Origin: a virus | Length of the DNA stretch: 49,287 nt | Direction: 5' to 3' (one strand) | Virus genome (UHGV): UHGV-0210521 | Part shown: positions 1-49,287 of the stretch, piece by piece | Layout of the letters: every line of letters starts with the position of its first letter | How positions within the stretch are numbered: the first letter of the stretch is position 1 | Notes under the pieces: model-generated | Seen by the model: only the letters and a program-made list of their open reading frames with translations | What the model was told of the DNA's origin: nothing | Databases searched by the model: none | Made by a program: the position numbers and the translations under genes

Positions 1-2460
1 AACGATCCAGACAATCTGGAAGGCAACCTGACTGCCTATGTGCAGGCGTTCTCACCGAACGCGCGTGACGTGATGCAGTCTTACAGTTTCTTCAACGTGA
101 TCGACCGGCTCGACCGATCGGGACTCTTGTTCCAGATTCTTGACGCGTTCACCGCCCCTGATGTTGATCTGTCTCCGAAAGCGGTCTCGAACGCCGACAT
201 GGGCACCATTTTCGAAGAGCTTATCCGCCGTTTCAATGAGCTCTCGAACGAAACCGCTGGCGAACACTTCACACCCCGTGAGGTCATTAACCTCATGGTC
301 AACATCTTGTTTGAACCGGACATGGACGTGATTTGCGAGCCAGGGTTCATGGCCTCGCTGTATGACCCAGGGGCAGGCACAGGTGGCATGTTATCCACCG
401 CGATTGAGCAAGCCCACGACCTGAACGACCGAGCACGCATTGAAGTCTACGGACAAGAGCTCAACCCGCAAACCTATGCGGTGGCGAAATCGGACACTCT
501 CATCAAGGGTGAGGATGCCGACCGAATCTACTTCGGCAACTCCTTAACGGACGATAAGACTGCTGGGCGGACATTCAACTATATGCTGTGCAATCCACCG
601 TTTGGAGTTGAATGGAAGAAGTACGCTGACCCGATCAAGGAAGAAGCTGAGAAGCGGGGCTGGAATGGCCGCTTCGGCGCAGGGCTGCCGAGGATCTCGG
701 ACGGCTCATTCTTGTTCTTGCAGCACATGATCTCCAAAATGAAGCCCTACAATCCGAACGACACTCAGAAATCTCCGGGCACGCGCATCGCGATCGTGTT
801 CAACGGCTCACCCCTGTTCACAGGTGCTGCTGGGTCAGGTGAATCCAACATCCGGCGTTGGATCCTTGAAAACGACTGGCTCGAGGCGATCATCGCCCTG
901 CCTGACCAGATGTTCTATAACACGGGGATACTTACCTACATTTGGGTGCTCTCCAACCGCAAGGAACCCCGACGCAAGAACAAGGTACAGCTCATTGACG
1001 CCACCGGCTTCTTTGATCGGATGCGCAAACCACTGGGCGAAAAACGCAAATACCTCACCGAGGACAACATCGCTGACATTGCACAGATCTATGGCAGTTT
1101 CACTGAAGGTGAGCATTCAAAGATTTTCGACACCACCGAGTTCGGCTTCCGTGAGGTCACAGTAGAACGCCCACTACGGTTGAACTTCCAAGTCAGTCCC
1201 GAGCGCATTGAGCGACTGTGGGAACAAACCACATTCAAGAACCTTGCCAGCTCGAAGAAACGCAGCGAGCCTGCACGCAGCGCCGAAATCCAAGCAGGCA
1301 AGAACGCCCAGATTGCTATCGTCAGTGCGCTCGATAGCCTTGACGGTGAGGTGATGTGGAAGAACCGCGACGAATTCACAAAGGTTCTCAAAGCTGCTTT
1401 CAAAGAGCTTGGTTTGACGGTGCGCGCACCGCTACTCAAAGCGATCCTTGCTGCTCTTGGTGAAACTGATCCGAGTGCGGATATCTGCTACGGCGCGAAA
1501 GGTAACGTAGAGCCAGACCCTGCTCTGCGCGACACCGAGCAAGTCCCACTCGCTGAGGATATCGACGCCTACGTTCAACGTGAAATCATCCCATACGCCG
1601 CCGACGCCTACGTCGACCCGGATAAGACGAAGATTGGCTACGAGATCCCCTTCACGCGCTACTTCTACCAATACGAAGAACTCGGCGACCCCACCGAGAC
1701 CCTCGCCGAAATCCAAACGCTCGGTGCCGACATCCAAGCAGCCATCGCCAAACTATTCAGTGAGCAGTGCAAGCGTGAACTGATCGCCCACACCGTCACC
1801 AAAGGCCTCAACCCCGACGCCCCAATGAAAGACAGCGGTATTGACTGGATTGGGAAGATTCCAAATCACTGGCATTCTCGTTCTCTGAAATCTCTGTTGA
1901 CCCGTAAATCGCGTAAGGGTGAGCCTTCCTGGAGAGTTCTTTCTGTTGAACGTGAGCGTGGGGTTGTAGATCGTGAACTTGAAGGGTCGCCAGATAATAA
2001 CAACCGTCTACCAGATGATTTGAGTGGTTATTTGGTAGTTCGGAACGGCCAATTTGTTATGAACAAAATGAAGGCTTGGCAAGGATCATATGGAGTGTCG
2101 CTGTATGACGGGATTGTCAGTCCTGCGTATTACACCTTCGATTTAGCGTCTTCCGTGGATTCTGAATTCTTCAACTGGGCTATACGGTCAAAAGCATATA
2201 TTCCCTTCTTTGGCAGGGATTCTTACGGAATTCGCACAGATCAATGGGACTTTAAGGTACAGGCGCTCCGAAATATTCCACTATTTGTTCCTCCGGTGGA
2301 AGAGCAAAGGCAAATCGTTGACTACCTTGTTCAACGGCTGAAAGGGATCGATGGTTTGATTACCGATTTGGATCGTCAGGTTGAGTTGTTGAGGCGGTAT
2401 CGCAAGCAGGTTATTAACGATGTGGTGACGGGCAAGATCCGTGTCAGTGAGGAGGCATGA
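1..2460 (+). CDS. hsdM: Type I R-M N6-adenine DNA methyltransferase HsdM (5' end outside window) fused in-frame to a half-size HsdS specificity module (one target-recognition domain plus one conserved region, from about nt 1825)
   Basis: Reading frame is open from nt 1 (no stop before the ATG at 40). MTase motifs YDPGAGTGGML and LCNPPFGVEWKK. C-terminal ~210 aa (IDWIGKIPNHW ... IPLFVPPVEEQRQIVDYL ... VVTGKIRV) resemble HsdS TRD plus conserved region; no stop separates M and S parts. Confidence 0.8.
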   Translation, partial: NDPDNLEGNLTAYVQAFSPNARDVMQSYSFFNVIDRLDRSGLLFQILDAFTAPDVDLSPKAVSNADMGTIFEELIRRFNELSNETAGEHFTPREVINLMVNILFEPDMDVICEPGFMASLYDPGAGTGGMLSTAIEQAHDLNDRARIEVYGQELNPQTYAVAKSDTLIKGEDADRIYFGNSLTDDKTAGRTFNYMLCNPPFGVEWKKYADPIKEEAEKRGWNGRFGAGLPRISDGSFLFLQHMISKMKPYNPNDTQKSPGTRIAIVFNGSPLFTGAAGSGESNIRRWILENDWLEAIIALPDQMFYNTGILTYIWVLSNRKEPRRKNKVQLIDATGFFDRMRKPLGEKRKYLTEDNIADIAQIYGSFTEGEHSKIFDTTEFGFREVTVERPLRLNFQVSPERIERLWEQTTFKNLASSKKRSEPARSAEIQAGKNAQIAIVSALDSLDGEVMWKNRDEFTKVLKAAFKELGLTVRAPLLKAILAALGETDPSADICYGAKGNVEPDPALRDTEQVPLAEDIDAYVQREIIPYAADAYVDPDKTKIGYEIPFTRYFYQYEELGDPTETLAEIQTLGADIQAAIAKLFSEQCKRELIAHTVTKGLNPDAPMKDSGIDWIGKIPNHWHSRSLKSLLTRKSRKGEPSWRVLSVERERGVVDRELEGSPDNNNRLPDDLSGYLVVRNGQFVMNKMKAWQGSYGVSLYDGIVSPAYYTFDLASSVDSEFFNWAIRSKAYIPFFGRDSYGIRTDQWDFKVQALRNIPLFVPPVEEQRQIVDYLVQRLKGIDGLITDLDRQVELLRRYRKQVINDVVTGKIRVSEEA

Positions 2461-5400
2461 TGGATACGTCGGAGCGCAGGTTTGAGTCCGAGATCGAATA
2501 CTGGCTGACTACCCAGGGAGCGGAGTTTGACCGGTTTGAGACGCGTGACTCGCAGGGTTTTGATCGCGAGCTGTGCATGTATCCAGCTGACCTGATCCAG
2601 TTTGTGAAAACTACGCAACCGGATCAGTGGGCCAAACTGGAGCGGGCCTATCACGGTCGAGCCGAGGAACGTTTCGCGAAACGTGTGGCTGATCAGTTGG
2701 ATCAGCGTGGCGTGATTGAGATGCTGCGGCGCGGTGTAGAGGATGTTGGTGCCCGCTTTAAGCTGGTCTATTTCGCTCCGGGTACGGATTTGAATGAAGC
2801 TCTGGCAGAGAAATACTGGCAAAATCAGATGAGCATCATGCGGCAGGTGCATTATTCGACGAAGAATGAGAACTCTGTTGACACGGTACTGCTGGTGAAC
2901 GGCATCCCGTTGGTAACACTCGAGTTGAAAAATCAGCTGACTGGGCAGACATATCGTGATGCGATCCGTCAGTACAAGATGGACCGTTCCCCGTCGGAAA
3001 AGCTCTTCGCCCTGGGTAAACGTGCGGTGGTGCACTTCGCGGTTGATACCGATGAGGCGTGGATGACTACGAAGCCCGCCGGGCTCGACACCGTGTTCTT
3101 GCCGTTTAATCGTGGCGTGAATAATGGTGCTGGGAACCCGCCTGTGGAGGGCAAGTTCAAGACGGCCTACTTGTGGGAGCAGGTGCTTGCGAAAGACTCG
3201 TTGCTCGACATTCTGCACCGGTTCGTGCAGTTCGTGCCGGGCAAAGATGGAAGTGGTCGGCGGGCGCGGCCGAAAGACAAGGTGATCTTCCCGCGTTTCC
3301 ATCAGTTGGATGCGGTACGAGCACTCGTTAAGGATGCGAAAGAGCAGGGTGCTGGGCACAACTATTTAGTGCAGCATTCAGCTGGTTCGGGTAAGTCGAA
3401 CACGATCGCATGGCTGGCTCACCACTTATCGAATTTGCATGATGACCAGCAGCGGGTGGTTTTCGATTCGATCATCGTGATCACCGACCGACGCGTGCTG
3501 GATAAGCAGCTCCAAGACACGGTGTTTTCGATGGATCACACAGCAGGCGTCGTCGTAAAGGTTGATAAGAACGCCCGCCAGCTCACCGATGCTCTCGGGC
3601 GTGGTTCGCGCATCATTATCTCGACCTTGCAGAAGTTCCCGTTCGTTGACGTGTCCAGCATCGCGACGGACGGGAAGCGCTTCGCGGTGATTGTGGATGA
3701 GGCGCACTCGTCTCAGACTGGGCAGGCTTCGGAGCGGCTGAAGCAGGTGTTGGCTGACACCGCAAAAGCGGGTGAAGAGTCTGAAGCTGAGCTATTGGAC
3801 CGTTACGCTCGTGCCGAGGCGCAGGTGGAGGCTGCAGAGCTTGAGATTGACGAGCAGATCGCGGCGGATATGACGACCCATGGGCGTCAGGCGAATCTGT
3901 CGTTCTTCGCGTTCACGGCCACACCTAAGCAGAAAACCTTGGAGATTTTTGGAACCCCGGTTGCTGGTGGCACTCCGCGCCCGTTCCATGTGTATTCGAT
4001 GAAGCAGGCGATCGAGGAGGGTTTCATCCTCGACGTACTAGAGAATTACACCACGTATAGGACTTACTACAAGATCGGCAAGAAAACGGCTGACGATCCC
4101 GAGTATGGGAAGAAGCAAGCGAACAAGGCACTCGGCAAATACTTGGCGTTGCACCCGCATAATCTGCGGCAGAAAGCCGAGATCATTATCGAGCATTTCC
4201 GCTCCAATGTGGTGCACAAGATCGGCGGTAAGGCCAAGGCAATGCTGGTGACCGGTTCCCGGTTGCACGCGGTGCGCTACTTTTTCGCCTTCCAAGACTA
4301 CATTCGGGCCAAGGGTTATACCGATCTCGGCGTTCTCGTGGCGTTCTCCGGCACCGTCGAAGACGATGGACAGGACTACACCGAGGAGCAACTCAACGGC
4401 TTCCCCGAAGCCGAGCTGCCCGATCGGTTCGACACCGGTGAGTACCAGATTCTGCTGGTGGCCGAGAAATACCAGACCGGGTTCGACCAGCCCCTGCTGC
4501 AGACCATGTATGTGGACAAGAAGCTCCACGGGGTCAAGGCCGTGCAGACCCTGTCGCGGATCAACCGAATGTGCCCGGGCAAGTCAGATACGTTCGTGTT
4601 GGACTTCGTCAACAGCGCTGACGACATTCAGGCGGCGTTCCAAGACTATTACGTGTCGACCTCGATCAGCGAGGAAACCGACCCGAACATCGTCTACGAT
4701 CTCTACCACCTGATCGCCTCCTACCAGCTGTGGCGAGATGAAGAGATCGACGGATTCGCGACCGTGTTCTTCAGAGAGCAAAAGCAGCAGACCAACCTCG
4801 ACTTTGGCAGGCTCAACGCCTACCTCGACCCTGCGGTCGACCGCTTTGACGCGCTTGACGATGAGGAAAAGCTCGAGGTGCGCTCGGCGTTCAACAAGTT
4901 CAACCGCAACTACGAGTTCTTGACCCACATCATCCGCTTCGACGACGAGCAGCTGCATAAGTTCGCCGCATACGCGAAGCTGCTGACCCGCAAGCTCCAC
5001 ATCGACGGCGACCCTGCCCCACACCTGGATGATGAGGTCACCTTGCAGTACTACCGGCTCCAGTCGGTCTATGAGGGTTCCATCGACCTACAAGACCGGG
5101 TGGGTGAGTTGAAGAACTCGCCCAAGCTGGGCATGCCCACCGCGGACGAACGTGAACGGCTCTCGAAGATCCTCGACTCCCTCAACGAACGATGGGGCAC
5201 CGAGTTCACCAACATGGACAAAGTCCTCGAACAAGTCGCCGATGACCTTGCACAAGATGATGAAATTCAACTACGTGCTCACAACACGCTGGACTTGTTC
5301 AAGATCATCTATGACGAGAAGATGCCCGACGTGATGCTCTCACGGATGACGCAGAACCAAGAATTCGCCATGAAGTACCTCTCCGACCCTGTGTTCAGAG

Positions 5401-5474
5401 GTGACGTGGATGCGATCTTACTGCCGCTTATCCATGAGCGCCTCAATCGTCGCGACGAGGATACTGCCGTTTAA
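2457..5474 (+). CDS. hsdR: Type I restriction enzyme HsdR (nuclease plus SF2 ATPase/translocase)
   Basis: 1005 aa; Walker A SAGSGKS, DEAH box AVIVDEAHSS, N-terminal nuclease-like VLLVNGIPLVTLELK; start overlaps upstream stop (ATGA); GGAGG upstream. Confidence 0.85.
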   Translation: MMDTSERRFESEIEYWLTTQGAEFDRFETRDSQGFDRELCMYPADLIQFVKTTQPDQWAKLERAYHGRAEERFAKRVADQLDQRGVIEMLRRGVEDVGARFKLVYFAPGTDLNEALAEKYWQNQMSIMRQVHYSTKNENSVDTVLLVNGIPLVTLELKNQLTGQTYRDAIRQYKMDRSPSEKLFALGKRAVVHFAVDTDEAWMTTKPAGLDTVFLPFNRGVNNGAGNPPVEGKFKTAYLWEQVLAKDSLLDILHRFVQFVPGKDGSGRRARPKDKVIFPRFHQLDAVRALVKDAKEQGAGHNYLVQHSAGSGKSNTIAWLAHHLSNLHDDQQRVVFDSIIVITDRRVLDKQLQDTVFSMDHTAGVVVKVDKNARQLTDALGRGSRIIISTLQKFPFVDVSSIATDGKRFAVIVDEAHSSQTGQASERLKQVLADTAKAGEESEAELLDRYARAEAQVEAAELEIDEQIAADMTTHGRQANLSFFAFTATPKQKTLEIFGTPVAGGTPRPFHVYSMKQAIEEGFILDVLENYTTYRTYYKIGKKTADDPEYGKKQANKALGKYLALHPHNLRQKAEIIIEHFRSNVVHKIGGKAKAMLVTGSRLHAVRYFFAFQDYIRAKGYTDLGVLVAFSGTVEDDGQDYTEEQLNGFPEAELPDRFDTGEYQILLVAEKYQTGFDQPLLQTMYVDKKLHGVKAVQTLSRINRMCPGKSDTFVLDFVNSADDIQAAFQDYYVSTSISEETDPNIVYDLYHLIASYQLWRDEEIDGFATVFFREQKQQTNLDFGRLNAYLDPAVDRFDALDDEEKLEVRSAFNKFNRNYEFLTHIIRFDDEQLHKFAAYAKLLTRKLHIDGDPAPHLDDEVTLQYYRLQSVYEGSIDLQDRVGELKNSPKLGMPTADERERLSKILDSLNERWGTEFTNMDKVLEQVADDLAQDDEIQLRAHNTLDLFKIIYDEKMPDVMLSRMTQNQEFAMKYLSDPVFRGDVDAILLPLIHERLNRRDEDTAV

Positions 5475-5518
5475 ACCCACGCGACCACGGGTCGTGCTTG
5501 CGCACCACTCCAAAGCAT

Positions 5519-5536
5519 GTTAGCATAGTTGCTAAC
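5519..5536. promoter_or_regulatory. Perfect palindrome GTTAGCA-TAGT-TGCTAAC, candidate operator for the downstream HTH regulator
   Basis: 7-bp inverted arms with 4-bp spacer, 22 bp upstream of the ATG at 5558 and just upstream of the AGGAGG RBS. Confidence 0.4.
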
Positions 5537-5557
5537 AACGTTAGGAGGTTGTTTCTC

Positions 5558-5932
5558 ATGGCTGAATCAGAAACCTTTGGCACTTTCCTTGAGCAACATA
5601 GGAAAGACCAAGATCTCACCATGCGCAGGTTCGCAGACATGATCGGAGTCACTGCACCCTATTTGAGCGATATTGAAAAAGGGCGCAGGGCCGCCCCTGA
5701 CGCGAAGCTGGAGAATATTGCTGACGTACTTCACCTCAACCGCGAAGAACGGGAAAAGATGTACGACCTTGCCGCCCTCACGAGGGAGAACCAAGTATCG
5801 ACTGACTTGTCGGGCTATATTATGGAAACCGACATGGCGCGAGTTGCCCTTCGCCGAGCCAAGGAGCGAAATCTTAGTCAGCAACAATGGGCAGACATCC
5901 TCGACATCATCGAAGGTGAGGAGGACAAGTAG
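5558..5932 (+). CDS. XRE-family helix-turn-helix transcriptional regulator
   Basis: HTH segment LTMRRFADMIGVTAPYLSDIEKGRRAP; AGGAGG RBS 8 nt upstream of ATG 5558 (track ORF starts at 5498 but the internal ATG has the RBS). Confidence 0.7.
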   Translation: MAESETFGTFLEQHRKDQDLTMRRFADMIGVTAPYLSDIEKGRRAAPDAKLENIADVLHLNREEREKMYDLAALTRENQVSTDLSGYIMETDMARVALRRAKERNLSQQQWADILDIIEGEEDK

Positions 5933-6603
5933 TGAGTCTTGAGCCGAAATACATCAGCAAAGAAAATCTCGACGAACGGGCAGAAAAGCTCCTGTCGAGA
6001 TATCGAGGTGGCACTCTACTCGCCGTAGCGGCACCGCTCGATATCGAACACTTCGCAGAATTCGAGCTCGACGCCAAACTTGACTACCAGCGACTATCGG
6101 CAGATGACTCTGTGCTCGGAATGTCGGTCTTTCAAGATCTGACACTGCCTGTCGCAAGCGCTAGTGGGGCTCGCGCTCATGTTGAAATCCCTGCAAGAAC
6201 CATCGTGATTGACGATCGGGCGCTGGATGACTCACCAGAAGGTCGATTTCGGTTCACCATCGCACATGAGTGCGCGCACCTGATTTTGCACTCACGAATC
6301 TTTTATCGCGACCCTTCGATGTCATGCCCGAACAAGAGTGGTTACCTTCCGTTTACGGCTGAAACCGAAAATGTAGGGAGTGAGAAGTTCAACCGAGGCG
6401 AGTTTCAGGCTAACTATCTTGGCGCGGCCCTGCTTATGCCAAGGATGACCTTTTCACGGGCATTTCATGAGTTTGTGCCACTGCCATGGGCAGAGATGAC
6501 TGACCGTAATAAGCGTCAAGTCGTCTCGCAACTCGCAGACCTGTTCAACGTATCTCCGACCGCCGCCGCTCTTCGCATCAAACATCTCGAACTGGCCTCG
6601 TAA
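5932..6603 (+). CDS. ImmA/IrrE-family zinc metallopeptidase (HExxH)
   Basis: HECAHLILH motif; GTG start overlaps the stop of the HTH gene by 1 nt (translational coupling). Confidence 0.7.
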   Translation: MSLEPKYISKENLDERAEKLLSRYRGGTLLAVAAPLDIEHFAEFELDAKLDYQRLSADDSVLGMSVFQDLTLPVASASGARAHVEIPARTIVIDDRALDDSPEGRFRFTIAHECAHLILHSRIFYRDPSMSCPNKSGYLPFTAETENVGSEKFNRGEFQANYLGAALLMPRMTFSRAFHEFVPLPWAEMTDRNKRQVVSQLADLFNVSPTAAALRIKHLELAS

Positions 6604-6681
6604 GGATGGGAAGGGCGTGAAGCCTATTTTTTTTAACAAAAGTGTTAGCCAATTAGCGAACAAGCAAATGAGTGGAGGTTG

Positions 6682-6837
6682 ATGGAAACAATCAAGAACG
6701 CAGCAGGCAAGACAATCTGCCGAGTCGATCTGCACAACAAACACATAGAAATTGTCAACAAGGGCTATCGATCGTGGATTTGGTTCGACGCCACGGGCAG
6801 ACTTCACGAACGTCACGAGCCACGACAGCCACCCTAA
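6682..6837 (+). CDS. Hypothetical small protein (51 aa)
   Basis: ATG with GGAGG RBS 5 nt upstream; below the 60-aa ORF-track cutoff; lower GC than surroundings; no recognisable domain. Confidence 0.25.
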   Translation: METIKNAAGKTICRVDLHNKHIEIVNKGYRSWIWFDATGRLHERHEPRQPP

Positions 6838-7016
6838 CCAGGCGACATCGCAAGCACACAACTGAATAAAAACAAGAACAAAGTTCGATCCGCAGAACCG
6901 CTAGACGGGCAAGGATCACGCAATTCCTCCACAAGGAGGCGCGTGAACCTGCCCGTCTTTGCTGTCTCTGCGGCTTGGCGGACTCCTGCGGATCTCAATC
7001 CGACAGGAGAAAACCA

Positions 7017-7745
7017 ATGTCCAAGCGCTCCGACGCTCAAGAAACCTTTCGCACAATCACAATCCGCTTCAAGCACGAAGCAGACAACAACAAGAACGAG
7101 TCCACCACCGACACTTTCGACATCGACCCTGGCGAGTTCGCTCTCATGATCGCTACCGACCGCCAGCAACGCGCCGCAGCTACTGGTGTTCCGCTCGACC
7201 AGGTTAAGCCGCGCACCGCACAGAAAATCCTGGACGAGTTGTGGAACGCAGAAGAAGCAGCCACACATAAGGCGGTTCGCGCCGATCGCGGCAAGGGCAA
7301 GAAGAAATGCACGTGCGGAGCCGGGTGCGGTCCTCGACGTGGATGCCGTCTGCCAAACAACAAGCCCTTTTCGTATGAGCAGATGCTCGACATCGACCTT
7401 GACCCTGCTTCGCCAGGTATCAGCGCTGAAGACCAGGCCATCGAACGTGAGAACAGCGTCCAGCGTGCCCGTGAGCTCAAGGTGATGCGTGACGTCATCG
7501 ACGGGTTGGATCCCCAGCATCGCGAGGTGATGACGCGCCTTCTCGCAACCGACAAGCTCAATCAGGCGCAGGTGGCGCGCGACATGGGGTTGACCCGCGC
7601 TCGGGTATCGCAGCTGGTGGCAGAGGTGAAACCGATGATCCGACAGGCGGTCGAGGATGCCCGATTTAACACTTTCGGCGGTGTCGGCAGTGGGGTGAAG
7701 GGAGAAGCCAACCGGGCTACTCCCACCAACATGGAAGAAAGGTAA
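7017..7745 (+). CDS. Putative phage regulator with C-terminal sigma-70 region-4-like HTH
   Basis: C-terminal LDPQHREVMTRLLATDKLNQAQVARDMGLTRARVSQLV; ATG 7017 preceded by AGGAGA; Lys/Cys-rich segment KGKKKCTCGAGCGPRRGC. Confidence 0.5.
   Translation: MSKRSDAQETFRTITIRFKHEADNNKNESTTDTFDIDPGEFALMIATDRQQRAAATGVPLDQVKPRTAQKILDELWNAEEAATHKAVRADRGKGKKKCTCGAGCGPRRGCRLPNNKPFSYEQMLDIDLDPASPGISAEDQAIERENSVQRARELKVMRDVIDGLDPQHREVMTRLLATDKLNQAQVARDMGLTRARVSQLVAEVKPMIRQAVEDARFNTFGGVGSGVKGEANRATPTNMEER
7663..7704. repeat. Conserved 42-bp element copy A (GATTTAACA-N17-GTCGGCAGTGGGGTGAAGGGAG)
   Basis: Near-identical copies at 13465-13502 and 43902-43943; lies 46 nt upstream of the gene starting at 7751. Confidence 0.6.
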
Positions 7746-7750
7746 GCCCG

Positions 7751-7987
7751 ATGACCCGACATAGTCTCAAGCTTCATATCGCCCGGCACATCCCTGACGA
7801 CCCCGGAATCGTCGCCACCAAGAATGTGACGCTTCGTGAACGGCTCATACGCCTACTGCTTGGCACCCCGCGCAAAGTCATGATCCTTGTCCCTGGTGAC
7901 TCGGTCAAGCAGATCGACATCACCGAAAACACCGATGACGACCTCATGGCCCTGGCCGATGCTCTCAAGGCGGGTGAATCCAAATGA
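7751..7987 (+). CDS. Hypothetical phage protein
   Basis: 78-aa ORF in the co-directional early gene array; no recognisable domain. Confidence 0.45.
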   Translation: MTRHSLKLHIARHIPDDPGIVATKNVTLRERLIRLLLGTPRKVMILVPGDSVKQIDITENTDDDLMALADALKAGESK

Positions 7988-8397
7988 TGATGCCGGAAAT
8001 TAACGCCTTCATTCGTGATGGAAACCAGGCGCTGCGATCGCTTGCTGATTTGCTTTTGCGAGCTCAGCAGATCGTTGAGGAGAGCTTCGAAGACCACGCA
8101 GGAATGCCTGGTGAACGCCCAGAGCTTGCCCTGCAGATCAAGGAACCCTTCGAAACCATCCCAGCCACGCACGCCCAGCCAGAACTACTCGCGGACGAAC
8201 CAGAGATTGAACCTGAACCGGTAGTGACGCTCGAAGAAGTACGTGCTTTTCTTTCCGAACTCTCAGCGCAAGGCCACACCGCAAAGGTTCGTGAGCTGAT
8301 CGTCGAGGCTGGTGCCGACAAGCTCTCAGCGGTGAATCCAGCAAAGTTCGGCTGGCTTCTGGAACGGGCGAAGGAGGTCGCTGATGGCACCGTCTGA
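7984..8397 (+). CDS. Hypothetical phage protein
   Basis: 137-aa ORF; start overlaps the upstream stop (ATGA); no recognisable domain. Confidence 0.45.
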   Translation: MMMPEINAFIRDGNQALRSLADLLLRAQQIVEESFEDHAGMPGERPELALQIKEPFETIPATHAQPELLADEPEIEPEPVVTLEEVRAFLSELSAQGHTAKVRELIVEAGADKLSAVNPAKFGWLLERAKEVADGTV

Positions 8398-9523
8398 TCA
8401 CGCACTCCTCTCAGCATCCGGTGCGCACAGGTGGCTCAACTGCACGCCCTCAGCACGCCTCGAATCCGATGAGCCAGAATCATCCTCGTCTGCTGCCGAG
8501 CAAGGTACCGCCGCCCACGCCCTCGCCGAGTGGAAGCTCCGGCGCGCCTTCCACCAGGCACCGACCTTCAAGCCGGTCTCGGCCTGGATTGATGACGAGA
8601 TGGAAACCTTGACTGACGACTACGTCGCCTACGTCCAAGAACACATCTCGTTGGCAGAGCAAACCTGTGGTGATCCGCAGGTGCTGATCGAGCAGCGCCT
8701 AGACTTCTCCCACATTGTGCCCGGAGGTTTTGGCACCGGGGATTGCGTGATCATCGCCGAACCCACCTTGCAGATCATTGATCTCAAGTACGGGCAAGGC
8801 GTCCTCGTCGAGGCCGCGAACAATCCGCAGTTGATGTTGTATGCGCTCGGAGCGCTTCACACCTTCGGGAGCCTGTACGACATCGAGACGGTGGCGGTCA
8901 CGATCTATCAGCCGCGCCGGGCGAACGTCGACACCTGGGAAATCTCCGTTGCCGAACTTCAGCACTGGGCTGAAACCGAGGTCAAGCCGAAAGCCGAGCT
9001 CGCCTCGGCTGGCGGGGGCGAGTTTTGTCCTGGCTCGTGGTGTCAGTTTTGCAAGATTGCACCCACGTGCCGGGCACGAGCGGAAGCCAATCTTGCGCTC
9101 GCCAGGTTGGAGTTCGCCCCACCAGCAGAACTAACGGACGCAGAGATCGCTGACGTGCTGGCCCGTATACCGCAGCTCAAAACATGGGCGGCGAATGTGG
9201 AAGCTTACGCCCTGTCGAAAGCCGTCAACCAGGGCGTGGTCTTTGAGGGGTTCAAAGTCGTCGCCGGACGGTCGGTACGCAAATACACCTCCGAAACCGA
9301 CGTGGCTGCGGCGGCTGAGGCGGCTGGCTACAAAGACATCTATGACCGCAAGCTCATCACCCTCACAGCCATGGAACGCCTCATGGGCAAATCCACTTTC
9401 AACGAGATCCTCGGCGACCTCGTGACCAAACCTGCAGGCAAACCCACCCTGGTTCCTGCATCCGACAAACGGCCAGCACTTGACCTGGTGAGTGCGGCCA
9501 CCGATTTTCAAACAAACAAGTAA
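8384..9523 (+). CDS. PD-(D/E)xK nuclease, DUF2800-like (Cas4/RecB-like fold with C-terminal Cys cluster)
   Basis: N-terminal LSASGAHRWLNC, GDCVII ... IIDLKYGQG, C-terminal CPGSWCQFCKIAPTC; usual first gene of this phage replication module. Confidence 0.65.
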   Translation: MAPSDHALLSASGAHRWLNCTPSARLESDEPESSSSAAEQGTAAHALAEWKLRRAFHQAPTFKPVSAWIDDEMETLTDDYVAYVQEHISLAEQTCGDPQVLIEQRLDFSHIVPGGFGTGDCVIIAEPTLQIIDLKYGQGVLVEAANNPQLMLYALGALHTFGSLYDIETVAVTIYQPRRANVDTWEISVAELQHWAETEVKPKAELASAGGGEFCPGSWCQFCKIAPTCRARAEANLALARLEFAPPAELTDAEIADVLARIPQLKTWAANVEAYALSKAVNQGVVFEGFKVVAGRSVRKYTSETDVAAAAEAAGYKDIYDRKLITLTAMERLMGKSTFNEILGDLVTKPAGKPTLVPASDKRPALDLVSAATDFQTNK

Positions 9524-9545
9524 CAAGTAGAAAGCAGAAAAGATT

Positions 9546-10097
9546 ATGACAACGACTAACACAACTCGTATTGTGACCGACGAAGTCCGCCTCAGCTATG
9601 CGCATGTATGGGAGCCGAACTCCATCCAAGGAGGCAAGCCCAAGTACTCCGTCTCTCTGATCATCCCCAAGACTGATACCGCCACGATCACTGCGATCGA
9701 GAAGGCCGTGGACGCAGCCATCGAGCAGGGTATTGGCAAGTTTGGTGGCAAACGCCCCAACAAGGCAGCCCTCAAGCTCCCGCTGCGTGATGGAGATATC
9801 GAGCGTGACGACGAAGCCTACAAGGGCGCCTACTTCCTCAACGCCAACTCCCTGACTGCTCCACAGATCGTCGATCAGAGCGTCGCGCCGATTCTTGATC
9901 GCGCCGAGGTCTACTCAGGCTGCTACGCACGAGTATCCCTGTCCTTCTATGCGTTCAACACAAACGGCAACCGTGGCATCGCCTGCGGACTGGGGAACAT
10001 TCAAAAGACCCGTGACGGCGAGAGCCTTGGCGGCGGGCGTGTCTCGGCTGAGACCGACTTCGGCGCCTTCGCCGCAGATGACGACTTCCTGAACTAA
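9546..10097 (+). CDS. DUF2815-like phage single-stranded DNA-binding protein
   Basis: N-terminal VTDEVRLSYAHVWEP signature; position between DUF2800 nuclease and DNA polymerase. Confidence 0.6.
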   Translation: MTTTNTTRIVTDEVRLSYAHVWEPNSIQGGKPKYSVSLIIPKTDTATITAIEKAVDAAIEQGIGKFGGKRPNKAALKLPLRDGDIERDDEAYKGAYFLNANSLTAPQIVDQSVAPILDRAEVYSGCYARVSLSFYAFNTNGNRGIACGLGNIQKTRDGESLGGGRVSAETDFGAFAADDDFLN

Positions 10098-10177
10098 CCA
10101 ACTCCAATCGTGGAGGGAACCAGCGTTCATTGTTGGTTCCCTCCACCCTTTACCTCTGACGTGAAAGGAACCCCGTC

Positions 10178-12145
10178 ATGCGAACACTCTTCTGCGATAT
10201 CGAGACTTTCAGTCCTGTTCAGCTCGCCAAGACAGGCGTCTACCCGTATGCCGAGCACCCCGACTTCGACCTGCTCCTCTTCGGATATTCGATTGACGGC
10301 GGCCCGGTCGAGGTCGTGGATCTTGCAGGCGGCCAGCAGATCCCCGACAATGTGCTATCAGCTCTGGTGGATCCGGGTGTGGTCAAGTGGGCGCATAACG
10401 CCGCCTTCGAACGAGTCTGCTTGTCCGCCTGGCTACGCACGCATCATCCCGAACTGCTGGATGGCGGGTTTCTTGACCCAAGGCAGTGGCGGTGCACCAT
10501 GATCTGGTCCGCCTACCTCGGACTACCGATGAGCCTCGACGCAGTAGCCACAGTTTTGAAACTTGACGTTCAAAAAGACAGCGCCGGACGCAAGCTGATC
10601 AAGCAGTTCTGCACACCCGCCACACCCTCAGTCTTGAATGGCGGCAAACACAGGAATCCACCATCAGCGGATCCCGCCGGCTGGGCACATTTCATTGACT
10701 ACAACCGGCGCGACGTCGAAGTCGAACAAGCCATCCACGACAGACTGGCGTTTTTTCCGATGCCAGACTCCGAATGGGACACCTATGCCCTTGACCAACG
10801 CATTAATGATGCCGGGATTCTTCTCGACTACACGCTCGTCGATAATGCCGTTACCGTGGATGAGCACCACCGCAACGCGTCGCTTGCACGGGCACAGAAG
10901 CTCACAGGGTTGGACAATCCCAACTCGCCAATCCAACTCAAACAATGGCTCCACAACCACGGCTGCGAACTCGAATCACTAGCGAAAGCCGACGTCGATG
11001 CCGCCCTCGACACCGCGACCGGCGCGGTGAAAGAAGTCCTCGGACTCCGTGGTGATCTGGCGAAATCTTCGGTGAAGAAATACCAGGCGATGCACAACGT
11101 CGCAGGCAGTGACGGCCGGGCACGCGGGCTGATCCAGTTCTACGGAGCAGGACGCACTGGGCGCTTCGCAGGACGCCTCGTCCAAGTCCAAAACCTGCCA
11201 AGGAATTACCTGACAGATCTCGACCAAGCACGCACGCTCGTCAGAACAGGCAACCTTGATGCGCTTGAGCTGCTCTACGAGTCCGTGCCCGACACCCTCA
11301 GCCAACTCATCCGCACCGCATTCATCCCCAGCACCGGCCACAGGTTTATCGTTGCGGACTTTTCCGCAATCGAAGCGCGCGTTATCGCATGGCTCGCAGG
11401 AGAAACAACCACCCTGGCCGCCTTCCGCGACGGTAAAGACCTCTACTGCGAAACCGCATCGCGCATGTTCGGCGTCCCGGTCGAAAAGCACGGCATTAAT
11501 GGCGAGCTACGTCAAAAGGGGAAGATCGCGGTGCTCGCCTGTGGCTATGGCGGCTCAGTTGGTGCTCTCAAAGCCATGGGAGCCCTCACCATGGGACTCG
11601 CCGAGCATGAGCTCAAACCGATCGTGGACGCATGGCGGCAAGCCAACCCACACATCGTTGGGCTCTGGGCCGACGTCGAAGAAGCCGCGATCGCCGCGAT
11701 CACCTCGCGCCAGCCGATCCGCTTGCGTAACCTGCGATTCTCCGTTGAGTCCGGGATTCTCTTCATCGAACTGCCCTCAGGCAGGAGATTAGCGTATGTG
11801 CAGCCGCGTCTGGGTGAGAATCGTTGGGGTGGCACGTCCATCACCTACACCGGCACCACCGCAGCCAGACGTTGGGGACAGCTCGAAACCTACGGCGGGA
11901 AACTTGTCGAGAATATCGTCCAAGCAATCGCCCGTGATCTGCTCGTCACTGGCATGCACGCAGTCGCCAAGGCGGGGCATCGGATTGTGATGCATGTTCA
12001 TGATGAAATTGTCATCGACGAACCCGAAAATTCCGGCTTCACCGTGACTGATGCATGTGCTCTTATGTCGACGCTCCCAGCCTGGGCCGAAGGTTTGCCG
12101 TTGGATGCGGATGGGTATGAGTGCGCCTATTACCGTAAGGATTAG
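10178..12145 (+). CDS. Family A DNA polymerase (phage Pol I-like with 3'-5' exonuclease domain)
   Basis: 655 aa; exo motif FCDIETFS, pol motifs DFSAIEARVIAWLAGE, RQKGKIAVLACGYGGS, HVHDEIVID. Confidence 0.85.
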   Translation: MRTLFCDIETFSPVQLAKTGVYPYAEHPDFDLLLFGYSIDGGPVEVVDLAGGQQIPDNVLSALVDPGVVKWAHNAAFERVCLSAWLRTHHPELLDGGFLDPRQWRCTMIWSAYLGLPMSLDAVATVLKLDVQKDSAGRKLIKQFCTPATPSVLNGGKHRNPPSADPAGWAHFIDYNRRDVEVEQAIHDRLAFFPMPDSEWDTYALDQRINDAGILLDYTLVDNAVTVDEHHRNASLARAQKLTGLDNPNSPIQLKQWLHNHGCELESLAKADVDAALDTATGAVKEVLGLRGDLAKSSVKKYQAMHNVAGSDGRARGLIQFYGAGRTGRFAGRLVQVQNLPRNYLTDLDQARTLVRTGNLDALELLYESVPDTLSQLIRTAFIPSTGHRFIVADFSAIEARVIAWLAGETTTLAAFRDGKDLYCETASRMFGVPVEKHGINGELRQKGKIAVLACGYGGSVGALKAMGALTMGLAEHELKPIVDAWRQANPHIVGLWADVEEAAIAAITSRQPIRLRNLRFSVESGILFIELPSGRRLAYVQPRLGENRWGGTSITYTGTTAARRWGQLETYGGKLVENIVQAIARDLLVTGMHAVAKAGHRIVMHVHDEIVIDEPENSGFTVTDACALMSTLPAWAEGLPLDADGYECAYYRKD

Positions 12146-13086
12146 CTGTTGATTGTCCAGATGGGATCTTGTTTCCAGCTGGGGCTGGCACCTATGTGCG
12201 TTAGATCGACGCCAGGAATTTCGGTGGGGAAACTGTCTAGGACGTCGCTGATGGCCTGTATTTCAGCGGTGAAATTTCCTCGTCGCAAGAGGAATGCGGT
12301 GAGTACCAGCGCGGTGTACATACGTCCTGAAGAATGTGTCACGGCCGATAGCGTTTGGTCGTTGCGGCGGTGTTTGACCAGTGGACGGATAACGAGTTGC
12401 CTATTCCATAGTCTGGCGTGGTGAGCGCATATGTTACGAATGTAATTCGCAGTGCGCATCCACGATTCCAACTCGTCGGCACGTGCCAAGTACTTGTCAG
12501 CAATGCGACGACGCTGTTCGAAGGGAGCCAACGAAAACAGGGTCACGAGTTGTCCGAACTCAAGAATCTCGGTAACCACCCACACCGGCAAACGACCGTC
12601 GTGGGTCTGGTTGTAATGCTTGACGAAATCTTCTGTAGAGCGCGACTGTGTTTGGGTGAGCTTCTGCGTAAAGAATGCTGCTCTGTGATTCATCGCCCCC
12701 GATGGCCAAATCCGTTCGAGGTCGAGGTGAATGAACGGATCGATCTCACCCAGCACGTGCCCCACGTCAACTCGCAGGCACACCTCCAGCTTGCATAGCG
12801 CCTGCCACACAGCCAAGCGTAGCCGCTCATCAAACTCGTACAGCTCTACCACATGCCCCATACGTGCACCGAGAACGAAATGGTCCAAACGCCGTTGCGG
12901 CGAATCAGATGGAGCGATCTGACGCAACGGGTAGGAGTATCCCGAAAGCCGGTAATAGCCGACAGTAGATAACTCGCGGCGGTAATCACCGGCATCCAAT
13001 AGGCCACGACGAGTGAGAATATTAATCTGCTCATCGATACTGGCCCACGGTTTATCGACCACCAGCCCACCTGCTTCCAAAAACAT
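12142..13086 (-). CDS. Abi_2 family abortive-infection protein (AbiD/AbiF-like)
   Basis: 314 aa on the opposite strand; N-terminal ... INILTRRGLL ... VGYYRLSGYSYP signature; convergent with the polymerase gene. Confidence 0.7.
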   Translation of the reverse strand: MFLEAGGLVVDKPWASIDEQINILTRRGLLDAGDYRRELSTVGYYRLSGYSYPLRQIAPSDSPQRRLDHFVLGARMGHVVELYEFDERLRLAVWQALCKLEVCLRVDVGHVLGEIDPFIHLDLERIWPSGAMNHRAAFFTQKLTQTQSRSTEDFVKHYNQTHDGRLPVWVVTEILEFGQLVTLFSLAPFEQRRRIADKYLARADELESWMRTANYIRNICAHHARLWNRQLVIRPLVKHRRNDQTLSAVTHSSGRMYTALVLTAFLLRRGNFTAEIQAISDVLDSFPTEIPGVDLTHIGASPSWKQDPIWTINS

Positions 13087-13464
13087 GAAGACCGGCTCTG
13101 ACCTGTCTCGGAAACCGATACAAGCGAGCCGGTACTAGTGGTAATCACTATACCGCGAAAACAGCGACAGAATCAAGAACTCGGCGAAGTATCACCATCA
13201 GAGAAGAAAGCTTATCCAAGACCGCTAAGAAACGAGAACCGACCCTGCGCTCCCACCGAGGCGGGCAGCGGAACCGGTCATGTTGTCTAAAAGACCACCG
13301 TGTCGGCACCGCTGTAGCAAGAGAATGATGGTTCTTCCACACAGAGCACTCGAGAAATTTGTCTATGCCCCGGCGAGAATACCTGCCAGATTGCTCTAAC
13401 AGATAGCGCTCCACCGGGGCTTCAACACCAATCGTGCCAGAACGAGAAGCGATTGAGTACCCGT

Positions 13465-13502
13465 GATTTAACACTTTCGGGCTCGTCGGCAGTGGGGTGA
13501 GG
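13465..13502. repeat. Conserved element copy B (GATTTAACA-N17-GTCGGCAGTGGGGTGAGG)
   Basis: Intergenic, 66 nt upstream of the antirepressor start; matches copies A and C. Confidence 0.6.
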
Positions 13503-13567
13503 CCCTTAACTCCTTGTGTCGACCGGCACGATTTTTTCTCGACGGGGTCTCGGGAAGGAACCCCGCC

Positions 13568-14332
13568 ATGGGAAACCAGATTCAAACATTCACCAACGAC
13601 GTGTTCGGCACCATTCGCACCATCACCACTGATGGCCAGATCCTTTTCTGCGGCAAGGACGTCGCCACCGCGCTCGGCTACCAGGATCCGACGAACGCGG
13701 TGAAGCTACACTGCAAGGGGGTGGCAAATTACCACCCCCTTGAGACCGCTGGTGGAATCCAGCAGGTCCGCTTCATTACCGAGGGCAACCTGTACCGCCT
13801 CATCATCTCCTCAAAGCTCCCGGCAGCGCAGAAGTTCGAAGCCTGGGTGTTCGATGAGGTGTTGCCGACGATTCGCCGCCACGGCATGTACGCATACGAC
13901 GAACTGCTCGCTGATGATGAGTTCCTCGAGCATGCCATCGCCACGCTGCGTGCTGAGCGGGCCAAGCGCCTGGCAGCAGAGCAAGCCTTACTTGAGGCGG
14001 CACCGAAAGTCTCGTACTACGACCTCGTGTTGCAGTCCGATTCGTTGTTGACGACGACCGCGATTGCGAAGGACTACGGACTTTCCGCGAAGAAACTCAA
14101 CCGGATCCTGCGTGATGCTCACGTGCAGTTCCATCAGTCGGACCGGTGGTTCCTGTACGCGAAGTACGCCGAGCAGGGATACACCCAGTCCAAGACCCAC
14201 GAATACGGCGAGGGGCAGACCCGCACCCACATGTACTGGACGCAAAAGGGGCGTCTGTTCATCTACGACCTGCTCAAGAACCAGCTCGGCATTCTGCCTG
14301 TCATCGAGCGTCAAGGTCAGGTGCAAGCATGA
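13568..14332 (+). CDS. Phage antirepressor (Bro-N domain plus KilA-C/Ant C-terminal domain)
   Basis: N-terminal FTNDVFGTIRTITTDGQILFCGKDVATALGY; start moved to internal ATG 13568 with GGAAGGAA upstream. Confidence 0.7.
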   Translation: MGNQIQTFTNDVFGTIRTITTDGQILFCGKDVATALGYQDPTNAVKLHCKGVANYHPLETAGGIQQVRFITEGNLYRLIISSKLPAAQKFEAWVFDEVLPTIRRHGMYAYDELLADDEFLEHAIATLRAERAKRLAAEQALLEAAPKVSYYDLVLQSDSLLTTTAIAKDYGLSAKKLNRILRDAHVQFHQSDRWFLYAKYAEQGYTQSKTHEYGEGQTRTHMYWTQKGRLFIYDLLKNQLGILPVIERQGQVQA

Positions 14333-14766
14333 CCGCCACGACACTCGATATTGGGTTTTCGAAGAAGAACACCGAAGGCTACCTGGACCTAACCAGCTAC
14401 CACGCGCTCAAAAAGCTGCAGCGCGAACAATTCGGCTACCGGCCCTTGATTTATATCTGCTCGCCCTACTCAGGCGACGTGCAAGCGAACGTTGAGCTCG
14501 CCCGCCAATTCTGCTCCTTCGCAGTGAGCGCGGGCAAAATCCCATTCGCCCCACACCTGTTGTTCCCGCAGTTCATGGATGACGCAGACCCTGATCAGCG
14601 GGAGCTGGCGATGTTCTTCAACAGGGTGCTGCTCGCTAAATGCGAAGCCCTCTGGGCATACGTGGGACGCGTCAGCCTTGGTATGCGCTTAGAGATCGGG
14701 TGGGCGCGCGACCTCGAGTTGCCGATTAAGTTTTTCGATTCTGATTTCAAGGAGGTCACGCCATGA
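14329..14766 (+). CDS. Nucleoside 2-deoxyribosyltransferase-like / DUF4406-like phage protein
   Basis: LIYICSPYSG motif resembling the NDT/DUF4406 nucleotide-binding fold; ATGA overlap with the upstream gene. Family assignment tentative. Confidence 0.4.
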   Translation: MTATTLDIGFSKKNTEGYLDLTSYHALKKLQREQFGYRPLIYICSPYSGDVQANVELARQFCSFAVSAGKIPFAPHLLFPQFMDDADPDQRELAMFFNRVLLAKCEALWAYVGRVSLGMRLEIGWARDLELPIKFFDSDFKEVTP

Positions 14767-17024
14767 CCACGCCCTTCACCCTCTATGCCGCGAATGTGAG
14801 CGGCGTGCAGAACAACAACCACTACCCGAACCAGCAAACCATCGCCGACGTGGCATCCCTGTCTGCAGTCGCGGGCTTCGATCACGTAGCCGCAACCTAT
14901 GCGAATGATCGCCGCTCAACTGCAGCCTTCATAGCCTCGGACTGCGTGGTGATGGATATCGACAACGATCACACCGACACCGAGTCCGAGTGGGTCACGC
15001 CTGAGAAGCTTGGCGAGGTGATGGCGGGCGTGGAGTTCATGGCCGCCACGTCTCGTAATCACATGAAGGCGAAGGGTGTGTTGTCTGCGCGGCCGCGTTT
15101 CCACGTTTACTTCCCAATCCGAGAAGTACAAGGCGCAGACGAATACGCAGGATTGAAACACCGCCTCGCGTCGCGGTTTGCTTTCTTCGATCGCAACGCT
15201 CTTGACGCAGGACGCTTCATCTACGGCACCTCTAACCCACAAGTTACGGTGCGTGAGGGCGACCAGTTGCTCGATGCGTGGCTCGATAACGCTGATGAGC
15301 AGGACGTGTTCGCCGCATTTGATGCTTCCACTCTTGTGATTGGTGAAGGCTCGCGCAACGCTACGTTGTCGCGCTTCGCAGGCAGGGTCCTCATCCGCTA
15401 CGGCGATACCGACCAAGCACGAGACCTCTTCAATCGCAAAGCCAACCTTTGCGAACCACCGCTCAACGAGGGCGAATTACAGACGATTTGGAATAGCGCG
15501 TGCAGGTTCGCTTCGAAGGTCGCTGCTGATCCAGGCTATCTGCCGCCAGAGGCTTATGAGGCGTTGGCGGGTTTGCGTCCGGATGATTTTTCCGATGTCG
15601 GTCAGGCAGACACATTAGCTGGCGAATACGCGAACAAGATCCGCTACTCACTGGCTACCAAGTGGCTTGTCTACGACCATGGCGTGTGGGATGAGAACGA
15701 CTTATCTGCACAAGGCGTCGTTCAGGAATTGACCTCCCGCCAGCTCGAGGAAGCCGACCGCTTGATCGCGTCCACGTGGGAGACCATGACGGCAACCGGT
15801 GCAGATCTCGTGATGGCCTCCGCCTCGTCGAAAGCACGCGGCATCGCCAAGCTCACGCCTGTGCAAGCGACCGCGTTCCGGGCGTGGGATGAGGCAAAGA
15901 ACTACCACAAGTTCGTTCTCTCCAGGCGTTTGTCACGCAACATCACGGCCACGTTGAAAGAAGCCGGGCCGATCTTGCAGGTACGTATCCGTGACCTTGA
16001 CGTCGACCCCTACCAGCTCAACACCCCGGCAGGCACCTGGGATCTGCGCGACGGCACAAGCCACGAGCACAACCCAGCCGATCTGCTGACCAAGCAGACC
16101 GCTGTCAGCCCCAGCGATGAGGGTGCACAGATCTGGGCCGACGCGCTCGACGTGTTCTTCCAAGGAGATCCTGAGCTGATTAGTTACGTGCAGCGCATTG
16201 TTGGCTTGGCGGCTATCGGCCAGGTTTTCGTCGAAGCGCTCGTCATCGCCTACGGGGACGGGCGAAACGGCAAATCCACCTTCTGGAACACAATCGCCCG
16301 CGTGTTGGGGACGTATTCGGGCACGATCTCAGCCGACGCGCTCACGGTCGGGGTGCGCCGCAACGTCAAACCCGAACTCGCCGAAGCCAGAGGCAAACGT
16401 CTCTTGATCGCGGCTGAAACCGAAGAAGGTATGCGCCTATCAACCTCGAACGTCAAACAGCTTGCCTCGACCGATCAGATCTCGGCAGAGAAAAAGTTCA
16501 AGGACCCCTTCGCCTTCACCCCCTCCCACACCCTCGTGCTCTACACGAATCACCTGCCGCGTGTGGGAGCCATGGACGCAGGCATCTGGCGCAGGCTCAT
16601 CGTCATCCCGTTTAACGCCACCATCGAAGGTGATACGGACGTGAAGAACTACGCCGACCACCTGTTCGAAAACGCGGGCGGAGCAATCCTTACGTGGATT
16701 ATGGAGGGCGCGCGCCTCATCCACGCCGAGGGCTACAAGCTCAAAGCCCCGCCTCAGGTGGTTCAAGCCTCGCAAGCATATAAGGAGGATAACGACTGGT
16801 TCTCGCAGTTCCTTGAGGACTCATGCGACGTCGAGGATGGCTTATCGGAGAGGGCTGGTGACCTCTATCAGACGTATCGGGCGTGGGCGCAAAACACCTC
16901 AGGATGGGCGCGCCCGATGGTCGACTTCAACGCTGCGGTCGAACAAGCCGGATTCGTGCGGAAAAAGACCAAGCACGGCATGTACGTCTACGGGCTCGCG
17001 ATCGCATCCGAGTTCGGCAACTAA
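14763..17024 (+). CDS. Phage primase-helicase (N-terminal primase-polymerase, PriCT-like region, P4/D5-type SF3 helicase)
   Basis: 753 aa; Walker A VIAYGDGRNGKSTFWN; PriCT-like GSRNATLSRFAGRVLIRYG; ATGA overlap with the upstream gene. Confidence 0.75.
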   Translation: MTTPFTLYAANVSGVQNNNHYPNQQTIADVASLSAVAGFDHVAATYANDRRSTAAFIASDCVVMDIDNDHTDTESEWVTPEKLGEVMAGVEFMAATSRNHMKAKGVLSARPRFHVYFPIREVQGADEYAGLKHRLASRFAFFDRNALDAGRFIYGTSNPQVTVREGDQLLDAWLDNADEQDVFAAFDASTLVIGEGSRNATLSRFAGRVLIRYGDTDQARDLFNRKANLCEPPLNEGELQTIWNSACRFASKVAADPGYLPPEAYEALAGLRPDDFSDVGQADTLAGEYANKIRYSLATKWLVYDHGVWDENDLSAQGVVQELTSRQLEEADRLIASTWETMTATGADLVMASASSKARGIAKLTPVQATAFRAWDEAKNYHKFVLSRRLSRNITATLKEAGPILQVRIRDLDVDPYQLNTPAGTWDLRDGTSHEHNPADLLTKQTAVSPSDEGAQIWADALDVFFQGDPELISYVQRIVGLAAIGQVFVEALVIAYGDGRNGKSTFWNTIARVLGTYSGTISADALTVGVRRNVKPELAEARGKRLLIAAETEEGMRLSTSNVKQLASTDQISAEKKFKDPFAFTPSHTLVLYTNHLPRVGAMDAGIWRRLIVIPFNATIEGDTDVKNYADHLFENAGGAILTWIMEGARLIHAEGYKLKAPPQVVQASQAYKEDNDWFSQFLEDSCDVEDGLSERAGDLYQTYRAWAQNTSGWARPMVDFNAAVEQAGFVRKKTKHGMYVYGLAIASEFGN

Positions 17025-17159
17025 CCCCATGGTGACGAGCTGTGACGAGCCATTCCCTACCTTACGCATGTGAAATTACATGGTGTTTTTCTCTATATAA
17101 AAGGTTAGGAACGACTCGTCACATGCCGTCACCCCTAAAAGTGAACTCAAGGAGTGACC

Positions 17160-17438
17160 ATGAACGAACGAACCATAGAACACCAACTGAAGAAAGCCGT
17201 CGAAGCCTGCGGTGGCTTGTGCTGGAAGCTTGTCTGCCCTGGAACCAGCGGCGTACCTGACCGGATATGTCTGATGAACAGCCGGGTTGTTTTCGTTGAA
17301 CTCAAAGCAGCAGGCAAACAACCCAGGCCAATCCAGCAGCGTCGGATGAGCCAACTGCGCGACCAGGGTTTTCAGACCTTCGTTGTTGATTCGGTGGACG
17401 GCATACGGGAGGTGCTTGATGCACTACACGCCGCATAA
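17160..17438 (+). CDS. VRR-NUC domain nuclease
   Basis: GVPDRICLM ... VFVELK PD-(D/E)xK-type motif; GGAG RBS upstream of ATG 17160. Confidence 0.65.
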   Translation: MNERTIEHQLKKAVEACGGLCWKLVCPGTSGVPDRICLMNSRVVFVELKAAGKQPRPIQQRRMSQLRDQGFQTFVVDSVDGIREVLDALHAA

Positions 17439-18795
17439 CTACCAATCCACCGCCACCGAGTTCATCATCGACCATGACGAGGCCGCGATTCTCCTTGGCA
17501 TGGGTTTGGGCAAGAGCGTGATCACGTTGACGGCGATCTGGCAGCTCATGCTCGACTACTTCACCATCTCCCGCGTGCTGGTTGTCGCACCGCTTCGAGT
17601 AGCGCGAGACACCTGGCCCGCCGAAATTCGCAAGTGGGATCACCTTGACGGGCTCACCGTCGCGGTTGCTGTCGGCACCAAAGCCGACCGGCTGGCGGCG
17701 TTAGCCAAGTCTGCGATGGTGACCATCATCAACCGTGAAAACATTCCCTGGCTCGTGAACCAGATGGGCGGTAGCTGGCCGTTCGACATGGTCGTCATCG
17801 ACGAACTCTCCAGCTTCAAAAACCACCGTGCGAAACGGTTCACGGCGCTGGTGAAAATGCGCCCCTTCGTTAAACGCTGGGTCGGGCTGACCGGCACGCC
17901 AGCCTCGAACGGGCTCATGGACGTGTGGGCGCAGTTCCGGCTTCTCGACGGCGGCGAGCGTTTGGGCCGGTTTATTACTCGTTATCGGGAGCGTTGGTTC
18001 GTACCCGATAAACGCAACGGGATGCAGGTGTTCACCTATAAGCCCCGCGCGGGTGCCGAAGATGAGATCTACGGTGTGATTGGTGACATGACGTTGTCGA
18101 TGAGAACCACCGACCACCTGCAATTACCGGAATTGACGGTGACGACAATGCCTGTGGTGCTGGAGCCGAAAGAGCGCAAGGTCTACGAGCAACTCAAAGC
18201 TGACCTCGTTCTCGACCTTGATGGGGCGACGATTGATGCCGCGAACGCCGCAGCTTTGTCCGGCAAGCTACTCCAACTCGCGAGCGGCGCGATCTACACC
18301 AGCAACGGTCAATGGACGGCGGTTCATGAGCGCAAGCTCGACGTCCTCGAAGATCTCATCGAGGCAGCCAACGGCAACCCACTGCTCGTGGCCTACTGGT
18401 TTACCCATGACCGTCAGCGCATCACCGCCCGCTTCCCGCAGGCTCGCGAACTTAAAACAAGCGCGGATATCGAGACATGGAACAAAGGTGAGATCACCCT
18501 CGGCTTGATCCACCCAGCATCGGCGGGTCACGGATTGAACCTCCAGGCAGGCGGGCATCTGCTGGTGTGGTTCTCGTTGACGTGGAGCCTGGAGCTTTAT
18601 CAACAGACGAACGCTCGCTTGTATCGGCAAGGTCAATCCGAACCTGTGACGATCACGCATCTGGTTGCGGAAGGGACGCTCGATGAAGCCGTGCTCAAAG
18701 CTCTTGATGCGAAAGATGCTACGCAGGCTGCGTTGATCGACGCGGTCGCACACGAAATCCACACAACCACTGAAAGGACAAGCTCATGCATGTGA
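17419..18795 (+). CDS. SNF2-family DNA helicase
   Basis: GMGLGKS Walker A, VVIDELSSFKN DExx box, C-terminal helicase domain; GGAGGTG upstream of ATG 17419, overlapping the VRR-NUC gene end. Confidence 0.75.
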   Translation: MHYTPHNYQSTATEFIIDHDEAAILLGMGLGKSVITLTAIWQLMLDYFTISRVLVVAPLRVARDTWPAEIRKWDHLDGLTVAVAVGTKADRLAALAKSAMVTIINRENIPWLVNQMGGSWPFDMVVIDELSSFKNHRAKRFTALVKMRPFVKRWVGLTGTPASNGLMDVWAQFRLLDGGERLGRFITRYRERWFVPDKRNGMQVFTYKPRAGAEDEIYGVIGDMTLSMRTTDHLQLPELTVTTMPVVLEPKERKVYEQLKADLVLDLDGATIDAANAAALSGKLLQLASGAIYTSNGQWTAVHERKLDVLEDLIEAANGNPLLVAYWFTHDRQRITARFPQARELKTSADIETWNKGEITLGLIHPASAGHGLNLQAGGHLLVWFSLTWSLELYQQTNARLYRQGQSEPVTITHLVAEGTLDEAVLKALDAKDATQAALIDAVAHEIHTTTERTSSCM

Positions 18796-19244
18796 TGACG
18801 AAATACCTCGACACAAGGAAAGCCGCGATCGCAGCTCTGCAGGATTATGCGGTGATGGAACAGATCATCGAGAGTACTGACGAGCAGATCAAGGCGGCTT
18901 ATGCTGATGCTGCTAGTCCTGCTTCTCCGCGTATGGACGGCACACCACCCTCGGGTGATCTGCACGCTTCGGAGAACAGGATCGTTGCGAGCATTGAGCG
19001 GATCGATGCGTACAAGGCTCGCTACCTGCAGGCTCGCCAGTACATGGACTGGTTTCTGCCTGCGTGGGAAGTCATCGCTGAAGACGACCGCTTCATCCTC
19101 GAAGGCTTCTTCCTCAGCGAGGGGACGCAAGATGAGAAGGTGTCGATGATAGCCGATCATTTCTACGTCGAGCGTGACACGGTCTATCGGCGCAAGAACC
19201 GGGCCCTCGACAGGTTCGCCACCGCCTTGTATGGACAGCTCTAG
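18786..19244 (+). CDS. ArpU/RinA-like phage late transcriptional regulator (sigma region-4-like)
   Basis: C-terminal VSMIADHFYVERDTVYRRKNRALDRFATAL HTH-like segment; position just upstream of the packaging genes; start could be 18786 or 18795. Confidence 0.4.
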   Translation: MHVMTKYLDTRKAAIAALQDYAVMEQIIESTDEQIKAAYADAASPASPRMDGTPPSGDLHASENRIVASIERIDAYKARYLQARQYMDWFLPAWEVIAEDDRFILEGFFLSEGTQDEKVSMIADHFYVERDTVYRRKNRALDRFATALYGQL

Positions 19245-19317
19245 CGTTAGCGGGTATCCGAAACATGCGATAGAAAACCGCATATCAGTGTGAGAACATA
19301 TAAGTGATTGAAAACTA

Positions 19318-19362
19318 GGTGAAGCCCCAAGAACCCACACACGGGAATCTTGGGGCTTCACC
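19318..19362 (+). other. Strong stem-loop (15-bp perfect stem GGTGAAGCCCCAAGA / TCTTGGGGCTTCACC, 15-nt loop)
   Basis: Direct inspection; lies between the late-regulator gene and the HNH gene; no U-tract follows. Confidence 0.5.
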
Positions 19363-19387
19363 ACATCCGGGGGGGAAGGAGCCAGCG

Positions 19388-19765
19388 ATGCCGGTCAAAC
19401 CAGCCTCCCCGTGCTCTCACCCTGGTTGTCCCGAGCTCACCCACGACCGCTACTGCGAACAACATGCCAAGGCAGAGGACGCCCGGTATCGGAAGTATCA
19501 GCGTGATCCGAAGATCAATCGCCGCTACGGCTCACGGTGGCGCAAGATCCGCGCCGCCTACGTCGCCGCCCACCCGCTCTGCGAAGACTGCCTAGAGGCC
19601 GGTCTCTACACGCCAGTACAAGAGGTTCACCACATTCTCCCGCTCGAACACGGCGGCACCCACAACTTCGACAACCTCCGAAGCCTGTGCAAGCCTTGCC
19701 ACTCCAGGCAGACCGCGCTCGATGATGACCGATGGCGGCAACAACCTCGGGTCTACACCTACTGA
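19388..19765 (+). CDS. HNH endonuclease
   Basis: HHILPLEHGGTHNFDNLRSLCKPCH motif plus N-terminal Cys pairs; GGAAGGAG RBS upstream of ATG 19388. Confidence 0.8.
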   Translation: MPVKPASPCSHPGCPELTHDRYCEQHAKAEDARYRKYQRDPKINRRYGSRWRKIRAAYVAAHPLCEDCLEAGLYTPVQEVHHILPLEHGGTHNFDNLRSLCKPCHSRQTALDDDRWRQQPRVYTY

Positions 19766-20046
19766 CGAGCACCCACGTTGTACACTGTCGCGCCGAAGTT
19801 CTGGAACCTCAAAGTTACCCACCTTGATGGTGTTCGGCGGACACGGGGCAACGTCGAAAGCCTGGTGAGGGGGTGGGGGTTCTCAATCTCTAACCGCAGG
19901 TCAGAGGTCAGCGGGCGGGGCCAACCGTGCGCAAAGTTCCCGAATCAAACAGGGTATTGACCCGCCCCACGAATTCTTCAGCGCCTGCGAGCGCACTTTC
20001 GGCCTCCAGTCCAAGGCGACAACGGCCTAGACAAGGAGGCACATCC

Positions 20047-20619
20047 ATGGCGAAAGACGGCACGAACCGGGGCGGGCGCCGCGTGCGAGCTGGCGCGAAA
20101 CCTGATCCGTTGAATGAGAAGCTCGCAGCTGGCCGCCCCGCCACTCGGCTTGAGGATCCGCTGGGTGAGCCGTTCGATTTCGAAGGCAGCGATATTGGGG
20201 ACGGCGCGGTGCTCGCTGGGGAGACTATGCCTGAACCATCGGATTATCTCTCCGACATTCAGCGCGATGGCAAACCGCTCGGCGCTGACCTGGTCTACCG
20301 AGAAACGTGGCAGTGGCTCGATGCTCGTGGCTGTTCCCAGTTCGTCGCCCCACGTCTGATCGAAGCCTATGCGCAGGCGTTCGCCCGCTATGTGCAGTGT
20401 GAGCAGGCAATCTCCAAGTTCGGTTTGCTAGGTAAGCACCCGACCACGGGGGCTGCTATCGCTTCCCCGTTTGTTGCGATGAGCCAGTCTTTTGGTAAGC
20501 AAGCAAACGTGTATTGGTATGAGATTTTTGAAATTGTGCGGGCGAACTGCACTAGTGACTATTCGGGTGCGGCTCCTGGTGATGAGGTTATGGAGCAGTT
20601 GTTGAAAGCACGCTCGTAG
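20047..20619 (+). CDS. Terminase small subunit (P27-like)
   Basis: Pattern ... WQWLDARG ... LIEAYAQAFARYVQCEQAISKFGLL ... typical of P27-family TerS; AGGAGG upstream of ATG 20047. Confidence 0.55.
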   Translation: MAKDGTNRGGRRVRAGAKPDPLNEKLAAGRPATRLEDPLGEPFDFEGSDIGDGAVLAGETMPEPSDYLSDIQRDGKPLGADLVYRETWQWLDARGCSQFVAPRLIEAYAQAFARYVQCEQAISKFGLLGKHPTTGAAIASPFVAMSQSFGKQANVYWYEIFEIVRANCTSDYSGAAPGDEVMEQLLKARS

Positions 20620-20641
20620 ATGCGTCCTAGTGTTTTTGAGC

Positions 20642-20917
20642 TTATTTGGGGCGTTTTGTTGCGCTGAAGCCTGCCCCTAGCGCGCTCCCAACTCCTACGC
20701 CGATAGCTAACCCCAAGGCAATATTGTTCATAATGAACCCAAGGGCAGTGCCAGCCATCATCCCGGCCATCATTCCGTAGGCCACGGCTTTACCATCACC
20801 ATCAGAAGGCTCTTGCTCCTGCGGATTAGGTTTACTCGTTTCGTCTTGCACGCATTCCAGTATCGCACACGATTCGGGTTTTCCTCGTTTTCTTCGCTCC
20901 CTGCTCCTGTCTGACAT
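20642..20917 (-). CDS. Small glycine-zipper membrane protein (accessory gene)
   Basis: 91 aa on the opposite strand; charged N-terminus then GMMAGMMAGTALGF ... GLAIGVGVGSALGAGF glycine-zipper helices; divergent from metK. Confidence 0.5.
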   Translation of the reverse strand: MSDRSRERRKRGKPESCAILECVQDETSKPNPQEQEPSDGDGKAVAYGMMAGMMAGTALGFIMNNIALGLAIGVGVGSALGAGFSATKRPK

Positions 20918-20966
20918 GGTGGGGAGTTTTTGTTTCTTTTGATTTTTCTACTGAAAGGGCATTCCT

Positions 20967-22157
20967 ATGACTATGGTTCGCAGCGCTGAAGCAGTGTGTG
21001 TCGGCCATCCCGATAAGCTCTGCGACCTGATCGCCGACACCATTCTCGACGACATCCTCTACGAGGATCCTGCTGCCCGCGTTGCAGTAGAAGTGATGGC
21101 ATCTGGTCACAGGATCATTGTGACTGGCGAGATAACTTCGAAGGTTCGTCCGCGTATTCGTGAGTCGGTGCGTTATGCGTTGGTGAAGGCGGGGTATGTG
21201 CCGTGGAAGTTCCTCGTTTTCGTCTGGACTCGCAGGCAGTCTCCAGACATCAACGCAGGAGTCACCCGATCGCTCGAAGCTCGTTTCGGTGACGACACTG
21301 AGTTCGCCCTCCAAGGAGCAGGTGACCAAGGAACCGTTTATGGATACGCCACGGCGGAAACCCCGGAGCGTTTGCCGTTGCCGCTGGTGCTCTCACACGA
21401 GATTTGCGCCCGCCTCGATAAGGCGCGCAAGGACGGCACGATCACCGGGATCAAGTCCGATGGTAAGGCGCAGGTGACAGTTCGTTACGACGCTGCTGGT
21501 AAGCCCGTGGCGGTTGAGACCGTGGTGGTGTCGATCCAACACGAGAAGATCAAGGATCTGGATGAGCTTGCAGCTGAGGTCAAAACACTGATCGTCGCAC
21601 CCGCGTGTAAGCCGTACCGGCCGATTAGCGCTGATACCGAGATTCTGGTGAATCCCTCGGGCTTGTTTACGGTTGGTGGGCCGAAGGCGGACACTGGACT
21701 GACGGGCCGCAAGTTGATGGTTGACACTTACGGCGGACTCGCCCCTCACGGTGGTGGAGCGTTCTCTGGTAAGGACGCCTCGAAGGTGGACCGCTCGGGT
21801 GCATATATGGCGCGCCTGATCGCCAAGACTATCGTCGACGCTCGTCTGGCTCATGAGTGTCAGGTGGCGATCAGTTATGCGATTGGGAAGGCTGACCCGG
21901 TCGCCTTCACCATCGACACCCTCGGGACAGGCGAATACTCTGACGAGATCCTCACTGCTGCTGCACGCGAGGTGTTCTCGCTGCGCCCTGGAGCAATCAT
22001 CGATGCTTTGAATCTTCGCAAGCCTGGTTTTACACAGTATTCAACCTATGGGCACTTCGGCCATGTCGGTCTGCGTTGGGAGAACTCGTTCGCTCACGTT
22101 AATGCTTTAGGGAAGGCGGTGAAGAAGCATGCTCATGAAAACAATGCCAATAGCTGA
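20967..22157 (+). CDS. metK: S-adenosylmethionine synthetase (methionine adenosyltransferase)
   Basis: MetK signatures GHPDKLCD, RQSPDINAGV, GAGDQG, LTGRKLMVDTYGG, HGGGAFSGKDASKVDRSGAY, YGHFG. Confidence 0.85.
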   Translation: MTMVRSAEAVCVGHPDKLCDLIADTILDDILYEDPAARVAVEVMASGHRIIVTGEITSKVRPRIRESVRYALVKAGYVPWKFLVFVWTRRQSPDINAGVTRSLEARFGDDTEFALQGAGDQGTVYGYATAETPERLPLPLVLSHEICARLDKARKDGTITGIKSDGKAQVTVRYDAAGKPVAVETVVVSIQHEKIKDLDELAAEVKTLIVAPACKPYRPISADTEILVNPSGLFTVGGPKADTGLTGRKLMVDTYGGLAPHGGGAFSGKDASKVDRSGAYMARLIAKTIVDARLAHECQVAISYAIGKADPVAFTIDTLGTGEYSDEILTAAAREVFSLRPGAIIDALNLRKPGFTQYSTYGHFGHVGLRWENSFAHVNALGKAVKKHAHENNANS

Positions 22158-23379
22158 GCTGAAGCCCGCTGACTACAATCCGCGTAAAGACCTCCAGCCC
22201 GGCGATCCCGAATACGAGAAGCTCAAGCGCTCGCTCACCGAGTTTGGCTACGTCGAACCCGTCATCTGGAACAAGACCACCGGCAACATCGTGGGTGGGC
22301 ATCAGCGCTTGAAGGTGCTCGAAGAACTCGGCCACAACACCGTGGATGTGATCGTCGTGGAGTTGGATGAGACGCGCGAGAAAGCCCTCAACATCGCGTT
22401 GAATAAGATCAGCGGCGAATGGGATAACGATAAACTTGCCCTCCTCATCGCTGACCTTGACGCTTCGGATTTCGACGCTGAACTGACTGGCTTTGACGAT
22501 GCTGAGATCGCGCAGCTTATCGGCTCCCTCGACGAGGGTGAGGTGGAGGATGATGATTTCGACCTCACCGCCGCACTCGAAGCAGCCGCATTTGTCCAGC
22601 GTGGGGATGTGTGGACGGTCGGTCGCCACCGCCTCGTGTGCGGGGATGCCACCAGTGCCGACGACATCGCCACACTGATGGATGGTAAGCGCGCGAATCT
22701 TGTGTTGACCGATCCGCCATATAACGTTGCCTTCGAATCAGGCTCGGGCTTGTCCATCAAGAACGACAAGATGGATGGCGAGAAGTTCTACGACTTCCTG
22801 CTATCGGCGTTTACGAACATGGCGGGCGTGTGTGAGAAAGGCGCATCCGCGTATGTGTTCCACGCTGACACTGAAGGGTTGAATTTCCGTCGCGCCTTCG
22901 CAGAGGCCGGATTCTATCTTTCGGGGTGTTGCATCTGGGTCAAAGACTCTCTGGTTCTTGGTCGCTCGCCCTACCAGTGGCAGCACGAGCCAGTGCTCTA
23001 CGGGTGGGTGAAGACAGGTAAGCATCGCTGGTATGCGGATCGCAAACAAACCACGATCTGGAATTTCGCTAAGCCCCGCCGCAACGCCGATCATCCGACC
23101 AGCAAGCCGCTGGATTTGTTGGCGTATCCGATCGGAAACTCCACCCAGGCGAACGCGATCGTGCTCGACACCTTCGCAGGCTCAGGCTCAACCTTGATGG
23201 CGTGCGAGGCAACCGACCGCATCTGCTATTGCATGGAGTTCGACGAGAAATACGCCTCCGTGATTTTGCGCCGCTATGCCGAACACACCGGGGACGCGGC
23301 AGGGATCACCTGTTTGCGTGAGGGCAAAGAATACGCGTATTTGGATTTGGTGCGCGATGTTGATCGGGGTGAATCGTGA
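22129..23379 (+). CDS. ParB-like nuclease domain fused to DNA methyltransferase (N6-adenine/N4-cytosine class, DPPY motif)
   Basis: N-terminal ParB-like PIAELKPADYNPR ... GGHQRL; MTase motif LVLTDPPYNVAF; start choice (22129, 22135 or 22144) uncertain. Confidence 0.8.
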   Translation: MLMKTMPIAELKPADYNPRKDLQPGDPEYEKLKRSLTEFGYVEPVIWNKTTGNIVGGHQRLKVLEELGHNTVDVIVVELDETREKALNIALNKISGEWDNDKLALLIADLDASDFDAELTGFDDAEIAQLIGSLDEGEVEDDDFDLTAALEAAAFVQRGDVWTVGRHRLVCGDATSADDIATLMDGKRANLVLTDPPYNVAFESGSGLSIKNDKMDGEKFYDFLLSAFTNMAGVCEKGASAYVFHADTEGLNFRRAFAEAGFYLSGCCIWVKDSLVLGRSPYQWQHEPVLYGWVKTGKHRWYADRKQTTIWNFAKPRRNADHPTSKPLDLLAYPIGNSTQANAIVLDTFAGSGSTLMACEATDRICYCMEFDEKYASVILRRYAEHTGDAAGITCLREGKEYAYLDLVRDVDRGES

Positions 23380-24887
23380 GTGCTTTGACGTTGGGGTCCT
23401 TGTTTGATGGTTCGGGCGGTTTCCCTTTAGCTGCCAAAATGGTTGGTATCAAACCGATGTGGGCATCTGAGGTAGACCCCTTCGCTATCCGGGTAACTAA
23501 GAAAAATCTGCCTGAAGTTCGCCATGTTGGCGATATTAATTTGTTAGATGGTGGCCGGTTACAGCCGGTGGATGTGATCACGTTTGGTTCACCTTGTCAG
23601 GATTTATCTATCGCAGGTAAGCGGAGCGGGATTGATGGGTCTCGCTCCTCACTGTTTTACCAAGCTGTGCGAATTATTGAAGAAATGAGGCAAGCAACTC
23701 ATGGTGCCTACCCAAGATATGCTGTGTGGGAAAACGTGCCGGGCGTATTCTCCTCAAACCACGGAGCCGACTTCGCCGCGGTCTTGCAAGCGTTTATCGA
23801 GGTATCCTGCCAGCAAACGCCACGCATTCCTGTTCCTGAAACCAGCTGGGCAACCAGCGGATACGTCTTGGCAGATGGGGCATCACTTGCATGGCGAGTG
23901 CTCGATGCTCAATTTTTCGGAGTGCCCCAACGTCGTCGTCGTATCTTCCTTGTCGCAGATTTTGCAGGACAATCCGCACCCGAGATTCTATTTGAGTCCC
24001 AAAGCAGCACAAGGAATCCTGACGCGAGCAAAGAAGAAAAACAAAACCCTGCCCGAACAATTAGCCCAAGCACTACAGGCAACCAGTGCGGGGCGTTAAC
24101 TCTTCGTATGCGTGCCGGTAAGCCAGGCGGTGGTAAAGGGCCGTTGATTCAGCATGACCTTTCAGGCACATTAGGAACTGGTGCTGACCAAGTCTTATTT
24201 GAACCTAGCATGCAGGTGATGCTTGATTACCATCCCAATGATTCACGCATCGAAATTGGCGACCAGGTAACAAGTCAAACCTTAACTTCACGAATGGGAA
24301 CAGGAGGTGGAAATGTTCCACTCCTACTCGACCAACCTGTATACGGTATAAATTCCGTCCACGACAATCGTAAATATGGTGGTGAATGCGGTTACGAAAC
24401 CACTGTGGCAAAAACTCTTGATTTAGCTGGCGGTAATCCCGCATGCAATCAAGGCGGAATGGTCATTCTCGAACCGATCTATGCTTCTTCGAAATCTGAT
24501 CATTTCACGAGGGCAACCACAAATGTTTCAGGTGCACTTTTGGCAAGTGATTCACACCAGCCACCTATTGTCGCTAATACGATGCTTCGACCACGCAAAC
24601 TCACACCCCTCGAATGTTCTCGTCTACAAGGCTTCCCGGACTATTGGTGTGACAACCTCACAAACCTCGACCCAGACGAAGACGAAATCAGGTACTGGGA
24701 GGGCGTGTGGAAGAACTGGAACCTAGGACGGGGCGTGAAACCGAAAACTCGCAGCCAAATCACTACTTGGCTGAAAACCGCGCCAACTGATTCAGCACAG
24801 TACAAACTGTGGGGAAATGGGGTGGCATTACCAGTAGTGAAATACGTCCTCAACAGGCTACAAAAAGCAGCCAATACGACTGGATAA
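23376..24887 (+). CDS. DNA (cytosine-5)-methyltransferase
   Basis: Motif I LFDGSGG, motif IV GSPCQDLSIAG, motif VI WENVPG, motif VIII QRRRR, motif X WGNGVALP; long variable region between VIII and IX. Confidence 0.85.
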   Translation: MSALTLGSLFDGSGGFPLAAKMVGIKPMWASEVDPFAIRVTKKNLPEVRHVGDINLLDGGRLQPVDVITFGSPCQDLSIAGKRSGIDGSRSSLFYQAVRIIEEMRQATHGAYPRYAVWENVPGVFSSNHGADFAAVLQAFIEVSCQQTPRIPVPETSWATSGYVLADGASLAWRVLDAQFFGVPQRRRRIFLVADFAGQSAPEILFESQSSTRNPDASKEEKQNPARTISPSTTGNQCGALTLRMRAGKPGGGKGPLIQHDLSGTLGTGADQVLFEPSMQVMLDYHPNDSRIEIGDQVTSQTLTSRMGTGGGNVPLLLDQPVYGINSVHDNRKYGGECGYETTVAKTLDLAGGNPACNQGGMVILEPIYASSKSDHFTRATTNVSGALLASDSHQPPIVANTMLRPRKLTPLECSRLQGFPDYWCDNLTNLDPDEDEIRYWEGVWKNWNLGRGVKPKTRSQITTWLKTAPTDSAQYKLWGNGVALPVVKYVLNRLQKAANTTG

Positions 24888-24927
24888 GCGGGCGCACCTA
24901 TGGCTGTATGTACATGACCAAACAAGA
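24878..24927. repeat. 50-bp conserved element copy 1 (GACTGGAT-N12-TATGGCTGTATGTACATGACCAAACAAGA)
   Basis: Copies at 25853-25902 and 26350-26399; contains palindromic core ATGTACAT; overlaps the 3' end of the C5-MTase gene. Confidence 0.7.
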
Positions 24928-24963
24928 TCCCTAACTGGGGGAAACACGAATTGGAGGATGGTC

Positions 24964-25152
24964 ATGAGCGAACTACATATCGAGATCAGCGAAATGCTCG
25001 ACGCGGGCATCAATATCTGGGATGTCGAGGAAGCCCACGACATTGCACGAAAGTGGGACTTCCCGCTGGTTGTCGGTGCGATCGAACACGACCCGCACGG
25101 CTATTTGCGTCTGGTCGAGTCTTGGTTTGACGGTGAGGGTGTGGCGGCATGA
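24964..25152 (+). CDS. Hypothetical small acidic protein
   Basis: 62 aa, about 23 percent Asp+Glu; GGAGGA RBS 6 nt upstream of ATG 24964; downstream of repeat copy 1. Confidence 0.45.
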   Translation: MSELHIEISEMLDAGINIWDVEEAHDIARKWDFPLVVGAIEHDPHGYLRLVESWFDGEGVAA

Positions 25153-25796
25153 ACCAAATTTCGTTCGCCTCGAACCAGAGCGGGCGTAAGAAACTCGCCG
25201 ACACCATCGCCTCTCACCTTGGCGTCAGAGCGGAGTATACGGGCACGCCCACGTTCGACTACCAGATCGGAAATGCACGCCTTGATCAGGATTGGGTGCT
25301 CCACCTCCCAGAGGAGGTCGACACCGACGCCCTCACCGAGACGGCGATTACGGCTGGTTTTGCACCCACGGGCGAGGAGTACGGGCTGACGCTCGCATTC
25401 CCCACGACTGGCTGGGACGAGGCCACAGGCGCGAAGCTTGAAGCCCTGCTCGCCGCCAAGGGAGCACTCATCGCCAAGGCACTCGATATTCCAGCCACGC
25501 CCATGAAGATGGACGAGGTGGAGGGAACGGTTGAGTTTGCTTGGTTCGATCAGCTTCCTGAGGCGGAGGTGATTGAGGTGGCTAGCGTGCTTATCCAGCT
25601 GATGATCGAGCATGCCAAGACCGCCACCCGTATCTCGCCGAAGCCACCTGCGTCGGGTAATGATAAGTATGCGATGCGCTGTTGGCTGCTACGGCTGGGG
25701 ATGATTGGCAAGGGATACAAGAACGCTCGCCGCGTTCTGCTGGCAAACCTTGACGGGAACGCGGCGTGGAAAACCGCGCCACACCCGGCCGAATAA
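25149..25796 (+). CDS. Hypothetical phage protein
   Basis: 215 aa; ATGA overlap with the upstream gene; no recognisable catalytic motif. Confidence 0.5.
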   Translation: MNQISFASNQSGRKKLADTIASHLGVRAEYTGTPTFDYQIGNARLDQDWVLHLPEEVDTDALTETAITAGFAPTGEEYGLTLAFPTTGWDEATGAKLEALLAAKGALIAKALDIPATPMKMDEVEGTVEFAWFDQLPEAEVIEVASVLIQLMIEHAKTATRISPKPPASGNDKYAMRCWLLRLGMIGKGYKNARRVLLANLDGNAAWKTAPHPAE

Positions 25797-25852
25797 CCCG
25801 AGCAGAAACGAGAGACCAGAATCTCTATTTTCCTCGTTAATACGCGGAAGCC

Positions 25853-25902
25853 GACTGGATATGTGCGGCGACGTATGGCTGTATATACATGACCAAACAA
25901 GA
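25853..25902. repeat. 50-bp conserved element copy 2
   Basis: Matches copies 1 and 3; followed by AAGGAG and ATG 25919. Confidence 0.7.
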
Positions 25903-25918
25903 GATAAAGGAGAAGGTC

Positions 25919-26191
25919 ATGAACACCGAACTTACAGCCTTGAAGACCACCACAGCGGTTGCCAAGCACTACAAGATCCTGGGACACGCGATGCGCTACG
26001 GCACTCACCTGATCGCCACCAACCGCATCTGGAACGATGCCCTGGGCGCTTACGAGCATTTCGCCGCGATCTTCGAAATCCTTGGCGAAGGAAAGAACGC
26101 CCCAGTCGCCCTGGCCACCGAAGCTGATGAAGCCTTCACCGACGAAGGCCACGCAACCGCCTGGGCGATCGGCATGATCAACGCCCTCTAA
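25919..26191 (+). CDS. Hypothetical phage protein
   Basis: 90 aa from ATG 25919 (AAGGAG 6 nt upstream); track ORF begins at an ATG inside the repeat (25889). Confidence 0.5.
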   Translation: MNTELTALKTTTAVAKHYKILGHAMRYGTHLIATNRIWNDALGAYEHFAAIFEILGEGKNAPVALATEADEAFTDEGHATAWAIGMINAL

Positions 26192-26243
26192 CCACCGCGC
26201 TAGCCCCGACCCACACCGGCCGGGGCACACCACTCATAGCTTG

Positions 26244-26311
26244 CCACTCACACACCGGGGACGAATTTTCCTTCTTGTTTGGTCACATGATAGTCCCTCG
26301 TGTGTGAGTGG
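26244..26311. repeat. 12-bp perfect inverted repeat (CCACTCACACAC / GTGTGTGAGTGG) flanking a 44-bp spacer
   Basis: Direct inspection; spacer carries an inverted partial copy of the 50-bp element (TTGTTTGGTCACATGA). Confidence 0.5.
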
Positions 26312-26349
26312 CGATCATCGCTAAAATCCTTTGAAAATAAGCCAATAAT

Positions 26350-26399
26350 GACTGGATATAGTCGCGGGTCTATGGCTGTATGTACATGACCAAACAAGA
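26350..26399. repeat. 50-bp conserved element copy 3
   Basis: Matches copies 1 and 2; followed by AAGGAG and ATG 26414. Confidence 0.7.
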
Positions 26400-26413
26400 G
26401 AAGGAGCAAGGTC

Positions 26414-26608
26414 ATGAACAGCTTCGAACGCGACAAGTAAGCCATCCACGACGGTGACACCATCGAGGTAATGCGCCGCCGCAAGGTCCAGATCACCACC
26501 CTGGAGACGAAGCTCGGACGGGAGAAGAACACCTTCCGTGCCTCCATCATCGCCCGCCAGCTCGAGGCCCGCCGAGGCGAATATGCCGCGCTCGACGCCC
26601 TGATCTAA
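26414..26608 (+). pseudogene. Small ORF interrupted by an in-frame TAA at 26438-26440 (MNSFERDK*AIHDGDTIEVMRRRKVQITT ...); alternatively a 45-aa gene from ATG 26471
   Basis: Translation of the frame set by ATG 26414 hits TAA after 8 codons, then stays open for 55 more codons to TAA 26606-26608. Confidence 0.3.
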
Positions 26609-26662
26609 ACCCCGCACAAGACGCCTGAACCCCCAACGGTTTGGGTGATCTGTTCTGAGCAC

Positions 26663-26690
26663 GCCCCAGCTCCTGGGGCTCTTCTTATAC
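26663..26690 (+). terminator. Candidate intrinsic terminator (GCCCCAG-CTC-CTGGGGC followed by U-rich tract)
   Basis: 7-bp GC-rich stem, 3-nt loop, then TCTTCTTAT; lies between the small-gene cluster and TerL. Confidence 0.45.
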
Positions 26691-26712
26691 CCACCGAAGG
26701 GAGGCAACTGGC

Positions 26713-28317
26713 GTGCGGACACTCACCGACTACACACCGGCGCGGTTCATGGCTGATGGTTCACGATATGACAAGCGGAAAGCCGACTATGCGGTCGCGT
26801 TCATCCAAGCCTTGAAGCACACGAAGGGTCGCTGGTCGGGTAAGCCCTTCCAGCTGATTGATTGGCAAGAGCAGATCATCCGCGATCTATTCGGTACCGT
26901 GAAAGCTGATGGCTACCGTCAATTCACCACGGCCTATGTTGAGATCCCTAAGAAGATGGGCAAGTCGGAGCTCGCCGCTGCGGTGGCGTTGTTGCTGACG
27001 TGTGGGGATGGTGAGGAACGCGCCGAAGTTTATGGGTGTGCGGCAGACCGTCAGCAGGCTTCGATTGTGTTTGAGGTCGCGGCTGACATGGTGCGCATGA
27101 GCCCGGCGTTATCGAAGCGTGTCAAGATTCTTGCCTCGCAGAAGCGGATCATCTACAAGCCCACCAACTCCTTCTACCAAGTCCTCTCAGCGGAGGCGTA
27201 TTCGAAGCACGGATTCAACATCTCCGGCGTGGTATTCGATGAGCTACACACCCAACCCAACCGGGCGCTCTTCGACGTGATGACCAAAGGCAGTGGGGAT
27301 GCGCGCACCCAGCCGCTGTACTTCTTGATCACGACAGCGGGTACCGATACGCATAGCATTTGTTATGAGCAACACCAAAAAGCCCAAGACATCCTAGATG
27401 GCAAAAAGCACGACCTCACGTTCTACCCGGTGATCTATGGGGCGGCGCAAGATGATGATTGGACCGACGAGGACGTGTGGCATAAGGCTAATCCGAGCTT
27501 AGGGATCACTGTCCCGATCGAGAAAGTCCGTCAAGCCTGCACGAGCGCGAAACAAAACCCAGCCGAAGAAAACACCTTCCGACAACTTCGCCTCAACCAA
27601 TGGGTCAAACAAAGCGTGCGGTGGATGCCCATGCACGTGTGGAACCAAAACAACGCACCCGTCGACCTGTCAGATTTGGAGGGGCGGGTGTGTTACGGCG
27701 GCCTCGACTTGGCTTCCACGACGGACATCACTGCTTTCGTTCTCGTATTCCCACCCTACGGGGACGATGACAAATATACGGTCGCGCCATGGTTTTGGAT
27801 ACCCGAAGACAACCTCAAACTGCGCGTCGCGCGTGACCACGTGCCCTACGACTTATGGCAGAGCCAAGGCTTCCTGCAAACCACGGAGGGCAACGTCGTC
27901 CACTACGGCGCGATCGAAACCTTCATCGAGCAACTCGGTGAACGCTTCGATATTCGCGAGATTGCTTTCGACCGTTGGGGCGCAGTCCAAATGAGCCAAA
28001 ACCTCGAAGGACTCGGCTTCACCGTCGTTCCCTTCGGGCAAGGCTTCAAAGACATGAGCCCGCCCTCGAAGGAATTGATGAAGCTGGCACTTGAAGGACG
28101 CCTTGCTCATGGTGGGCACCCGGTCCTGTCGTGGATGGTTGACAACATTCACGTACGCACCGACCCAGCAGGAAACATCAAACCCGACAAACAAAAGTCC
28201 ACGGAGAAAATCGACGGCGTGGTCGCAACAATCATGGCCCTCGACCGCGCCATCCGAAACGGCAGCGGGCGTGTCAGCGGCAGTGTTTATGACGAGCGCG
28301 GCCTACTCGTGCTGTGA
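26713..28317 (+). CDS. Terminase large subunit
   Basis: 534 aa; Walker A-like VEIPKKMGKSEL; N-terminal ATPase and C-terminal nuclease regions typical of TerL; GTG start with GAAGGGAGG RBS. Confidence 0.85.
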   Translation: MRTLTDYTPARFMADGSRYDKRKADYAVAFIQALKHTKGRWSGKPFQLIDWQEQIIRDLFGTVKADGYRQFTTAYVEIPKKMGKSELAAAVALLLTCGDGEERAEVYGCAADRQQASIVFEVAADMVRMSPALSKRVKILASQKRIIYKPTNSFYQVLSAEAYSKHGFNISGVVFDELHTQPNRALFDVMTKGSGDARTQPLYFLITTAGTDTHSICYEQHQKAQDILDGKKHDLTFYPVIYGAAQDDDWTDEDVWHKANPSLGITVPIEKVRQACTSAKQNPAEENTFRQLRLNQWVKQSVRWMPMHVWNQNNAPVDLSDLEGRVCYGGLDLASTTDITAFVLVFPPYGDDDKYTVAPWFWIPEDNLKLRVARDHVPYDLWQSQGFLQTTEGNVVHYGAIETFIEQLGERFDIREIAFDRWGAVQMSQNLEGLGFTVVPFGQGFKDMSPPSKELMKLALEGRLAHGGHPVLSWMVDNIHVRTDPAGNIKPDKQKSTEKIDGVVATIMALDRAIRNGSGRVSGSVYDERGLLVL

Positions 28318-28658
28318 GCACGCTCATGGATGAACGCGCCGATGCCTGTGCCGATCAGTCCCAAGATCGAGTAGGCGACGCCGTAGATGAGGGCTGAATC
28401 GTTGTAGTACACGAACAGTGTGGTCAAGAACCCTGCGAACGGGGCCAGTAGCCACCACCAGCCGAACCCGTGGCGTGCCCCATCGATAACGCTCAAAACG
28501 ATGGTGAGTAGTGGAAACGCGAGGAAGAGCAACGCGATGAACCACTTGGCGTTGGGATCGCTCAGCCTGCTGATCCACATGGAAATGAGCGGCAACAACC
28601 AAAATGCCGCTAGCAGGACACTCATCAGTGCCCACGACTGTTTTGAGGGCGCTTTCAT
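28287..28658 (-). CDS. Multi-pass membrane protein (accessory gene, opposite strand)
   Basis: 123 aa, about four hydrophobic helices, Trp-rich; 3' end overlaps the TerL 3' end; only 30 bp separate its start from the portal start. Confidence 0.5.
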   Translation of the reverse strand: MKAPSKQSWALMSVLLAAFWLLPLISMWISRLSDPNAKWFIALLFLAFPLLTIVLSVIDGARHGFGWWWLLAPFAGFLTTLFVYYNDSALIYGVAYSILGLIGTGIGAFIHERAHSTSRPRSS

Positions 28659-28688
28659 ATTCCAATTTTACATGTGAGAGGACACCGC

Positions 28689-29993
28689 ATGAGTTTTCTG
28701 AATTGGCTGCGTGGCGACACCACCCGCTCCGCTGACGATCACGCGATCAGCTCTGGCTACAGCTTTTTCTTCGGGGCAACGAGCTCTGGCCGTCCGGTAA
28801 CGGAACGCAGCGCGATGCAAATGACCGCCGTCTACAGCTGCGTGCGGATTTTGGCTGAAGCTATCGCGGGTCTGCCGTTGCATGTCTATCAGCAAGACGC
28901 TGATGGCGCGAAAGTGAAGGCACTCGATCATCCGTTGTATCGGCTTCTTCATGATGAGCCGAATCCAGAGATGACGTCCTTCGTATTCCGAGAAACCCTC
29001 ATGACCCACCTACTGCTCTGGGGTAATGCGTTCGCGCAAGTCATCCGCAACGGCCGCGACGAAATCATCGGCTTGTATCCGCTCATGCCCAACAGGATGA
29101 CGGTCGGGCGTGACGAGGCGGGCAGGTTGTACTACGAGTATCAGCGCACATGGGACGAACCAACCGGCAGGTTCGAAACCGTGCAGCTTTCCCCACACGA
29201 GGTGTTGCACATTCCCGGCCTGGGCTTCGACGGCTTGGTCGGCTACAGCCCGATTGCAATGGCAAAGAACGCCATCGGCTTGGCGCAGGCTACCGAGGAC
29301 TACGGGGCGAGCTTTTTCGCTAACGGTGCCGCCCCTGGTGGTGTGCTCGAGCACCCAGGTACGATCAAAGACCCCGCGCGCGTTAGGGAGTCCTGGCAGT
29401 CCACGTTCGGCGGAGCGAGGAACGGCAACAAGATCGCTGTGCTCGAGGAGGGCATGAAATACACGCCCATCTCCGTCAGCCCAGAACAAGCTCAATTCCT
29501 TGAAACGAGGAAGTTTCAGATCAACGAAATTGCTCGAATCTTCCGCATACCCCCGCACATGATCGGCGACCTCGAAAAATCCTCGTTTTCCAATATTGAG
29601 CAGCAGTCGTTGGAGTTTGTGAAGTACACGCTTGATCCGTGGGTGATCCGGTGGGAACAGGCCATCACCAAAACACTCCTCAGCTCGCGTGAAAAACCTG
29701 GCGTGTATGTGAAGTTCAACCTCGAAGGCTTGCTACGTGGGGATTACGAATCCCGAATGAATGGTTATGCGGTGGCAAGGCAAAACGGCTGGATGAGCGC
29801 CAACGATATCCGCGAACTAGAAAACCTCGACCGCATCAGTCCCGAGGCTGGCGGCGACCTCTACCTCGTCAACGGGAACATGCTCCCGCTCAGTCTCGCA
29901 GGGGCATACGCGCAGACAACCGAGTCTGAACCGGAGCCTGAACCTGCCCAGGAACCTTCGAGTAATGAGCTTCCCCTAAGGAGGAGGATATGA
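28689..29993 (+). CDS. Portal protein (HK97-like)
   Basis: About 435 aa between TerL and the prohead protease; start moved to ATG 28689. Confidence 0.8.
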   Translation: MSFLNWLRGDTTRSADDHAISSGYSFFFGATSSGRPVTERSAMQMTAVYSCVRILAEAIAGLPLHVYQQDADGAKVKALDHPLYRLLHDEPNPEMTSFVFRETLMTHLLLWGNAFAQVIRNGRDEIIGLYPLMPNRMTVGRDEAGRLYYEYQRTWDEPTGRFETVQLSPHEVLHIPGLGFDGLVGYSPIAMAKNAIGLAQATEDYGASFFANGAAPGGVLEHPGTIKDPARVRESWQSTFGGARNGNKIAVLEEGMKYTPISVSPEQAQFLETRKFQINEIARIFRIPPHMIGDLEKSSFSNIEQQSLEFVKYTLDPWVIRWEQAITKTLLSSREKPGVYVKFNLEGLLRGDYESRMNGYAVARQNGWMSANDIRELENLDRISPEAGGDLYLVNGNMLPLSLAGAYAQTTESEPEPEPAQEPSSNELPLRRRI

Positions 29994-30868
29994 GACGTTT
30001 TTGGAACTGGCTCACACCCGAGCCACACAACACTGACCCGGACGCAGATGCAGTCCGGGTTTTGCGTATTAGCGGCACGATCGCTGAAGAATCCTGGTTC
30101 GATGACGATGTCACGCCGGGAATCTTCGCTAGTGAGTTGAATGCTGGGTCTGGGCCGGTGACGATCTGGCTCAACAGTCCCGGAGGGGACGTGGTGGCTG
30201 CCGCGCAGATCTACAACATGCTCATCGACTACCCAGGCACAGTCACCGTCAATATCGACGGCATCGCCGCATCCGCCGCGTCCGTGATCGCCATGGCCGC
30301 CACGAAGGTCGCCATGAGCCCCGTGTCGATGTTGATGATTCATAACCCTGCCACGATGGCGGTCGGTGACAAGGACGAACTCGCACGTGCAATGAACATG
30401 CTTGATTCGGTTAAAGAATCGATTCTGAATGCATATCAGGAGAAGACGAACCTGAGTCGGGCGAAGCTGTCCAAGCTCATGGACGCTGAGACCTGGATGG
30501 ATGCTCGGGCCGCGATTGACATGGGTTTCGCCGACGAACTCCTGACCGGCGAACGTAGCCCGGCCTTCAACGCTAAGCCGGACGAAGAACTAGAAGACGA
30601 TGAGGACGATGTGGAGTCGCCTGACGAGCCTGACAAGGACGACGGCGAGGAGCCGAAGCGCCCTCCGTTCCAACCCAAGAACGTGGGACAAGGCACGGTG
30701 TTTTCACGCCGAGCAGCCGAGCAAAAACTCGTCGCGCACCTGACCGCCACATCACCACCGTCGTCGTCGAAGCTTGTGCGACCACCACGCCCCACCACTA
30801 CACCCGCTGCACCTGTTGGTCGGCGGGTTCTTGATTTGTACGCCGAATTGATCAATCAACCCCACTGA
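29990..30868 (+). CDS. ClpP-like prohead maturation protease (S14 family)
   Basis: IWLNSPGGDV ... GIAASAASVIAMAATKVAMSPVSMLMIHNP serine-protease core; ATGA overlap with portal. Confidence 0.8.
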   Translation: MRRFWNWLTPEPHNTDPDADAVRVLRISGTIAEESWFDDDVTPGIFASELNAGSGPVTIWLNSPGGDVVAAAQIYNMLIDYPGTVTVNIDGIAASAASVIAMAATKVAMSPVSMLMIHNPATMAVGDKDELARAMNMLDSVKESILNAYQEKTNLSRAKLSKLMDAETWMDARAAIDMGFADELLTGERSPAFNAKPDEELEDDEDDVESPDEPDKDDGEEPKRPPFQPKNVGQGTVFSRRAAEQKLVAHLTATSPPSSSKLVRPPRPTTTPAAPVGRRVLDLYAELINQPH

Positions 30869-30882
30869 AAGGACCAATATCC

Positions 30883-32109
30883 ATGTCTACTTCACTTTCT
30901 GTTTCTGACCTTCGTACCAAGCGCGCAGATGTTTGGGAGAAGGCGAAGGCCTTCCTTGATGAGCGCCGCGACACCAGCACCGGTTGCCTATCTGCTGAAG
31001 ATGATCAGGCTTACGCGAAGATGGAAGCCGAGATCGATCGTCTCACCAATGAGATCGCCCGTTCCGAACGAGCCCTGCGCCGCGACGCCGACCTCGCCAA
31101 GGCAACCAACATGCCGCTCACCTCCATGCCCGGTATGAGCCCTGATGATGAAGCCAAGCCGACTGCACCTCGAGCAACCGCCTCGTACAAACGGGCGTTT
31201 TGGGATGCGATGCGGCTCAACGCTTCTCCGATGGAAGTACGTAACGCACTCTCCGAGGGCGTCGATACTGAGGGCGGGTATCTGGTGCCTGATGAGTTTG
31301 AACGCACGCTGATCTCCTCACTGGAAGATCAGAACATCATGCGCTCCTTGGCGAAGGTCATTCAAACTACCAGCGGGGATCGCAAGATTCCGGTCGTTTC
31401 CACGCATGGCACGGCTGGGTGGCTCGATGAGGGCAAGCCGTATACCGAGTCAGACGAAGCCTTCACCCAGGTTACGCTGTCGGCGTTTAAGCTCGGCACC
31501 TTCCTTAAAATCTCGGAAGAACTGCTCAACGATGCGGCGTTTAATGTCGAGCAGTATTTGGCGGCGGAGTTTGCTCGCCGTATTGGCGCTGCCGAGGAAG
31601 AAGCCTTCCTCACCGGAGACGGTAAGGGCAAGCCCACCGGCATCTTCGCAGCCACTGGCGGTGGCCAGTCTGCGGTGACCACGGGTAAGGCGACGGACAT
31701 TACGGCTGATGAGCTCATCGACCTGCACTATAGCCTGCGCGGCCCGTATCGGAAGAACGCGGTGTGGCTGATGAACGATTCGACCGTCAAGACCGTGCGC
31801 AAGCTTAAGGATGGTAATGGCCAGTATTTGTGGCAGCCAGCCCTGACCGCAGGAACCCCTGATCTGGTTCTCGGCCGCCCGGTCCATACGTCCACGTTTG
31901 TTCCGGAGATTAAGGCTGGTGCGTCGACGGTGGCGTTCGGTGACTTGTCGTATTACTGGATCGCCGACCGACAGGGCCGCTCGTTTAAGCGGCTCAACGA
32001 ATTGTTCGCAACCACCGGGCAGGTCGGATTCCTGGCTTCCCAGCGTCTGGACGGCAAGCTCGTCCTACCCGAAGCCGTGAAGCTGCTGACCCAGAAGGCC
32101 GGAGCATAA
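30883..32109 (+). CDS. Major capsid protein (HK97 fold)
   Basis: 408 aa immediately after the protease, with an N-terminal coiled/delta-like region; typical HK97-type order. Confidence 0.8.
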   Translation: MSTSLSVSDLRTKRADVWEKAKAFLDERRDTSTGCLSAEDDQAYAKMEAEIDRLTNEIARSERALRRDADLAKATNMPLTSMPGMSPDDEAKPTAPRATASYKRAFWDAMRLNASPMEVRNALSEGVDTEGGYLVPDEFERTLISSLEDQNIMRSLAKVIQTTSGDRKIPVVSTHGTAGWLDEGKPYTESDEAFTQVTLSAFKLGTFLKISEELLNDAAFNVEQYLAAEFARRIGAAEEEAFLTGDGKGKPTGIFAATGGGQSAVTTGKATDITADELIDLHYSLRGPYRKNAVWLMNDSTVKTVRKLKDGNGQYLWQPALTAGTPDLVLGRPVHTSTFVPEIKAGASTVAFGDLSYYWIADRQGRSFKRLNELFATTGQVGFLASQRLDGKLVLPEAVKLLTQKAGA

Positions 32110-32141
32110 CAAACCCCGCACATGGAGAGGAGGTGGCCGCA

Positions 32142-32459
32142 ATGACCACAACAGAGCTTATCGATCAGGTGAAGGCGAATCTGCTCATCGGCTTCGATGA
32201 CGACGACAGACTGATTGCTGCGTTGATCAATGCGGCCACCTCCTACGCCTGCGCTTTCCAGCACCTGCCTGAAAACCACTACGAAACACACGACATGTCT
32301 GGAGCAACCCGGCAGGGCATTGTCATGCTCGCAAGCCATTTCTATGAGTCGCGTGATGGTTCGACGGCAGGGTTTTGGGCCGATAAACCGGATGCCGCTA
32401 AAGCGGTGTGGAACGCGGTGAACAACCTGCTGCGTCTGGATCGAGATTGGAAGGTGTAA
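32142..32459 (+). CDS. Head-tail connector protein (gp6-like)
   Basis: Small protein directly after the capsid gene; start 32133 (GTG) or 32142 (ATG). Confidence 0.5.
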   Translation: MTTTELIDQVKANLLIGFDDDDRLIAALINAATSYACAFQHLPENHYETHDMSGATRQGIVMLASHFYESRDGSTAGFWADKPDAAKAVWNAVNNLLRLDRDWKV

Positions 32460-32462
32460 CCG

Positions 32463-32795
32463 ATGGCTTCTCTTGGATCCATGCGCACCACGATCGACCT
32501 CATCACCCCGGTTACGGTGCGTGATAAGGCGGGCTTCACCACCACACGCGATGAAGTGCGAGCAACGGTGCGGGCGCAGGTCGAGGTTCGGCATGCATCG
32601 AGTGCGTGGGTGAACCGCGCCGCATATACGAAAGCTGACGTTCTCTTCTGCATCAGATCTATTCCCGGACTATCCGTAACTACGGATATGGAGATCAGTG
32701 GCCCAGACGGGCGGTATGTGATTGACGCAGTTGAGGTGATCGGCAGGTATGTCGAGATTCTTGCCCACCAGACCACACCCGAAGGGAGCAACTGA
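32463..32795 (+). CDS. Head-tail adaptor / head closure protein
   Basis: 110 aa, conserved position in the head-tail joining cluster. Confidence 0.5.
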   Translation: MASLGSMRTTIDLITPVTVRDKAGFTTTRDEVRATVRAQVEVRHASSAWVNRAAYTKADVLFCIRSIPGLSVTTDMEISGPDGRYVIDAVEVIGRYVEILAHQTTPEGSN

Positions 32796-33232
32796 TGGCT
32801 AGAGTGCAGATTCGCTTGCCGAATGCGTTTATTGATTCCCTTGATGCTGCGAGCCGTGTGCTTGAAACATCTGCGGATGAGGTGCTGGAGGCAGGAGCCG
32901 CCGTGGTCGAGCCACGAATGCGAGCCAACCTCACCAGTGCAATCGGCCGCGCCACCAAGCAGCCCTCGCGGTCAACAGGACAACTACTCGCTGCACTCGG
33001 TACGAGCTCGGTGAAAGTGAACAACAAAGGTGATTACAACATTAAGGTCGGCTTCGCCGAGAACCGCCGGGACGGCAGAGCGAATGCGTTGATCGCCAAC
33101 GTCCTCGAACACGGACGCTCCAACCAGCCCGCACGCCCGGTCCTAGCACCCACCAGGTCGCAAACACGGCGGGGTGCTATCGAAGCCATGAAAACAGCAC
33201 TCACTGCGCGGATTGAGCAGGTCAAACCATGA
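32795..33232 (+). CDS. HK97 gp10-like tail-completion protein
   Basis: 145 aa, conserved position; start overlaps the upstream stop. Confidence 0.5.
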   Translation: MARVQIRLPNAFIDSLDAASRVLETSADEVLEAGAAVVEPRMRANLTSAIGRATKQPSRSTGQLLAALGTSSVKVNNKGDYNIKVGFAENRRDGRANALIANVLEHGRSNQPARPVLAPTRSQTRRGAIEAMKTALTARIEQVKP

Positions 33233-33570
33233 CCACATTATTGGAACAACTCACGATGATCGCTGACAAGCTCGGGTTGCCGTTCGAAGTCGGCCTCTAC
33301 ACGACCACGCCAGCGCCAGAAACGTATCTGGTGGCAACCCCGCTGACGGACGTGTTGGACGTGTTCGCAGACAATCAACCCAGTATCGAGGTTGAGGAAG
33401 TCCGCCTCGCACTTTTCACGAAATCTAACTATCTCGACCTGCGCAACCGGGTCACTCGCGCCCTGCTCGACGCAGGATTAACGATTACTGGCCGTACCTA
33501 TGTCGGCTTCGAGGCCGACACCGGCTACCACCACTACGCGATAGACGTCGCAACCCACCACGCACTCTGA
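33229..33570 (+). CDS. Tail component protein
   Basis: 113 aa, conserved position before the major tail protein; ATGA overlap. Confidence 0.4.
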   Translation: MTTLLEQLTMIADKLGLPFEVGLYTTTPAPETYLVATPLTDVLDVFADNQPSIEVEEVRLALFTKSNYLDLRNRVTRALLDAGLTITGRTYVGFEADTGYHHYAIDVATHHAL

Positions 33571-33583
33571 AAGGACACTCCCC

Positions 33584-34168
33584 ATGGCAACGATTGGTTT
33601 AGACAAGCTCTACTACGCCACGATCACCGAAAATCCCGATACGGGTGAGGAAACCTACGCCACACCCAAACCGCTGGCCAAAGCCATCTCCGCAGAACTC
33701 TCCGTCGAGGTGGCTGAAGCGATCCTGTATGCCGATGACGGCCCTTCCGAGATCGTCAAGGAATTCAAATCCGGAACTCTCACTTTGGGGATTGATGATT
33801 TGGGTGGTGAAGCAGCCGCAGCCCTCACTGGGGCGACAGTGGATTCCAACGGGGTGCTCATTTCAGCTTCCGAGGATGGTGGATCTCCGGTGGCGATCGG
33901 TTTCCGAGCAGCACGAAGCAACGGGAAGTATCAGTATTTTTGGCTGTACCGGGTCAAGTTTGCTCTCCCAACCGAAACGCTGGCCACTAAGGCCGACTCC
34001 ATTACATTCTCGACGCCTTCGATTGAGGGCACGATTCTGCGCCGCAACAAACCCGATAGTAAGGGCCGTCATCCGTGGAAGGCCGAAGTCACCGAAGGTG
34101 GCACCGGCGTCAAGCCCGAGACAATCACGAACTGGTATGCGCAGGTCTATGAACCCGCCACAAGCTAA
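33584..34168 (+). CDS. Major tail protein
   Basis: 194 aa, position immediately upstream of the tail assembly chaperone; GAAAGGA upstream. Confidence 0.65.
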   Translation: MATIGLDKLYYATITENPDTGEETYATPKPLAKAISAELSVEVAEAILYADDGPSEIVKEFKSGTLTLGIDDLGGEAAAALTGATVDSNGVLISASEDGGSPVAIGFRAARSNGKYQYFWLYRVKFALPTETLATKADSITFSTPSIEGTILRRNKPDSKGRHPWKAEVTEGGTGVKPETITNWYAQVYEPATS

Positions 34169-34188
34169 CGAGCAAGGAGTACCAAGCG

Positions 34189-34605
34189 ATGACTACCAAG
34201 AAGAACACTGAATCTGTTGTTGAACCTGGCCGCTCCGCCACCGTCAGCATCGGCGGTGAGAATTACGAGCTCGTGCTCACAACGAAAGCCACCCGTCTGA
34301 TTGCTGAGCGTTACGGCGGACTCGAACACCTGGGCAACGCCCTCGAAACCTCCGACGATCTGGGTAAAACACTGGGTGAGGTGATTTGGCTGATCACACT
34401 GCTGGCCAACCAATCAGTCCAGATCCACAACCACCGCCACCCAGACGACACGCGCCCAGAGCTGACCGAGGACGAGGTCGAACTGCTCACCGTGCCTGCT
34501 GATCTGGCGGACTATCGCGGCGCGATCGCCGAAGCCCTCCAGCGCGGCACCCGCCGAGACATCCTCACCGAGCCAGCCCCAAAAGCACCACCAGCGGACG
34601 CATAG
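34189..34605 (+). CDS. Tail assembly chaperone (G-like)
   Basis: 138 aa between major tail and tape measure genes; carries a slippery heptamer near its 3' end. Confidence 0.6.
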   Translation: MTTKKNTESVVEPGRSATVSIGGENYELVLTTKATRLIAERYGGLEHLGNALETSDDLGKTLGEVIWLITLLANQSVQIHNHRHPDDTRPELTEDEVELLTVPADLADYRGAIAEALQRGTRRDILTEPAPKAPPADA

Positions 34606-34799
34606 TCGAAAACGACAATGCCGTGTTCACGCGGCTGACCTATATCGGAATGGCCCACCTCCACCTCAGCAAAGTGGAGGTGGGCTTAACCGTGTTTGGT
34701 GAGCTGTTGGATCTCGTCGACTGCTGGCGACTCGAAACCGGACGCGCCCAACGCTTACGTCAATGGTTCATCGACGACGTGATTCCTGCCGGGATTTAG
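34578..34799 (+). other. Predicted -1 programmed frameshift site (CCCAAAA at 34578-34584) and -1 frame extension of the tail chaperone (GT-like product)
   Basis: X XXY YYZ heptamer in the correct phase of the chaperone frame; the -1 frame stays open for 71 codons to TAG 34797-34799. Confidence 0.5.
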
Positions 34800-35413
34800 A
34801 TACTGTTCCAGTGGGCTTTTAGTTCGTGAGCGAATTCTGTGGGCATTGATTGATGCCATTGATGACCCGCGTCTGGCACAACGATGAGGCGGGCATGTGG
34901 GATCTGTTGGCTGATGGTGCGGGCGGCAGGAAGATTCGCGCGGTCTTTCGAGCCGCACGCAATCGTCGTTGGAACCGTGATATTTCCAAGCTCTGGCTCG
35001 AAATCAATGGCTGATATTTGACGCAGGATTTCCAGCAACTGTTGCTTGGAAATCTGTGGTGGGCACACGAGACGCTCAGGCAAGACTCGCATGAGAACGC
35101 TTTGAATGCGCATCAATGCTTTAGGAGGGCGCGCCTGCGGAGCTGAAAGAAACAGCGACCGAACCATGTGCGGGTGCCGAATTGCCAGATCAAGACCCAT
35201 CACCGCGCCAAGAGATAGCCCAACCACGTCGACTGGATTATTCAGTGATGCGGCGAGTTCGTCCGTGCGCTCATGTAACGACCATGGCGTTCCTGATGGC
35301 TGATCGAAAACAGTGGGCGTGAGCGCGTCAATGCGCTCGAACTCGTTGATGACGTCATTCCAGGCTTGCGGGGTCTCACCGAGTCCGTGGAGGAAAAGCA
35401 CCGGAGTGCTCAT
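34796..35413 (-). CDS. Alpha/beta-hydrolase fold protein (esterase/lipase-like)
   Basis: 205 aa from ATG 35413; FLHGLGE, nucleophile elbow GLSLG, later Asp and DAGHQWH His motifs; opposite strand to the tail genes. Confidence 0.7.
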   Translation of the reverse strand: MSTPVLFLHGLGETPQAWNDVINEFERIDALTPTVFDQPSGTPWSLHERTDELAASLNNPVDVVGLSLGAVMGLDLAIRHPHMVRSLFLSAPQARPPKALMRIQSVLMRVLPERLVCPPQISKQQLLEILRQISAIDFEPELGNITVPTTIACGSKDRANLPAARTISQQIPHARLIVVPDAGHQWHQSMPTEFAHELKAHWNSI

Positions 35414-35610
35414 CGCTGCAAACCACGAGTGGCAAGGTGCCACGCTGCAAGCCCGATCGCACATATTGCGAAACCTGATGCATTAGCGATGCCCGTGACG
35501 GGATGCACGACACCGCTCATCCACAAAACAGCGAAAACGACCGTACCGATGACGAGTAAAGCAAACAACGGCCATACCCACCGGCGATTAGTTACAACAT
35601 TGGCCCACAC
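35410..35610 (-). CDS. Small membrane protein (two predicted helices), co-oriented with and overlapping the hydrolase start
   Basis: 66 aa; hydrophobic segments WVWPLFALLVIGTVVFAVLW and FAICAIGLAAW; its stop overlaps the hydrolase ATG (ATGA on the minus strand). Confidence 0.45.
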   Translation of the reverse strand: MWANVVTNRRWVWPLFALLVIGTVVFAVLWMSGVVHPVTGIANASGFAICAIGLAAWHLATRGLQR

Positions 35611-35669
35611 GATTCCTCCTCATCCTCTAGCCAATTTTAACCCCCAGCAACGCGAAGGAATACAGACCT

Positions 35670-38348
35670 ATGGCTGACTCCACTTTTGGTTTGAAGATTG
35701 GGCTTGAGGGTGAGCGTGAGTTCAAGCGCGCGATCACGGATATTAACCGTGAGATGCGGGTTCTCGGCTCGGAGATGAAGCTCGTAGCCTCCTCGTTTGA
35801 TAAGAACGACAAGTCCGCCGAAGCCCTCACCGCCCGTAACCAAGTGCTGAGCAAAGAAATCGAAGCTCAAAAAGCCAAGATCGAAACCCTCCGCCAAGCC
35901 CTGCAGAACAGCGCCACAAGCTTTGGTGAGAACGATAGTCGGACGAAGAATTGGCAGATCCAGCTCAACAACGCAGGCGCGGAGCTCAACCGGCTCGAAG
36001 GCGAACTCAAAGCCAACAAAGACGCTCTCTCAGATTTCGGGAACGAGGCAGACGGCGCGGGAGATGACGCCAACAATGCGGCGAAGGACGCAGGACGTCT
36101 TGAGGGCGCGGTGGATGATCTCGGCGACGAGATGGACACCACCAGTGGCAAGACCCGCATCTTCGGCGACGTGCTCAAAGGGAACCTCGCCTCCGAAGCC
36201 ATCATCGCCGGCGTCAAAGGTATCGGGCATGCGATCGCCAGTATTGGGCGCGGCATGGTAGGCGCGTTGAAAGAGGGCGTGGAGTACAACGCCCGCATGG
36301 AGCAATACACCACCTCGTTTACCACGATGCTGGGTGACCAAGCCAAAGCCCAACAACTCGTTAACGACCTGAAAGTTCAGGCGGCAAAGACCCCGTTTGG
36401 GATGGAGGACCTCGCGGGCAACATGCAAACCCTCCTGAGCTTCGGAATGAGCCTTGAGGATGCGAAAAAGCACCTGAACGAAATCGGCGACATCTCCCAA
36501 GGCGATGCGGTGAAGATGGAATCGCTGACCCTTGCCTTCGCCCAAATGTCCTCGACCGGCAAACTCACGGGCCAGGACTTGCTGCAGATGATCAACGCCG
36601 GATTCAACCCCCTCGAAGAAATCTCCCGCAAGACCGGCAAAAGTATTGGTGAGCTGAAAGAGGATATGGCGAAGGGCGCTATTTCGGCTGACATGGTCGC
36701 TGACGCATTCGCCAGTGCTACTGCTGAAGGCGGGCGTTTCTACGGGGCTATGGACGCCCAATCCAAGACCTTTAGCGGCCAGTTGGCGACAATGCAGGAT
36801 GGGGTGGAAAACCTCAAAGGCCTCCTCGCGGGCGGACTGAGTGAGGCGTTGGCGGGTTCGGTGTTGCCGATGGTCAACGGGTGGATCGACGAACTAACTG
36901 CAGCGTTCGAAGAAGGCGGAACGCCTGCGTTGATTGACACTCTCGGTAGCGTTTTGCAGGAAGCTCTCGCGTTTATTGCTGACCAACTACCCATGGTGGT
37001 CGAGACCGGCATGTCCATCCTCACCGCACTTCTCGAAGGCATCATCGAAGTGTTGCCACAGGTGGCCGAGACGGCGGTGACGCTGATTATCGCGCTGGTG
37101 GAGGCGATCATCGAAGCACTGCCGTCCTTGTTGGAGGCGGCGATTCAGATCATCGCAACCCTCGTCTCTGGTATCGGCGAAGCGCTACCGGAACTGGTTC
37201 CGGCCGCAGTGGAGATGCTCATGGCTTTGGTGCAGGGCCTGGTCGATAACCTGCCGCTTTTGTTGGATGCGGCGTTGCAGCTCATCACCGGACTCGCCGA
37301 AGGCCTCATCGCAGCCATCCCCGTCATCATCGAAGCGCTCCCGCAGATCATCACCGGCATAGTGACCTTCCTTGTGGGTGCGATCCCGCAGATCATCGAA
37401 GCAGGAATCCAGCTGCTCACCGCGTTGATTGGGGCGTTGCCACAGATCATCACAGCAATCGTCGCAGCACTCCCGCAGATTATTACTGCGATCGTCAGCG
37501 GCGTGGTGGGTGCGATCCCGCAGCTCATCGACGCAGGCATTCAACTGCTGACGGCGTTGATTGGGGCGTTGCCACAGATCATTACAACGATTGTGGCCGC
37601 GTTGCCGCAGATTATTGCCAGTATTGTGTCGGTGATTGGTGGGGCTATCCCGCAACTCGTTCAAGCCGGAATCCAACTCTTGACCGCGTTGGTGCGGAAT
37701 CTGCCGCAGATTATTTCCACGATCGTCGCAGCAATCCCGCAAATCGTTATCGGCATTGTCTCGGCCGTTGGCCAGGGCGTGTGGCAGATGGCGGAGGCGG
37801 GCAAGAACCTCGTCTACGGCCTGTGGAACGGAATCCAATCCCTGGCGGGGTGGTTGTGGGATTCGGTGTCGAACTGGGCGCGCGGGATTTGGGACTCCAT
37901 CATTGGCTTCTTCGGCATCCACAGCCCGTCTCGCAAGATGGCCTGGGCAGGACGGATGCTCGTCGAAGGCCTCGCAGGCTCTATCAAAATCGATGGCAAC
38001 AAGGCTGTCACTGCTGCCACTGGTTTGGCTAGGGACACGATGGACGCCTTCAGCGAGCTTGAAGACGGGCTTCATGTGCCGATCGAGGCGGTTGCGGACC
38101 TGCAGGTACCTGCCGTCGATCTCGCCCCACAACCCATAGTTATCAGCCGCGATACGAGTGGCGGTGCTGATAGTGAGCGTGTGGATGTCGCGAGCATCGT
38201 CGACGCGACAGCGAAGCGGATCCTCGGGTCTTTGGATATTTCGGTGACGTTGTCGGATGGGACGCTGGTGGGCAAGCTCGCACCCGCTTTCGACAAGCAA
38301 CTTGCTCGTCTTGATCGGCGGCAGACCGTGATGGCAGGAGGCTACTAA
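35670..38348 (+). CDS. Tail tape measure protein
   Basis: 892 aa, coiled N-terminus, long hydrophobic repetitive core, location after the chaperone. Confidence 0.85.
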   Translation: MADSTFGLKIGLEGEREFKRAITDINREMRVLGSEMKLVASSFDKNDKSAEALTARNQVLSKEIEAQKAKIETLRQALQNSATSFGENDSRTKNWQIQLNNAGAELNRLEGELKANKDALSDFGNEADGAGDDANNAAKDAGRLEGAVDDLGDEMDTTSGKTRIFGDVLKGNLASEAIIAGVKGIGHAIASIGRGMVGALKEGVEYNARMEQYTTSFTTMLGDQAKAQQLVNDLKVQAAKTPFGMEDLAGNMQTLLSFGMSLEDAKKHLNEIGDISQGDAVKMESLTLAFAQMSSTGKLTGQDLLQMINAGFNPLEEISRKTGKSIGELKEDMAKGAISADMVADAFASATAEGGRFYGAMDAQSKTFSGQLATMQDGVENLKGLLAGGLSEALAGSVLPMVNGWIDELTAAFEEGGTPALIDTLGSVLQEALAFIADQLPMVVETGMSILTALLEGIIEVLPQVAETAVTLIIALVEAIIEALPSLLEAAIQIIATLVSGIGEALPELVPAAVEMLMALVQGLVDNLPLLLDAALQLITGLAEGLIAAIPVIIEALPQIITGIVTFLVGAIPQIIEAGIQLLTALIGALPQIITAIVAALPQIITAIVSGVVGAIPQLIDAGIQLLTALIGALPQIITTIVAALPQIIASIVSVIGGAIPQLVQAGIQLLTALVRNLPQIISTIVAAIPQIVIGIVSAVGQGVWQMAEAGKNLVYGLWNGIQSLAGWLWDSVSNWARGIWDSIIGFFGIHSPSRKMAWAGRMLVEGLAGSIKIDGNKAVTAATGLARDTMDAFSELEDGLHVPIEAVADLQVPAVDLAPQPIVISRDTSGGADSERVDVASIVDATAKRILGSLDISVTLSDGTLVGKLAPAFDKQLARLDRRQTVMAGGY
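37340..37780 (+). repeat. Tandem 132-bp (44-aa) repeats inside the tape measure gene, about 3 units
   Basis: Repeating unit GAIPQ(I/L)I(E/D)AGIQLLTAL ... LPQII ... IVS seen in translation; period 132 bp between 37382, 37514 and 37646. Confidence 0.6.
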
Positions 38349-39040
38349 TGTATGGGTTCACCCTGAACAGCGCGGTGACGTCGGCGTCGCTTGGTCTGCG
38401 CTTGACCGCCCCGGTTGCGATACCCGCCGCCGTCCGTGCGGTGGATGATATCGAGGTCGAAGGCCGCGCCGGGACCCTGACCAGGTTCACGGGCTGGAAG
38501 GATACCGAACTCGAGCTTGAGCTCGCCATGCCTATCCGTGACGGGCTCCACCAGTACCGGCGGGCCACTCACGAGCTCACCAATGCCCAGACCATTGCAC
38601 TCACGGCCGAGCCTGGTATTTACCGCAAGGTTAAGCACTGCGAAGTCTCAGAATTGCGCCGGGAGTTGTCGGGGTGGGGGTTCTTCACCGCACGCCTGAC
38701 CTGCCAACCCTTCGCTTACCTGACGAGTGGGCTCGCACCGGTGACGATGTTGGAGTCGGGGACGATCACTAACCCCGGCCTACTCGATGCGGATCCGATC
38801 ATCACCGTTACTGGCACCGGAGCGTTGTCTTTGACGATCAATGCGCGCGTCTATCATGTGAGTTCGCCAGCAGGTTCCGTCACGCTCGACAGCGCACGTC
38901 TTGTCTCACACGTATCAGGTCGCGTGCAGACGGATGCGCTGACCGAAGCATTCCCAGTATTGAATCCTGGGTTGAACAGGATCACCCTCGGTACCGGCAT
39001 CTCACAAGTGGTCATTGTGCCGAATTGGCGCAACCCCTAA
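38348..39040 (+). CDS. Distal tail protein (Dit-like)
   Basis: 230 aa directly after the tape measure gene, with overlapping stop/start. Confidence 0.5.
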   Translation: MYGFTLNSAVTSASLGLRLTAPVAIPAAVRAVDDIEVEGRAGTLTRFTGWKDTELELELAMPIRDGLHQYRRATHELTNAQTIALTAEPGIYRKVKHCEVSELRRELSGWGFFTARLTCQPFAYLTSGLAPVTMLESGTITNPGLLDADPIITVTGTGALSLTINARVYHVSSPAGSVTLDSARLVSHVSGRVQTDALTEAFPVLNPGLNRITLGTGISQVVIVPNWRNP

Positions 39041-39111
39041 ACCACCGCCCACTGTTTCTTTGACGGCCATCCCTTCGTGGGGTGGCCACTGTTGTCTTTG
39101 GAAGGCCTCTC

Positions 39112-41793
39112 ATGATTACGGTTCACGACCGCACCGCCACGACATTCACCACCACCGGGCTAGGAGTCTTGGATCGGGAGACCATCAACCCGATCGTGAC
39201 TGAAGAACTAGGTGGCGAATTCTCCCTGACCTTCACCTACCCAGCAGATGGACCTGCAGCCCAGCACCTCATCCTGGAAAACGTTGTGGCAGCGCCCGTG
39301 CCAGGGCTGGAGCAACGGCAGGGTTTCCGGATTAGCGAGGTTGTCACCACCCTTGACGGCTTTTTCGAAGTGAACGCGTTTCATGTCTTCTATGATCTGG
39401 CGGCGAACCTCATCGCCGACACCTACGTGGTCAACAAAACCGCGAAAGGTGCACTCACTCAAATCCTTGGCGCGGCGAACACTAAGCACGGGTTTACTGC
39501 TACCTCATCGGATACGGTGACCAGGTCTTCTGCGCGGTTGGTGCGCATGCCCATCGCCGCCGCTCTCATGGATGCGGGCGAGGACAACACGTTCGCTGCG
39601 CGTTGGGGCGGTGAACTGGCCCGCGATAATTTCCATATCCATCACGTGCCCATGCGCGGAGCCAACCACGGGGTGGTCATCCGTGACCGCAAGAACCTCA
39701 CTGGCTTCGAATCGGCTATTGATTTTTCGACGGTGGTGACACGGATTCTCCCGGTCGGCTACGACGGTCTACTCTTGCCTGAACTCTATGTGGATAGCCC
39801 GAAATTGGGAGATTATGTGGTGCCGCGTATCCGCGTCATCCGCTACGGACAAGTCAAAGCCATTACTGATAAAGACAACCCACGTGAAGGCGAGCTTCCG
39901 CTCGACCAAGCCCACGCGCAGTTGCGACGTCTGGCGGCGGCAGAATTCAGCGCCAAGCATGTGGATGAGCCGTCCGCTTCGTACAAGATCCGCTTCACTG
40001 ACCTTTCACAAACCCGTGAATACGCTGATCTTGCACGGCTGGAAACCGTGGAGATTGGCGATACCGTTACCGTCCGTCACGCTGATCTGGGTGTTGCGCT
40101 CACGGCGCGGGTGGTGGCATACGCGTACAACCCGCTCGCGCTCCAGTACATCTCGGTCGAACTTGGAACCGTAGCTCGGAAGTTCACGTCTGTCACCCGG
40201 CAAGTCAAAACCGCCATCAGCACGGCCGTGTCAGCCTCGGATGCGGCCGGGTTCGCGTTGGCTAGTGCGGATGGGAAGAACACCAACCACTACGGCACCA
40301 CCCAGCCCGCCAATGCCAGGCTGGGTGACACATGGTTCAAAAGCAACGGCGAAACCACCGAGATCTGGATATACCAGCTCACCGACACCGGACAACCCGG
40401 CTGGGTGGCACTCGCTACTGATCTGAACCATGCACAGATCATCGCGGAACTCGACGCTGCCCGCGCAGAGGTCGACCAAGCCCTCGCCGCCGCACAAGAC
40501 GCACAAACCGCCGCCGATGCTGTCGCCACTCAGATGGCTTCGGCGCAGGTGGAGATCGACCAGGCTAAGACCGCAGCCGCTGGTGCTACCAAGTTGGCGC
40601 AGGATGCCCACGACGTTGCGGTTACCTCGGATGGGCGGCTCACGGTTGCCGTTGTTGACCCGAACGTAGCGGACGCGGCTGGCCGACCGGAGGGCGCGCT
40701 ATGGCAAGTGCGCGTAGACGGCGTGATCGCCCGCCAATACATCCTCACCAACAACCAATGGGAACAAACACCGGTGGGTGCCGCGATGATCGGGTCGAAA
40801 GCGATCAGCCAAGCACACATCGCAGACGCCGCCATCGGCACCGCACACATCGCAGACGCCGCGATCACCGACGCGAAAATCGGGTCGCTCTCGGCCTCGA
40901 AGATCACCTCCGGGTATTTAGCTGCTGGGCGGATTGCCGCCGGATCGATTACATCCGACAAGTTGACGATCGCCAACGGATACATCACCAATGCGATGAT
41001 CAAGGACGCGGCGGTCACATCCGCGAAGATCGCCTCGCTGGATGCTGGGAAGATCACCACCGGCACGTTGTCGGCGGCTCGGATTGGGGCGCGCTCGATT
41101 ACGGCCGACAAGCTCGCGACCAACGCCATCCAAGTAGGCCTGGCAGGCTGGACGCAATCTATCCGCATCACCCCGTATCAGATCGCTTGGTATAACGGCT
41201 CGACGTTGGAGGGAAAGATTACGAGCGCGGGCATGCAGTTCTGGTACGGCACCCGCTACATCGGGGAGATGGCACGCCGTGCCCACAAGGACAAGCCCGA
41301 CGTGCAAGGCGTCGTCAACCAGGTCGCCTATCAAGGCGACTATGTGGCCTGGACATACCAGACGGTTTCCGGCGGTGGCTACTTCACCTGCCTCACCCTG
41401 GATCCGAAGGGACGCTTCTACGGCAAGGCCGGCATTCATCTTGGTGCTGACTTGCGCACCAACGGCTACAAGTTCTACACCACCGGCTCACGCTACGTGA
41501 CCTTGCAAGACTGCACGCTCACCGGGAAAGGCACCTACGCCGGGTGGGTGTCGAGCAATGGGCTGGCGAAGATCGTCTTCCACACCTACGACGTCATGGT
41601 CGTCACCAACGGCTCGTATTACAACATGACCCGTCTCTTTGATCGCACCAAAGATTTGATGTCGCGGATGAACGCGATCCTCAGCTTACTCAATCAAGGG
41701 TGGATCACATCCATATCCGGAACCGGCTCGAACATCACGTGGCGGTACTTCTCCAACACAGGCCTGTCGGCCATGTCCACCAACCTCGCATAA
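39112..41793 (+). CDS. Tail-associated / tail fibre protein (Tal / receptor-binding-like)
   Basis: About 890 aa after Dit; Ala-rich coiled segment and repeated motifs AHIADAAI(G/T) ... KI(G/A)SL. Confidence 0.55.
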   Translation: MITVHDRTATTFTTTGLGVLDRETINPIVTEELGGEFSLTFTYPADGPAAQHLILENVVAAPVPGLEQRQGFRISEVVTTLDGFFEVNAFHVFYDLAANLIADTYVVNKTAKGALTQILGAANTKHGFTATSSDTVTRSSARLVRMPIAAALMDAGEDNTFAARWGGELARDNFHIHHVPMRGANHGVVIRDRKNLTGFESAIDFSTVVTRILPVGYDGLLLPELYVDSPKLGDYVVPRIRVIRYGQVKAITDKDNPREGELPLDQAHAQLRRLAAAEFSAKHVDEPSASYKIRFTDLSQTREYADLARLETVEIGDTVTVRHADLGVALTARVVAYAYNPLALQYISVELGTVARKFTSVTRQVKTAISTAVSASDAAGFALASADGKNTNHYGTTQPANARLGDTWFKSNGETTEIWIYQLTDTGQPGWVALATDLNHAQIIAELDAARAEVDQALAAAQDAQTAADAVATQMASAQVEIDQAKTAAAGATKLAQDAHDVAVTSDGRLTVAVVDPNVADAAGRPEGALWQVRVDGVIARQYILTNNQWEQTPVGAAMIGSKAISQAHIADAAIGTAHIADAAITDAKIGSLSASKITSGYLAAGRIAAGSITSDKLTIANGYITNAMIKDAAVTSAKIASLDAGKITTGTLSAARIGARSITADKLATNAIQVGLAGWTQSIRITPYQIAWYNGSTLEGKITSAGMQFWYGTRYIGEMARRAHKDKPDVQGVVNQVAYQGDYVAWTYQTVSGGGYFTCLTLDPKGRFYGKAGIHLGADLRTNGYKFYTTGSRYVTLQDCTLTGKGTYAGWVSSNGLAKIVFHTYDVMVVTNGSYYNMTRLFDRTKDLMSRMNAILSLLNQGWITSISGTGSNITWRYFSNTGLSAMSTNLA

Positions 41794-41809
41794 GTAAAAG
41801 GAAACCCTG

Positions 41810-42232
41810 ATGAAGATCATGCTCGCCAACCACCATTTGCAACCCATCGCCGACCTACTCGAGAACATGCCGCTCAAAGCCGCTCAATCCAGGGCGCGCT
41901 CCAAACTCCTCACGCTAGTGAAGGAAGCGATTGCACGGTTCGGGGAAGACGAATACGACCTCGTCACCCACTATGCAACACTCGACGATCATGGTCGCCC
42001 AGTGTTCGCAGATGACGGCACCTTCATGCTCGCCGACCCCGATAAAGCCAGTGAATTCCTCGAAGCCCGCCAGAATCTGCTGACCTCGGTTGCGGAAGTG
42101 TCGGGTCCCACCTACGACGGCCACGACAAGGACGTGAAAGCACTTCTTGACGGCTATGAGGGTGAACTGTCTGGCGTGGCGGCGGAAGCCTACGACGTTC
42201 TCTACGACGCCATCACCAAGGGTGGCCAATGA
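41810..42232 (+). CDS. Hypothetical phage protein
   Basis: 140 aa between the tail fibre and lysis genes. Confidence 0.45.
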   Translation: MKIMLANHHLQPIADLLENMPLKAAQSRARSKLLTLVKEAIARFGEDEYDLVTHYATLDDHGRPVFADDGTFMLADPDKASEFLEARQNLLTSVAEVSGPTYDGHDKDVKALLDGYEGELSGVAAEAYDVLYDAITKGGQ

Positions 42233-42450
42233 AGGCCAAGGAAGAAAAGGACACAGAAATGACCGACGTTTCAGATGATGAGTCAACGTCTAGCGAAGAA
42301 GTACAGCTACCCATCGTCCCGATCAAATCCGATGCCACGCCCGCACCACCAGCAGAGGCCATCGAAGCCCAAGAACTCCCAGCGCCACAGGTCGCGTCGA
42401 TTGATCTGACAGAGCCGATTCTCGAAGTTCTCACTGACCCGACCATGTAG
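42229..42450 (+). CDS. Hypothetical highly acidic small protein
   Basis: 73 aa, Asp/Glu/Ser-rich; ATGA overlap with the upstream gene. Confidence 0.4.
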   Translation: MKAKEEKDTEMTDVSDDESTSSEEVQLPIVPIKSDATPAPPAEAIEAQELPAPQVASIDLTEPILEVLTDPTM

Positions 42451-42530
42451 CCCAGTGCTACACCAATTTTTGATGCCTTCACCCCAGATGGGTGTGGGCA
42501 ATTTTTATGCCCACGAAAGGAATCATTCTC

Positions 42531-42986
42531 ATGTCTCTACACGCCATCTGGCACGCCATTCAAGCCGGCATCGCTGGTATTGGTGCGTGGCTCGCCGCTT
42601 ATCTTGGAGGTCTCGACGGCCTCGTCTATGCGCTGATTGTTTTCACTATCGCCGACTACATCACCGGGGTGCTGGCCGCCATCAACGAGCGCCGCCTCAG
42701 CTCATCCGTCGGTTTTAGGGGTATCAGCCGCAAAATCCTCATCTTCACCCTCGTCGGCCTCGCCCATTTGATCGACGTCCATATTCTCGGAGCACCCGGC
42801 GTGCTGCGAGCGGCTGTCATCTTCTTCTACCTATCCAACGAAGGCATCTCCCTCGTGGAGAACGCCACCCGCCTCGGCCTACCCGTCCCATCCCAAATGC
42901 GTGGGGCGCTCGATGCGATCGCCAACCGCGCCGAAACAAGACCCTCACTGACCGAACCACCAACCACTGAAAAGGAGATTCACTGA
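42531..42986 (+). CDS. Holin
   Basis: About 150 aa with 3 hydrophobic helices and a charged C-terminus, immediately upstream of the endolysin; AAAGGA RBS before ATG 42531. Confidence 0.6.
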   Translation: MSLHAIWHAIQAGIAGIGAWLAAYLGGLDGLVYALIVFTIADYITGVLAAINERRLSSSVGFRGISRKILIFTLVGLAHLIDVHILGAPGVLRAAVIFFYLSNEGISLVENATRLGLPVPSQMRGALDAIANRAETRPSLTEPPTTEKEIH

Positions 42987-43801
42987 TGAAGAATTGGAAC
43001 ACGCTTGAGGCTGACATCGACCTCATCATGAACACACACTACACGCCCGGCAGGAATGGTAGGCGGATCGATAAGGTCATCATTCACCACAACGCCGGAA
43101 ACCTCACCATTAGGGGCTGCTACGACGTGTGGCAAACGCGTCCAGCTTCCGCCCACTACCAAGTCCAAACCGACGGACGCATCGGCCAGTTGGTGTGGGA
43201 TCGCGATACCGCCTGGCATGCAGGCAACTTTGCCGCCAACACCACCAGTATCGGCATCGAGCATGCGGATGTGTCCTCGAACCCGTGGGCTGTGTCGGAG
43301 GCGTGCCTCGATAACGGAGCACACCTCGTGGCGGCCGTTTGCAAGTTCTACGGTCTTGGCCGCCCGGCTTGGGGCAAGAACGTCTTCGGGCACAAGGACT
43401 TTTCTGCGACTGCTTGTCCGGCTTCTCTTGCTGGTTCTCAGCATGCTGCCTACATGTCCCGCGCACAGTCTTGGTATGACCAGATGAGCGGTAGTGCACC
43501 AGCACCCGCTCCTGCAGCGCCGAATATCGACGCTCTCGCTGATGCAGTGATTCGCGGCGATTACGGGAACGGTGAGGAGCGTAAGCGTTGCCTCGGAGCC
43601 AACTACGCCGCTGTCCAACAGCGCGTGAACGAGAAGCTCTCTGGCAACGCACCTGCCGCGAAGCCAGCAGGGCCGAACATTGATGCTCTTGCCGATGCCG
43701 TTATTCGCGGCGAGTACGGCAACGGTGAGGAACGTAAGCGCCGACTCGGAAATCTCTACAGCGCCGTACAAGCTCGCGTGAATGCCAAGCTCGGCTACTA
43801 A
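42986..43801 (+). CDS. Endolysin: N-acetylmuramoyl-L-alanine amidase (Amidase_2/PGRP) with two C-terminal CW_7 (Cpl-7-type) repeats
   Basis: Catalytic region HHNAGN ... AWHAGN ... GHKDF ... CP; two copies of NIDALADAVIRG(D/E)YGNGEERKR. Confidence 0.85.
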   Translation: MKNWNTLEADIDLIMNTHYTPGRNGRRIDKVIIHHNAGNLTIRGCYDVWQTRPASAHYQVQTDGRIGQLVWDRDTAWHAGNFAANTTSIGIEHADVSSNPWAVSEACLDNGAHLVAAVCKFYGLGRPAWGKNVFGHKDFSATACPASLAGSQHAAYMSRAQSWYDQMSGSAPAPAPAAPNIDALADAVIRGDYGNGEERKRCLGANYAAVQQRVNEKLSGNAPAAKPAGPNIDALADAVIRGEYGNGEERKRRLGNLYSAVQARVNAKLGY

Positions 43802-43828
43802 ACATCCGCGCCACGTCGGAGCGACTGA

Positions 43829-43894
43829 GCCCCGTCACCACTGTGACTTCCCAATCCTCGGGGAGCCGGTGGTGGCGGGGCTTTTCGTCGTTTC
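43829..43894 (+). terminator. Candidate intrinsic terminator after the lysis cassette
   Basis: 13-bp stem GCCCCGTCACCAC / GTGGTGGCGGGGC (one G-U pair), about 27-nt loop, followed by TTTTCGTCGTTTC. Confidence 0.6.
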
Positions 43895-43901
43895 ATGGAC
43901 G

Positions 43902-43943
43902 GATTTAACAATCGGGGGTTTGTCGGCAGTGGGGTGAAGGGAG
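43902..43943. repeat. Conserved 42-bp element copy C; its 3' end GAAGGGAG serves as the RBS of the downstream gene
   Basis: Matches copies A and B; lies 10 nt upstream of GTG 43954. Confidence 0.6.
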
Positions 43944-43953
43944 TGACCCCACT

Positions 43954-44337
43954 GTGAATGATCTTGATGAACAACGTATCCGCAACCTGCGCACGGCGGG
44001 CTGGGGGTATAAAGCGATTGCCGAGTTTTGCGCCCTAACTCGTGACCAGGTCCGCTCGTACTGCACAACCCGAAACCTTGACGCCGCTCCGGTGATGGCC
44101 TGGCAGGTATGCCACTGGTGTGCCAACCCTATACAGGGAGCAGCTCGGGCTCGGTTTTGCTCGCCCGCCTGCAGGCATAAAGCGTGGCGGCATCGACAGA
44201 AAACCGAGCCTGCGCGCGAGCAGACCTGTACGCACTGCGGACGCCGCTTCGCGATCGTGGACAAACCAGGTCAAAAGTTTTGCTGTCACGCCTGCTATGT
44301 ACGTGCCCGATTCGGCACCCGTGGCGGACAACCATGA
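43954..44337 (+). CDS. HTH plus zinc-ribbon protein (putative regulator; candidate recombination directionality factor)
   Basis: N-terminal region-4-like HTH (IRNLRTAGWGYKAIAEFCALTRDQV) and CxxC ... CxxC pairs; directly upstream of the recombinase genes. Confidence 0.5.
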   Translation: MNDLDEQRIRNLRTAGWGYKAIAEFCALTRDQVRSYCTTRNLDAAPVMAWQVCHWCANPIQGAARARFCSPACRHKAWRHRQKTEPAREQTCTHCGRRFAIVDKPGQKFCCHACYVRARFGTRGGQP

Positions 44338-44543
44338 ACACGCTCGCCGCTCCTGTTGATCAACTGGCCCAACCTGACGTGTTCGCCCGAGAACTCGCCT
44401 TCATCACGGACTCTCACACGTTGAGCGTGCTGGCGGGGCGGGGCGTGCTCACGCCCGCAGAGTATCAGCGTGCTCACCGGTTGTTATGGAAGGCGTGGAC
44501 GCCGATCTATCAACCATCAATAGTGGGCGAAACGACTGGATAA
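44334..44543 (+). CDS. Hypothetical small protein
   Basis: 69 aa; ATGA overlap with the upstream gene. Confidence 0.4.
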   Translation: MNTLAAPVDQLAQPDVFARELAFITDSHTLSVLAGRGVLTPAEYQRAHRLLWKAWTPIYQPSIVGETTG

Positions 44544-44589
44544 ACACTTGGTTTAGAGCGTGTATAGACCTAACGCGAAAGGAGAAAAC

Positions 44590-45840
44590 GTGGCACACAT
44601 CAGTGTGGTGACACCAGTTCGGTCGCCTGCCCCGAAACTGGTCAACGTGGCGGCATACGCGAGGGTCTCAACCAACGGCACAGAGCAGTTAGCATCCCTA
44701 TCGGCGCAGGTTTCGTATTACTCGCGCCTGATCCAATCCACACCCGGATGGGCCTACGTCGGCGTGTTCACCGACGAGGGTATCACCGGCACGTCAACAA
44801 AATCCCGACAAGGCCTGGCCGATCTGATGGACGCAGCCAGGAGTGGGGGTGTCGATATTGTGTTGTGTAAATCAATCTCACGCCTAGCCCGCAACACAAT
44901 CGACCTGCTCGCTACGGTCCGTGAGCTGAAAGACCTTGGCGTGGCCGTACGGTTCGAACGCGAACGCATCGACACCCTTAGCGCTGACGGGGAACTGCTG
45001 TTAACCTTGCTGGCCTCATTCGCCCAAGAAGAATCACGCTCACTATCCCACAACGTCAAATGGGCGATCCGGAACCGATACAAGAGCGGGGGCACAAACT
45101 CCTTCGTTGTCTATGGATACAAATGGGCAGACGGCCAGTTCACCATCATCGAAGAAGAAGCCAAGATCGTGCGCTTACTGTTTGCGAATTTCTTGGACGG
45201 GATTAGCCCGGAGAAAACCGCGACGATGCTCAATGCTGAAGGTAAACGCTCTCGGGGAGGGGGACGGTTCTACGGGTCAGTGTTTCGTCGCATGCTCGAA
45301 AATGAGCGCTACAAGGGCTGCCAAATGCTACAGAAAATGTACCGCCCCACAATCCAAGCACCCACACGCTCCCTCAACGACGGGGAGCTGCCGCGATACT
45401 GGGTCGACAATGCACTACCAGCCATCATTGACGAAACAACCTTTGACGCCGTTCAGAAAGAAATCGCGCACAGGCGTGAGGTGGGCCCGGCTGCCACCCC
45501 GTCAAAAAACACGGGCGTATTCACCGGACGGATCTGCTGCGGCGCGTGCGGGAAGAACTATCAACGCAAAACCCGCACCTACAAGTCTGGAACCTCATAC
45601 AAGTTCTGGCGCTGCTGGAGTGCCTGCACCGGAAACGGAAACCCCTGTAGGGGGCACAACCTGCGCGAAACACTCCTCGAACACGCCTGCGCAGACATGC
45701 TCGGCACCCAGGGTTTCGACCCTGTCCAGGTTGGCGAGCAGGTCGTGATGATCGAGGCCTTCGAGCATCAGCTCACCTTCCACCTCGCAGATGGAACCAT
45801 GATGCCGGTGGGCTTAACCAGTGAGGGGTGGTTGGCATGA
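44590..45840 (+). CDS. Large serine recombinase (resolvase-type catalytic domain, recombinase domain, zinc ribbon)
   Basis: AAYARVSTNGTEQL catalytic region, ... SRLARN ..., Cys-rich CCGACG ... C-terminus; AAAGGAG RBS before GTG 44590. Confidence 0.85.
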   Translation: MAHISVVTPVRSPAPKLVNVAAYARVSTNGTEQLASLSAQVSYYSRLIQSTPGWAYVGVFTDEGITGTSTKSRQGLADLMDAARSGGVDIVLCKSISRLARNTIDLLATVRELKDLGVAVRFERERIDTLSADGELLLTLLASFAQEESRSLSHNVKWAIRNRYKSGGTNSFVVYGYKWADGQFTIIEEEAKIVRLLFANFLDGISPEKTATMLNAEGKRSRGGGRFYGSVFRRMLENERYKGCQMLQKMYRPTIQAPTRSLNDGELPRYWVDNALPAIIDETTFDAVQKEIAHRREVGPAATPSKNTGVFTGRICCGACGKNYQRKTRTYKSGTSYKFWRCWSACTGNGNPCRGHNLRETLLEHACADMLGTQGFDPVQVGEQVVMIEAFEHQLTFHLADGTMMPVGLTSEGWLA

Positions 45841-47414
45841 GTCGCACGGTCACAGCGATACCCGCAACAAAGAAACTTGGGAATGTCACAACCCCGTCCG
45901 GGGTACCAGCGCGCAGACGGGTGGCGGCGTATGCTCGCGTTTCTACTGAGATGGAAGAACAAACCTCCTCGTATGAGGCTCAGATCGACTACTACACCAC
46001 CTACATTCGCTCACGTAGTGATTGGCAGTTCGCGGGCATGTACTCCGATGAGGGCATCTCTGGCACCTCCATGAAACGTCGCGAAGGTTTCCAAACCATG
46101 ATCAATGACGCCCTGGCAGGCAAAATCGACCTGATCCTCACCAAGAGTGTGTCCCGGTTCGCACGCAACACCGTCGACTCGCTCACTACCGTGCGCAAGC
46201 TCAAGGATGCAGGCGTCGAGGTCTATTTTGAGAAGGAAAATATTTACACCTTCGACGCCAAAGGCGAGCTATTGATCACGATCATGAGCTCACTGGCGCA
46301 AGAAGAATCCCGCTCGATCTCCGAGAACGTCACCTGGGGGCACAGGAAGCGTTTTCAAGATGGGAAAGTCATGGTGCCCTACAAATCCCTACTCGGATAC
46401 AAGAAAGGAGCAGACGGCAGCCTCGTCATCGACGAAACCCAAGCTCCGACCGTCAGGCTGATCTACCAGCTGTTCCTTGACGGGATGGCCATCAGCGAAA
46501 TCAAAACCGAACTCGCTGCCCGCAAGATCCTCACCCCACGCGGGAAAGAAGTGTGGTCGACATCGACAGTGCGCTCCATCCTGTCGAACGAGAAATACAA
46601 AGGCGATGCCCTGCTTCAAAAGACGTTCACCACCGATTTCCTTACTAAGAAGATGAAGGTCAACGAAGGCGAAGTACCCCAATACTACGTAACAGGCAAC
46701 CACGAGCCGATTATTGCTCCACGCATCTGGGATCAAGTGCAATACGAGCTCGCCACCAGGCATGGCAACATATCGTCAGCGAAGGTCGGCTTGTTCTCCA
46801 CCCGGCTCAAATGTGCTCGGTGTGGGGTGTGGTATGGGCGTAAGACGTGGGCGTCGAACACGAAATACAAGTACACAGTCTGGCAATGCAACCACAAATA
46901 CACAGACGAACATCCCTGTAGCAGCGCGACGGTGAAAGACGAGCAGATCAAGGATTCTTTCGTGCAAGCGCTCAATCAACTGATCGCCCGCCGTCCGCAG
47001 CAAAGCCAGCTACCGCAGGTGCTTGGCGACATGTTCGGTACGAGCCGTTTGGAAGAACAGGCCGCTGCCTGCCAAACAAAAATCGTGGAGCTGACCGAGC
47101 AGATCGAGGCGCTGATTGCGGAAAACCAGCGGTGTGCGCTCAACCAGGACGCCTACCAAGCCCGCTACACCGAACTCGATACTATCTACCGTAAGACGCT
47201 CGCACGTAAAACAAGCCTGGAAGCAGATATTGCAGCGAACACTGCCAAGCATGCCGCCGTCACCACAGCCCTAGGCGATTTGACGGGCGAACCTGTGAGC
47301 GAGTTTCACCCCGCACAATGGAGCGCTCTCATCGATCACGCCATCGTAGACGAGGACGGGATCCGGTTCGTGTTCCGTACCGGTGAACAGGTGAGGATTG
47401 CCCTGAAAGGGTGA
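45837..47414 (+). CDS. Large serine recombinase (second, translationally coupled)
   Basis: AAYARVSTEMEEQ, SRFARN, CARCG zinc ribbon, C-terminal coiled-coil-like region; ATGA overlap with the first recombinase gene. Confidence 0.85.
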   Translation: MSRTVTAIPATKKLGNVTTPSGVPARRRVAAYARVSTEMEEQTSSYEAQIDYYTTYIRSRSDWQFAGMYSDEGISGTSMKRREGFQTMINDALAGKIDLILTKSVSRFARNTVDSLTTVRKLKDAGVEVYFEKENIYTFDAKGELLITIMSSLAQEESRSISENVTWGHRKRFQDGKVMVPYKSLLGYKKGADGSLVIDETQAPTVRLIYQLFLDGMAISEIKTELAARKILTPRGKEVWSTSTVRSILSNEKYKGDALLQKTFTTDFLTKKMKVNEGEVPQYYVTGNHEPIIAPRIWDQVQYELATRHGNISSAKVGLFSTRLKCARCGVWYGRKTWASNTKYKYTVWQCNHKYTDEHPCSSATVKDEQIKDSFVQALNQLIARRPQQSQLPQVLGDMFGTSRLEEQAAACQTKIVELTEQIEALIAENQRCALNQDAYQARYTELDTIYRKTLARKTSLEADIAANTAKHAAVTTALGDLTGEPVSEFHPAQWSALIDHAIVDEDGIRFVFRTGEQVRIALKG

Positions 47415-47473
47415 TGCTCATATCAGTTGACGTGCACGGTTAGGTACACCTCCCAGAAATAAAGTAAGGTTAC

Positions 47474-47488
47474 CCTTATCTAATAAGG
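47474..47488. repeat. Perfect palindrome CCTTAT-CTA-ATAAGG in the AT-rich spacer between the recombinase and ABC transporter genes
   Basis: Direct inspection; the 85-bp spacer is the most AT-rich stretch at the right prophage end. Confidence 0.35.
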
Positions 47489-47499
47489 ATGGTGTTTGC

Positions 47500-49287
47500 G
47501 TGAACGATAGTGTAATGGATCAGGTTGTTGAAGGCGAGTATGAGTCGGCGAAGGAAAAATCTGTCGCTGGCCAGAACGCGATCCGTCAGCTATCGCAGCC
47601 GGTGAAAGGCAAACTGTTTATCGCGCAGGTTTTGGCTTTTCTCTCTGGTGTGTTGGCTATTGCCCCGTATGTGGCTTTGGTGGAGCTTGGCAGAGAACTT
47701 ATGCAAGACCGGGTGGACCCGGCGCGGGTGAACTGGATCGTGATGCTTCTCGTCAGCGCATACATGGCCCGGTTGACCTTATATTTTGTTGCATTGGGCG
47801 TGACGCATTTTATTGACCTGTCGTTGCGTAATCAAATGCGCCGCCAGATTGCCGCCCGAATGTCGACTGCTCCGCTGTCGTGGTTTACCCGCGAGGGTGA
47901 GGGGAAGATCCGCAAGACCATTCAGGATGATACGTCCACGGTGCACACAGTGATCGCGCACGGGCCGATTGAGAAACTGAACGCGATCGTATCCCCGCTC
48001 GCCTTGTTAGCCTATGCGTTCGTGGTGGATTGGCGGCTCGCTCTGCTGTCGATTGCGACGATTCCGATCTATGTGGGCATGTATGGCATGTCGATGCGTG
48101 GGATGAATGAGAAGACCGCCCAAATGGACACCAAGCTCGCTCAGGTTTCGGCAACGATGGCCGAGTTCGTTGCCGGTATCTCAGTGGTGAAAGCGTTCGG
48201 CAAGGTTGGCCAAGCACATAAAGCCTATTTAGATGCAGCTAACGAGTTTTCTAAGTTCTACCGGGCTTGGTGTATGCCGCTGGTGTCGATGTCGGTCGCC
48301 TCATTTTCGTGGGTGTCGATCCCGGTGTTGTTGATCGTGAACCTTGGCGGTGGCGCGTTGATGATGAACGCCGGTTGGGTGAGCATCTACGAGGTGATAA
48401 CGACCACGTTGATCGCCTTGGTGTTGCCGGGAGCGTTGATGGCAGTCGCAACGATCGCCTGGTCGTACCAGCTCGCAGGGTCTGCGGCAGTACGGCTGGT
48501 GAACGTCATGGAGCTACCGGCATTGCCTCAGCCAGATATGCCGCAGACGCCAAAGGGTCATGATATCGAGATTCGGGGTGTGTCGTATGCCTATGACGAG
48601 ACCCAAGCGTTAGACGAAGTGAGCCTGAGCATTCCGGCAGGCACGGTGACCGCGCTGGTTGGGCCTTCGGGCGCGGGAAAGTCGACGTTGGCGAGTTTGA
48701 TTGCCCGCTTCGATGATCCAGATGCTGGCACGATCACTATTGGCGGGGTTGATCTAAAGAGCATTTCCCAGGATGTGTTGTATTCGACGGTCGCATTCGT
48801 CCTGCAAGATGCACAGCTTATTCGCGACACCATTCGAAACAACATCGCTCTTGGCGCGCCAGACGCAACCTTGGATCAGGTGCGGCAGGCGGCGCAGGCG
48901 GCGCAGATCGACGAGTTCATCATGAGCCTGCCAGATGGTTACGACACTGTGTTGGGTGAGGATACCCACGTTTCGGGCGGGCAGGCAGCCCGTATCGCGA
49001 TCGCCCGGGCGCTCATGGTTGATGCCCCAGTGTTGGTGTTGGACGAGGCGACGGCGATGGCGGACCCGGAATCGGAATCGAAAATCCAACAAGCTCTCTC
49101 GACTCTTGCCAAAGGCAGAACCGTGATTGTGATCGCCCACCGACTGGCCTCGATCAGAGGAGCAGACCAAATCGTCGTCATGGAACGCGGGCGCATTGCT
49201 GTGGTCGGTAAACACGACGAGCTGTTGGGTAATGCGCACTATCAGGCACTTCTTGCCCAAGGTGCATGCGAGGAGATGACACGATGA
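47500..49287 (+). CDS. ABC transporter, fused permease/ATP-binding protein (type I exporter)
   Basis: N-terminal transmembrane domain, Walker A GPSGAGKST, signature VSGGQAARIAIARAL, Walker B VLVLDEATA; GTG start; stop at the window end. Confidence 0.85.
   Translation: MNDSVMDQVVEGEYESAKEKSVAGQNAIRQLSQPVKGKLFIAQVLAFLSGVLAIAPYVALVELGRELMQDRVDPARVNWIVMLLVSAYMARLTLYFVALGVTHFIDLSLRNQMRRQIAARMSTAPLSWFTREGEGKIRKTIQDDTSTVHTVIAHGPIEKLNAIVSPLALLAYAFVVDWRLALLSIATIPIYVGMYGMSMRGMNEKTAQMDTKLAQVSATMAEFVAGISVVKAFGKVGQAHKAYLDAANEFSKFYRAWCMPLVSMSVASFSWVSIPVLLIVNLGGGALMMNAGWVSIYEVITTTLIALVLPGALMAVATIAWSYQLAGSAAVRLVNVMELPALPQPDMPQTPKGHDIEIRGVSYAYDETQALDEVSLSIPAGTVTALVGPSGAGKSTLASLIARFDDPDAGTITIGGVDLKSISQDVLYSTVAFVLQDAQLIRDTIRNNIALGAPDATLDQVRQAAQAAQIDEFIMSLPDGYDTVLGEDTHVSGGQAARIAIARALMVDAPVLVLDEATAMADPESESKIQQALSTLAKGRTVIVIAHRLASIRGADQIVVMERGRIAVVGKHDELLGNAHYQALLAQGACEEMTR

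What the first reader, a model, noticed from the sequence alone, without database searches (positions are those of the whole stretch)
1825..2460. In-frame HsdM-HsdS fusion with a compositionally foreign, half-size specificity module
The hsdM reading frame runs without a stop into about 210 codons that look like one HsdS target-recognition domain plus one conserved region (IPLFVPPVEEQRQIVDYL ... VVTGKIRV). This segment is visibly more AT-rich than the flanking hsdM and hsdR sequence, which suggests recent acquisition or swapping of the specificity domain. Canonical Type I systems encode a separate two-TRD HsdS; a fused single-TRD module implies a dimeric, palindromic-target enzyme or a recombined (possibly inactive) system.
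Basis: partly seen in the sequence, partly recalled or inferred. Interest (0 to 1): 0.5.

Follow-up and report, generated by a model that had tools for sequence, protein, structure and literature searches.

The report
Deletion-made HsdM–half-HsdS fusion gene
In a phage-borne Type I restriction-modification cassette, a roughly 510-base in-frame deletion has welded the methylase gene to the second half of the specificity gene; this layout has already been built in the laboratory and found once in nature, so it is a tidy evolutionary snapshot rather than a new kind of system.

Summary
One reading frame runs from window base 1 (cut by the window edge) to the stop at 2458-2460, and hsdR starts at 2457. 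The full protein is 910 aa. Its last ~230 aa are the C-terminal half of an HsdS: one target-recognition domain (TRD) plus the distal conserved helix (PADLOC Specificity_I E=1e-60; the AlphaFold model matches solved HsdS structures).

Relatives carry a separate hsdM and a two-TRD hsdS. The window differs by an in-frame deletion of 507-510 bp, from the penultimate hsdM codons to the end of the central conserved region, at a GAGCRG microhomology.

The fusion is not an artefact. The same junction occurs in at least three independent assemblies at 99.97-99.99% identity.

The low-GC segment (0.46, the lowest in the window) is a ~700-bp TRD module. It is 97-100% identical to modules in cassettes whose flanks are only 67-92% identical, so it was exchanged recently.

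The product most likely works as a homodimer equivalent to M2S1, acting with HsdR on a palindromic bipartite site. An engineered equivalent is fully active, and a natural M-half-S fusion from Vibrio vulnificus has a solved structure (7EEW). Activity here is untested, and the fused alleles are near-clonal.

Verdict: new member of a known kind, of modest interest.

The parts
1..1767 (+). hsdM-derived part of the fused ORF. It covers residues 92-680 of the 910-aa protein; the first 91 codons lie left of the window. The catalytic motifs DPGAGTGG and NPPF are intact.
   Evidence: Pfam N6_Mtase E=4.3e-54. PADLOC MTase_I E=7.7e-268 over aa 2-677 of P0001. It aligns end to end with the 682-aa free-standing HsdM of phiCATYP2070I, L001 604-2652.
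1762..1770 (+). Deletion junction, GAGCAG|TGC. The last retained hsdM codons (..SEQ) are joined to a Cys codon that stands where free-standing HsdS relatives have TAC (Tyr) in ..ELLERY|KRELIAH..
   Evidence: Direct comparison of window 1740-1800 with L001 2630-2652 and 3140-3160, and with L164 1410-1430 and 1920-1940. BLAST pieces overlap by 6 nt at window 1762-1767.
1768..1827 (+). Residual tail of the HsdS central conserved region plus the linker (CKRELIAHTVTKGLNPDAPM). It now connects the HsdM C-terminal helix to the TRD.
   Evidence: Matches ..YKRELIAHTVTKGLD..APM of P0150, P0151 and the L171 HsdS. Modelled as a short helix, residues 55-68 of the model.
1828..2295 (+). Single target-recognition domain ('TRD X'), low in GC (0.45).
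   Evidence: 99.1% DNA identity to TRD2 of the free-standing HsdS in L164 and to both TRD copies in L171. Modelled as a beta-rich domain, residues 76-230, with HsdS fold matches.
2296..2460 (+). Complete distal (C-terminal) conserved-region helix of HsdS plus the stop codon. It is the presumed dimerisation helix.
   Evidence: A 44-residue helix, residues 233-276 of the model. Same length and near-identical sequence to the C-terminus of P0150, P0151 and the L171 HsdS.
1822..2510 (+). Recently exchanged specificity module: TRD X, the distal conserved region and the first ~55 nt of hsdR.
   Evidence: Sliding identity is 97-100% to L171 and L164 inside this block and 67-92% outside it.
2457..5474 (+). 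hsdR, 1005 aa and intact. It is translationally coupled through an ATGA overlap, with a GGAGG sequence lying in the last codons of the fusion ORF. The nuclease motif D..ELK, the Walker A motif GSGKS and the DEAH box are present.
   Evidence: Pfam HSDR_N, SWI2_SNF2, ResIII and T1R_D3-like. TIGR00348 E=7.7e-59. PADLOC REase_I E=6e-42. Sequence read.

Best explanation
The window carries a Type I R-M cassette borne on a ~48-kb phage or phage-plasmid-like element. The gene order is Phd-like gene, hsdM, hsdS, hsdR, followed by an XRE/ImmA pair.

In this lineage an illegitimate deletion of 507-510 bp, at a GAGCRG microhomology, removed the last two hsdM codons and the stop, the hsdS start, TRD1 and most of the central conserved helix. 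The remainder is in frame. The product is a 910-aa HsdM joined through a 20-residue linker to TRD2 and the complete distal conserved helix. This history is shown by the comparisons.

Inferred mechanism: two fusion polypeptides pair through their conserved helices as an antiparallel coiled coil. That gives (M-S1/2)2, the exact stoichiometric equivalent of M2S1. The dimer methylates, and with two HsdR restricts, a palindromic bipartite target whose half-site is the one specified by TRD X.

The TRD module itself is a low-GC cassette that has recently been exchanged between diverged cassettes by recombination in the conserved regions.
For: History.
- phiCATYP2070I (L001), L164, L165 and L171 all carry a separate hsdM (682 aa) and a two-TRD hsdS (397-427 aa). 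The window sequence rejoins them on both sides of a 507-510-bp gap.
- The same 90%-identity cluster holds both 682-aa unfused and 910-aa fused forms.

The fusion is real.
- The junction is identical in L002, L003 and L170.
- P0122 is recorded on 17 contigs.

All parts needed for function are intact.
- The MTase motifs are present and the distal helix is full length.
- hsdR is intact and translationally coupled.
- There is no other hsdS or hsdM in the window.

Precedents.
- The engineered S. aureus M1/2Sfus plus HsdR restricts phage (eop 0.10), modifies it (1.02), runs as a dimer and methylates ACCN5GGT at 99.66% of sites (PMC6158711).
- The C-terminal-half homodimer EcoDXXI deltaN recognises GAAYN5RTTC (PMC3874165).
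- The natural V. vulnificus HsdM-S1/2 fusion recapitulates M2S1 (PMC12429846; the 7EEW_A fold match is).

Supporting observations in relatives.
- A sibling element (L171) encodes a symmetric X-X HsdS with two identical copies of this TRD, so a palindromic specificity built from X already exists in the family.
- A second, independent fusion lineage (P0077, P0142 and P0148; 893 aa; different junction and TRD) kept its ORF through 4.7% (M part) and 2.8% (S part) amino-acid divergence.
Against: - No activity data exist for this protein.
- The five 910-aa variants differ by only 1-3 residues, all in the M part, and the DNA copies differ by 1-2 bases in 8 kb. The allele is therefore young, and no test for selection is possible.
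- Fusions are rare: 2 of the 120 best 90%-identity clusters. None of the other 183 family loci surveyed has a half-S fusion. The form may therefore be transient.
- The junction creates a Cys where Tyr is conserved, and it leaves a 13-residue stub of the central helix whose effect is unknown.
- Only a monomer fragment was modelled, so dimer geometry was not tested.
Confidence: 0.62

Rival explanations
1. The fusion is a recent loss-of-function lesion. The deletion destroyed the specificity subunit, the fusion does not assemble or bind DNA, and the cassette is inert (HsdR is harmless without an M2S core) and on its way to decay.
For: - The alleles are near-clonal and have no accumulated divergence.
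- Half-S fusions are rare among relatives.
- The junction carries a non-conservative Tyr-to-Cys change.
- An inert Type I system carries no cost, so it could hitch-hike with a successful phage or host lineage.
Against: - Nothing else in the cassette is damaged: hsdR is a full 1005 aa and all motifs are present.
- The deletion left exactly one TRD plus one full helix, the unit shown experimentally to work when fused to HsdM and seen in a natural enzyme.
- An independent second fusion lineage has persisted through about 4% protein divergence with its S part no more diverged than its M part.
Confidence: 0.33
2. The fusion is an assembly or sequencing artefact, for example collapse of the repeated TRD or a missed base that hides the hsdM stop codon.
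For: Relatives with two identical TRD copies are hard to assemble. L165 and L084 carry runs of N exactly there.
Against: - The same junction appears in three other independent assemblies from different samples and pipelines, ENA ERZ21776744, ENA ERZ28602441 and IMG/VR 3300007272.
- P0122 is recorded on 17 contigs.
- A repeat collapse would keep the hsdM stop and the hsdS start, and both are missing here.
- The two junction flanks share only about 6 nt, too little for a k-mer mis-join.
Confidence: 0.02
3. It is not a Type I derivative at all but a single-chain enzyme of another class (Type IIG, IIB or ISP, or a BREX/MADS methylase) that merely resembles HsdM plus a TRD.
For: Weak partial hits to MADS MAD2 models: NCBIfam E=3.4e-9 and PADLOC mad2 E=1.6e-23.
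Against: - PADLOC MTase_I gives a full-length match, E=7.7e-268.
- The M part is 79-83% identical at DNA level to annotated Type I hsdM genes whose hsdS and hsdR lie alongside.
- The 910-aa protein has no nuclease or helicase domain.
- A canonical hsdR follows it.
Confidence: 0.02

Closest known systems
Natural HsdM-S1/2 fusion methyltransferase of the Vibrio vulnificus YJ016 Type I operon (PDB 7EEW; Seo et al. 2022, Int J Biol Macromol 208:381, as described in PMC12429846)
   Same: One polypeptide holds HsdM plus a single TRD and a helix, and hsdR is separate. Two fusion chains recapitulate M2S1. 7EEW_A matches both the MTase core by sequence and the S-half model by fold.
   Different: The relationship is only distant: E=6e-4 over about 120 residues of the MTase core, and no detectable sequence similarity in the S half. 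The chain is much shorter (638 aa against 910 aa). The window's fusion is a demonstrably recent, independent deletion event whose unfused parents are still extant. I could not read the primary paper.
Engineered 'M1/2Sfus' of S. aureus CC398-1 (Bower et al. 2018, PMC6158711) and the 'Type IMS' concept (Roberts et al. 2012, PMC3510504)
   Same: hsdM is fused in frame to one TRD plus one conserved helix, and HsdR is supplied separately. The engineered protein is active in restriction and modification, is dimeric and has a palindromic target. Roberts et al. explicitly extend the name 'Type IMS' to single-TRD fusions with a separate HsdR.
   Different: The engineered construct keeps the N-terminal half (TRD1 plus the central helix) joined directly to the HsdM end. 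The window keeps the C-terminal half (TRD2 plus the distal helix), joined through a stub of the central helix. The window's fusion arose naturally, and its activity is untested.
Truncated half-HsdS homodimers (EcoDXXI deltaN and deltaC, EcoR124I NT) and 'Type 1 1/2' methylases such as M.AhdI
   Same: One TRD plus one helix dimerises to give a symmetric bipartite specificity. EcoDXXI deltaN shows that the C-terminal half is competent.
   Different: In those systems the half-S is a separate polypeptide (M2S2). Here it is covalently attached to HsdM.
Canonical Type I cassette of the same family, e.g. Corynebacterium atypicum phiCATYP2070I (NZ_CP008945.1)
   Same: Same element type, gene order and genes, at about 81% DNA identity: Phd-like gene, hsdM, hsdS, hsdR, XRE, ImmA.
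   Different: There hsdM (682 aa) and a two-TRD hsdS (397 aa) are separate, and its TRDs are unrelated to TRD X.
Type IIG, IIB and ISP single-chain enzymes (MmeI, BpuSI, BcgI, LlaGI)
   Same: A gamma-class MTase is covalently linked to a TRD. These are proposed evolutionary descendants of fused Type I enzymes (PMC6158711, PMC3510504).
   Different: They also carry a nuclease domain, and Type ISP enzymes a motor, in the same chain. The window's protein has neither and relies on a separate HsdR.

Membership tests
Type I restriction-modification system (HsdR/HsdM/HsdS) | Gamma-class N6-adenine methyltransferase subunit HsdM with a SAM motif and an NPPF/Y motif | tested here: met
   Pfam N6_Mtase E=4.3e-54. 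HsdM_N plus N6_Mtase on the full protein. PADLOC MTase_I E=7.7e-268 over the full length. The DPGAGTGG and NPPF motifs can be read. The TIGR00497 score of 66 bits is below its equivalog cut-off of 242.75.
Type I restriction-modification system (HsdR/HsdM/HsdS) | HsdR with an N-terminal PD-(D/E)xK nuclease and an SF2 ATP-dependent motor, encoded alongside | tested here: met
   Window 2457-5474 gives Pfam HSDR_N, SWI2_SNF2, ResIII and T1R_D3-like. TIGR00348 E=7.7e-59, at 199.8 bits below the subfamily cut-off of 284.55. PADLOC REase_I E=6e-42.
Type I restriction-modification system (HsdR/HsdM/HsdS) | Separate HsdS polypeptide with two TRDs and two conserved helices | tested here: not met
   Only one TRD and one complete helix are present, fused to HsdM. 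There is no other hsdS-like sequence in the 49-kb window.
Type I restriction-modification system (HsdR/HsdM/HsdS) | ATP-dependent translocation, cleavage far from a bipartite site, and R2M2S1 stoichiometry | not testable with these tools
   Biochemical properties.
HsdM-half-HsdS fusion with separate HsdR ('Type IMS', single-TRD form; V. vulnificus 7EEW; engineered M1/2Sfus) | One ORF encoding a complete HsdM followed by exactly one TRD and one conserved helix | tested here: met
   The 910-aa ORF has MTase_I at aa 2-677 and Specificity_I at aa 659-907, matching profile positions 190-438 of 468. The AlphaFold2 model shows the TRD plus a 44-residue helix, and its fold matches are HsdS subunits and 7EEW_A.
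HsdM-half-HsdS fusion with separate HsdR ('Type IMS', single-TRD form; V. vulnificus 7EEW; engineered M1/2Sfus) | Separate, intact hsdR in the same operon | tested here: met
   hsdR overlaps the fusion's stop codon (ATGA at 2457-2460) in the window and in L002, L003 and L170.
HsdM-half-HsdS fusion with separate HsdR ('Type IMS', single-TRD form; V. vulnificus 7EEW; engineered M1/2Sfus) | Homodimerisation to an M2S1 equivalent and methylation of a palindromic bipartite site | not testable with these tools
   This needs a methylome, size-exclusion chromatography or a multimer model. Only a monomer fragment could be modelled.
HsdM-half-HsdS fusion with separate HsdR ('Type IMS', single-TRD form; V. 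vulnificus 7EEW; engineered M1/2Sfus) | Common descent with the V. vulnificus fusion | tested here: not met
   Only E=6e-4 over about 120 aa of the MTase core, and no sequence match in the S half. The window's fusion derives from an unfused parent within its own family, so the architecture is shared but the origin is independent.
Type IIG / IIB / ISP single-chain R-M enzymes | Nuclease domain (and, for Type ISP, a motor domain) in the same polypeptide as the methyltransferase and TRD | tested here: not met
   No nuclease or helicase family hits the 910-aa protein in Pfam or PADLOC.

The most novel reading that the evidence does not exclude
This phage-borne Type I cassette family may be a natural record of the Type I 'deconstruction' pathway proposed by Dryden and colleagues. 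M-half-S fusions have arisen in it at least twice, independently, at different junctions: once keeping TRD2 plus the distal helix, and once keeping the central helix plus TRD2. Both persist as functional restriction systems with palindromic targets. They sit alongside their still-extant two-TRD parents and a symmetric X-X HsdS of the same specificity. That would give matched natural triplets (Y-X, X-X and M-X) for testing how fusion affects specificity, spacer length, stoichiometry control or resistance to anti-restriction proteins.
Probability: 0.4. Interest if true: 0.5.

Novelty: new member of a known kind. Interest (0 to 1): 0.3.

Why it matters
If it is active, this is a second, independently arisen natural example of the HsdM-half-HsdS ('Type IMS') architecture. 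It is unusual in that the deletion that made it can be reconstructed base by base, from near-identical unfused relatives.

It supports three ideas:
- Type I enzymes are structurally malleable.
- A single small deletion can convert an asymmetric-target enzyme into a symmetric-target one.
- Such events happen on mobile elements, where TRD modules are traded.

It also has a practical side. Annotation pipelines call this protein only 'N-6 DNA methylase' or 'hypothetical protein', and Pfam misses the S half. As a result the system looks as if it lacks a specificity subunit.

It does not reveal a new mechanism.

Tried and rejected
- Pfam Methylase_S on the C-terminal piece scored only E=0.02, below threshold. 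PADLOC, PDB and fold searches were needed to settle the homology.
- Phage-database megablast of window 1-6700 found nothing.
- Genome and metagenome scans with the M part returned 160 loci, but none at 90% identity or above.
The exact parent of the deletion therefore could not be read. The junction was reconstructed from relatives whose hsdM is 78-82% identical at DNA level.
- A dN/dS test was abandoned. The window, L002, L003 and L170 differ by 1-2 bases in 8 kb, and L166-L169 are identical. Only protein-level divergence of the second lineage could be counted.
- A candidate free-standing half-S next to HsdR (P0174, in L193 and L194) turned out to be a gene-calling artefact across scaffold gaps.
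- The roughly 240-aa half-size HsdS-like proteins (e.g. P0267) start inside the central helix and may be silent cassettes or fragments. I did not use them as evidence.
- An internal promoter or start site that could give a free half-S is unsupported. There are no promoter-like sites in 1400-2700 and no Shine-Dalgarno sequence before the ATG at 1825.
- The Seo et al. 2022 paper is not held. I relied on its description in PMC12429846 and on the 7EEW matches.
- I considered and rejected the readings as MADS, BREX or Type IIG.
Full report
**1. What is in the sequence**

Frame 1 of the + strand is open from window base 1 to the TGA at 2458-2460. The ORF runs off the left edge of the window. The complete protein, recovered from public assemblies, is 910 aa (P0001/P0122), and the window's 819 codons equal the C-terminus of P0122 exactly.

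Residues 2-677 are a full-length Type I HsdM. Pfam N6_Mtase gives E=4.3e-54, and PADLOC MTase_I gives E=7.7e-268 over profile positions 2-660 of 661.

The last ~230 residues are the second half of an HsdS. PADLOC Specificity_I gives E=1.3e-60 over profile positions 211-438 of 468. NCBIfam HsdS gives E=2.6e-4. PDB 1YF2 gives E=6e-10, with the segment matching both repeats of that S subunit. Pfam Methylase_S alone would have missed it (E=0.02, below the gathering score).

An AlphaFold2 model of window 1600-2457 has pLDDT 85 and pTM 0.81. It shows, in order:
- the HsdM C-terminal helix;
- a short helix, the stub of the central conserved region;
- a beta-rich TRD;
- one 44-residue helix.

Its best structural matches are solved HsdS subunits: 1YF2, PacII S, EcoKI S, 5YBB, 3OKG and EcoR124I S, plus the BsaXI S subunit.

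hsdR (1005 aa, 2457-5474) overlaps the stop codon (ATGA). It carries the HSDR_N, SWI2_SNF2, ResIII and T1R_D3-like domains. There is no other hsdS- or hsdM-like sequence anywhere in the 49-kb window.

**2. Composition**

GC of 1825-2460 is 0.462. The window mean for 636-nt stretches is 0.569 (sd 0.028), so z=-3.9, and this is the lowest such stretch in the window. GC3 is 0.40 in the TRD, against 0.67 in hsdM and 0.72 in hsdR.

**3. How the fusion arose**

The closest annotated relative is the circular 48-kb plasmid-prophage phiCATYP2070I of Corynebacterium atypicum, at 81% DNA identity. It has the same gene order but a separate hsdM (682 aa, ending ..IAKLFSEQAV*) and a two-TRD hsdS (397 aa). 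The same holds for L164, L165 and L171.

The window reads ..IAKLFSEQ-C-KRELIAHTVTKGL... Here hsdM, minus its last two codons and stop, is joined to the last residues of the central conserved helix (..ELLERY|KRELIAHTVTKGL..).

At DNA level the three sequences are:
- hsdM: ..AGTGAGCAG^GTGAACTAG
- hsdS: ..CTGGAGCGG^TACAAGCGT
- window: ..AGTGAGCAG TGC AAGCGT

The missing stretch is 507 nt in L164 coordinates (1422-1928) and 510 nt in L001 coordinates (2644-3153). Both lengths are multiples of three.

The flanks share GAGCRG. One relative has GAGCAG at that place in the central helix (L193), so the microhomology may have been perfect in the true parent. The junction codon TGC (Cys) differs by one base from the conserved TAC (Tyr).

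The deletion removed the hsdM stop, the hsdS start, TRD1 and most of the central helix. It left TRD2 and the whole distal helix.

**4. Is it real?**

The identical junction is present in two ENA metagenome contigs from different samples (L002, 102 kb; L003, 423 kb) and in an IMG/VR viral contig (L170, 47,979 nt). These are 99.97-99.99% identical to the window over 7.7-8 kb. P0122 is recorded on 17 contigs from JGI, Logan and ENA.

Collapse of a repeated TRD would have kept the hsdM stop and the hsdS start. The two junction flanks share only ~6 nt. An assembly artefact is therefore not credible.

The same 90%-identity cluster also contains unfused 682-aa HsdM proteins (P0121, on 18 contigs). 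Both forms therefore circulate in close relatives.

**5. The TRD as a traded module**

Window 1822-2510 covers the TRD, the distal helix and the first ~55 nt of hsdR. It is 97-100% identical to L171 and L164. The hsdM 3' end is only 67-91% identical, and hsdR falls to 68-73% by base 2600-2660.

The same TRD, at 93-98% protein identity, occurs as TRD2 of free-standing 398-aa HsdS proteins with two different TRD1 partners (P0150, P0151).

In L171 it occurs twice, in a 427-aa symmetric HsdS whose two copies are 100% identical to each other at DNA level.

Low GC, however, is shared by other TRDs of the family: 0.48 in L001 and 0.52 in L164 TRD1, against 0.59 for hsdM and hsdR in L001.

**6. Most likely mechanism**

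In a Type I methylase (M2S1) the two conserved helices of HsdS form an antiparallel pair, each TRD binds one HsdM, and the HsdM C-terminus lies near the start of a TRD (PMC3510504).

A chain consisting of HsdM, a linker, one TRD and one helix should therefore homodimerise to an exact M2S1 equivalent with two identical TRDs. That enzyme would recognise a palindromic bipartite site and recruit two HsdR.

This is inference, but it is strongly precedented:
- Bower et al. fused S. aureus CC398-1 hsdM to half of hsdS. With HsdR they obtained restriction (eop 0.10) and modification (1.02), dimeric behaviour, and methylation of ACCN5GGT at 99.66% of sites (PMC6158711).
- The C-terminal half of EcoDXXI HsdS works as a homodimer (PMC3874165).
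- A natural HsdM-S1/2 fusion from the V. vulnificus YJ016 Type I operon has a crystal structure (7EEW) in which two chains recapitulate M2S1 (PMC12429846). 7EEW_A also appears in my sequence and fold searches.
- The symmetric X-X HsdS of L171 shows that a palindromic specificity built from this very TRD already exists in the family.

**7. Against function**

The fused alleles are near-clonal. The protein variants differ by 1-3 residues, all in the M part, and the DNA copies differ by 1-2 bases in 8 kb. Persistence under selection therefore cannot be shown.

Fusions are also rare. Only 2 of the best 120 clusters are fused. No further half-S fusion was found among 183 other family loci surveyed.

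I put about 0.6 on 'active dimeric enzyme' and about 0.33 on 'recent inert lesion'.

**8. A second, independent fusion**

P0077, P0142 and P0148 (893 aa) come from a related phage-like element found in 16 or more contigs. That element carries a Phd-like gene, the M-S fusion, hsdR, XRE/ImmA, DUF2800, an Enc34 ssDNA-binding protein and PolA.

This fusion joins HsdM to the whole central helix plus TRD2 and then stops 13 residues into the distal helix. The junction and the TRD both differ from the window's, so this is a separate event.

P0077 and P0142 differ at 4.7% of M residues and 2.8% of S residues while keeping the same ORF. That is mild evidence that such fusions are maintained.

**9. Comparison with what is known**

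The cassette is a Type I system by its M and R components. It fails the 'separate two-TRD HsdS' criterion.

It fits the 'Type IMS' definition of Roberts et al., who explicitly include single-TRD fusions with a separate HsdR. It shares its architecture with the V. vulnificus enzyme.

It is not a close relative of that enzyme: E=6e-4 over the MTase core only. The shared architecture is therefore convergent.

It is not Type IIG, IIB or ISP, because the chain has no nuclease or motor domain.

**10. Verdict**

The feature is a new, independently arisen member of a known but rarely documented architecture.

Its main value is that the event that created it can be reconstructed from extant relatives. 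It also offers natural Y-X, X-X and M-X variants of one specificity module for experiment.

Interest is modest, at 0.3.

Noticed in passing
L171 7777-9060 (IMG/VR UViG_2806310650_000001); also L165 5558-6996 and L084 7777-8619: Sibling elements encode a symmetric 427-aa HsdS with the window's TRD twice (X-CR1-X-CR2). The two copies are 100% identical to each other at DNA level, so this HsdS should specify a palindromic target. In L165 and L084 (Actinomyces urogenitalis DSM 15434) this spot is a run of N, probably because the repeat defeats short-read assembly.
   Followed up: partly
L166 6001-8682 (also L167-L169); proteins P0077, P0142, P0148: A second, independent HsdM-half-HsdS fusion (893 aa) lies in a related phage-like element seen in 16 or more contigs, including wastewater. 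It keeps the whole central helix plus TRD2 and ends 13 residues into the distal helix, a circularly permuted half compared with the window's. How the 3' truncation arose was not worked out.
   Followed up: partly
L132 4029-7580 (uncultured deltaproteobacterial MAG CAWGVN010000004.1): Here the hsdM frame runs on for 445 codons into a full two-TRD HsdS, followed by hsdR at 7580. This is either a natural full-length M-S fusion or a frameshift error in a single MAG.
   Followed up: no
L001 390-614; L002 5805-6011; L166 5796-6011 (just left of the window): A small Phd/YefM-type antitoxin gene overlaps the hsdM start by about 11 nt in every element examined, and no adjacent toxin gene is called. It may act as a regulator of the R-M cassette rather than as an antitoxin.
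   Followed up: no
window 5498-6603 and onwards (8384-9523 DUF2800/PDDEXK-like; large + strand ORFs to about 41.8 kb); window 47500-49287: The cassette sits at one end of a phage or phage-plasmid-like element. An XRE repressor and an ImmA/IrrE protease lie directly after hsdR. The element is about 81% identical to the 48-kb circular phiCATYP2070I and 99.99% identical to a 47,979-nt IMG/VR contig. The window ends in an ABC-transporter gene, so here the element appears to be integrated in a chromosome.
   Followed up: partly
window about 23,900-24,900: This is the second-lowest GC stretch of the window (0.478-0.484 in 636-nt windows, against a mean of 0.569), inside the ORF at 23376-24887.
   Followed up: no
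proteins P0234, P0248, P0249, P0256, P0266, P0267 (237-249 aa; P0267 stands for 206 sequences): Many half-size HsdS-like proteins carry a related TRD and start in the middle of the central helix (..ERERELL..LKQ.EIA..V.KGLNPN.PMKDSG..). They may be free-standing half-S genes or silent cassettes of phase-variable loci. Their contexts were not examined.
   Followed up: no
L193 4320-4440; L194 3-530: The 220-aa 'half-S' P0174 next to HsdR is a gene-calling artefact caused by N-runs in the scaffolds. Metagenome scaffolds of this cassette family often break inside hsdS.
   Followed up: yes

What the first reader, a model, noticed from the sequence alone, without database searches (positions are those of the whole stretch)
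6682..6837. Unannotated 51-aa ORF with good RBS in an AT-rich spacer at the left prophage edge
The ORF METIKNAAGKTICRVDLHNKHIEIVNKGYRSWIWFDATGRLHERHEPRQPP is below the 60-aa track cutoff and overlaps a longer, out-of-frame track ORF (6672-6869) that looks like low-complexity noise. It sits in a compositionally atypical segment between the ImmA gene and the first clear phage regulator.
Basis: seen in the sequence. Interest (0 to 1): 0.25.

Follow-up and report, generated by a model that had tools for sequence, protein, structure and literature searches.

The report
Phage miniprotein gene plus leader RNA
The 51-codon ORF is a real, strongly conserved gene for a tiny all-beta protein that always travels with a previously undescribed structured leader RNA in front of a sigma-factor-like regulator, at the start of the early genes of phages, satellites and conjugative elements in two bacterial phyla.

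Summary
The ORF (6682-6837, +) is there exactly as described, with GGAGG 3 nt before the ATG. It is a genuine gene. About 40 homologues of 47-90 aa exist. Residues N6, K10 and D16 are invariant across the 37-sequence alignment. dN/dS is 0.05-0.29, only this frame stays open in relatives, and the AlphaFold2 model is a five-strand beta meander (pLDDT 93). No Pfam, PHROG, NCBIfam, PDB or fold match was found.

Directly downstream (6885-7019) is a ~130-nt structured RNA with a nucleotide-invariant core (AUCCGCAGAACCGC-N-AGACGGGC). It has a terminator-like hairpin and a helix that sequesters the Shine-Dalgarno of the next gene, a sigma-70 region-4-type regulator (7017-7745). It matches no Rfam family.

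Protein and RNA co-occur: 30/30 protein-retrieved viral loci carry the RNA, and 72/75 RNA-retrieved loci carry the ORF. This holds in Actinomycetota and Bacillota prophages, a satellite-like element and an ICE. Both are missing from 88-92% identical sigma-like relatives.

Best reading (inferred, not shown): the miniprotein is the trans-acting partner of the leader and gates expression of the sigma-like regulator.

The "left prophage edge" claim is wrong. The R-M, XRE and ImmA genes belong to the element, as in the circular relative phiCATYP2070I.

The parts
5498..6603 (+). Immunity module upstream: XRE-type HTH repressor (5498-5932; gene callers start it later, giving 124 aa) and ImmA/IrrE M78 metallopeptidase (5932-6603)
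   Evidence: Pfam HTH_31/HTH_3 at E 3e-12 and Peptidase_M78 at E 8e-13. The same pair is found upstream in relatives.
6644..6661 (.). 18-bp operator-like palindrome GTTAGC-N6-GCGAAC, following a T8 run after the ImmA stop and about 12 nt before the SD of the small gene
   Evidence: A palindrome of the form GTTCRC-N6-GYGAAC sits at the same position in L024, L025, L026, L047 and L163. Its function as repressor operator or promoter is inferred.
6674..6678 (+). Shine-Dalgarno GGAGG of the small gene
   Evidence: Read from the sequence. An SD is present before nearly all homologues listed. One haplotype has GGAAG instead.
6682..6837 (+). Gene for the 51-aa basic all-beta miniprotein (the finding)
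   Evidence: Homologues. dN/dS 0.05-0.29. Other frames closed in relatives. AF2 pLDDT 93.4 with five strands. Family median pI 9.6.
6885..7019 (+). Conserved structured leader RNA, whole element as matched by covariance model R1
   Evidence: R1 scores 111.8 bits on + and 31.7 bits on -. MFE -82 kcal/mol, z -7.4. Covariation analysis. No Rfam match.
6887..6902 (+). Segment 1 (GAUCCGCAGAA) plus the invariant unpaired junction AACCGCU
   Evidence: Invariant columns across 16 diverse sequences. Segment 1 pairs either with segment 2 (84% of cells) or with segment 3 (92% of cells, with the terminal pair covarying AU 36 / GC 15).
6903..6965 (+). P2 terminator-like hairpin (AGACGGGCA ... UGCCCGUCU) with a variable, compensating upper stem, followed by a U-rich tail
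   Evidence: Perfect 9-bp inverted repeat. The upper stem covaries: AU 30 / GC 23 at one pair. 44 of 50 family members have at least 5 U in the 8 nt after the stem.
6966..6973 (+). Segment 2 (CUCUGCGG), the imperfect complement of segment 1
6983..7009 (+). Segment 3 (CUCCUGCGGAUC) paired with segment 4 (AUCCGACAGGAG). This hairpin sequesters the SD (AGGAG, 7005-7009) of the sigma-like gene
   Evidence: MFE structures of the window and of the family members shown have the SD bases paired. The helix covaries: CG 28 / UG 20 / UA 12. The alternative fold with the SD free costs 5.8 kcal/mol more in the window and a median of about 10 across the family.
7017..7745 (+). Sigma-70 region-4-type regulator gene (242 aa), the gene controlled by the leader
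   Evidence: Pfam Sigma70_r4 at E 1e-06, 28.6 bits against a cut-off of 24.1. PHROG sigma-factor families match. All 10 diverse downstream proteins of the family hit Sigma70_r4 or r4_2. Annotated as 'sigma factor-like HTH DNA-binding protein' in phiCATYP2070I.

Best explanation
ORF 6682-6837 is the first gene of the early transcription unit of a temperate Corynebacterium-type siphophage related to phiCATYP2070I. It lies just downstream of the XRE-ImmA immunity module and an operator-like palindrome. It encodes a basic, five-stranded all-beta miniprotein of an uncharacterised family.

The gene is one part of an obligatory three-part cassette: miniprotein gene, a ~130-nt structured leader RNA, and a sigma-70 region-4-type regulator gene. 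By default the leader folds into an OFF state. A long hairpin followed by a U-rich tract looks like a terminator, and a second hairpin buries the regulator's Shine-Dalgarno. An alternative pairing of segment 1 with segment 3 would free that SD, but it is 6-12 kcal/mol less stable.

The most likely mechanism is that the miniprotein, made from the same transcript just upstream, binds the invariant part of the leader (AUCCGCAGAACCGC-N-AGACGGGC). This would shift the leader to the ON state, by read-through, SD exposure or both. The sigma-like regulator, and with it the early genes, would then be expressed only once the miniprotein has accumulated.

Shown here: the gene is real and under purifying selection, the RNA structure is conserved with covariation, the two co-occur, and the SD is sequestered in predicted folds. 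Inferred: that protein and RNA interact, and that the effect is activation.
For: Gene reality:
- A full HMMER scan finds about 14 small homologues, and a profile search finds 38.
- N6, K10 and D16 are invariant, and K5, G9, C13, E23, I24, K27, G28 and F35 are at least 90% conserved.
- In loci retrieved independently of the ORF, synonymous sites are saturated while pN is 0.1-0.2, giving dN/dS of 0.05-0.29.
- Alternative frames are closed in relatives.
- AF2 pLDDT is 93.4.
- The miniprotein is 65-70% identical where the neighbouring sigma-like protein is only 41-52% identical.

RNA:
- z-scores are -5.9 to -7.9 in seven element classes with GC from 39% to 58%.
- On 62 sequences, 85.9% of cells are paired against 32-46% with slid partners. 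14 pairs change on both sides, and 0/500 shuffles reach the observed score.
- G-U pairs are abundant, and the model scores 112 bits on + against 32 bits on -.
- Distant members L086 and L166 carry compensatory changes even in the otherwise invariant stems.

Linkage:
- All 30 viral loci found through the protein have the RNA directly downstream.
- 72 of 75 genuine RNA instances have the ORF within 400 nt upstream, and one exception is an IS insertion.
- Both parts are absent from 88-92% identical sigma-like genes in Mobiluncus, Arcanobacterium, Varibaculum and others.
- The junction AACCGC is invariant although its opposite strand is not, which points to recognition by a trans factor.
- The family is basic, with median pI 9.6 and net charge +4.

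Default OFF state.

Against: Co-occurrence of adjacent elements can reflect shared inheritance of a cassette rather than physical interaction. The sigma-like gene is also always present.

The invariant RNA core could instead be read by RNA polymerase, the ribosome or the sigma-like protein. Known antiterminator RNAs such as put, EAR and canT act without a dedicated protein.

Neither alternative pairing of segment 1 disrupts the terminator-like hairpin, so how termination would be relieved is unexplained. The alignment used for covariation was fitted to the structure.
Confidence: 0.45

Rival explanations
1. The miniprotein works at the protein level, as a partner, anti-factor or co-factor of the sigma-like regulator or of RNA polymerase. 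An example would be a processivity factor like ConAn1. The leader RNA then acts on its own or responds to something else.
For: The sigma-like gene is the third invariant member of the cassette. In the conAn system the RNA alone antiterminates and the protein only adds processivity (PMC8191782). The gene array downstream is long and co-directional, with a modest excess of terminator-like hairpins: 30 found against 18.5 +/- 5.1 expected, and 26 against 18.7 +/- 3.7.
Against: Sigma-like proteins 88-92% identical to the window's exist without the miniprotein in many genera, so the regulator does not need it. The miniprotein and the RNA are gained and lost together, with the breakpoint inside the first ~12 codons of the sigma-like gene. 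There is no sequence similarity to ConAn1/PF17362 or to the N-termini of the sigma-like proteins.
Confidence: 0.2
2. It is a Cro/antirepressor-type switch protein. It would bind DNA at the operator-like palindrome, or bind the XRE repressor, to set the lysis-lysogeny decision. On this reading its adjacency to the leader RNA is only synteny.
For: It occupies the classical position of the first early gene next to the repressor module and just downstream of a conserved palindrome. It is small and basic. Small beta-sheet DNA binders exist; the Tn916 Int N-domain and Sso7d appeared among weak Foldseek hits.
Against: The protein is conserved across phyla, but the palindrome was looked for and found only in actinobacterial members. 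In the ICE and in several Bacillota elements the upstream neighbours are defence genes on the other strand, not an XRE-ImmA pair. No helix or HTH is predicted. The only neighbours common to all contexts are the RNA and the sigma-like gene.
Confidence: 0.15
3. It is a leader peptide: the act of translating the ORF controls folding of the downstream attenuator, and the product itself does not matter.
For: A short ORF lies immediately upstream of alternative RNA pairings and a terminator-like hairpin. In some Bacillota members the stop codon is only 13-16 nt before segment 1. The window peptide ends in Pro-Pro-stop, a known poor termination context (own knowledge).
Against: There is strong purifying selection on the whole amino-acid sequence, with residues invariant across two phyla, and a confidently predicted fold. 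The distance from stop codon to RNA ranges from 13 to 50 nt, and to about 150 nt in L062 and L072. The C-terminal tail is not conserved within the actinobacterial group.
Confidence: 0.07
4. It is a chance ORF and not a gene.
For: Short ORFs are abundant in this GC-rich sequence. The SD-to-ATG spacing is only 3 nt.
Against: All of the conservation evidence above.
Confidence: 0.01

Closest known systems
conAn bipartite processive antitermination system of Gram-positive conjugative plasmids (ConAn1 protein plus conAn2 RNA; pLS20, pCF10, pAD1; PMC8191782)
   Same: A small protein gene at the very start of a long co-directional operon of a mobile element is followed immediately by a structured cis RNA. 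That RNA carries a short GC-rich tract just 5' of an essential stem-loop, flanked by an inverted repeat. Both systems occur in Gram-positive mobile elements.
   Different: ConAn1 belongs to Pfam PF17362 (pXO2-34), and its functional N-terminal domain spans about 100 aa of a 172-aa protein. The miniprotein here is 50 aa with no similarity. conAn2 is 260-600 nt and poorly conserved, whereas this RNA is about 130 nt with a nucleotide-invariant core. Here the RNA also sequesters the SD of a sigma-like regulator. Antitermination activity has not been tested.
Phage Mu Com-mom translational activation (own knowledge)
   Same: A tiny protein encoded directly upstream on the same transcript binds a hairpin and exposes the sequestered ribosome-binding site of the next gene. 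This is the same logic as the proposed ON switch.
   Different: Com is a four-cysteine zinc finger, whereas this family has one conserved Cys and is all-beta. There is no sequence or fold relation. The target here is a regulator, not a DNA-modification gene, and a terminator-like hairpin is also present.
HutP/hut and LicT-SacY (CAT domain)/RAT antitermination (own knowledge)
   Same: In the hut operon the regulator gene comes first, then a terminator, then the controlled genes. In the LicT-SacY case a ~55-aa beta-sheet RNA-binding module recognises a conserved RNA element next to a terminator.
   Different: No Pfam hit to HutP or CAT_RBD was found for any of 37 members, and there was no fold match. 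No alternative antiterminator hairpin competing with the terminator stem is evident here.
Tn916 canT cis-acting antiterminator RNA (PMC11658703)
   Same: An element-encoded structured RNA is needed to express the genes of an integrative mobile element in Gram-positives.
   Different: canT is 341-452 nt, needs no element protein and lies elsewhere in its element. No sequence relation was examined or found.

Membership tests
conAn (ConAn1 + conAn2) | Protein belongs to Pfam PF17362 (pXO2-34) | tested here: not met
   No PF17362 hit for the window protein or for any of the 37 family members at E up to 10.
conAn (ConAn1 + conAn2) | Protein gene is directly followed by a structured RNA at the start of a long operon of a mobile element | tested here: met
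   ORF 6682-6837 is followed by the RNA at 6885-7019, then a >35-kb, almost entirely + strand gene array.
conAn (ConAn1 + conAn2) | The RNA confers read-through of downstream terminators and the protein makes it processive | not testable with these tools
   This needs reporter assays. There is only a weak excess of terminator-like hairpins downstream.
Mu Com-type translational activator | Cys4 zinc-finger protein | tested here: not met
   Only one conserved Cys (C13). The model is all-beta.
Mu Com-type translational activator | The target gene's SD is buried in a hairpin next to the activator's site | tested here: met
   The SD at 7005-7009 is paired with 6983-6988 in the MFE, and the same holds in the family members shown.
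LicT/SacY CAT domain, CsrA, HutP (known small RNA-binding regulators) | Sequence or fold membership | tested here: not met
Any Rfam 15 RNA family | Covariance-model match | tested here: not met
   No match at E up to 1 in window 6400-7200, and none at the element in L043, L050, L047 or L024.
Cro/CI-type HTH switch proteins | Helix-turn-helix fold | tested here: not met
   The AF2 model has five strands and no helix. There is no HTH Pfam hit.
Leader peptide of a translation-coupled attenuator | Peptide sequence is free to vary, and the stop codon sits at a fixed, ribosome-sized distance from the alternative hairpins | tested here: not met
   dN/dS is 0.05-0.29 with invariant residues. The distance from stop to RNA ranges from 13 to about 150 nt.
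Sigma-70 family (downstream gene 7017-7745) | Region 4 (-35 binding HTH) | tested here: met
   Sigma70_r4 scores 28.6 bits against a cut-off of 24.1. All 10 diverse orthologous-position proteins hit r4 or r4_2.
Sigma-70 family (downstream gene 7017-7745) | Region 2 (core binding, -10 recognition) | tested here: not met
   No Sigma70_r2 hit in the window protein or in the 10 others. It is therefore called 'sigma-like' and is not filed as a sigma factor.

The most novel reading that the evidence does not exclude
The miniprotein and the leader RNA form a new two-component (protein plus cis-RNA) switch, unrelated in sequence to conAn, Com, HutP or CAT/RAT. The switch gates a sigma-like master regulator and thereby the early programme of phages, satellite-like elements and ICEs in both Actinomycetota and Bacillota. 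It may combine relief of termination with unmasking of the ribosome-binding site.
Probability: 0.4. Interest if true: 0.75.

Novelty: new variant of a known kind. Interest (0 to 1): 0.6.

Why it matters
If the model holds, this is a compact, portable regulatory cassette: a 50-aa protein plus 130 nt of RNA that decides when mobile elements of two large Gram-positive phyla switch on their early genes. Affected hosts include human-associated Corynebacterium, Trueperella and Mobiluncus relatives, and gut Oscillospirales phages.

It adds an undescribed structured RNA motif with about 60 distinct sequences, covariation and a nucleotide-invariant core. It also adds an undescribed miniprotein family, absent from every curated library searched here. 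Gene callers and curated records sometimes skip it: it is not in the table held for phiCATYP2070I.

The hypothesis is directly testable with simple reporter and binding assays. It offers a new case for how small proteins and leader RNAs cooperate. Even if the protein-RNA interaction is wrong, the RNA motif and the gene family stand as annotation improvements.

Tried and rejected
- The word-indexed protein search with the single peptide found only the identical sequence. The exhaustive HMMER scan was needed.
- Large repeat proteins (RCC1-like and eukaryotic repeats, P0002, P0003, P0007, P0009-11) scored well in that scan. They are multi-copy chance matches and were discarded.
- The first contig set (L001-L009) was retrieved by exact protein identity, so its purely synonymous differences are circular evidence and were not used.
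- DNA search of the INPHARED phage collection with 5400-8400 found nothing.
- Similarity between the miniprotein and the N-termini of the sigma-like proteins was tested and not found.
- Reading the repeated ATCCGCAG/CTGCGGAT boxes as DNA operators was rejected. The helices have variable length and compensating centres, use G-U pairs, and score strongly on one strand only.
- Several motif hits in the collections were chance matches inside coding regions, such as rluB-like genes, and were removed.
- No sigma-70-type promoter could be assigned upstream of the ORF.
- Literature searches for the peptide motif and for a described equivalent found nothing.

Full report
**Observation**

The ORF is present exactly as described. 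ATG 6682 to TAA 6835-6837 on the + strand translates to METIKNAAGKTICRVDLHNKHIEIVNKGYRSWIWFDATGRLHERHEPRQPP. GGAGG sits at 6674-6678, only 3 nt before the ATG. Relatives share this arrangement as GGAGGTGTGATG.

The longer out-of-frame ORF 6672-6869 and an antisense ORF 6454-6861 also exist. Their frames are broken by stops in relatives, whereas the 51-aa frame is open in every relative examined.

The region is only mildly AT-rich. The two non-coding spacers are 42-43% GC. The ORF is 50.6% GC with GC3 of 57.7%, like the neighbouring XRE and ImmA genes. The window as a whole is 56.9% GC. A 51-codon ORF alone is not beyond chance here, so the case rests on comparison with other sequences.

**Context**

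The window is a prophage. Its contents, left to right, are:
- a type I R-M system (40-5474);
- an XRE repressor (5498-5932) and an ImmA/IrrE peptidase (5932-6603);
- the small ORF;
- a sigma-70 region-4-type protein (7017-7745);
- a replication module (DUF2800/PD-(D/E)XK, Enc34-type SSB, PolA);
- terminase, tape measure, holin and amidase;
- two large serine recombinases (44560-47414);
- a host-like ABC transporter (47500-49287).

The first 23.4 kb, R-M genes included, aligns at 84% identity to the circular 48,068-bp Corynebacterium atypicum phage-plasmid phiCATYP2070I (the element is named in PMC4153484). The same synteny recurs on all 9 places shown, which represent the 23 contigs read that carry the identical protein. 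The ORF is therefore not at a prophage edge. It lies between the immunity module and the early genes.

Upstream of the ORF are a T8 run after the ImmA stop and an 18-bp palindrome (GTTAGC-N6-GCGAAC, 6644-6661). The palindrome is positionally conserved in other actinobacterial members. I could not assign a promoter.

**Is it a gene?**

The identical protein is already in NCBI as a hypothetical protein of Caudoviricetes MAGs (DAR51588.1, DAE49432.1). The homologous ORF is not in the gene table held for phiCATYP2070I.

An exhaustive HMMER scan of 1.8 billion representatives found about 14 small homologues of 49-90 aa at 44-67% identity. It also returned spurious multi-repeat hits, which I discarded. 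A profile search found 38 proteins, all unnamed or 'hypothetical', from Trueperella, Arcanobacterium, Boudabousia, Canibacter and many metagenomes.

The 37-sequence alignment has N6, K10 and D16 invariant. K5, G9, C13, E23, I24, K27, G28 and F35 are at least 90% conserved.

In loci retrieved through the neighbouring gene or through the RNA motif, and so not selected on the ORF, synonymous sites are saturated (pS 0.5-1.0). Non-synonymous divergence is 0.1-0.2, giving dN/dS of 0.05-0.29 where it can be computed. The miniprotein is 65-70% identical in three elements whose adjacent sigma-like protein is only 41-52% identical.

AlphaFold2 on the family alignment gives a confident five-strand antiparallel beta meander (mean pLDDT 93.4). 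The family is basic, with median pI 9.6.

None of the following gives a meaningful match:
- Pfam (all 37 members scanned), PHROGs and NCBIfam;
- PDB sequences;
- Foldseek against PDB (best E 0.79);
- BFVD.

**The unexpected part: a conserved RNA**

The 180 nt between the ORF and the sigma-like gene fold far better than shuffled sequence (-82 kcal/mol, z -7.4). The same is true downstream of the homologous ORF in seven element classes with GC from 39% to 58% (z -5.9 to -7.9).

These elements share a nucleotide-invariant core, AUCCGCAGAACCGC-N-AGACGGGC. The anatomy in the window is:
- segment 1, GAUCCGCAGAA (6887-6897);
- the invariant junction AACCGCU;
- hairpin P2 (6903-6958), with a conserved base and a variable, compensating top, followed by a U-rich tract;
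- segment 2, CUCUGCGG (6966-6973), an imperfect complement of segment 1;
- segment 3, CUCCUGCGGAUC (6983-6994);
- segment 4, AUCCGACAGGAG (6998-7009), which contains the SD of the sigma-like gene, whose ATG is at 7017.

In the minimum-energy fold, segment 1 pairs with segment 2 and segment 3 pairs with segment 4. The SD is therefore buried. This holds for the window and for the family members whose folds were shown.

Segment 1 can instead pair with segment 3, which frees the SD. That fold is 5.8 kcal/mol less stable in the window and a median of about 10 across the family. 44 of 50 members have at least 5 U within 8 nt after P2, so P2 looks like an intrinsic terminator.

No Rfam 15 family matches the element, in the window or in four other loci.

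**Covariation**

I built a covariance model (R1) and aligned 62 distinct instances to it. The results are:
- 85.9% of cells form standard pairs, against 32-46% when partners are slid by 1-3 columns.
- 14 pairs show changes on both sides, against 3-7 when slid.
- 0 of 500 shuffles reach the observed covariation score.
- The segment 1-segment 3 helix is 91.6% paired, and its terminal pair covaries (AU 36, GC 15).
- RNAalifold on an independent MAFFT alignment chose this same long-range helix.
- G-U pairs are frequent, and the model scores 111.8 bits on the + strand against 31.7 bits on the - strand in the window. This argues for an RNA structure rather than a DNA operator.
- Distant members (L086 Oscillospirales phage, L166) carry compensating changes even in the otherwise invariant stems and in segments 1, 2 and 3 together.

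One caveat applies: the 62-sequence alignment was fitted to the model structure.

**Linkage of ORF, RNA and regulator**

Scanning for the RNA core found 32 viral and 76 metagenomic loci. After removing chance hits inside coding regions, 72 of 75 genuine instances with enough upstream sequence have the miniprotein ORF within 400 nt upstream on the same strand. One of the three exceptions is an IS110-type insertion.

Conversely, all 30 viral loci retrieved through the protein have a + strand R1 match directly downstream. So do the loci retrieved by exact protein look-up and by tblastn.

The next gene always ends in a sigma-70 region-4-type HTH. Ten of ten diverse representatives hit Sigma70_r4 or r4_2, some below the curated cut-off, and no region 2 was detected.

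The cassette occurs in several kinds of element:
- actinobacterial prophages;
- an Oscillospirales 'Heliusvirales' phage;
- a satellite-like element with primase and small terminase;
- an ICE with MobL relaxase and a TraG-type coupling protein.

In contrast, sigma-like genes 88-92% identical to the window's occur in Mobiluncus, Arcanobacterium, Winkia, Varibaculum, Gleimia, Trueperella bernardiae and others. These match only from residue 13 onward. They have neither the ORF nor the RNA, and their upstream region is different. ORF and RNA are thus exchanged as one unit, and the regulator can exist without them.

**Mechanism**

Shown: a real miniprotein gene, a conserved structured leader with a default SD-sequestered fold and a terminator-like hairpin, and obligatory co-occurrence.

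Inferred: the miniprotein is the trans-acting partner of the leader and switches it ON. I put this at about 0.45. The arguments for it are:
- the joint gain and loss of ORF and RNA;
- an invariant single-stranded junction whose opposite strand is free to vary;
- the basic charge of the protein;
- the need for roughly 6-12 kcal/mol to stabilise the SD-free fold.

The arguments against it are:
- there is no RNA-binding fold match;
- RNA polymerase, the ribosome or the sigma-like protein could read the invariant core instead;
- neither alternative pairing disrupts P2.

The rivals are:
- a protein-level partner of the regulator or of RNAP, as ConAn1 is (0.2);
- a Cro/antirepressor-type DNA or repressor binder (0.15);
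- a leader peptide whose translation alone matters (0.07);
- a chance ORF (0.01).

**Comparison with known systems**

The closest layout is conAn of Gram-positive conjugative plasmids. There, a small protein gene is followed by a cis RNA with a GC-rich tract and an essential stem-loop, at the start of a long operon (PMC8191782). However, ConAn1 is Pfam PF17362, and its RNA is 260-600 nt and poorly conserved. Membership fails on sequence, and antitermination activity is untested.

Mu Com-mom, HutP and LicT/SacY-RAT resemble the proposed logic but not the molecules. Tn916 canT is a protein-independent RNA located elsewhere in its element (PMC11658703).

I therefore file this as a new variant of a known kind: a protein-plus-leader-RNA regulatory cassette built from a protein family and an RNA motif that match nothing in the libraries searched here.

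**Verdict**

The locus is more interesting than the original score of 0.25 suggested, because of the conserved RNA and the cross-phylum cassette. I set interest at 0.6.

Noticed in passing
L099, L114, L115, L116, L123, L124, L148, L161 (leader region downstream of the miniprotein gene): In a Bacillota sub-family the first SD hairpin is followed by an extra short ORF sharing a C/P-R-S-P-P motif (for example MYIYPRSRPPPPPF and MSTYPRCRSPPTPF). A second SD-sequestering hairpin then precedes the sigma-like gene. This may be a proline-stalling leader peptide adding another control layer.
   Followed up: partly
window 40-5474; L047, L050, L163, L164, L168 upstream of the cassette: Defence genes sit immediately upstream of the cassette in many elements: type I R-M (window, phiCATYP2070I, L168), LlaJI-type restriction plus AAA_5 (L163), Hachiman HamA plus helicase (L050), AAA_23 + MC2 + CTD6 (L164), and methylase/Eco57I (L047). 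This position looks like a defence-cargo hotspot.
   Followed up: no
window 6644-6661: An 18-bp palindrome, GTTAGC-N6-GCGAAC, lies between the ImmA stop and the miniprotein SD. A palindrome sits at the same position in L024, L025, L026, L047 and L163. It is probably the operator of the XRE repressor.
   Followed up: partly
window 7017-7745 (residues ~98-113 of the product): The sigma-like protein carries a C-x-C-x4-C-x5-C motif (KKCTCGAGCGPRRGC), kept in the actinobacterial relatives L024 and L025. A differently spaced Cys cluster is present in L080. This may be a metal or redox site. No sigma region 2 was detected.
   Followed up: no
L012-L023, L027-L037 versus window 7017-7052: The sigma-like genes of many Actinomycetales genera are 88-92% identical to the window's from residue 13 onward but have unrelated upstream modules. 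This places a recombination breakpoint inside the first ~12 codons of the gene and shows wide cross-genus spread of the element backbone.
   Followed up: partly
window 44560-47414 and 47500-49287: Two tandem large serine recombinases lie at the right end of the prophage. They are followed by an ABC transporter gene that ends exactly at the last base of the window and is probably host DNA.
   Followed up: no
window 12142-13086 (- strand): An Abi_2 (abortive infection) gene lies on the opposite strand, embedded after the PolA gene in the replication module. It is also present in the related contigs L001-L003.
   Followed up: no
L001, L004, L009 versus L002, L003, L005 (window 40-2460 and 5932-6603 equivalents): There are two haplotypes of the element. 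The window has a single 806-aa methylase ORF and L002 a 910-aa one, where L001 has separate HsdM (682 aa) and HsdS (421 aa). In some contigs the ImmA gene is called only as a 94-aa fragment. The R-M specificity unit and the ImmA gene may therefore vary or decay.
   Followed up: no

Follow-up and report, generated by a model that had tools for sequence, protein, structure and literature searches.

The Abi_2 locus of the virus genome UHGV-0210521 (hereafter the window, the whole stretch of 49,287 nucleotides that was analysed) is probably an actinobacterial two-part, AbiF-like type III toxin–antitoxin module, in which a small RNA antitoxin would be paired with a HEPN toxin. This reading of the sequence combines a protein that is an Abi_2/AbiD–AbiF-family HEPN RNase by family, fold and catalytic motif with a hairpin RNA motif that is conserved in sequence, shows covariation and has subtypes that follow the clades of the protein. 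Across Actinobacteria, such hairpins closely precede Abi_2 genes on the strand of the gene. The carrier of the gene in the window is an Actinomyces-type (Actinomycetaceae) prophage. Features of the locus are listed in Table 1.

Table 1. Features of the Abi_2 locus, in coordinates of the window.
Feature	Position	Strand	Basis
Abi_2 / AbiD–AbiF family gene	12142–13086	−	ORF including stop, ATG start, 314 aa
Overlapping convergent stops, PolA TAG (+) / abi TAA (−)	12142–12145	.	Too tight for an intervening terminator
HEPN R-φ-xxx-H catalytic motif, codons R217-N-I-C-A-H222	12421–12438	−	Homologue alignment and 8VZ6 alignment
Shine–Dalgarno-like AGGUGG (13072–13067) and probable start GUG (13062–13060)	13060–13072	−	Read from the sequence; homologue starts
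U-rich tail UUCAUGUUUUUGG, possible attenuator and 3′ end of a ~60-nt small RNA	13077–13089	−	Sequence; RCd22 analogy
Hairpin 'motif B', predicted RNA partner (antitoxin and attenuator)	13090–13133	−	Covariance model R1, covariation, RNAalifold, conservation
Sigma-70-like promoter TTGATT-N18-TATAGT, predicted start near 13140	13147–13176	−	Promoter scan; just 5′ of motif B
Degenerate second hairpin 'motif A', subtype usual for another Abi_2 clade	13223–13288	−	R1 score, variation, comparison with L100 and L161

An earlier note on this DNA had recognized a 314-aa, minus-strand Abi_2 (AbiD/AbiF-like) gene by its YYRLSGY signature (residues 44–50), and profile searches bear this assignment out. 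The Pfam Abi_2 profile (PF07751), in which an absent match was to count against the assignment, scored 157.7 bits (cutoff 25.6; E = 5.4e-46) over profile positions 3–184 of 184. The PADLOC AbiD profile matched over positions 5–273 of 277 (170 bits; E = 1.7e-50), as did PHROG 2158, 'abortive infection resistance protein' (E = 7e-47). Across 34 homologues, N218, A221, H222 and H223 never vary, R217 is conserved in at least 90%, and the RNICAH motif of the window protein aligns with RNSCCH of PbAbiF (PDB 8VZ6), a structure matched by profile search at E = 9e-62. The corresponding residues, R202/H207 of Clostridioides difficile AbiF and R210/H215 of PbAbiF, are needed for toxicity (PMC12373285). 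An AlphaFold2 monomer model of the window protein reaches a pLDDT of 92.3, with residues 1–9 below 50, and a Foldseek search of the PDB with this model retrieved 8VZ6_A, 'PbAbiF dimer bound to ncRNA' (E = 3.8e-12; TM 0.76/0.80), as the sole match at E < 1. The experimentally studied AbiF proteins are only 25–27% identical to the window protein. DNA near-identical to the window was not found among GenBank phage records, and the Abi_2 homologues recovered by a protein search of the same collection all belong to Firmicutes phages or to 'Bacteriophage sp.' entries, unclassified and from gut metagenomes, with no more than 35% identity, so that this collection holds no annotated close relative.

The gene lies in reverse orientation between a family A DNA polymerase gene (PolA; 10178–12145, +) and a Bro-N/KilAC antirepressor gene (Ant; 13514–14332, +), as had been described, and it is indeed the sole supported minus-strand gene of the early region: a competing minus-strand ORF at 6834–7520 has no family match, and the plus-strand ORF overlapping it has a sigma-70 region 4 match. 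A 145-aa ORF at 13148–13585 (−) was rejected as an upstream partner gene, having no Pfam match and no codon periodicity (6/10/6 variable sites by codon position, versus 18/22/56 in abi) and spanning both RNA motifs. The tight PolA/abi junction is seen with all Abi_2 alleles in related phages, and every related phage fetched has an Abi_2 gene in the PolA–Ant slot, PolA being 65–100% and the Abi_2 alleles 32–100% identical. The proposal of a prophage accessory gene is thus sound as regards prophage carriage and fails as regards sporadic insertion, since the same slot is filled throughout.

Motif B is about 45 nt long, and its 8-bp outer stem is set off from an inner stem by bulges of 1 nt on the 5′ side and 3 nt, UCA, on the 3′ side. 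The outer-stem arms, ACCGGCTC (13091–13098) and GAGCCGGT (13126–13133), form an exact repeat around a 27-nt loop, confirming the perfect 8-bp inverted repeat that had been reported at 13091–13133. Perfect 8-bp inverted repeats with loops of 3–40 nt number 71 in the window, compared with about 37 expected from first-order Markov simulations; we therefore rejected any significance of the repeat on its own and, because such repeats are frequent by chance, take its meaning only from conservation and covariation elsewhere. Covariance model R1 scores motif B at 54.1 bits (E = 5.5e-15) over 13076–13143, and in the window it yields 54 bits on the sense strand versus 11 bits on the antisense strand; U–G and G–U pairs make the structure specific to the strand of the gene. 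RNAalifold independently predicts the identical structure. Among 37 distinct hairpin instances, gathered by a regular expression in which both outer-stem arms were mandatory and which hence biases the outer-stem statistics while leaving the inner stem free of bias, 95.4% of cells are paired, as against 26–51% with partners slid, and 58 cells carry double changes, as against 0–10, values that none of 500 shuffles reaches. The outer stem itself covaries in distant covariance-model members, which are free of the regular-expression bias, with G–C replaced by A–U in Kribbella and Leifsonia and C–G by U–A in Arachnia. One locus (L085) has a 38-nt insertion within the hairpin, a probable metagenome-assembly artefact.

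Across 18 related phages, none of the 44 sites of motif B varies, compared with 10.3% of sites in the coding sequence and 7.2% in the intergenic region. The motif stands upstream of every B-clade homologue examined in a set fetched by protein (Gleimia, Corynebacterium, Scrofimicrobium, Actinotignum and metagenomes). In homologues its offset ahead of the protein match ranges between −2 and about 50 nt. Within 1.63 Mb of Abi_2-centred loci, 71 of the 76 R1 matches fall within about 260 nt upstream on the strand of the gene, and the B-type pattern occurs across all of IMG/VR in only 18 stretches, 16 of which adjoin a B-clade Abi_2 gene. Subtype B is found beside every protein at least 44% identical to the window protein, whereas subtypes A and C are found only beside proteins at most 38% identical. 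Rfam scans at E values up to 10, covering the window and two loci with canonical motifs (L039 and L011), returned no match to the abiF RNA family RF03085, to which the motif of the characterised systems belongs, and only chance-level matches, for example to snoRNA and miRNA, with no family fitting the hairpin; RF03085 does match four other loci of the same protein family (L123, L151, L153 and L160). Membership of RF03085 is accordingly rejected, and the hairpin and the abiF RNA are analogous in position and topology but not demonstrably homologous.

The sigma-70-like element is the only promoter-like site on either strand between 11900 and 13800, and it lies within a 100-nt upstream segment that accompanies the gene in Varibaculum (L001), where the surroundings are unrelated. 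On the other side of the hairpin, the family consensus includes a U-rich tail, GGCCGGUCuUCaUuUUU. A simple terminator scan called no canonical terminator at this tail in the window, and by analogy the tail may end a small RNA, as the RCd22 terminator does (PMC12373285). Farther upstream, motif A scores 54.9 bits with R1, compared with 60–72 bits where an A-type copy adjoins its own gene, and in the 18 related phages it shows variation at 4 of 66 sites, one deletion and an altered 3′ bulge, at the background rate. Locus L100 is 88% identical to the window in nucleotides from the Ant gene to motif A and then continues into the other Abi_2 clade, and locus L161 has a sequence-canonical A copy followed by B. 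By eye, the −10-like element of motif A reads TGGTCT in the window versus TAACCT in L100. Given this element, the altered bulge and the background rate, motif A is unlikely to be the working half of a two-motif RNA (compare RCd22) in the window clade; the canonical A copy of L161 speaks for leaving room for such an RNA there.

The true start of abi is probably the GTG at 13062, which would give 306 aa, because homologues begin there, AGGTGG lies 4 nt upstream and the confidence of the structural model is low over the first nine residues; the L161 homologue starts with GTG at the equivalent position, with no ATG upstream. The inverted repeat, which the earlier note had placed directly upstream of the start codon, does abut the first ATG, whereas the probable GTG start lies 28 nt downstream. 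The repeat is exact and real, but the suggestion attached to it, occlusion of the translation start, is not its best reading, as the Shine–Dalgarno-like sequence and the GTG are uncovered and the offset varies. Occlusion of the ribosome-binding site by the hairpin was rejected on the same grounds, AGGUGG and the probable GUG both lying outside it.

It is unlikely, in our estimation, that the locus is a single-gene Abi system governed by a purely cis-acting leader, either an attenuator or a start-hiding fold, with no antitoxin acting in trans. A U-rich tail after a GC-rich stem could attenuate, and RCd22 acts also in cis through premature termination (PMC12373285). The closest known system to the occlusion idea is lactococcal AbiD1, which belongs to the same protein group and whose translation is governed by an mRNA leader structure that limits its expression (Bidnenko et al. 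2009, as outlined in PMC13064643); the window hairpin differs in leaving the Shine–Dalgarno-like sequence and probable start free and in having no known phage activator protein. The minimum-free-energy fold of 13055–13141 pairs the 5′ leader CCACUAGU with GCUGGUGG, which includes the probable GUG start, and a comparable pairing exists in L161; it is absent from L005, however, and was not adopted because it is limited to two close relatives. Ordinary terminators, moreover, have neither near-invariant stem and bulge sequences across many genera nor co-segregation with a protein clade, the distance from hairpin to start varies, promoter-bearing orphan copies of the hairpin (see below) have no downstream gene to regulate, and cis and trans roles coexist in characterised systems. 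We prefer a noncoding RNA antitoxin to a translational block because the hairpin covaries, tracks the protein clade, lies at a variable offset and leaves the ribosome-binding sequence and GTG free; judged from these features, it is probably the RNA antidote of the toxin.

Two further readings appear far less probable. The repeat could be a DNA-level site (an operator, a recombination site or a cruciform) or a chance palindrome without RNA function, as might be supposed from the abundance of 8-bp inverted repeats in the window and from the coincidence of the conserved motif with an allele-replacement junction between related phages. Such a reading is hard to credit when many of the U–G and G–U pairs would be A–C mismatches on the opposite strand, R1 strongly favours the strand of the gene, and compensatory changes hold the pairing while the inner-stem sequence varies. 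Alternatively, abi could be a decaying, non-functional remnant in this prophage. Inactivated relatives do exist, with a 4.2-kb IS between motif and gene in two (L003 and L096), a nonsense codon in another (L095) and truncated 87-aa fragments in three more (L227, L236 and L257), but decay of the window copy itself is very improbable: it is intact, as are 16 of its 17 close relatives, it retains the catalytic motif and yields a confident structural model, and dN/dS against 92%-identical relatives is 0.18–0.21. Gleimia europaea UMB0652 and Mobiluncus mulieris ATCC 35243 (L002 and L004) have copies at this level of identity.

Under the toxin–antitoxin reading that we favour, transcription would begin a few bases before the hairpin (13133–13090), from the promoter at 13176–13147. 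The U-rich tail is predicted to stop most of these transcripts, leaving a small RNA about 60 nt long, and those that pass the tail would supply the abi mRNA. By analogy with PbAbiF–AbiFr and C. difficile AbiF–RCd22, the hairpin RNA would bind an Abi_2 dimer, with its single-stranded 3′ bulge UCA in the HEPN site, keeping the RNase silent in the lysogen, and infection by another phage would upset the RNA:protein balance, free the RNase and lead to cell arrest. For this locus we infer that the small RNA is expressed and ends at the tail, that it binds the protein, and that the protein is toxic and excludes phages.

Noncoding RNA antitoxins of AbiF have been demonstrated by experiment (PMC12373285; reviewed in PMC13064643 and PMC12737573). 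In the AbiF–AbiFr type III toxin–antitoxin system of Prevotellaceae PbAbiF (8VZ6; Zilberzwige-Tal et al. 2025, as summarized in PMC12373285, PMC12737573 and PMC13064643), the single-stranded 3′ bulge of the AbiFr hairpin is described in those summaries as blocking the PbAbiF active site. PbAbiF shares protein family, fold and the HEPN R-φ-xxx-H motif with the window protein and, in the outline given there, likewise has a structured noncoding RNA just upstream on the same strand, folded as a hairpin with a single-stranded 3′-side bulge. The two proteins are, however, only 27% identical, and the predicted RNA of the window differs from AbiFr in sequence and dimensions, having 8 bp in its outer stem, YCA in a 1 × 3 internal loop and an inner stem that varies. 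The C. difficile AbiFCd–RCd22 system (Saunier et al. 2025, PMC12373285) resembles the window locus in being prophage-borne, in the order of promoter (a predicted one in the window), RNA motif or motifs, U-tail or terminator (a U-rich tail in the window) and abi, and in having two motif copies upstream, and its RNase motif reads RNQCAH where the window protein has RNICAH. By contrast, the proteins are about 25% identical, AbiFCd lies in the lysis module whereas the window abi lies in the replication module, convergent with PolA, and RCd22 unites two RF03085 motifs in one 100-nt RNA (PMC12373285), whereas the window motifs differ in subtype and are separated by about 145 nt, the distal one being degenerate. 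RF03085 RNAs (Weinberg et al. 2017) occupy the same position relative to Abi_2 genes, 30–90 nt ahead of them on the strand of the gene, and share with the window hairpin an outer stem, a 1-nt 5′ bulge, an inner stem, a loop and a 3′ single-stranded bulge containing CA, but that bulge is 6 nt rather than 3 nt long, and stem lengths and sequence differ.

Among roughly 44 viral contigs in which the hairpin occurs, about 20 have no Abi_2 gene but do have a well-preserved hairpin preceded by a promoter-like element of its own, and the cultured lytic Actinomyces phage LC001 likewise has such a gene-less copy, at 25108–25175 of its genome. One orphan copy sits inside a tRNA cluster; others lie beside HNH or terminase genes. 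A model for these orphans is offered by the type III system ToxIN and the phage-encoded RNA mimic pseudo-ToxI, reportedly the subject of work by Blower and colleagues in 2012: there too an RNA antitoxin opposes an RNase toxin, and phages may carry antitoxin-like RNA without the toxin, whereas the toxin fold and the RNA itself (tandem repeats processed by the toxin) are unrelated. As a conjecture, the orphans could be decoys that neutralise the Abi_2 RNase of a host or resident prophage, and the non-cognate second copy at 13223–13288 would then be either a cross-neutraliser or the scar of toxin-allele swapping at a conserved RNA. The broader notion into which these ideas fit, that the hairpin family is a mobile RNA antitoxin, specific to the protein clade, and serves phages as a weapon too, is tentative and in our view rather doubtful.

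Genes for AbiD/AbiF proteins, the proposed ancestors of Cas13, rank with the most abundant anti-phage genes, and experiments had demonstrated an RNA partner for only two of these proteins, PbAbiF of Prevotellaceae and AbiF of C. difficile. The window locus adds a second, sequence-distinct RNA motif for this family, widespread in Actinobacteria, and the tracking of hairpin subtype with protein clade provides a natural experiment on RNA–protein specificity in a Cas13 ancestor. In one lineage of actinobacterial prophages an Abi_2 module stays in a fixed slot among the replication genes while its alleles are swapped, and phages that carry the hairpin RNA alone are testable candidates for RNA-based anti-defence. 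For annotation, 'single-gene Abi' calls of this type are better treated as two-component loci.

The perfect 8-bp inverted repeat that an earlier note placed immediately upstream of the minus-strand Abi_2 gene (abi) is real, with both arms exact (ACCGGCTC at 13091-13098 and GAGCCGGT at 13126-13133), and it proves to be the informative part of the locus: the outer stem of an RNA hairpin that is conserved. By itself the repeat is unremarkable: the window contains 71 perfect 8-bp inverted repeats with loops of 3-40 nt, where first-order Markov simulations predict about 37. In AbiD and AbiF systems, as described in 2025-26 (PMC12373285, PMC13064643 and PMC12737573), a non-coding RNA upstream makes the gene part of a two-component, type III-like toxin-antitoxin module; the loci around abi homologues were therefore fetched. 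A BLAST search with the window's upstream region recovered a segment of about 60 nt that is 85-90% identical before Abi_2 genes with just 32-35% identity at the protein level. The window's own subtype of the hairpin (motif B) is kept within its protein clade (44-100% identity), specifically in Gleimia, Corynebacterium oculi, Scrofimicrobium, Actinotignum (as two tandem copies) and several metagenomic contigs.

All variants share one architecture (table). Across 37 distinct aligned instances, the RNAalifold consensus was identical to the hairpin structure written by hand, 95.4% of cells were paired versus 26-51% when partners were slid by 1-3 columns, double changes occupied 58 cells versus 0-10 in the slid controls, and none of 500 shuffles reached the observed values. 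These instances were gathered with a regular expression demanding both outer arms, so that the unbiased test there concerns the inner stem only, in which four of five pairs display compensatory changes. Independent support for the outer stem comes from weaker matches to the covariance model of the hairpin (R1) in loci fetched by protein alone, namely G-C to A-U changes in Kribbella and Leifsonia and a C-G to U-A change in Arachnia. In the window R1 scores 54 bits on the sense strand versus 11 bits on the antisense strand, and the fold is specific to the gene's strand because U-G and G-U pairs are frequent.

The hairpin is tightly associated with Abi_2 genes. R1 has exactly two strong matches in the 49-kb window, at 13076-13143 and 13223-13288 of the minus strand. 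In 153 Abi_2-centred loci (1.63 Mb, both strands, matches at E up to 0.01), 71 of 76 matches are on the same strand as the gene and at most about 260 nt upstream, and three others are parted from the gene by an insertion only. A motif-first search of all IMG/VR returned 18 stretches with the B-type pattern, 16 of them adjoining a B-clade Abi_2 gene; of the remaining two, one is an orphan and one forms a tandem with an A-type motif and its gene. Hairpin subtype and protein clade co-segregate without exception among the loci examined, subtype B accompanying every protein at least 44% identical to the window's, and subtypes A and C only proteins at most 38% identical. Among 18 closely related phages, variable sites account for 0 of 44 hairpin positions, 10.3% of the coding sequence and 7.2% of the surrounding intergenic DNA.

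Features of the locus, of the prophage and of hairpins in related contigs
Feature	Position	Strand	Remarks
abi ORF, 314 aa	12142-13086	-	YYRLSGY at residues 44-50
Family A DNA polymerase (PolA)	10178-12145	+	abi neighbour
Bro-N/KilAC antirepressor (Ant)	13514-14332	+	abi neighbour
Sigma-70-like promoter	13176-13147	-	TTGATT-N18-TATAGT; only such site on either strand in 11900-13800
Motif B hairpin	13090-13133	-	window's own subtype
Hairpin outer stem			8 bp, ACCGGYYC with GRGCCGGU; all variants
Hairpin 5'-side bulge			1 nt; all variants
Hairpin inner stem			sequence and length free; all variants
Hairpin 3'-side bulge			3 nt, YCA; all variants
Hairpin tail			U-rich; all variants
Motif A hairpin copy	13223-13288	-	R1 match; subtype of another Abi_2 clade
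Window left side			HTH/ImmA regulators, then replication module: DUF2800, Enc34-type SSB, PolA, D5 primase, SNF2 helicase
Window middle			HNH and terminase genes, MetK, two DNA methyltransferases, then structural and lysis genes
Two adjacent large serine recombinases, 426 and 528 aa	44560-47414	+	prophage right end; host ABC transporter gene from 47500 onward
Orphan hairpin, Actinomyces phage LC001 (L293, ON920540.1)	25108-25175	-	cultured, lytic phage; antisense, between replication-initiator and SSB genes
Other orphan hairpins			L238, L225, L278, L284, L282, L279, L208, L188, L281, L276, L209, L237, L198, L177, L174/L201, L233, L280, L267, L277, L294
4.2-kb insertion, L003/L096	1840-6012		separates motif B and gene; holds two ORFs, transposase-like by eye
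Nonsense codon, L095			at invariant W169; hairpin kept
Interrupted gene, L125			hairpin kept
87-aa N-terminal toxin fragments, L227, L236, L257			hairpin kept

The abi gene call is correct, and ordinary. The minus-strand ORF with its YYRLSGY signature lies, as first described, between the DNA polymerase and the antirepressor, both on the plus strand, and the HMM search proposed in the earlier note gave a Pfam Abi_2 match of 157.7 bits against a cutoff of 25.6 bits. PADLOC AbiD (E 1.7e-50) and PHROG 2158 also match the protein; an NCBIfam search gave no match. The HEPN motif R217-N-I-C-A-H222 is conserved across an alignment of 34 homologues, the profile of which matches PDB 8VZ6 at E 9.4e-62. 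The confident AlphaFold2 model (pLDDT 92.3) has a sole significant PDB match, 8VZ6_A, 'PbAbiF dimer bound to ncRNA' (E 3.8e-12, TM 0.76/0.80, 27% identity). Every testable feature places abi in the Abi_2/AbiF family, and it is under purifying selection, since dN/dS relative to 92%-identical relatives is 0.18-0.21. The true start is probably GTG 13062 rather than ATG 13086: homologues start at positions equivalent to residues 8-12, the gene of Gleimia hominis (L161, 76% identical) has a GTG start and no ATG upstream, AGGUGG lies 4 nt upstream of GTG 13062, and the model is of low confidence only in residues 1-9. In the minimum-free-energy fold of the minus strand, the 5' leader CCACUAGU base-pairs with GCUGGUGG, which includes the probable GUG start (13059-13066 with 13134-13141); a similar pairing is predicted in G. 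hominis and is absent from the predicted fold of comparison locus L005.

The predicted transcription start, set by the promoter-like site, falls a few bases ahead of the hairpin. The promoter, the hairpin and the gene moved together into an unrelated context in Varibaculum (locus L001), where the shared sequence starts precisely 100 nt before the ATG. The locus is laid out like the RCd22-abiF system of C. difficile, with promoter, hairpin, U-rich tail, Shine-Dalgarno-like sequence and gene in that order, and its invariant YCA bulge has an obvious equivalent in the single-stranded bulge of the PbAbiF RNA, bases of which block the HEPN site (PMC12737573). By analogy with these two systems, and beyond what sequence, structure and association establish, the locus would represent an actinobacterial AbiF-like module composed of a putative RNA antitoxin and a HEPN toxin. 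No terminator would fit into the convergent overlap of PolA and abi (12142-12145); PolA transcripts of the lytic cycle would continue antisense into abi, a possible route to self-silencing.

The hairpin is a conserved, predicted Abi_2 partner RNA lacking from Rfam. The Rfam abiF RNA (RF03085), which detects other loci of the same protein family, matched neither the window's motif nor the canonical actinobacterial copies in a scan at E up to 10; the window's RNA is its analogue in position and topology. The abi protein shares about 25% identity with the characterised proteins of C. difficile, and GenBank phage records yielded no actinobacterial Abi_2 phage.

The second hairpin copy is taken to be a decaying relic. 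In the related phage L100, nucleotide identity with the window is 88% from Ant through motif A, followed by the other clade's Abi_2 gene, an arrangement indicating that the allele downstream of a resident motif was replaced. Motif A scores 44-56 bits in the window's clade, whereas A-type copies that accompany their own gene reach 60-72 bits. The 3' bulge of motif A has changed, a deletion in the motif is present in three relatives, its variability equals the background rate and its -10-like element is, by eye, degraded relative to L100. G. hominis has a sequence-canonical A copy before the B motif and B-clade gene, and in L102 and L130 the order is inverted, a B copy preceding an A copy and an A-clade gene. 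Given these loci, mixed tandems may be functional.

The window is a prophage with close relatives in Actinomyces, Gleimia, Mobiluncus, Actinobaculum and Varibaculum. The earlier note regarded abi as a prophage accessory gene; it is indeed prophage-borne, but sporadic insertion does not fit, as all related phages fetched (PolA 65-100% identical) have an Abi_2 gene in the slot between convergent PolA and divergent Ant. In this lineage (L081-L105, L125 and L161; replication proteins 56-100% identical), the slot genes abut or overlap the PolA stop codon, and their alleles are 32%-100% identical. The module is therefore a fixed part of the lineage with a swappable toxin. Toxin alleles down to 32% identity beside an upstream RNA motif at 85-90% suggest allele swapping at a conserved RNA. 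Elsewhere in the window, at 20967-24887 (+), a gene for S-adenosylmethionine synthetase (MetK) is followed by one for a ParB-N/N6-N4 DNA methyltransferase and then, in DNA of low GC (0.49), by one for a C5 cytosine methyltransferase; the three likely form an anti-restriction set. At 40-6603 (+), directly upstream of the left-end pair of HTH/ImmA-type regulators, lies a restriction system belonging to the prophage or the host, with an 806-aa N6 methylase and a 1005-aa HsdR-like helicase-nuclease. A second reverse-oriented gene, encoding an alpha/beta hydrolase (Abhydrolase_6, E 5e-14), lies at 34796-35464 (-) between the tail genes and the tape-measure gene; another phage (L170) carries a B-clade Abi_2 gene and hairpin in a like slot beside its tape-measure gene.

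Among the matches listed, about 20 of about 44 hairpin-bearing viral contigs lack an Abi_2 gene downstream of a strong hairpin (39-61 bits) that has a normally spaced -10-like element (table). The orphan in L267 sits between tRNA genes, that in L177 precedes an HNH gene, and that in L237 precedes a 565-aa ORF, large-terminase-like by eye. Inactivation of the toxin with retention of the motif is frequent, as in the insertions, interruptions and truncations tabulated. A 38-nt insertion within the hairpin, following the 5' arm, in L085 (5924-5961), a metagenomic viral contig otherwise 99.8% identical, is probably an assembly artefact. A hairpin in the cos region of phage sk1 is reported to protect from AbiF (PMC13064643). 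Taken together, the orphans, the motif-retaining loss of toxin and the sk1 hairpin lead us to conjecture that orphan hairpins serve phages as RNA decoys against Abi_2.

What the first reader, a model, noticed from the sequence alone, without database searches (positions are those of the whole stretch)
24878..26426. Three copies of a 50-bp conserved element, each preceding a small unknown gene, between the methyltransferases and TerL
The element GACTGGAT-N12-TATGGCTGTATGTACATGACCAAACAAGA occurs at 24878-24927, 25853-25902 and 26350-26399. Each copy is followed by a Shine-Dalgarno sequence and an ATG 6 nt later. The three downstream proteins are unrelated, so the repeat is a shared control element (promoter, operator or 5' UTR structure with palindromic core ATGTACAT), not a gene duplication. 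This looks like a set of separately inserted, co-regulated accessory genes next to the methylation module, a place where anti-defence genes would be expected.
Basis: seen in the sequence. Interest (0 to 1): 0.6.

Follow-up and report, generated by a model that had tools for sequence, protein, structure and literature searches.

The report
Repeated promoter cassette before small genes
The repeated 50-bp sequence is real and is most likely a portable promoter-plus-leader module that a whole order of prophages (Ca. Heliusvirales) places in front of small, swappable accessory genes just upstream of the terminase gene; this is a useful annotation, but an ordinary kind of element.

Summary
The three direct copies are confirmed (24877-24927, 25852-25902, 26349-26399). 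A diverged fourth copy lies at 44528-44586. The window is a Mobiluncus prophage of the Heliusvirales type.

The same element occurs 2-4 times per prophage across many Actinomycetota. It is always on the terL strand and 20-50 nt upstream of an SD and start codon. It precedes about 13 unrelated small-protein families.

Two blocks are nearly invariant: aaaa[C/T]GACTGGATA and TATGGCTGTAT[G/A]TACAT. Exactly 12 free bases separate them.

Lower-GC relatives carry a homologous element at the same place, in front of homologous genes. There it reads as a textbook sigma-70 promoter, TTGATA/TTGCTA-17-TAATAT. This is the main reason to call the window's element a promoter.

The actinobacterial version has no TANNNT -10 in any usable register, so it may need a factor. 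No transcription start site has been mapped.

The leader is inherited with the promoter. In all three window copies CAUGACC pairs with GGUCAUG across the start codon.

The downstream proteins are a 62-aa acidic helical protein coupled to an amidoligase-related protein, an Nmad4 protein, and a 64-aa protein interrupted by a stop codon. An anti-defence role is untested.

This is a new member of a known kind.

The parts
24877..24927 (+). Element copy 1. The -35-like block GACTGGATA overlaps the Dcm stop codon (TAA at 24885-24887). It is followed by a 12-nt free spacer, then TATGGCTGTATGTACAT, then the start of the leader.
24913..24966 (+). Leader 1. The 5' arm CATGACC (24913-24919) pairs with GGTCATG (24960-24966), which contains the start codon. 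The SD GGAGG (24953-24957) lies in the loop.
   Evidence: MFE -16.5 kcal/mol, z -2.5
24964..25152 (+). Gene A: 62 aa, net charge -11, confident four-helix model, no family or fold match.
25149..25796 (+). Gene B: 215 aa, start overlaps the end of gene A (ATGA). It matches phrog_2443. Distant homologues carry Pfam Amidoligase_2. It is 100% identical to Mobiluncus holmesii ATCC 35242 HMPREF0576_0849.
25852..25902 (+). Element copy 2, with the dyad TGTATATACA.
25888..25921 (+). Leader 2 hairpin: CATGACC (25888-25894) pairs with GGTCATG (25915-25921). The SD AAGGAG lies in the loop.
   Evidence: -8.6 kcal/mol, z -3.7
25919..26191 (+). Gene C: 90 aa, Pfam Nmad4 (nucleotide modification associated domain 4).
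   Evidence: E 7e-22
26244..26312 (+). Long hairpin between cassettes, probably an insulator or terminator without a U-tail. Its loop holds an inverted remnant of the leader (26273-26287, minus strand).
   Evidence: -57.3 kcal/mol for 26192-26348, z -5.7
26349..26399 (+). Element copy 3.
26385..26416 (+). Leader 3 hairpin: CATGACC (26385-26391) pairs with GGTCATG (26410-26416).
   Evidence: -8.7 kcal/mol
26414..26608 (+). Gene D: 64 codons with an in-frame TAA at 26438-26440, where relatives have CAA.
26663..26689 (+). Terminator-like hairpin GCCCCAGCTCCTGGGGC plus a T-rich tail, 34 nt before the terL start (26713). A comparable hairpin and T-run precede terL in 46 of 69 distinct related loci.
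44528..44586 (+). Fourth, diverged family member (ACGACTGGATAA-N10-TTTAGAGCGTGTATAGAC..CGAAAGGAG). It lies upstream of the GTG at 44590 of a large serine recombinase.
   Evidence: best window hit, E 1e-4, of an HMM built only from non-window members

Best explanation
Each copy is a portable promoter-plus-leader module. It heads a small, separately exchangeable accessory transcription unit placed between the SAM-synthetase/DNA-methyltransferase module and terL.

Shown:
- The module consists of an A-tract, a -35-like block ([C/T]GACTGGATA), 12 free bases, an AT-rich block (TATGGCTGTAT[G/A]TACAT) and an A/C-rich leader that runs to the SD and ATG.
- It is conserved, oriented and positioned like an expression signal in prophages of many Actinomycetota.
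- It is homologous to a near-consensus sigma-70 promoter at the same place in lower-GC relatives.
- The leader travels with the promoter rather than with the gene.

Inferred:
- RNA polymerase starts within or just after TGTAYRTACAT, roughly at window 24912-24921, 25887-25896 and 26384-26393.
- The actinobacterial version has lost the canonical -10 and part of the -35, so it probably needs, or is tuned by, an extra host or phage factor. The dyad TGTA-YR-TACA could be that factor's site.
- The CAUGACC/GGUCAUG helix either caps the 5' end of the mRNA or masks the start codon in transcripts that read in from upstream.
- The shared sequence also gives phages a place to swap cassettes by homologous recombination.
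For: Reality and spread:
- nhmmer finds 184 copies (124 unique over positions -30 to +80), 2-4 per locus. They occur in prophages of Mobiluncus, Varibaculum, Schaalia, Gleimia, Winkia, Actinotignum, Trueperella, Arcanobacterium, Corynebacterium, Brevibacterium, Propionimicrobium, Atopobium, Collinsella and others.
- No copy lies on the strand opposite to terL.

Expression-signal geometry:
- 171 of 184 copies have an SD and start codon 20-50 nt after the core.

Promoter-like block structure:
- Two nearly invariant blocks are separated by a spacer of free sequence.
- The spacer is exactly 12 nt in 37 of 37 unique copies from loci chosen only by TerL similarity.
- An A-tract lies just upstream.

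Homology to canonical promoters:
- 41 TerL-related loci with mean GC 47% carry 1-6 copies of gAAATGACTTG[A/C]TAT-N10-TT[T/C]AGAG..ATAT.., upstream of small genes before terL.
- In L052 the promoter scan flags six of these copies as TTGATA-17-TAATAT.
- Bridging forms exist in L034, L014 and L195.
- An HMM built from ten non-window members ranks the four window sites as its top four hits.
- 51 of 66 cargo proteins of the lower-GC type are homologous to actinobacterial cargo. Of these, 35 are relatives of gene B.

Constraint:
- The gene A+B cassette is only 64-66% identical to about 20 relatives, while the core of the element is unchanged.

Separate transcription units:
- Strong hairpins follow gene C and gene D.
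- Terminator-like hairpins lie upstream of 22% of copies, against 6% of control positions.
- L052 has terminators between cassettes.

Leader:
- The same gene family occurs behind different leader types, and CATGACC goes with GGTCATG.
- GGTCATG is the start context in 28% of element-associated starts, against 0.55% of 542 other starts.
- The helix is predicted in all three window copies.
Against: - No transcription start site or RNA polymerase binding has been measured.
- In the window's copies no register gives a TANNNT -10 at 16-19 bp from a -35-like hexamer. CTGTAT sits where relatives have TAATAT, TATGGC lacks the final T, and TATGTA would be 20 bp from TGGATA.
- The window's promoter scan did not flag the copies.
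- Copy 1 follows Dcm with no terminator. By my criteria none of the three window copies has a canonical terminator within 110 nt upstream. Read-through from upstream could therefore also express these genes.
- Copies are related by descent, so the enrichment statistics overstate the number of independent events.
- Variants of the leader helix are few: two wobble-preserving changes and two helix-end mismatches.
Confidence: 0.7

Rival explanations
1. The element acts only in RNA. The genes are read from a long upstream transcript (terS-metK-methyltransferases), and the element is a translational operator, processing site or protein-binding leader that controls each small gene after transcription.
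For: - Start regions are unusually complementary to the element. Duplex energy is -10 kcal/mol or lower in 52% of element-associated starts, against 11% of background starts.
- Three leader types pair with different parts of the element. One is ACAGCCAUG with UAUGGCUGU, which would need that block to be transcribed.
- No canonical -10 is present in the window's copies.
- Copy 1 abuts the Dcm gene with no terminator between them.
Against: - The upstream block and the fixed-length spacer of free sequence show no pairing or covariation. That pattern fits protein contacts on DNA.
- Homologous elements in relatives are near-consensus promoters, with terminators between cassettes.
- The ACAGCCATG start context also occurs behind lower-GC elements that lack TATGGCTGT, so that pairing may be accidental.
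- Rfam gives no match in this region.
Confidence: 0.12
2. The copies are late promoters that double as loading sites for a phage antiterminator, like lambda PR'/qut. Without the factor each gives a short transcript for its small gene. With the factor the polymerase reads through the conserved terminator into terL and the structural genes.
For: - A terminator-like hairpin with a T-run lies about 30 nt before the terL start in 46 of 69 distinct loci. The stems differ in sequence, and there is no room for a promoter after the hairpin.
- Motifs that a sigma factor does not need are conserved inside the promoter: TTAGAG or TATGG in the spacer, and the dyad.
- The last copy, a short gene, a terminator and terL mimic the order PR'-6S-tR'-late genes (comparison from my own knowledge of lambda).
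Against: - No Q-like protein was identified.
- An ArpU-family late activator (18786-19244) sits upstream of HNH/terS, as in phages where late genes are switched on by activation at the terS promoter.
- Several copies per phage, and one before a recombinase, are not expected of a late-operon switch.
Confidence: 0.08
3. The element is mainly a DNA site for something other than transcription: a recombination site for cassette exchange (integron-like), a terminase recognition site, or a ParB-type site.
For: - Homology with relatives often starts exactly at the first base of the element.
- The same leader is found before different genes.
- An IS110-family element has inserted inside one copy.
- Serine recombinases and a ParB-domain methyltransferase are encoded in the window.
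Against: - The strict orientation and the 20-50 nt distance to an SD and start codon are not needed for such sites.
- There is no element after the last cassette.
- There are no attC-like inverted repeats and no integron integrase.
- The relatives' versions are canonical promoters.
- Cassette exchange is explained equally well by ordinary homologous recombination at a shared promoter.
Confidence: 0.05

Closest known systems
Morons of lambdoid and other temperate phages: an accessory gene with its own promoter and terminator inserted between conserved genes (from my own knowledge of Hendrix/Juhala, about 2000)
   Same: - Small accessory genes of variable presence lie between conserved modules.
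- Each has a promoter-like sequence in front, and several have a hairpin behind.
   Different: All cassettes share one highly conserved promoter-leader sequence. That sequence is kept across prophages of two bacterial phyla. Classical morons each carry an unrelated promoter.
Families of near-identical phage promoters repeated along a genome, such as the phiC31 early promoters and the T7 or SPO1 promoters (from my own knowledge)
   Same: Several copies of a conserved sequence longer than the two hexamers lie in front of different genes. The actinobacterial version departs from the host consensus.
   Different: - No phage RNA polymerase gene was found among the window's annotated genes, and no complete phage sigma factor was identified.
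- The lower-GC relatives' version is an ordinary sigma-70-type promoter.
- The copies are confined to one short region plus one site before the recombinase.
Start-associated sequences (SAS/ESAS) of Cluster K mycobacteriophages (PMC3203893)
   Same: An asymmetric repeat in one orientation lies upstream of start codons of unrelated genes in actinobacterial phages. It is conserved across subclusters and its function has not been tested by experiment.
   Different: - SAS is 13 bp, contains the SD and lies 3-7 bp from the start codon.
- ESAS is a 17-bp inverted repeat.
- This element is about 50 bp, has two blocks, ends before the SD, and has promoter homologues.
Ltr (RinA/ArpU/LtrC)-dependent late promoters of Gram-positive phages (PMC3753634)
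   Same: A phage of similar layout encodes an ArpU-like protein. The element lies in the packaging region.
   Different: Ltr sites are three 7-nt direct repeats placed right after the ltr gene and upstream of terS. The element has no such repeats and lies 4.3-5.7 kb downstream of terS.
IS10 fold-back inhibition and the Mu com/mom leader: start-site masking by an upstream complementary segment (from my own knowledge)
   Same: A segment at or near the promoter is complementary to the start codon region, with the SD left in the loop. As with mom, the genes sit next to DNA-modification genes.
   Different: It is unknown whether the 5' arm lies upstream or downstream of the transcription start. No Com-like factor was identified. 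The helix is present in only about half of the leaders.

Membership tests
Sigma-70/sigma-A type promoter | A -35 hexamer resembling TTGACA | tested here: inconclusive
   TGGATA (4 of 6) aligns with the TTGATA/TTGCTA of relatives. An overlapping ATGACT/CGACTG is an alternative. The window's promoter scan did not flag the copies.
Sigma-70/sigma-A type promoter | A -10 hexamer (TATAAT/TANNNT) 16-19 bp downstream of the -35 | tested here: not met
   Window copies have CTGTAT at 17 bp, TGTATG at 18 bp and TATGTA at 20 bp. TATGGC lacks the final T. The feature is met in homologous lower-GC copies: TTGATA-17-TAATAT six times in L052, and TAATAT, GAATAT or TG-extended GATATA in 53 of 60 unique copies.
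Sigma-70/sigma-A type promoter | Upstream of a gene, on the same strand, at a 5'-UTR-like distance | tested here: met
   171 of 184 copies have an SD and start codon 20-50 nt after the core. None lies on the opposite strand.
Sigma-70/sigma-A type promoter | A mapped transcription start or RNA polymerase binding | not testable with these tools
   No transcript data are available.
Moron-type transcription unit | Variable presence between conserved neighbours in related phages | tested here: met
   There are 13 cargo families and 1-6 cassettes per locus, and homology breaks at the element.
Moron-type transcription unit | Its own terminator downstream | tested here: inconclusive
   Strong hairpins follow gene C and gene D. 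None was detected after gene B. Terminators lie between cassettes in L052.
Ltr (RinA/ArpU)-dependent late promoter | Three 7-nt direct repeats immediately after the ltr gene, upstream of terS | tested here: not met
   The element has no such repeats and lies between dcm and terL. The ArpU-like gene is at 18786-19244 and terS at 19927-20619.
Cluster K SAS/ESAS | A 13-bp motif that contains the SD and lies 3-7 bp from the start codon, with or without a 17-bp inverted repeat | tested here: not met
   The conserved core ends 14-36 nt before the ATG. The SD lies outside the core. There is no 17-bp inverted repeat.
Described cis-regulatory RNA (Rfam 15) | A match to any covariance model | tested here: not met
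   In 24000-27000, at E up to 10, there are only two hits, both well below their gathering scores and outside the elements.
Integron attC cassette site | Imperfect inverted repeats 3' of each cassette, plus an integron integrase | tested here: not met
   The element lies 5' of each cassette, with none after the last. The only internal inverted repeat is the 10-bp dyad. The recombinases present are large serine recombinases.
Fold-back inhibition (IS10 type) | A segment complementary to the RBS or start codon that lies upstream of the element's own transcription start | tested here: inconclusive
   The complementarity is met. The position of the arm relative to the transcription start cannot be determined.

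The most novel reading that the evidence does not exclude
The actinobacterial version is no longer a host sigma-A promoter. It is instead the target of a phage-encoded specificity factor acquired when this phage lineage moved from Bacillota into Actinomycetota. A candidate is the sigma-70-region-4 protein at 6975-7745, which has no homologue in 50,697 phage records, whereas the ArpU-like protein does. In addition, the anti-start-codon arm lies inside the promoter, so only transcripts that begin at the cassette's own promoter are translated and read-through transcripts are masked.
Probability: 0.2. Interest if true: 0.6.

Novelty: new member of a known kind. Interest (0 to 1): 0.4.

Why it matters
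- It gives a concrete, searchable signature for finding accessory-gene cassettes in a very widespread phage order. The signatures are CTGGATA-N12-TATGGCTGTATRTACAT in Actinomycetota and CTTG[A/C]TA-N11-[T/C]AGAG in lower-GC hosts.
- The main paper on that order (Ca. Heliusvirales) does not use the words 'promoter' or 'intergenic' in its text.
- It defines a set of about a dozen small, mostly acidic proteins that these phages express from a common signal next to their DNA-modification genes. That is a sensible shortlist for anti-restriction or modification-accessory functions.
- The element is a natural pair for studying how a promoter is re-specified across a host-phylum boundary: it is canonical in Bacillota and non-canonical but frozen in Actinomycetota.
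- It could also serve as a compact expression part for poorly tractable Actinomycetaceae.

Tried and rejected
- Rfam, E-value mode, on 24000-27000: no relevant family.
- Full-text search for the core sequence: only unrelated eukaryotic primers.
- Sigma-54 reading (GG/GC spacing does not fit) and a T7-like promoter reading (the AATACGACT resemblance occurs in copy 1 only, and no phage RNA polymerase gene was found among the annotated ORFs): rejected by inspection.
- Pairing between the two conserved blocks, or a conserved hairpin inside the element: none seen. Folds of the full element differ between copies.
- The palindrome as a repressor operator shared with the immunity region: exact TGTANNTACA occurs only in the three copies. 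No link to the XRE/ImmA module was found.
- Upstream intrinsic terminators as a universal feature: only 22% of copies against 6% of controls, and none in the window by my criteria.
- ArpU/Ltr-type site: the architecture does not fit.
- Co-occurrence of the sigma-70-region-4 protein with the element: the locus search finds only close relatives (16 contigs, several shared with element-bearing genomes). It cannot show absence, so it is uninformative.
- Function of gene A: nine close homologues only. The AlphaFold2 model has pLDDT 90 and four helices. There is no significant match in PDB or BFVD.
- PADLOC on the four small proteins: nothing.
- Start-codon pairing in the lower-GC family: much weaker, 14-17% strong duplexes against 1-5% in controls. 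It is not a family-wide feature.


Full report
**1. The observation**

The repeat is real. The repeat finder returns one family of three direct 51-nt copies at 24877-24927, 25852-25902 and 26349-26399, 82-84% identical to the reference copy. The 29-nt core TATGGCTGTAT[G/A]TACATGACCAAACAAGA matches with 0, 1 and 0 mismatches, and no match appears in 100 shuffles.

- The free gap after GACTGGAT is 13 nt, not 12.
- Copy 2 has TGTATATACA, not ATGTACAT.
- Copy 1 has 25 extra bases before its SD.
- The start codons are at 24964, 25919 and 26414, which is 6, 6 and 7 nt after the SD.
- Copy 1 heads two overlapping genes, A and B.
- The third gene carries an in-frame TAA at 26438-26440, where relatives have CAA.
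- A partial inverted copy lies at 26273-26287 on the minus strand.
- A diverged fourth copy lies at 44528-44586.

**2. Context**

The window is a prophage. Pfam, PHROGs and NCBIfam give this order:
- type I R-M genes (40-5474)
- XRE repressor and ImmA (5498-6603)
- a protein with only a sigma-70 region 4 (6975-7745)
- DUF2800 nuclease, Enc34-type SSB, family A polymerase
- AbiD on the minus strand
- Bro/ANT, D5 primase, SNF2
- an ArpU-like regulator (18786-19244)
- HNH (19319-19765) and TerS (19927-20619)
- SAM synthetase, ParB-N6/N4 methyltransferase, Dcm
- the repeat region
- TerL (26713-28317), portal, protease, head and tail genes, holin, amidase
- three serine recombinases

Gene B is 100% identical to a Mobiluncus holmesii ATCC 35242 protein. 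M. curtisii and M. mulieris prophages are the nearest DNA relatives. The only similar record in the phage collection is Oscillospiraceae phage NatCom_27610, classified in Ca. Heliusvirales, with TerL DNA 74% identical.

The published description of that order lists the same marker genes. It reports Dcm in 67% and SAM synthetase in 59% of genomes, and a subfamily on Actinomycetaceae. It never uses the words promoter or intergenic.

**3. The element in relatives**

The exact core occurs in six IMG/VR contigs. A profile search of 80 loci chosen only by TerL similarity, plus loci from a genome scan, gives 184 copies (124 unique over positions -30 to +80), 2-4 per locus.

Hosts named in the records are:
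- Actinomycetaceae: Mobiluncus, Varibaculum, Schaalia, Gleimia, Winkia, Actinotignum, Actinobaculum, Trueperella, Arcanobacterium
- Other Actinomycetes: Corynebacterium, Brevibacterium, Helcobacillus, Gulosibacter, Propionimicrobium, Tessaracoccus
- Coriobacteriia: Atopobium, Olegusella, Collinsella

The consensus is aaaa[C/T]GACTGGATAag, then about 10 free GC-rich bases, then cTATGGCTGTAT[G/A]TACAT, then an A/C-rich stretch. In the TerL-chosen loci the distance between CTGGATA and TATGGCTG is exactly 12 nt in 37 of 37 unique copies, although 6-18 nt was allowed. Within the second block the only variable position is the centre of the dyad TGTA-YR-TACA.

No copy lies on the strand opposite to terL. 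171 of 184 copies are followed by an SD and start codon 20-50 nt after the core. The downstream proteins fall into 13 BLASTP families. The largest are Nmad4-like (66 loci), gene-A-like (44 loci) and a 111-aa family (25 loci).

Homology between the window and about 20 relatives begins at base 24870, the start of the element. It then runs through genes A and B at only 64-66% identity, while the core stays unchanged.

**4. Why a promoter**

TerL relatives that lack the exact element (41 loci, mean GC 47%) have their own repeat at the same place, 1-6 copies on the terL strand in front of small genes. Its consensus is gAAAT[G/T]ACTTG[A/C]TAT-N10-TT[T/C]AGAG[T/G/C][G/T]A(T)ATAT[G/A]T..TACC[G/A]AAA. 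NatCom_27610 has two copies.

This repeat is a textbook sigma-70-type promoter:
- In L052 the scan tool flags six copies of TTGATA-17-TAATAT. These are six of its nine promoter-like hits. Terminators lie between cassettes.
- Among 60 unique copies the hexamer at 17-bp spacing is TAATAT, GAATAT or the TG-preceded GATATA in 53.

The two types are homologous rather than merely both promoter-like:
- They share non-consensus features: GACT before the -35, TAGAG or TATGG in the spacer, TATGTAC after it, and ACCGAAA or ACCAAAC in the leader.
- Bridging forms exist. L034 has CTGGATAT with TAATAT. L014 and L195 have CTTGCTAT and TAGAGTG followed by TGTATGTACATGACC. The window's fourth copy is another bridging form.
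- An HMM built from ten non-window members ranks 44529-44575 (E 1e-4), copy 3 (E 0.03), copy 1 (E 0.8) and copy 2 (E 9) as its top four window hits.
- 51 of 66 cargo proteins behind the lower-GC type are homologous to actinobacterial cargo. Of these, 35 are relatives of gene B at 28-35% identity.

In register, the window's TGGATA corresponds to the -35. CTGTAT sits where TAATAT is, and TATGGC sits where TAGAG(T) is.

**5. What remains uncertain**

- In the actinobacterial version no register gives TANNNT at a normal spacing, and the scan tool does not flag the window's copies.
- The sequence is nevertheless frozen across many genera. That points to recognition by something more than the two sigma contacts. 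The dyad and the conserved spacer motif are candidates for a factor site.
- Exact TGTANNTACA occurs nowhere else in the window, so I could not tie it to the immunity repressor.
- The ArpU-like protein is the expected late activator. However, its family acts through three 7-nt direct repeats right after its own gene and upstream of terS, which does not fit this element.
- The sigma-70-region-4 protein has no homologue in 50,697 phage records, whereas the ArpU-like protein has 44%-identical homologues in Oscillospiraceae Heliusvirales. That makes it a lead and no more. The co-occurrence scan could not test it.
- Terminator-like hairpins upstream of the copies are enriched but not universal: 22% against 6%.
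- In the window, strong hairpins follow gene C (26244-26312, z -5.7) and gene D (26663-26679). Nothing separates Dcm from copy 1.

**6. The leader**

The stretch from position 38 of the element to the ATG is inherited as a unit, independently of the gene behind it. The same gene family occurs with different leader types.

Three main leader types are seen:
- Type 1, present in all three window copies, pairs CAUGACC with GGUCAUG. This puts the AUG in the 3' arm and the SD in the loop. The fold energies are -8.6 to -16.5 kcal/mol.
- Type 3 keeps the CAU/AUG pairing but uses ACCAAAC/GUUUGGU for the rest of the helix.
- Type 2 has a local hairpin UACCGAAACGGUA, and its start context ACAGCCAUG is complementary to UAUGGCUGU.

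Supporting numbers:
- GGTCATG is the start context of 28% of element-associated starts, against 0.55% of 542 other starts in the same loci.
- The duplex between start region and element is -10 kcal/mol or lower in 52%, against 11% of background starts.
- If the transcript starts at A37, bases 2-8 are paired in 63% of leaders, against 9% of shuffles.

These counts are inflated by shared descent, and informative variants are few. The type 2 start context also occurs behind lower-GC promoters that lack TATGGCTGT. In the lower-GC family the pairing is much weaker.

The helix is therefore a supported feature of the window's copies. Without a mapped transcription start I cannot say whether it is a 5'-terminal stabiliser, a brake on translation, or a mask for read-through transcripts.

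**7. The proteins**

- Gene A: 62 aa, net charge -11. It has only nine close homologues, a confident four-helix model (pLDDT 90) and no significant match in PDB or BFVD.
- Gene B: matches phrog_2443. Its distant homologues carry Pfam Amidoligase_2.
- Gene C: an Nmad4 domain protein.
- Gene D: a 64-aa basic protein, broken here by a stop codon.

None hits PADLOC. The five largest cargo families are acidic, with pI 4.4-5.0. An anti-restriction or modification-accessory role is plausible from the neighbourhood, but it is not shown.

**8. Comparison and verdict**

The element works like the promoter of a moron-type unit and like the repeated promoter families of other phages. It fails the membership tests for:
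- Ltr-type late promoters
- Cluster K SAS/ESAS
- integron attC sites
- any Rfam family

For the class 'sigma-70-type promoter', the relatives pass and the window's copies fail the -10 test.

The element does not seem to have been described. The order's main paper does not mention promoters, and a sequence search of the literature finds nothing relevant. It is, however, a new member of a known kind. I put the probability that it is a transcription start signal at about 0.7, and score interest at 0.4.

Noticed in passing
window 26438-26440: In-frame TAA at codon 9 of the third small gene (26414-26608). Relatives L002, L006 and L012 have CAA there. The copy in the near-identical contig (L006) differs at only 2 of 1411 bases in this stretch. 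This could be a pseudogene, a sequencing error, or a restart at the ATG at 26471.
   Followed up: partly
L012 4188-5700 (IMGVR_UViG_2919380674_000001): An IS110-family transposase gene (Pfam PF01548 and PF02371; 4232-5311, minus strand) sits in an insertion of about 1.4 kb that splits an element between ...CTATGGCTG and TATGTACATGACC.... That family of insertion sequences is known for sequence-specific targets, so the conserved promoter may be its target.
   Followed up: partly
window 26663-26689; 46 of 69 distinct TerL loci: A terminator-like hairpin with a T-run lies about 30 nt before the terL start codon across the phage order. The stems differ in sequence (for example GCCCCATACGGTTGGGGC, ACAGCCGCGAAGGGCTGT, GGTCGCTTCAGGCGGCT). 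terL expression must therefore depend on read-through or antitermination.
   Followed up: partly
window 7663-7704, 13465-13506, 43902-43943: A second repeat family, GATTTAACA-N12-GTCGGCAGTGGGGTGA. At least two of the three copies lie just upstream of an ORF start (13514 Bro/ANT and 43954). The copy at 43902 follows the endolysin terminator and forms a GTGGGGT/ACCCCAC hairpin with the SD in the loop. It may be another promoter-leader family.
   Followed up: partly
window 26244-26312: A hairpin of about 20 bp (region fold -57.3 kcal/mol, z -5.7). Its 30-nt loop holds an inverted remnant of the leader (TGTGACCAAACAAGAAGGA on the minus strand). A sigma-70-like TCGCCA-16-TATCAT lies on the minus strand. 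No ORF follows it.
   Followed up: partly
window 24876-24887 and 44532-44543: Dcm and a 69-aa ORF (44335-44543) both end with the same codons, ACG ACT GGA TAA (..TTG*), inside the -35-like block of the element. The promoter therefore overlaps the end of the upstream gene in both places.
   Followed up: no
window 6975-7745: A 256-aa protein whose only recognisable domain is sigma-70 region 4. It has no tblastn hit in 50,697 phage records, whereas the ArpU-like protein (18786-19244) has 44%-identical homologues in Oscillospiraceae Heliusvirales phages. Its 3' end overlaps a copy of the GATTTAACA repeat.
   Followed up: partly
window 20642-20917 (minus strand): A 91-aa membrane-like ORF on the opposite strand, in the 348-bp gap between terS and the SAM synthetase gene. 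It looks like an inserted accessory gene.
   Followed up: no
window 12142-13086 (minus strand); 40-5474: An AbiD/Abi_2 gene lies on the opposite strand inside the replication module. Type I restriction-modification genes lie next to the immunity region. Both look like defence cargo of, or next to, the prophage.
   Followed up: no
window 44590-45840, 45828-47414, 47500-49287: Three large serine recombinase genes lie in tandem at the end of the prophage. The first is preceded by the diverged fourth copy of the element.
   Followed up: no
L052 about 1038-5300; L210 6140-6200: In lower-GC relatives an inverted repeat (ATATACACAAT ... ATTTGTGTAATATAT) lies just upstream of the -35 of several element copies. 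It could be an operator or activator site.
   Followed up: no

Follow-up and report, generated by a model that had tools for sequence, protein, structure and literature searches.

A swappable two-gene cassette at the tail chaperone/tape-measure junction of a temperate Actinomycetaceae siphovirus, probably an accessory or defence module

In a temperate siphovirus of Actinomycetaceae, the junction of the tail assembly chaperone gene with the tape-measure gene is a slot for exchangeable cargo. Here the cargo is a cassette of two reverse-oriented genes, encoding a small membrane protein and a predicted alpha/beta-fold serine hydrolase. The cassette is an add-on that is absent or replaced in close relatives, and we consider it to be probably a prophage-expressed accessory or defence module. 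The window, that is, the whole stretch of DNA analysed (49,287 nucleotides of the UHGV virus genome UHGV-0210521), carries the cassette at positions 34796–35610.

The cassette and its slot

The left boundary of the slot is formed by the plus-strand tail assembly chaperone gene gpG with its gpT extension (34189–34799). The gpG-like chaperone (34189–34605) matches phrog_2115 at 1.1e-19, and the gpT ORF in the −1 frame (34623–34799) matches phrog_10988 at 7e-12. An in-frame slippery heptamer, C CCA AAA, is located at 34578–34584, and the −1 frame is open through 34799, ending with the gpT stop codon (34797–34799); RNA structure 3′ of the slip site was not significant (z = −0.69). At the right boundary lies the plus-strand tape-measure gene (35670–38348), encoding 892 aa and matching PF20155 at 4.9e-29 and phrog_58 at 1.5e-94.

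The 870-nt gap between the gpT stop (34799) and the tape-measure ATG (35670) is filled by two minus-strand genes, and the arrangement is as an earlier note on this DNA had described it, with overlapping stop and start codons. The gene for the small membrane protein (35410–35610, minus strand) has a GTG start and encodes 66 aa. The hydrolase gene (34796–35413, minus strand) encodes 205 aa, starting from the ATG at 35413 with MSTPVLFLHG. Its longest ORF, from the first ATG, is 34796–35464 (222 aa), and the start at 35413 is the one chosen by most gene callers and by all homologues. The TGA of the small gene overlaps the hydrolase ATG (ATGA, 35410–35413), and by this arrangement the hydrolase appears to be translationally coupled to the two-helix membrane protein. 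At the other end, the hydrolase stop and the gpT stop overlap by 4 nt (34796–34799).

The earlier note had also held that this junction is normally uninterrupted. This was borne out among the 68 related phages in which occupancy could be scored: the junction is empty (20–90 nt) in 42 of them and occupied in 26. In relatives with the same cassette it measures 874 nt by a tblastn-based measure. All inserts but one are reverse-oriented, the sole exception being the 4.2-kb insert of L126. Of 28 members of the clade defined by at least 85% MTP identity, 21 have an occupied slot, with about ten different cargos, all of them reverse-oriented. The cargo in relatives includes a Gp49/HigB-like toxin with the HI1420 antidote, a PIN toxin with the MazE/AbrB antitoxin, and a PD-T4-5 Abi-like protein (1.9e-14). 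About two-thirds of the cargo types have no known function, among them the "RWW-SQREH" family (133–184 aa), a Zn-ribbon/coiled-coil protein of ca. 155 aa, and proteins 171 and 212 aa long. No other cargo of the slot is as widely spread as the hydrolase/membrane pair.

Cargo in relatives starts at the gpT stop codon or within ∼12 nt of it, and the 5′ end of the tape-measure gene (atggctgactc...) is conserved in phages with empty and occupied slots alike. Near-identical phages, L094 and L098 (MTP 97–98%, TMP 93–97%), carry a different cargo in the slot. Elsewhere in the window, another reverse-oriented gene encodes AbiD (PADLOC, 1.7e-50), and the endolysin gene is found at 42986–43801, ∼7 kb from the cassette.

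The hydrolase and its membrane partner

The larger product is predicted to be an alpha/beta-fold serine hydrolase with an intact Ser-Asp-His catalytic triad, in line with the earlier description of a GLSLG elbow followed by Asp and His. The HMM search and structure prediction that had been proposed as checks gave consistent results. The protein scores above threshold with Pfam Abhydrolase_6 (PF12697; 54.5 bits vs a cut-off of 26.3, E 3.4e-14) and Abhydrolase_1 (PF00561; 46.7 vs 25.8 bits, E 4.2e-12), and matches the esterase/lipase family phrog_789 at 1.4e-13. Its AF2 model has pLDDT 93.8, and Foldseek places it with probability 1.0 and TM 0.78–0.88 next to solved alpha/beta hydrolases, in particular MenH, PcaD, Est816, and aryl esterases. 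The key residues are the HG oxyanion motif at 9–10, the elbow G65-L-S67-L-G69, D157, and H184. H9, G10, G65, L66, S67, L68, D157, and H184 are invariant in 38 homologues with identity down to 39%, and G69 is nearly so, the only replacement being the G69D variant P0031. In 93 of 112 loci, H9, G10, G65, S67, G69, D157, and H184 are all intact and the gene contains no stop codon.

The hydrolase shares with the group of MenH, PcaD, BioH, RutD, aryl esterases, and Est816 (∼260–270 aa) the core fold, the HG motif, the G-x-S-x-G elbow, and the order and spacing of Ser, Asp, and His, with profile E-values of ∼1e-22. However, it is only 16–21% identical to these enzymes and ∼60 residues shorter, since the cap domain is reduced, and it resides in a phage tail operon and in no men, pca, or bio operon. 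No cut-off of a specific enzyme family was reached, all NCBIfam equivalogs scoring 3–6 times below. The name "MenH" (SHCHC synthase), given in nr to an identical protein, was rejected on the scores for TIGR03695 (63.8 vs 208.55 bits) and PRK11126 (29 vs 261), and is also contradicted by the context, a phage tail operon and no menaquinone operon. The names PcaD, BioH, RutD, and macrolide esterase EstT were likewise rejected, their NCBIfam scores being far under the cut-offs.

No signal peptide and no TM segment were predicted in the hydrolase, and it looks cytoplasmic. Given this, and the matches to generic small-substrate hydrolases only, the "esterase/lipase-type effector" of the earlier note is not established, and "membrane-anchored" is unproven for a hydrolase with no TM segment of its own. 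The fold search in BFVD returned mostly alpha/beta hydrolases of giant viruses and, as weak matches, a few proteins of phages and insect viruses, with no informative phage homologue. As megablast of the 3-kb region against INPHARED gave no match, and tblastn of the hydrolase against deposited phages gave only 30% matches in two unannotated fragments of Listeria phages, no deposited phage supplies a usable annotation.

The 66-aa protein is modeled as a helical hairpin with helices 2–32 and 37–65 (AF2, pLDDT 84); hydropathy agrees, as did the earlier note, which had called it a two-helix membrane protein. Both short ends are basic, and the motif HPVTGIAN is conserved at the turn and the start of helix 2. 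W11, F26, and T39 are invariant in both alignments of the family (A5 and A6), and N43 is invariant in A5 and nearly so in A6. Wherever family members were found, the small gene is directly upstream of the hydrolase gene. The protein matched no Pfam, NCBIfam, or PADLOC family. A CrgA-like identity (E 0.01–0.06, far below the cut-offs) was dismissed as a composition-driven TM match, and the NCBI name "sodium:proton antiporter" on some family members has no Pfam support.

Composition, spread, and candidate expression signals

The codon composition of the cassette is foreign, with GC3 of 0.54–0.58 vs 0.68–0.71 for gpG, gpT, TMP, and MCP. In the same phage pairs, dS is 0.00–0.12 for the cassette and 0.2–0.8 for the flanking gpT and TMP, which puts the cassette about 5- to 30-fold (median ∼5-fold) below the flanking tail genes in synonymous divergence. 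The cassette has thus been recently swept into diverged phage backbones. It is found in at least nine genera, at least five of which share it at 94–100% protein identity. Both genes are under purifying selection: in pairs of useful divergence, remnants included, dN/dS is 0.19–0.29 for the hydrolase and 0.12–0.27 for the small gene. As the two genes recur together in more than 40 loci, with dN/dS of 0.12–0.29, these ORFs are not due to chance.

The cassette is also retained in decayed prophages (L009, L018, L026, L029, and L031), where gpT and TMP are only stubs. The possibility that L026 is a plain chromosomal copy was ruled out by tail-gene debris on its flanks, seen by DNA and profile comparison, and the same holds for L029 and L031. 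In L012 and L013, the cassette DNA is ∼92% identical to the lineage of L026, L029, and L031, and tail-gene debris was not detected alongside; neither was it found beside the cassette in L010, L020, and the Mobiluncus loci. Survival of the cassette after prophage decay speaks for a benefit to the host. In several copies, the hydrolase has a single nonsense mutation or G69D, and the enzyme therefore can be dispensable; nonsense alleles accompany an intact small gene in L004/L014, L032, L033, and L184–186. Hydrolase homologues of 40–57% identity occur without the membrane partner in ordinary chromosomal contexts. Chromosomal homologues adjoin PadR and ABC transporters, TetR and MFS, or redox/detoxification genes, and these neighborhoods are not conserved. 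A 41% homologue is reverse-oriented cargo in an apparent conjugative element.

The small gene and the tape-measure gene diverge from a 59-nt intergenic region (35611–35669), where candidate expression signals lie; this region also contains the tape-measure RBS GAAGGAA on the plus strand. Upstream of the small gene, the minus strand carries a Shine-Dalgarno sequence GAGGAGG (35615–35621) and a −10-like hexamer TAAAAT (35634–35639). In an alignment of five window-type cassettes, only ..AAT of this hexamer is kept. The diverged Varibaculum/Mobiluncus-type cassettes, chromosomal copies included, have an invariant GATAAT ∼38 nt before the start codon, with the sequence TATGGGATAATCAGTGA in 10 of 11 copies. 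A scan with the two-hexamer sigma-70 consensus found neither a promoter nor a −35 element at the cassette; the −10-only element, which emerged from aligning related cassettes, is weaker evidence than a two-hexamer match would be.

Possible roles and known systems

The explanation we favor, while holding it to be somewhat short of probable, is that the cassette is a moron of two genes, exchanged horizontally, expressed in the lysogen from its own promoter, and protecting the lysogen against other phages. The promoter would reside in the 59-nt intergenic region and drive the cassette antisense to the late tail operon; transcribed in this way, the products would therefore be produced in the lysogen, where the tail genes are silent. 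There they may protect the lysogen, and hence the prophage, from other phages. Embedded in the membrane, its conserved turn exposed on the outer face, the small protein would act as the injection-blocking or effector part, and the hydrolase would be its enzymatic partner on the cytoplasmic side, where its substrate may be a small ester, a lactone, or a lipid-linked molecule. The defence or exclusion step is the least secure part of this explanation.

In favor of a defence moron we count the variability of the slot, the TA and Abi identities of its cargo, the recent swaps seen with L094 and L098, GC3, the low dS, and dN/dS, as well as the −10-like hexamer in both lineages, retention in remnants, AbiD in the same phage, the 41% homologue as cargo of an apparent conjugative element, and two precedents considered below, the site of HK97 gene 15 and the pairing of a hydrolase with a TM protein. 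The reverse-oriented TA/Abi-like cargo, the −10-like element, and the retention in decayed prophages also fit the accessory, defence, or exclusion unit suggested by the earlier note; the defence part found no counterpart in PADLOC-DB v2, which gave zero matches to either protein at E up to 0.1. Also counted against it are the resemblance of the hydrolase to small-molecule esterases and lactonases and to no known defence effector, the chromosomal homologues without a partner, the nonsense and G69D alleles of the hydrolase, and the missing terminator and −35 element. Guilt by position is weak evidence for a defence role.

A possible, if doubtful, alternative is lysogenic conversion: a host-derived cytoplasmic esterase or lactonase with a membrane helper would raise the fitness of the host rather than defend it against phages. 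Detoxification of an antimicrobial or signal that is an ester or lactone is one possible activity, and remodeling of a lipid or of a precursor of the cell envelope is another. The nearest structural and sequence neighbors (MenH, 3-oxoadipate enol-lactonase, the AHL-degrading Est816, aryl esterases, BioH, RutD) point this way, as do the transporter, regulator, and detoxification genes beside the chromosomal homologues, but all specific family scores are far under the cut-offs and the chromosomal neighborhoods are not conserved. Many morons are fitness factors and not defence genes (PMC3594210), and retention in remnants indicates a benefit to the host, though not its kind; yet the recognizable cargos of the same slot are TA or Abi and not metabolic, and hydrolase nonsense alleles are found beside an intact small gene. 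These alleles also weigh against an addiction module, in which the small protein would be a membrane toxin neutralized by the hydrolase, or the reverse, and the prophage would be stabilized, as they are hard to square with an essential antidote. We consider such a module quite improbable, even though it would account for two overlapping, reverse-oriented genes in a slot that elsewhere holds two classical TA pairs. Small two-TM peptides can indeed act as membrane toxins, but the hydrolase homologues occur without the partner, and neither protein matched a TA family in Pfam, NCBIfam, or PADLOC.

Very improbable, finally, is a function in the lytic cycle, either lysis by a holin-like two-TM protein with a LysB-like esterase, or help in tape-measure assembly or injection. 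The cassette does adjoin the tape-measure gene, the hydrolase matches the "esterase/lipase" family phrog_789, and the small protein is like class II holins in size and two-TM layout, with inward-facing ends suggested only by its basic termini. Against this, the cassette opposes the late operon, is missing or replaced in most of the relatives that share these tail genes, and is retained where the phage is gone, and the lysis region, with the endolysin, is elsewhere. An identity as a mycobacteriophage LysB-type lysis esterase was rejected given the reverse orientation within the tail operon, the distance to the endolysin, and the Actinomycetaceae hosts, which do not contain mycolates, so that the substrate of LysB is lacking.

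We tentatively suggest that the two-TM protein and the minimal alpha/beta hydrolase may constitute an undescribed prophage-borne anti-phage system and the gpT/tape-measure junction an unmined defence hotspot. If the anti-phage reading is true, the other slot cargos without known function would be further new systems. Phage and satellite hotspots have been productive for new bacterial immune systems, and their mapping was done mainly in enterobacterial P2 and P4 elements. The slot described here is comparable and lies within a tail operon; the tail-module family to which it belongs has more than 500 relatives in IMG/VR and is found in Actinomycetaceae associated with humans, in related taxa, and probably in Firmicutes as well, deposited phages of which have major tail proteins 68–75% identical. 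The conserved flanks, the 3′ end of gpT and the 5′ end of the tape-measure gene, make the slot easy to harvest computationally. The question is directly testable, as the cassette is carried by the cultured strains Winkia neuii DSM 8576, Actinobaculum massiliense FC3, Gleimia hominis CCUG 57540, and Arcanobacterium hippocoleae DSM 15539. A literature search for the cassette in Actinomycetaceae prophages returned nothing relevant.

Defence genes of actinobacteriophages are expressed in the lysogen, often encode membrane proteins, and are often opposed to neighboring lytic genes in temperate siphoviruses; they are mostly located near the immunity region or the genome center. The cassette is similar to them in its membrane protein, its reverse orientation, and its residence in a temperate actinobacterial siphovirus. 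We know of no such gene that is a pair of an alpha/beta hydrolase and a two-TM protein. Prophage-mediated defence genes of actinobacteriophages were reportedly the subject of a study by Dedrick et al. in 2017, which is cited in PMC10884400.

The site itself, with the tail assembly chaperone gene on one side and the tape-measure gene on the other, is that of the original moron, HK97 gene 15 (Juhala et al., 2000; Cumby et al., 2012; PMC3594210). As the junction is an archetypal moron site, the arrangement is less anomalous than the earlier note implied. The product, gp15, is a small inner-membrane superinfection-exclusion protein that is probably expressed from the prophage and most of whose homologues (YebO) are encoded in chromosomes (PMC3594210). 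The cassette shares with gene 15 the genomic site, the absence from relatives, and a small predicted inner-membrane protein. Unlike the cassette, gene 15 is a single gene with no enzyme partner, from a phage of a Gram-negative host, and gp15/YebO and the 66-aa protein have no detectable sequence relationship; YebO was absent among the Pfam matches listed for the window's protein and the top 25 of 28 small-protein families (E up to 10). Similar to morons in the sense of Juhala and Hendrix, the cassette is absent from the same junction in close relatives and has a deviant base composition. In contrast to gene 15, it runs opposite to the tail operon and lacks its own terminator, as a scan of the minus strand downstream of it found none, terminator-like sites being at chance level.

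The antiviral hotspots of P2-like phages and P4-like satellites have a fixed position and interchangeable cargo that includes TA, Abi, and previously unknown systems, and one validated defence system from them combines a HAD-like hydrolase with a TM protein (Rousset et al., 2022; PMC9122126). The slot described here belongs to another phage family and is situated inside the tail operon, and its hydrolase has an alpha/beta rather than a HAD-like fold. Still, it resembles these hotspots both in the swappable cargo between conserved genes and in the pairing of a hydrolase with a TM protein.

Layout and putative promoter of the inverted cassette

In the tail region, a tail-chaperone-type gene, gpG (34189..34605, plus strand; phrog_2115, 1.1e-19), and an ORF in its -1 frame, gpT (34623..34799, plus strand; phrog_10988, 7e-12), form the usual gpG/gpGT arrangement; from an in-frame C CCA AAA heptamer at 34578-34584, the -1 frame stays open as far as 34799. 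Next on this strand is the tape-measure gene, beginning at 35670 (PF20155, 4.9e-29; phrog_58, 1.5e-94). The 870 nt from the gpT stop to the tape-measure ATG are taken up by two minus-strand genes, a hydrolase gene at 34796..35413 (35464 with an alternative start) and a gene for a 66-aa membrane protein at 35410..35610. Homologues and most gene callers support the ATG at 35413, giving a hydrolase of 205 aa (MSTPVLFLHG...), and its stop overlaps that of gpT by 4 nt. The small ORF starts with GTG at 35610, preceded by GAGGAGG at 35615-35621. Its TGA overlaps the hydrolase ATG (ATGA), so the two genes are translationally coupled. ORFs and profile matches thus bear out the earlier note, which had placed a minus-strand pair with overlapping stop and start between the chaperone and tape-measure genes.

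Within the 59-nt gap between the divergent starts, 24 nt before the GTG, the minus strand reads TAAAAT (35634-35639); in an alignment, its last three bases are kept in five cassettes of the window type. In cassettes of the Varibaculum/Mobiluncus type, a GATAAT hexamer about 38 nt before the start is invariant, and 10 of 11 such copies carry TATGGGATAATCAGTGA, which has the shape of an extended -10 element. Even chromosomal Mobiluncus copies, which otherwise differ in their flanks, conserve GATAAT. Neither a -35 element nor a terminator could be found for the cassette. If it does have its own promoter, directed away from the tail operon, the lysogen could express it.

The membrane protein and the hydrolase

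Profile search and structure prediction, both proposed in the earlier note, agree with its view of the products as a two-helix membrane protein and an alpha/beta hydrolase with GLSLG, Asp and His. The small protein is modelled as a helical hairpin (helices 2-32 and 37-65; pLDDT 84) with short basic ends at both termini, and its conservation peaks at (H/S)PVT-I-N--GF, at the turn and the start of helix 2. It matched no Pfam, NCBIfam or PADLOC family, and a profile search yielded only 46 clusters, all in the same set of organisms. When the search started from the small protein, the next gene was the hydrolase in all eight places, with an overlap of 4 nt in four and of about 44 nt, as called, in the others. 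The NCBI name "sodium:proton antiporter" for some family members of 54-71 aa (protein records P0129, P0141 and P0162) has no Pfam match behind it and looks like a propagated mis-annotation. In a diverged prophage (locus L021/L023:5622-5981), an unrelated 119-aa ORF, predicted to have two TM segments, precedes a 50%-identical hydrolase in the slot; the membrane partner may have been replaced there by a non-homologous protein.

The hydrolase scores above the Pfam thresholds for Abhydrolase_6 and Abhydrolase_1. In 38 homologues, down to 39% identity, the H9-G10 oxyanion residues, the G65-L-S67-L elbow, D157 and H184 are invariant, and G69 is nearly so. The AlphaFold model is confident (pLDDT 93.8) and superposes on solved alpha/beta hydrolases with TM 0.78-0.88 at only 16-21% identity; the matches include MenH, the enol-lactonase PcaD, AHL-degrading Est816, BpoC, aryl esterases, BioH, RutD, and plant D14/KAI2. 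The cap domain is ∼60 residues shorter than in the PDB profile matches, and for this reason these are split into two stretches. As all NCBIfam equivalogs score 3-6 times below the cut-off, the name "MenH" on an identical nr protein is unsupported. The chain begins directly in strand 1 and has neither a signal peptide nor a TM segment. We infer a cytoplasmic esterase, lactonase, or thioesterase for small substrates.

The hydrolase gene is not intact in all copies. It has three independent nonsense alleles, namely Q119* (L004/L014), a stop at about residue 171 (L032, L184-186) and Q186* (L033), as well as the elbow variant G69D (L003/L096; P0031); the small gene is intact in each. These alleles suggest that constraint on the hydrolase is relaxed in places. 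The variant deposited most widely, under the name "MULTISPECIES ... [Actinomycetes]", is among them.

A cargo slot and a mobile cassette

A major tail protein (MTP) profile retrieved >512 relatives in IMG/VR; we fetched 80 and located gpG, gpT, and the tape-measure start in each. The junction measured 20-90 nt in 42 of 68 scorable loci and held an insert in 26, spanning 450-900 nt except for one of 4.2 kb. In the clade nearest the window (MTP at least 85% identical) the slot was occupied in 21 of 28 loci, while among loci with MTP about 70-76% identical (L122-L173) it was mostly empty. The MTP of the window is also 68-75% identical to that of Firmicutes phages (hits H4-H21), including Erysipelothrix phage phi1605, Streptococcus phage Javan630 and Ruminococcus phages; by this measure, the tail module appears strikingly conserved across phyla.

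The main ORFs of all inserts except the 4.2-kb one run antiparallel to the tail genes. Besides the window-type cassette and its 50%-diverged version (L101, L119), the cargo comprises a Gp49/HigB-like toxin with an HI1420-type antidote, a PIN toxin with a MazE/AbrB antitoxin, a 262-aa PD-T4-5 (Abi-like) protein (PADLOC, 1.9e-14), a Zn-ribbon/coiled-coil protein, a 171-aa protein with a hydrophobic, TM-like N-terminus, and a 212-aa protein. The commonest alternative is the RWW-SQREH family (133-184 aa; motif "(G/S)RWW-S-(Q/I)R-H"), found on the minus strand relative to the tail genes at L094:8211-8675, L098:8213-8677, L103:8229-8783, L104:6449-6850, L105:2152-2553, L113:8216-8743 and L121:8194-8601. 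The members searched (L094, L103, L104) belong to no Pfam family and match nothing significantly in PADLOC, which makes this a candidate for a new accessory or defence gene of prophages. In L094 and L098 the tail genes share 93-98% identity with those of the window, yet the cargo differs, so the swaps must be recent. Cargo starts at the gpT stop or up to about 12 nt from it and ends 30-60 nt before the tape-measure ATG. The 3' end of gpT and the 5' end of the tape-measure gene are conserved whether the slot is empty or occupied, and probably serve as recombination anchors.

GC3 is 0.58 in the hydrolase and 0.54 in the small gene, compared with 0.68-0.71 in gpG, gpT, the tape-measure, and the capsid genes. 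Compared pairwise with eight close relatives, the hydrolase gene shows a synonymous divergence of 0.01-0.12 and the small gene one of 0.00-0.02 (but 0.18 against L016), while gpT and the tape-measure gene on either side, in the same phages, differ by 0.2-1.1. The backbones are much older than the cassette they carry. At larger divergence, dN/dS is 0.19-0.29 for the hydrolase and 0.12-0.27 for the small gene. L101 and L119 have a hydrolase of about 50% identity, with a small protein recognised as related by profile only (no tblastn match at 1e-4); in L021 and L023 the hydrolase is 50% and the tape measure only 42% identical. Pairing in such diverged phages indicates a long association of the cassette with the slot.

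The cassette also persists in decayed prophages. In L009 and L018 it is kept among host genes, between gpT and the first 190-240 tape-measure codons, with a gpG stub in L009 only; L029 and L031 retain gpT and tape-measure debris with it, and L026 is a half-deleted prophage. Moreover, ∼907 bp covering the putative promoter region and both genes are ∼90% identical in Varibaculum, Propionimicrobium, Actinotignum, and Arcanobacterium loci with different flanks. At the sequence level, these are signs of a mobile unit under selection that outlasts prophage decay. Essentially one prophage tail region, cassette included (94-98% protein identity; L014-L017, P0007), is shared by genomes from five genera, classed as Arcanobacterium hippocoleae, Actinobaculum massiliense, Gleimia hominis, Winkia neuii, and Gulosibacter hominis, of which Gulosibacter belongs to another family. 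Either an exceptionally wide host range or very recent spread is suggested by this.

Distant hydrolase homologues (L176-L178, 41% identical) are reverse-oriented cargo between two DUF6112 genes, in a cluster with M23 peptidase, ParB_N, and DUF2637 that looks like an actinobacterial conjugative element. Therefore, the family may be recurrent cargo of several kinds of mobile element. Other distant homologues lie near Mu-transposase/ArdC/Prim-Pol genes or in plain chromosomal settings.

Possible roles and known systems

The cassette is very probably a horizontally exchanged accessory that specifies an intact serine hydrolase with a two-TM partner and occupies a cargo hotspot. Our tentative reading of its role, possible though short of probable, is defence or exclusion. 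That it supplies a host-fitness enzyme unrelated to phages seems rather unlikely. An addiction module is very improbable and a lytic-cycle function, if anything, more so, as both are disfavoured by the hydrolase nonsense alleles, the orientation of the cassette, its patchy distribution, and its retention without a phage.

The element in the window is a temperate phage. The other conspicuous reverse gene is AbiD/Abi_2 (12142-13086, minus strand; Pfam Abi_2, 5.4e-46; PADLOC AbiD, 1.7e-50), directly after the DNA polymerase gene and with GC3 of 0.60, lower than in structural genes; this fits the idea that, in this phage, reverse-oriented genes are lysogen-expressed defence cargo. The phage also encodes an Amidase_2/CW_7 endolysin, a family-A DNA polymerase, a D5-type primase, and a C5 methylase. 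Type I restriction-modification genes, which may be part of the phage or of flanking host DNA, occupy the left end of the window (40-5474, plus strand); there, an 806-aa N6_Mtase-containing protein, possibly a fused M/S, precedes an HsdR-like helicase/nuclease of 1005 aa. Two adjacent large serine recombinases (Resolvase + Recombinase + Zn_ribbon_recom; 44560-45840 and 45828-47414) precede a third long ORF that runs off the window (47500-49287), all on the plus strand. Tandem serine integrases are unusual, and may reflect nested or adjacent elements.

Elements of this kind, at this textbook position, are already known; we found no description of this cargo family and hotspot in the literature or among deposited phages. 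P2 phages and P4 satellites have hotspots with interchangeable cargo, and one validated system from them consists of a HAD-like hydrolase and a TM protein (PMC9122126). It is only an architectural analogue, since the fold differs and no PADLOC model matches the cassette proteins. Gene 15 of HK97, the first gene called a "moron", sits between the tail assembly chaperone and tape-measure genes; its product, a small protein of the inner membrane, blocks genome injection, and most homologues of the gene are chromosomal (PMC3594210). Although the cassette shows no detectable sequence similarity to gene 15 in Pfam searches of its small protein, is inverted, and includes an enzyme partner, it shares with it the site, a membrane protein, and chromosomal relatives.
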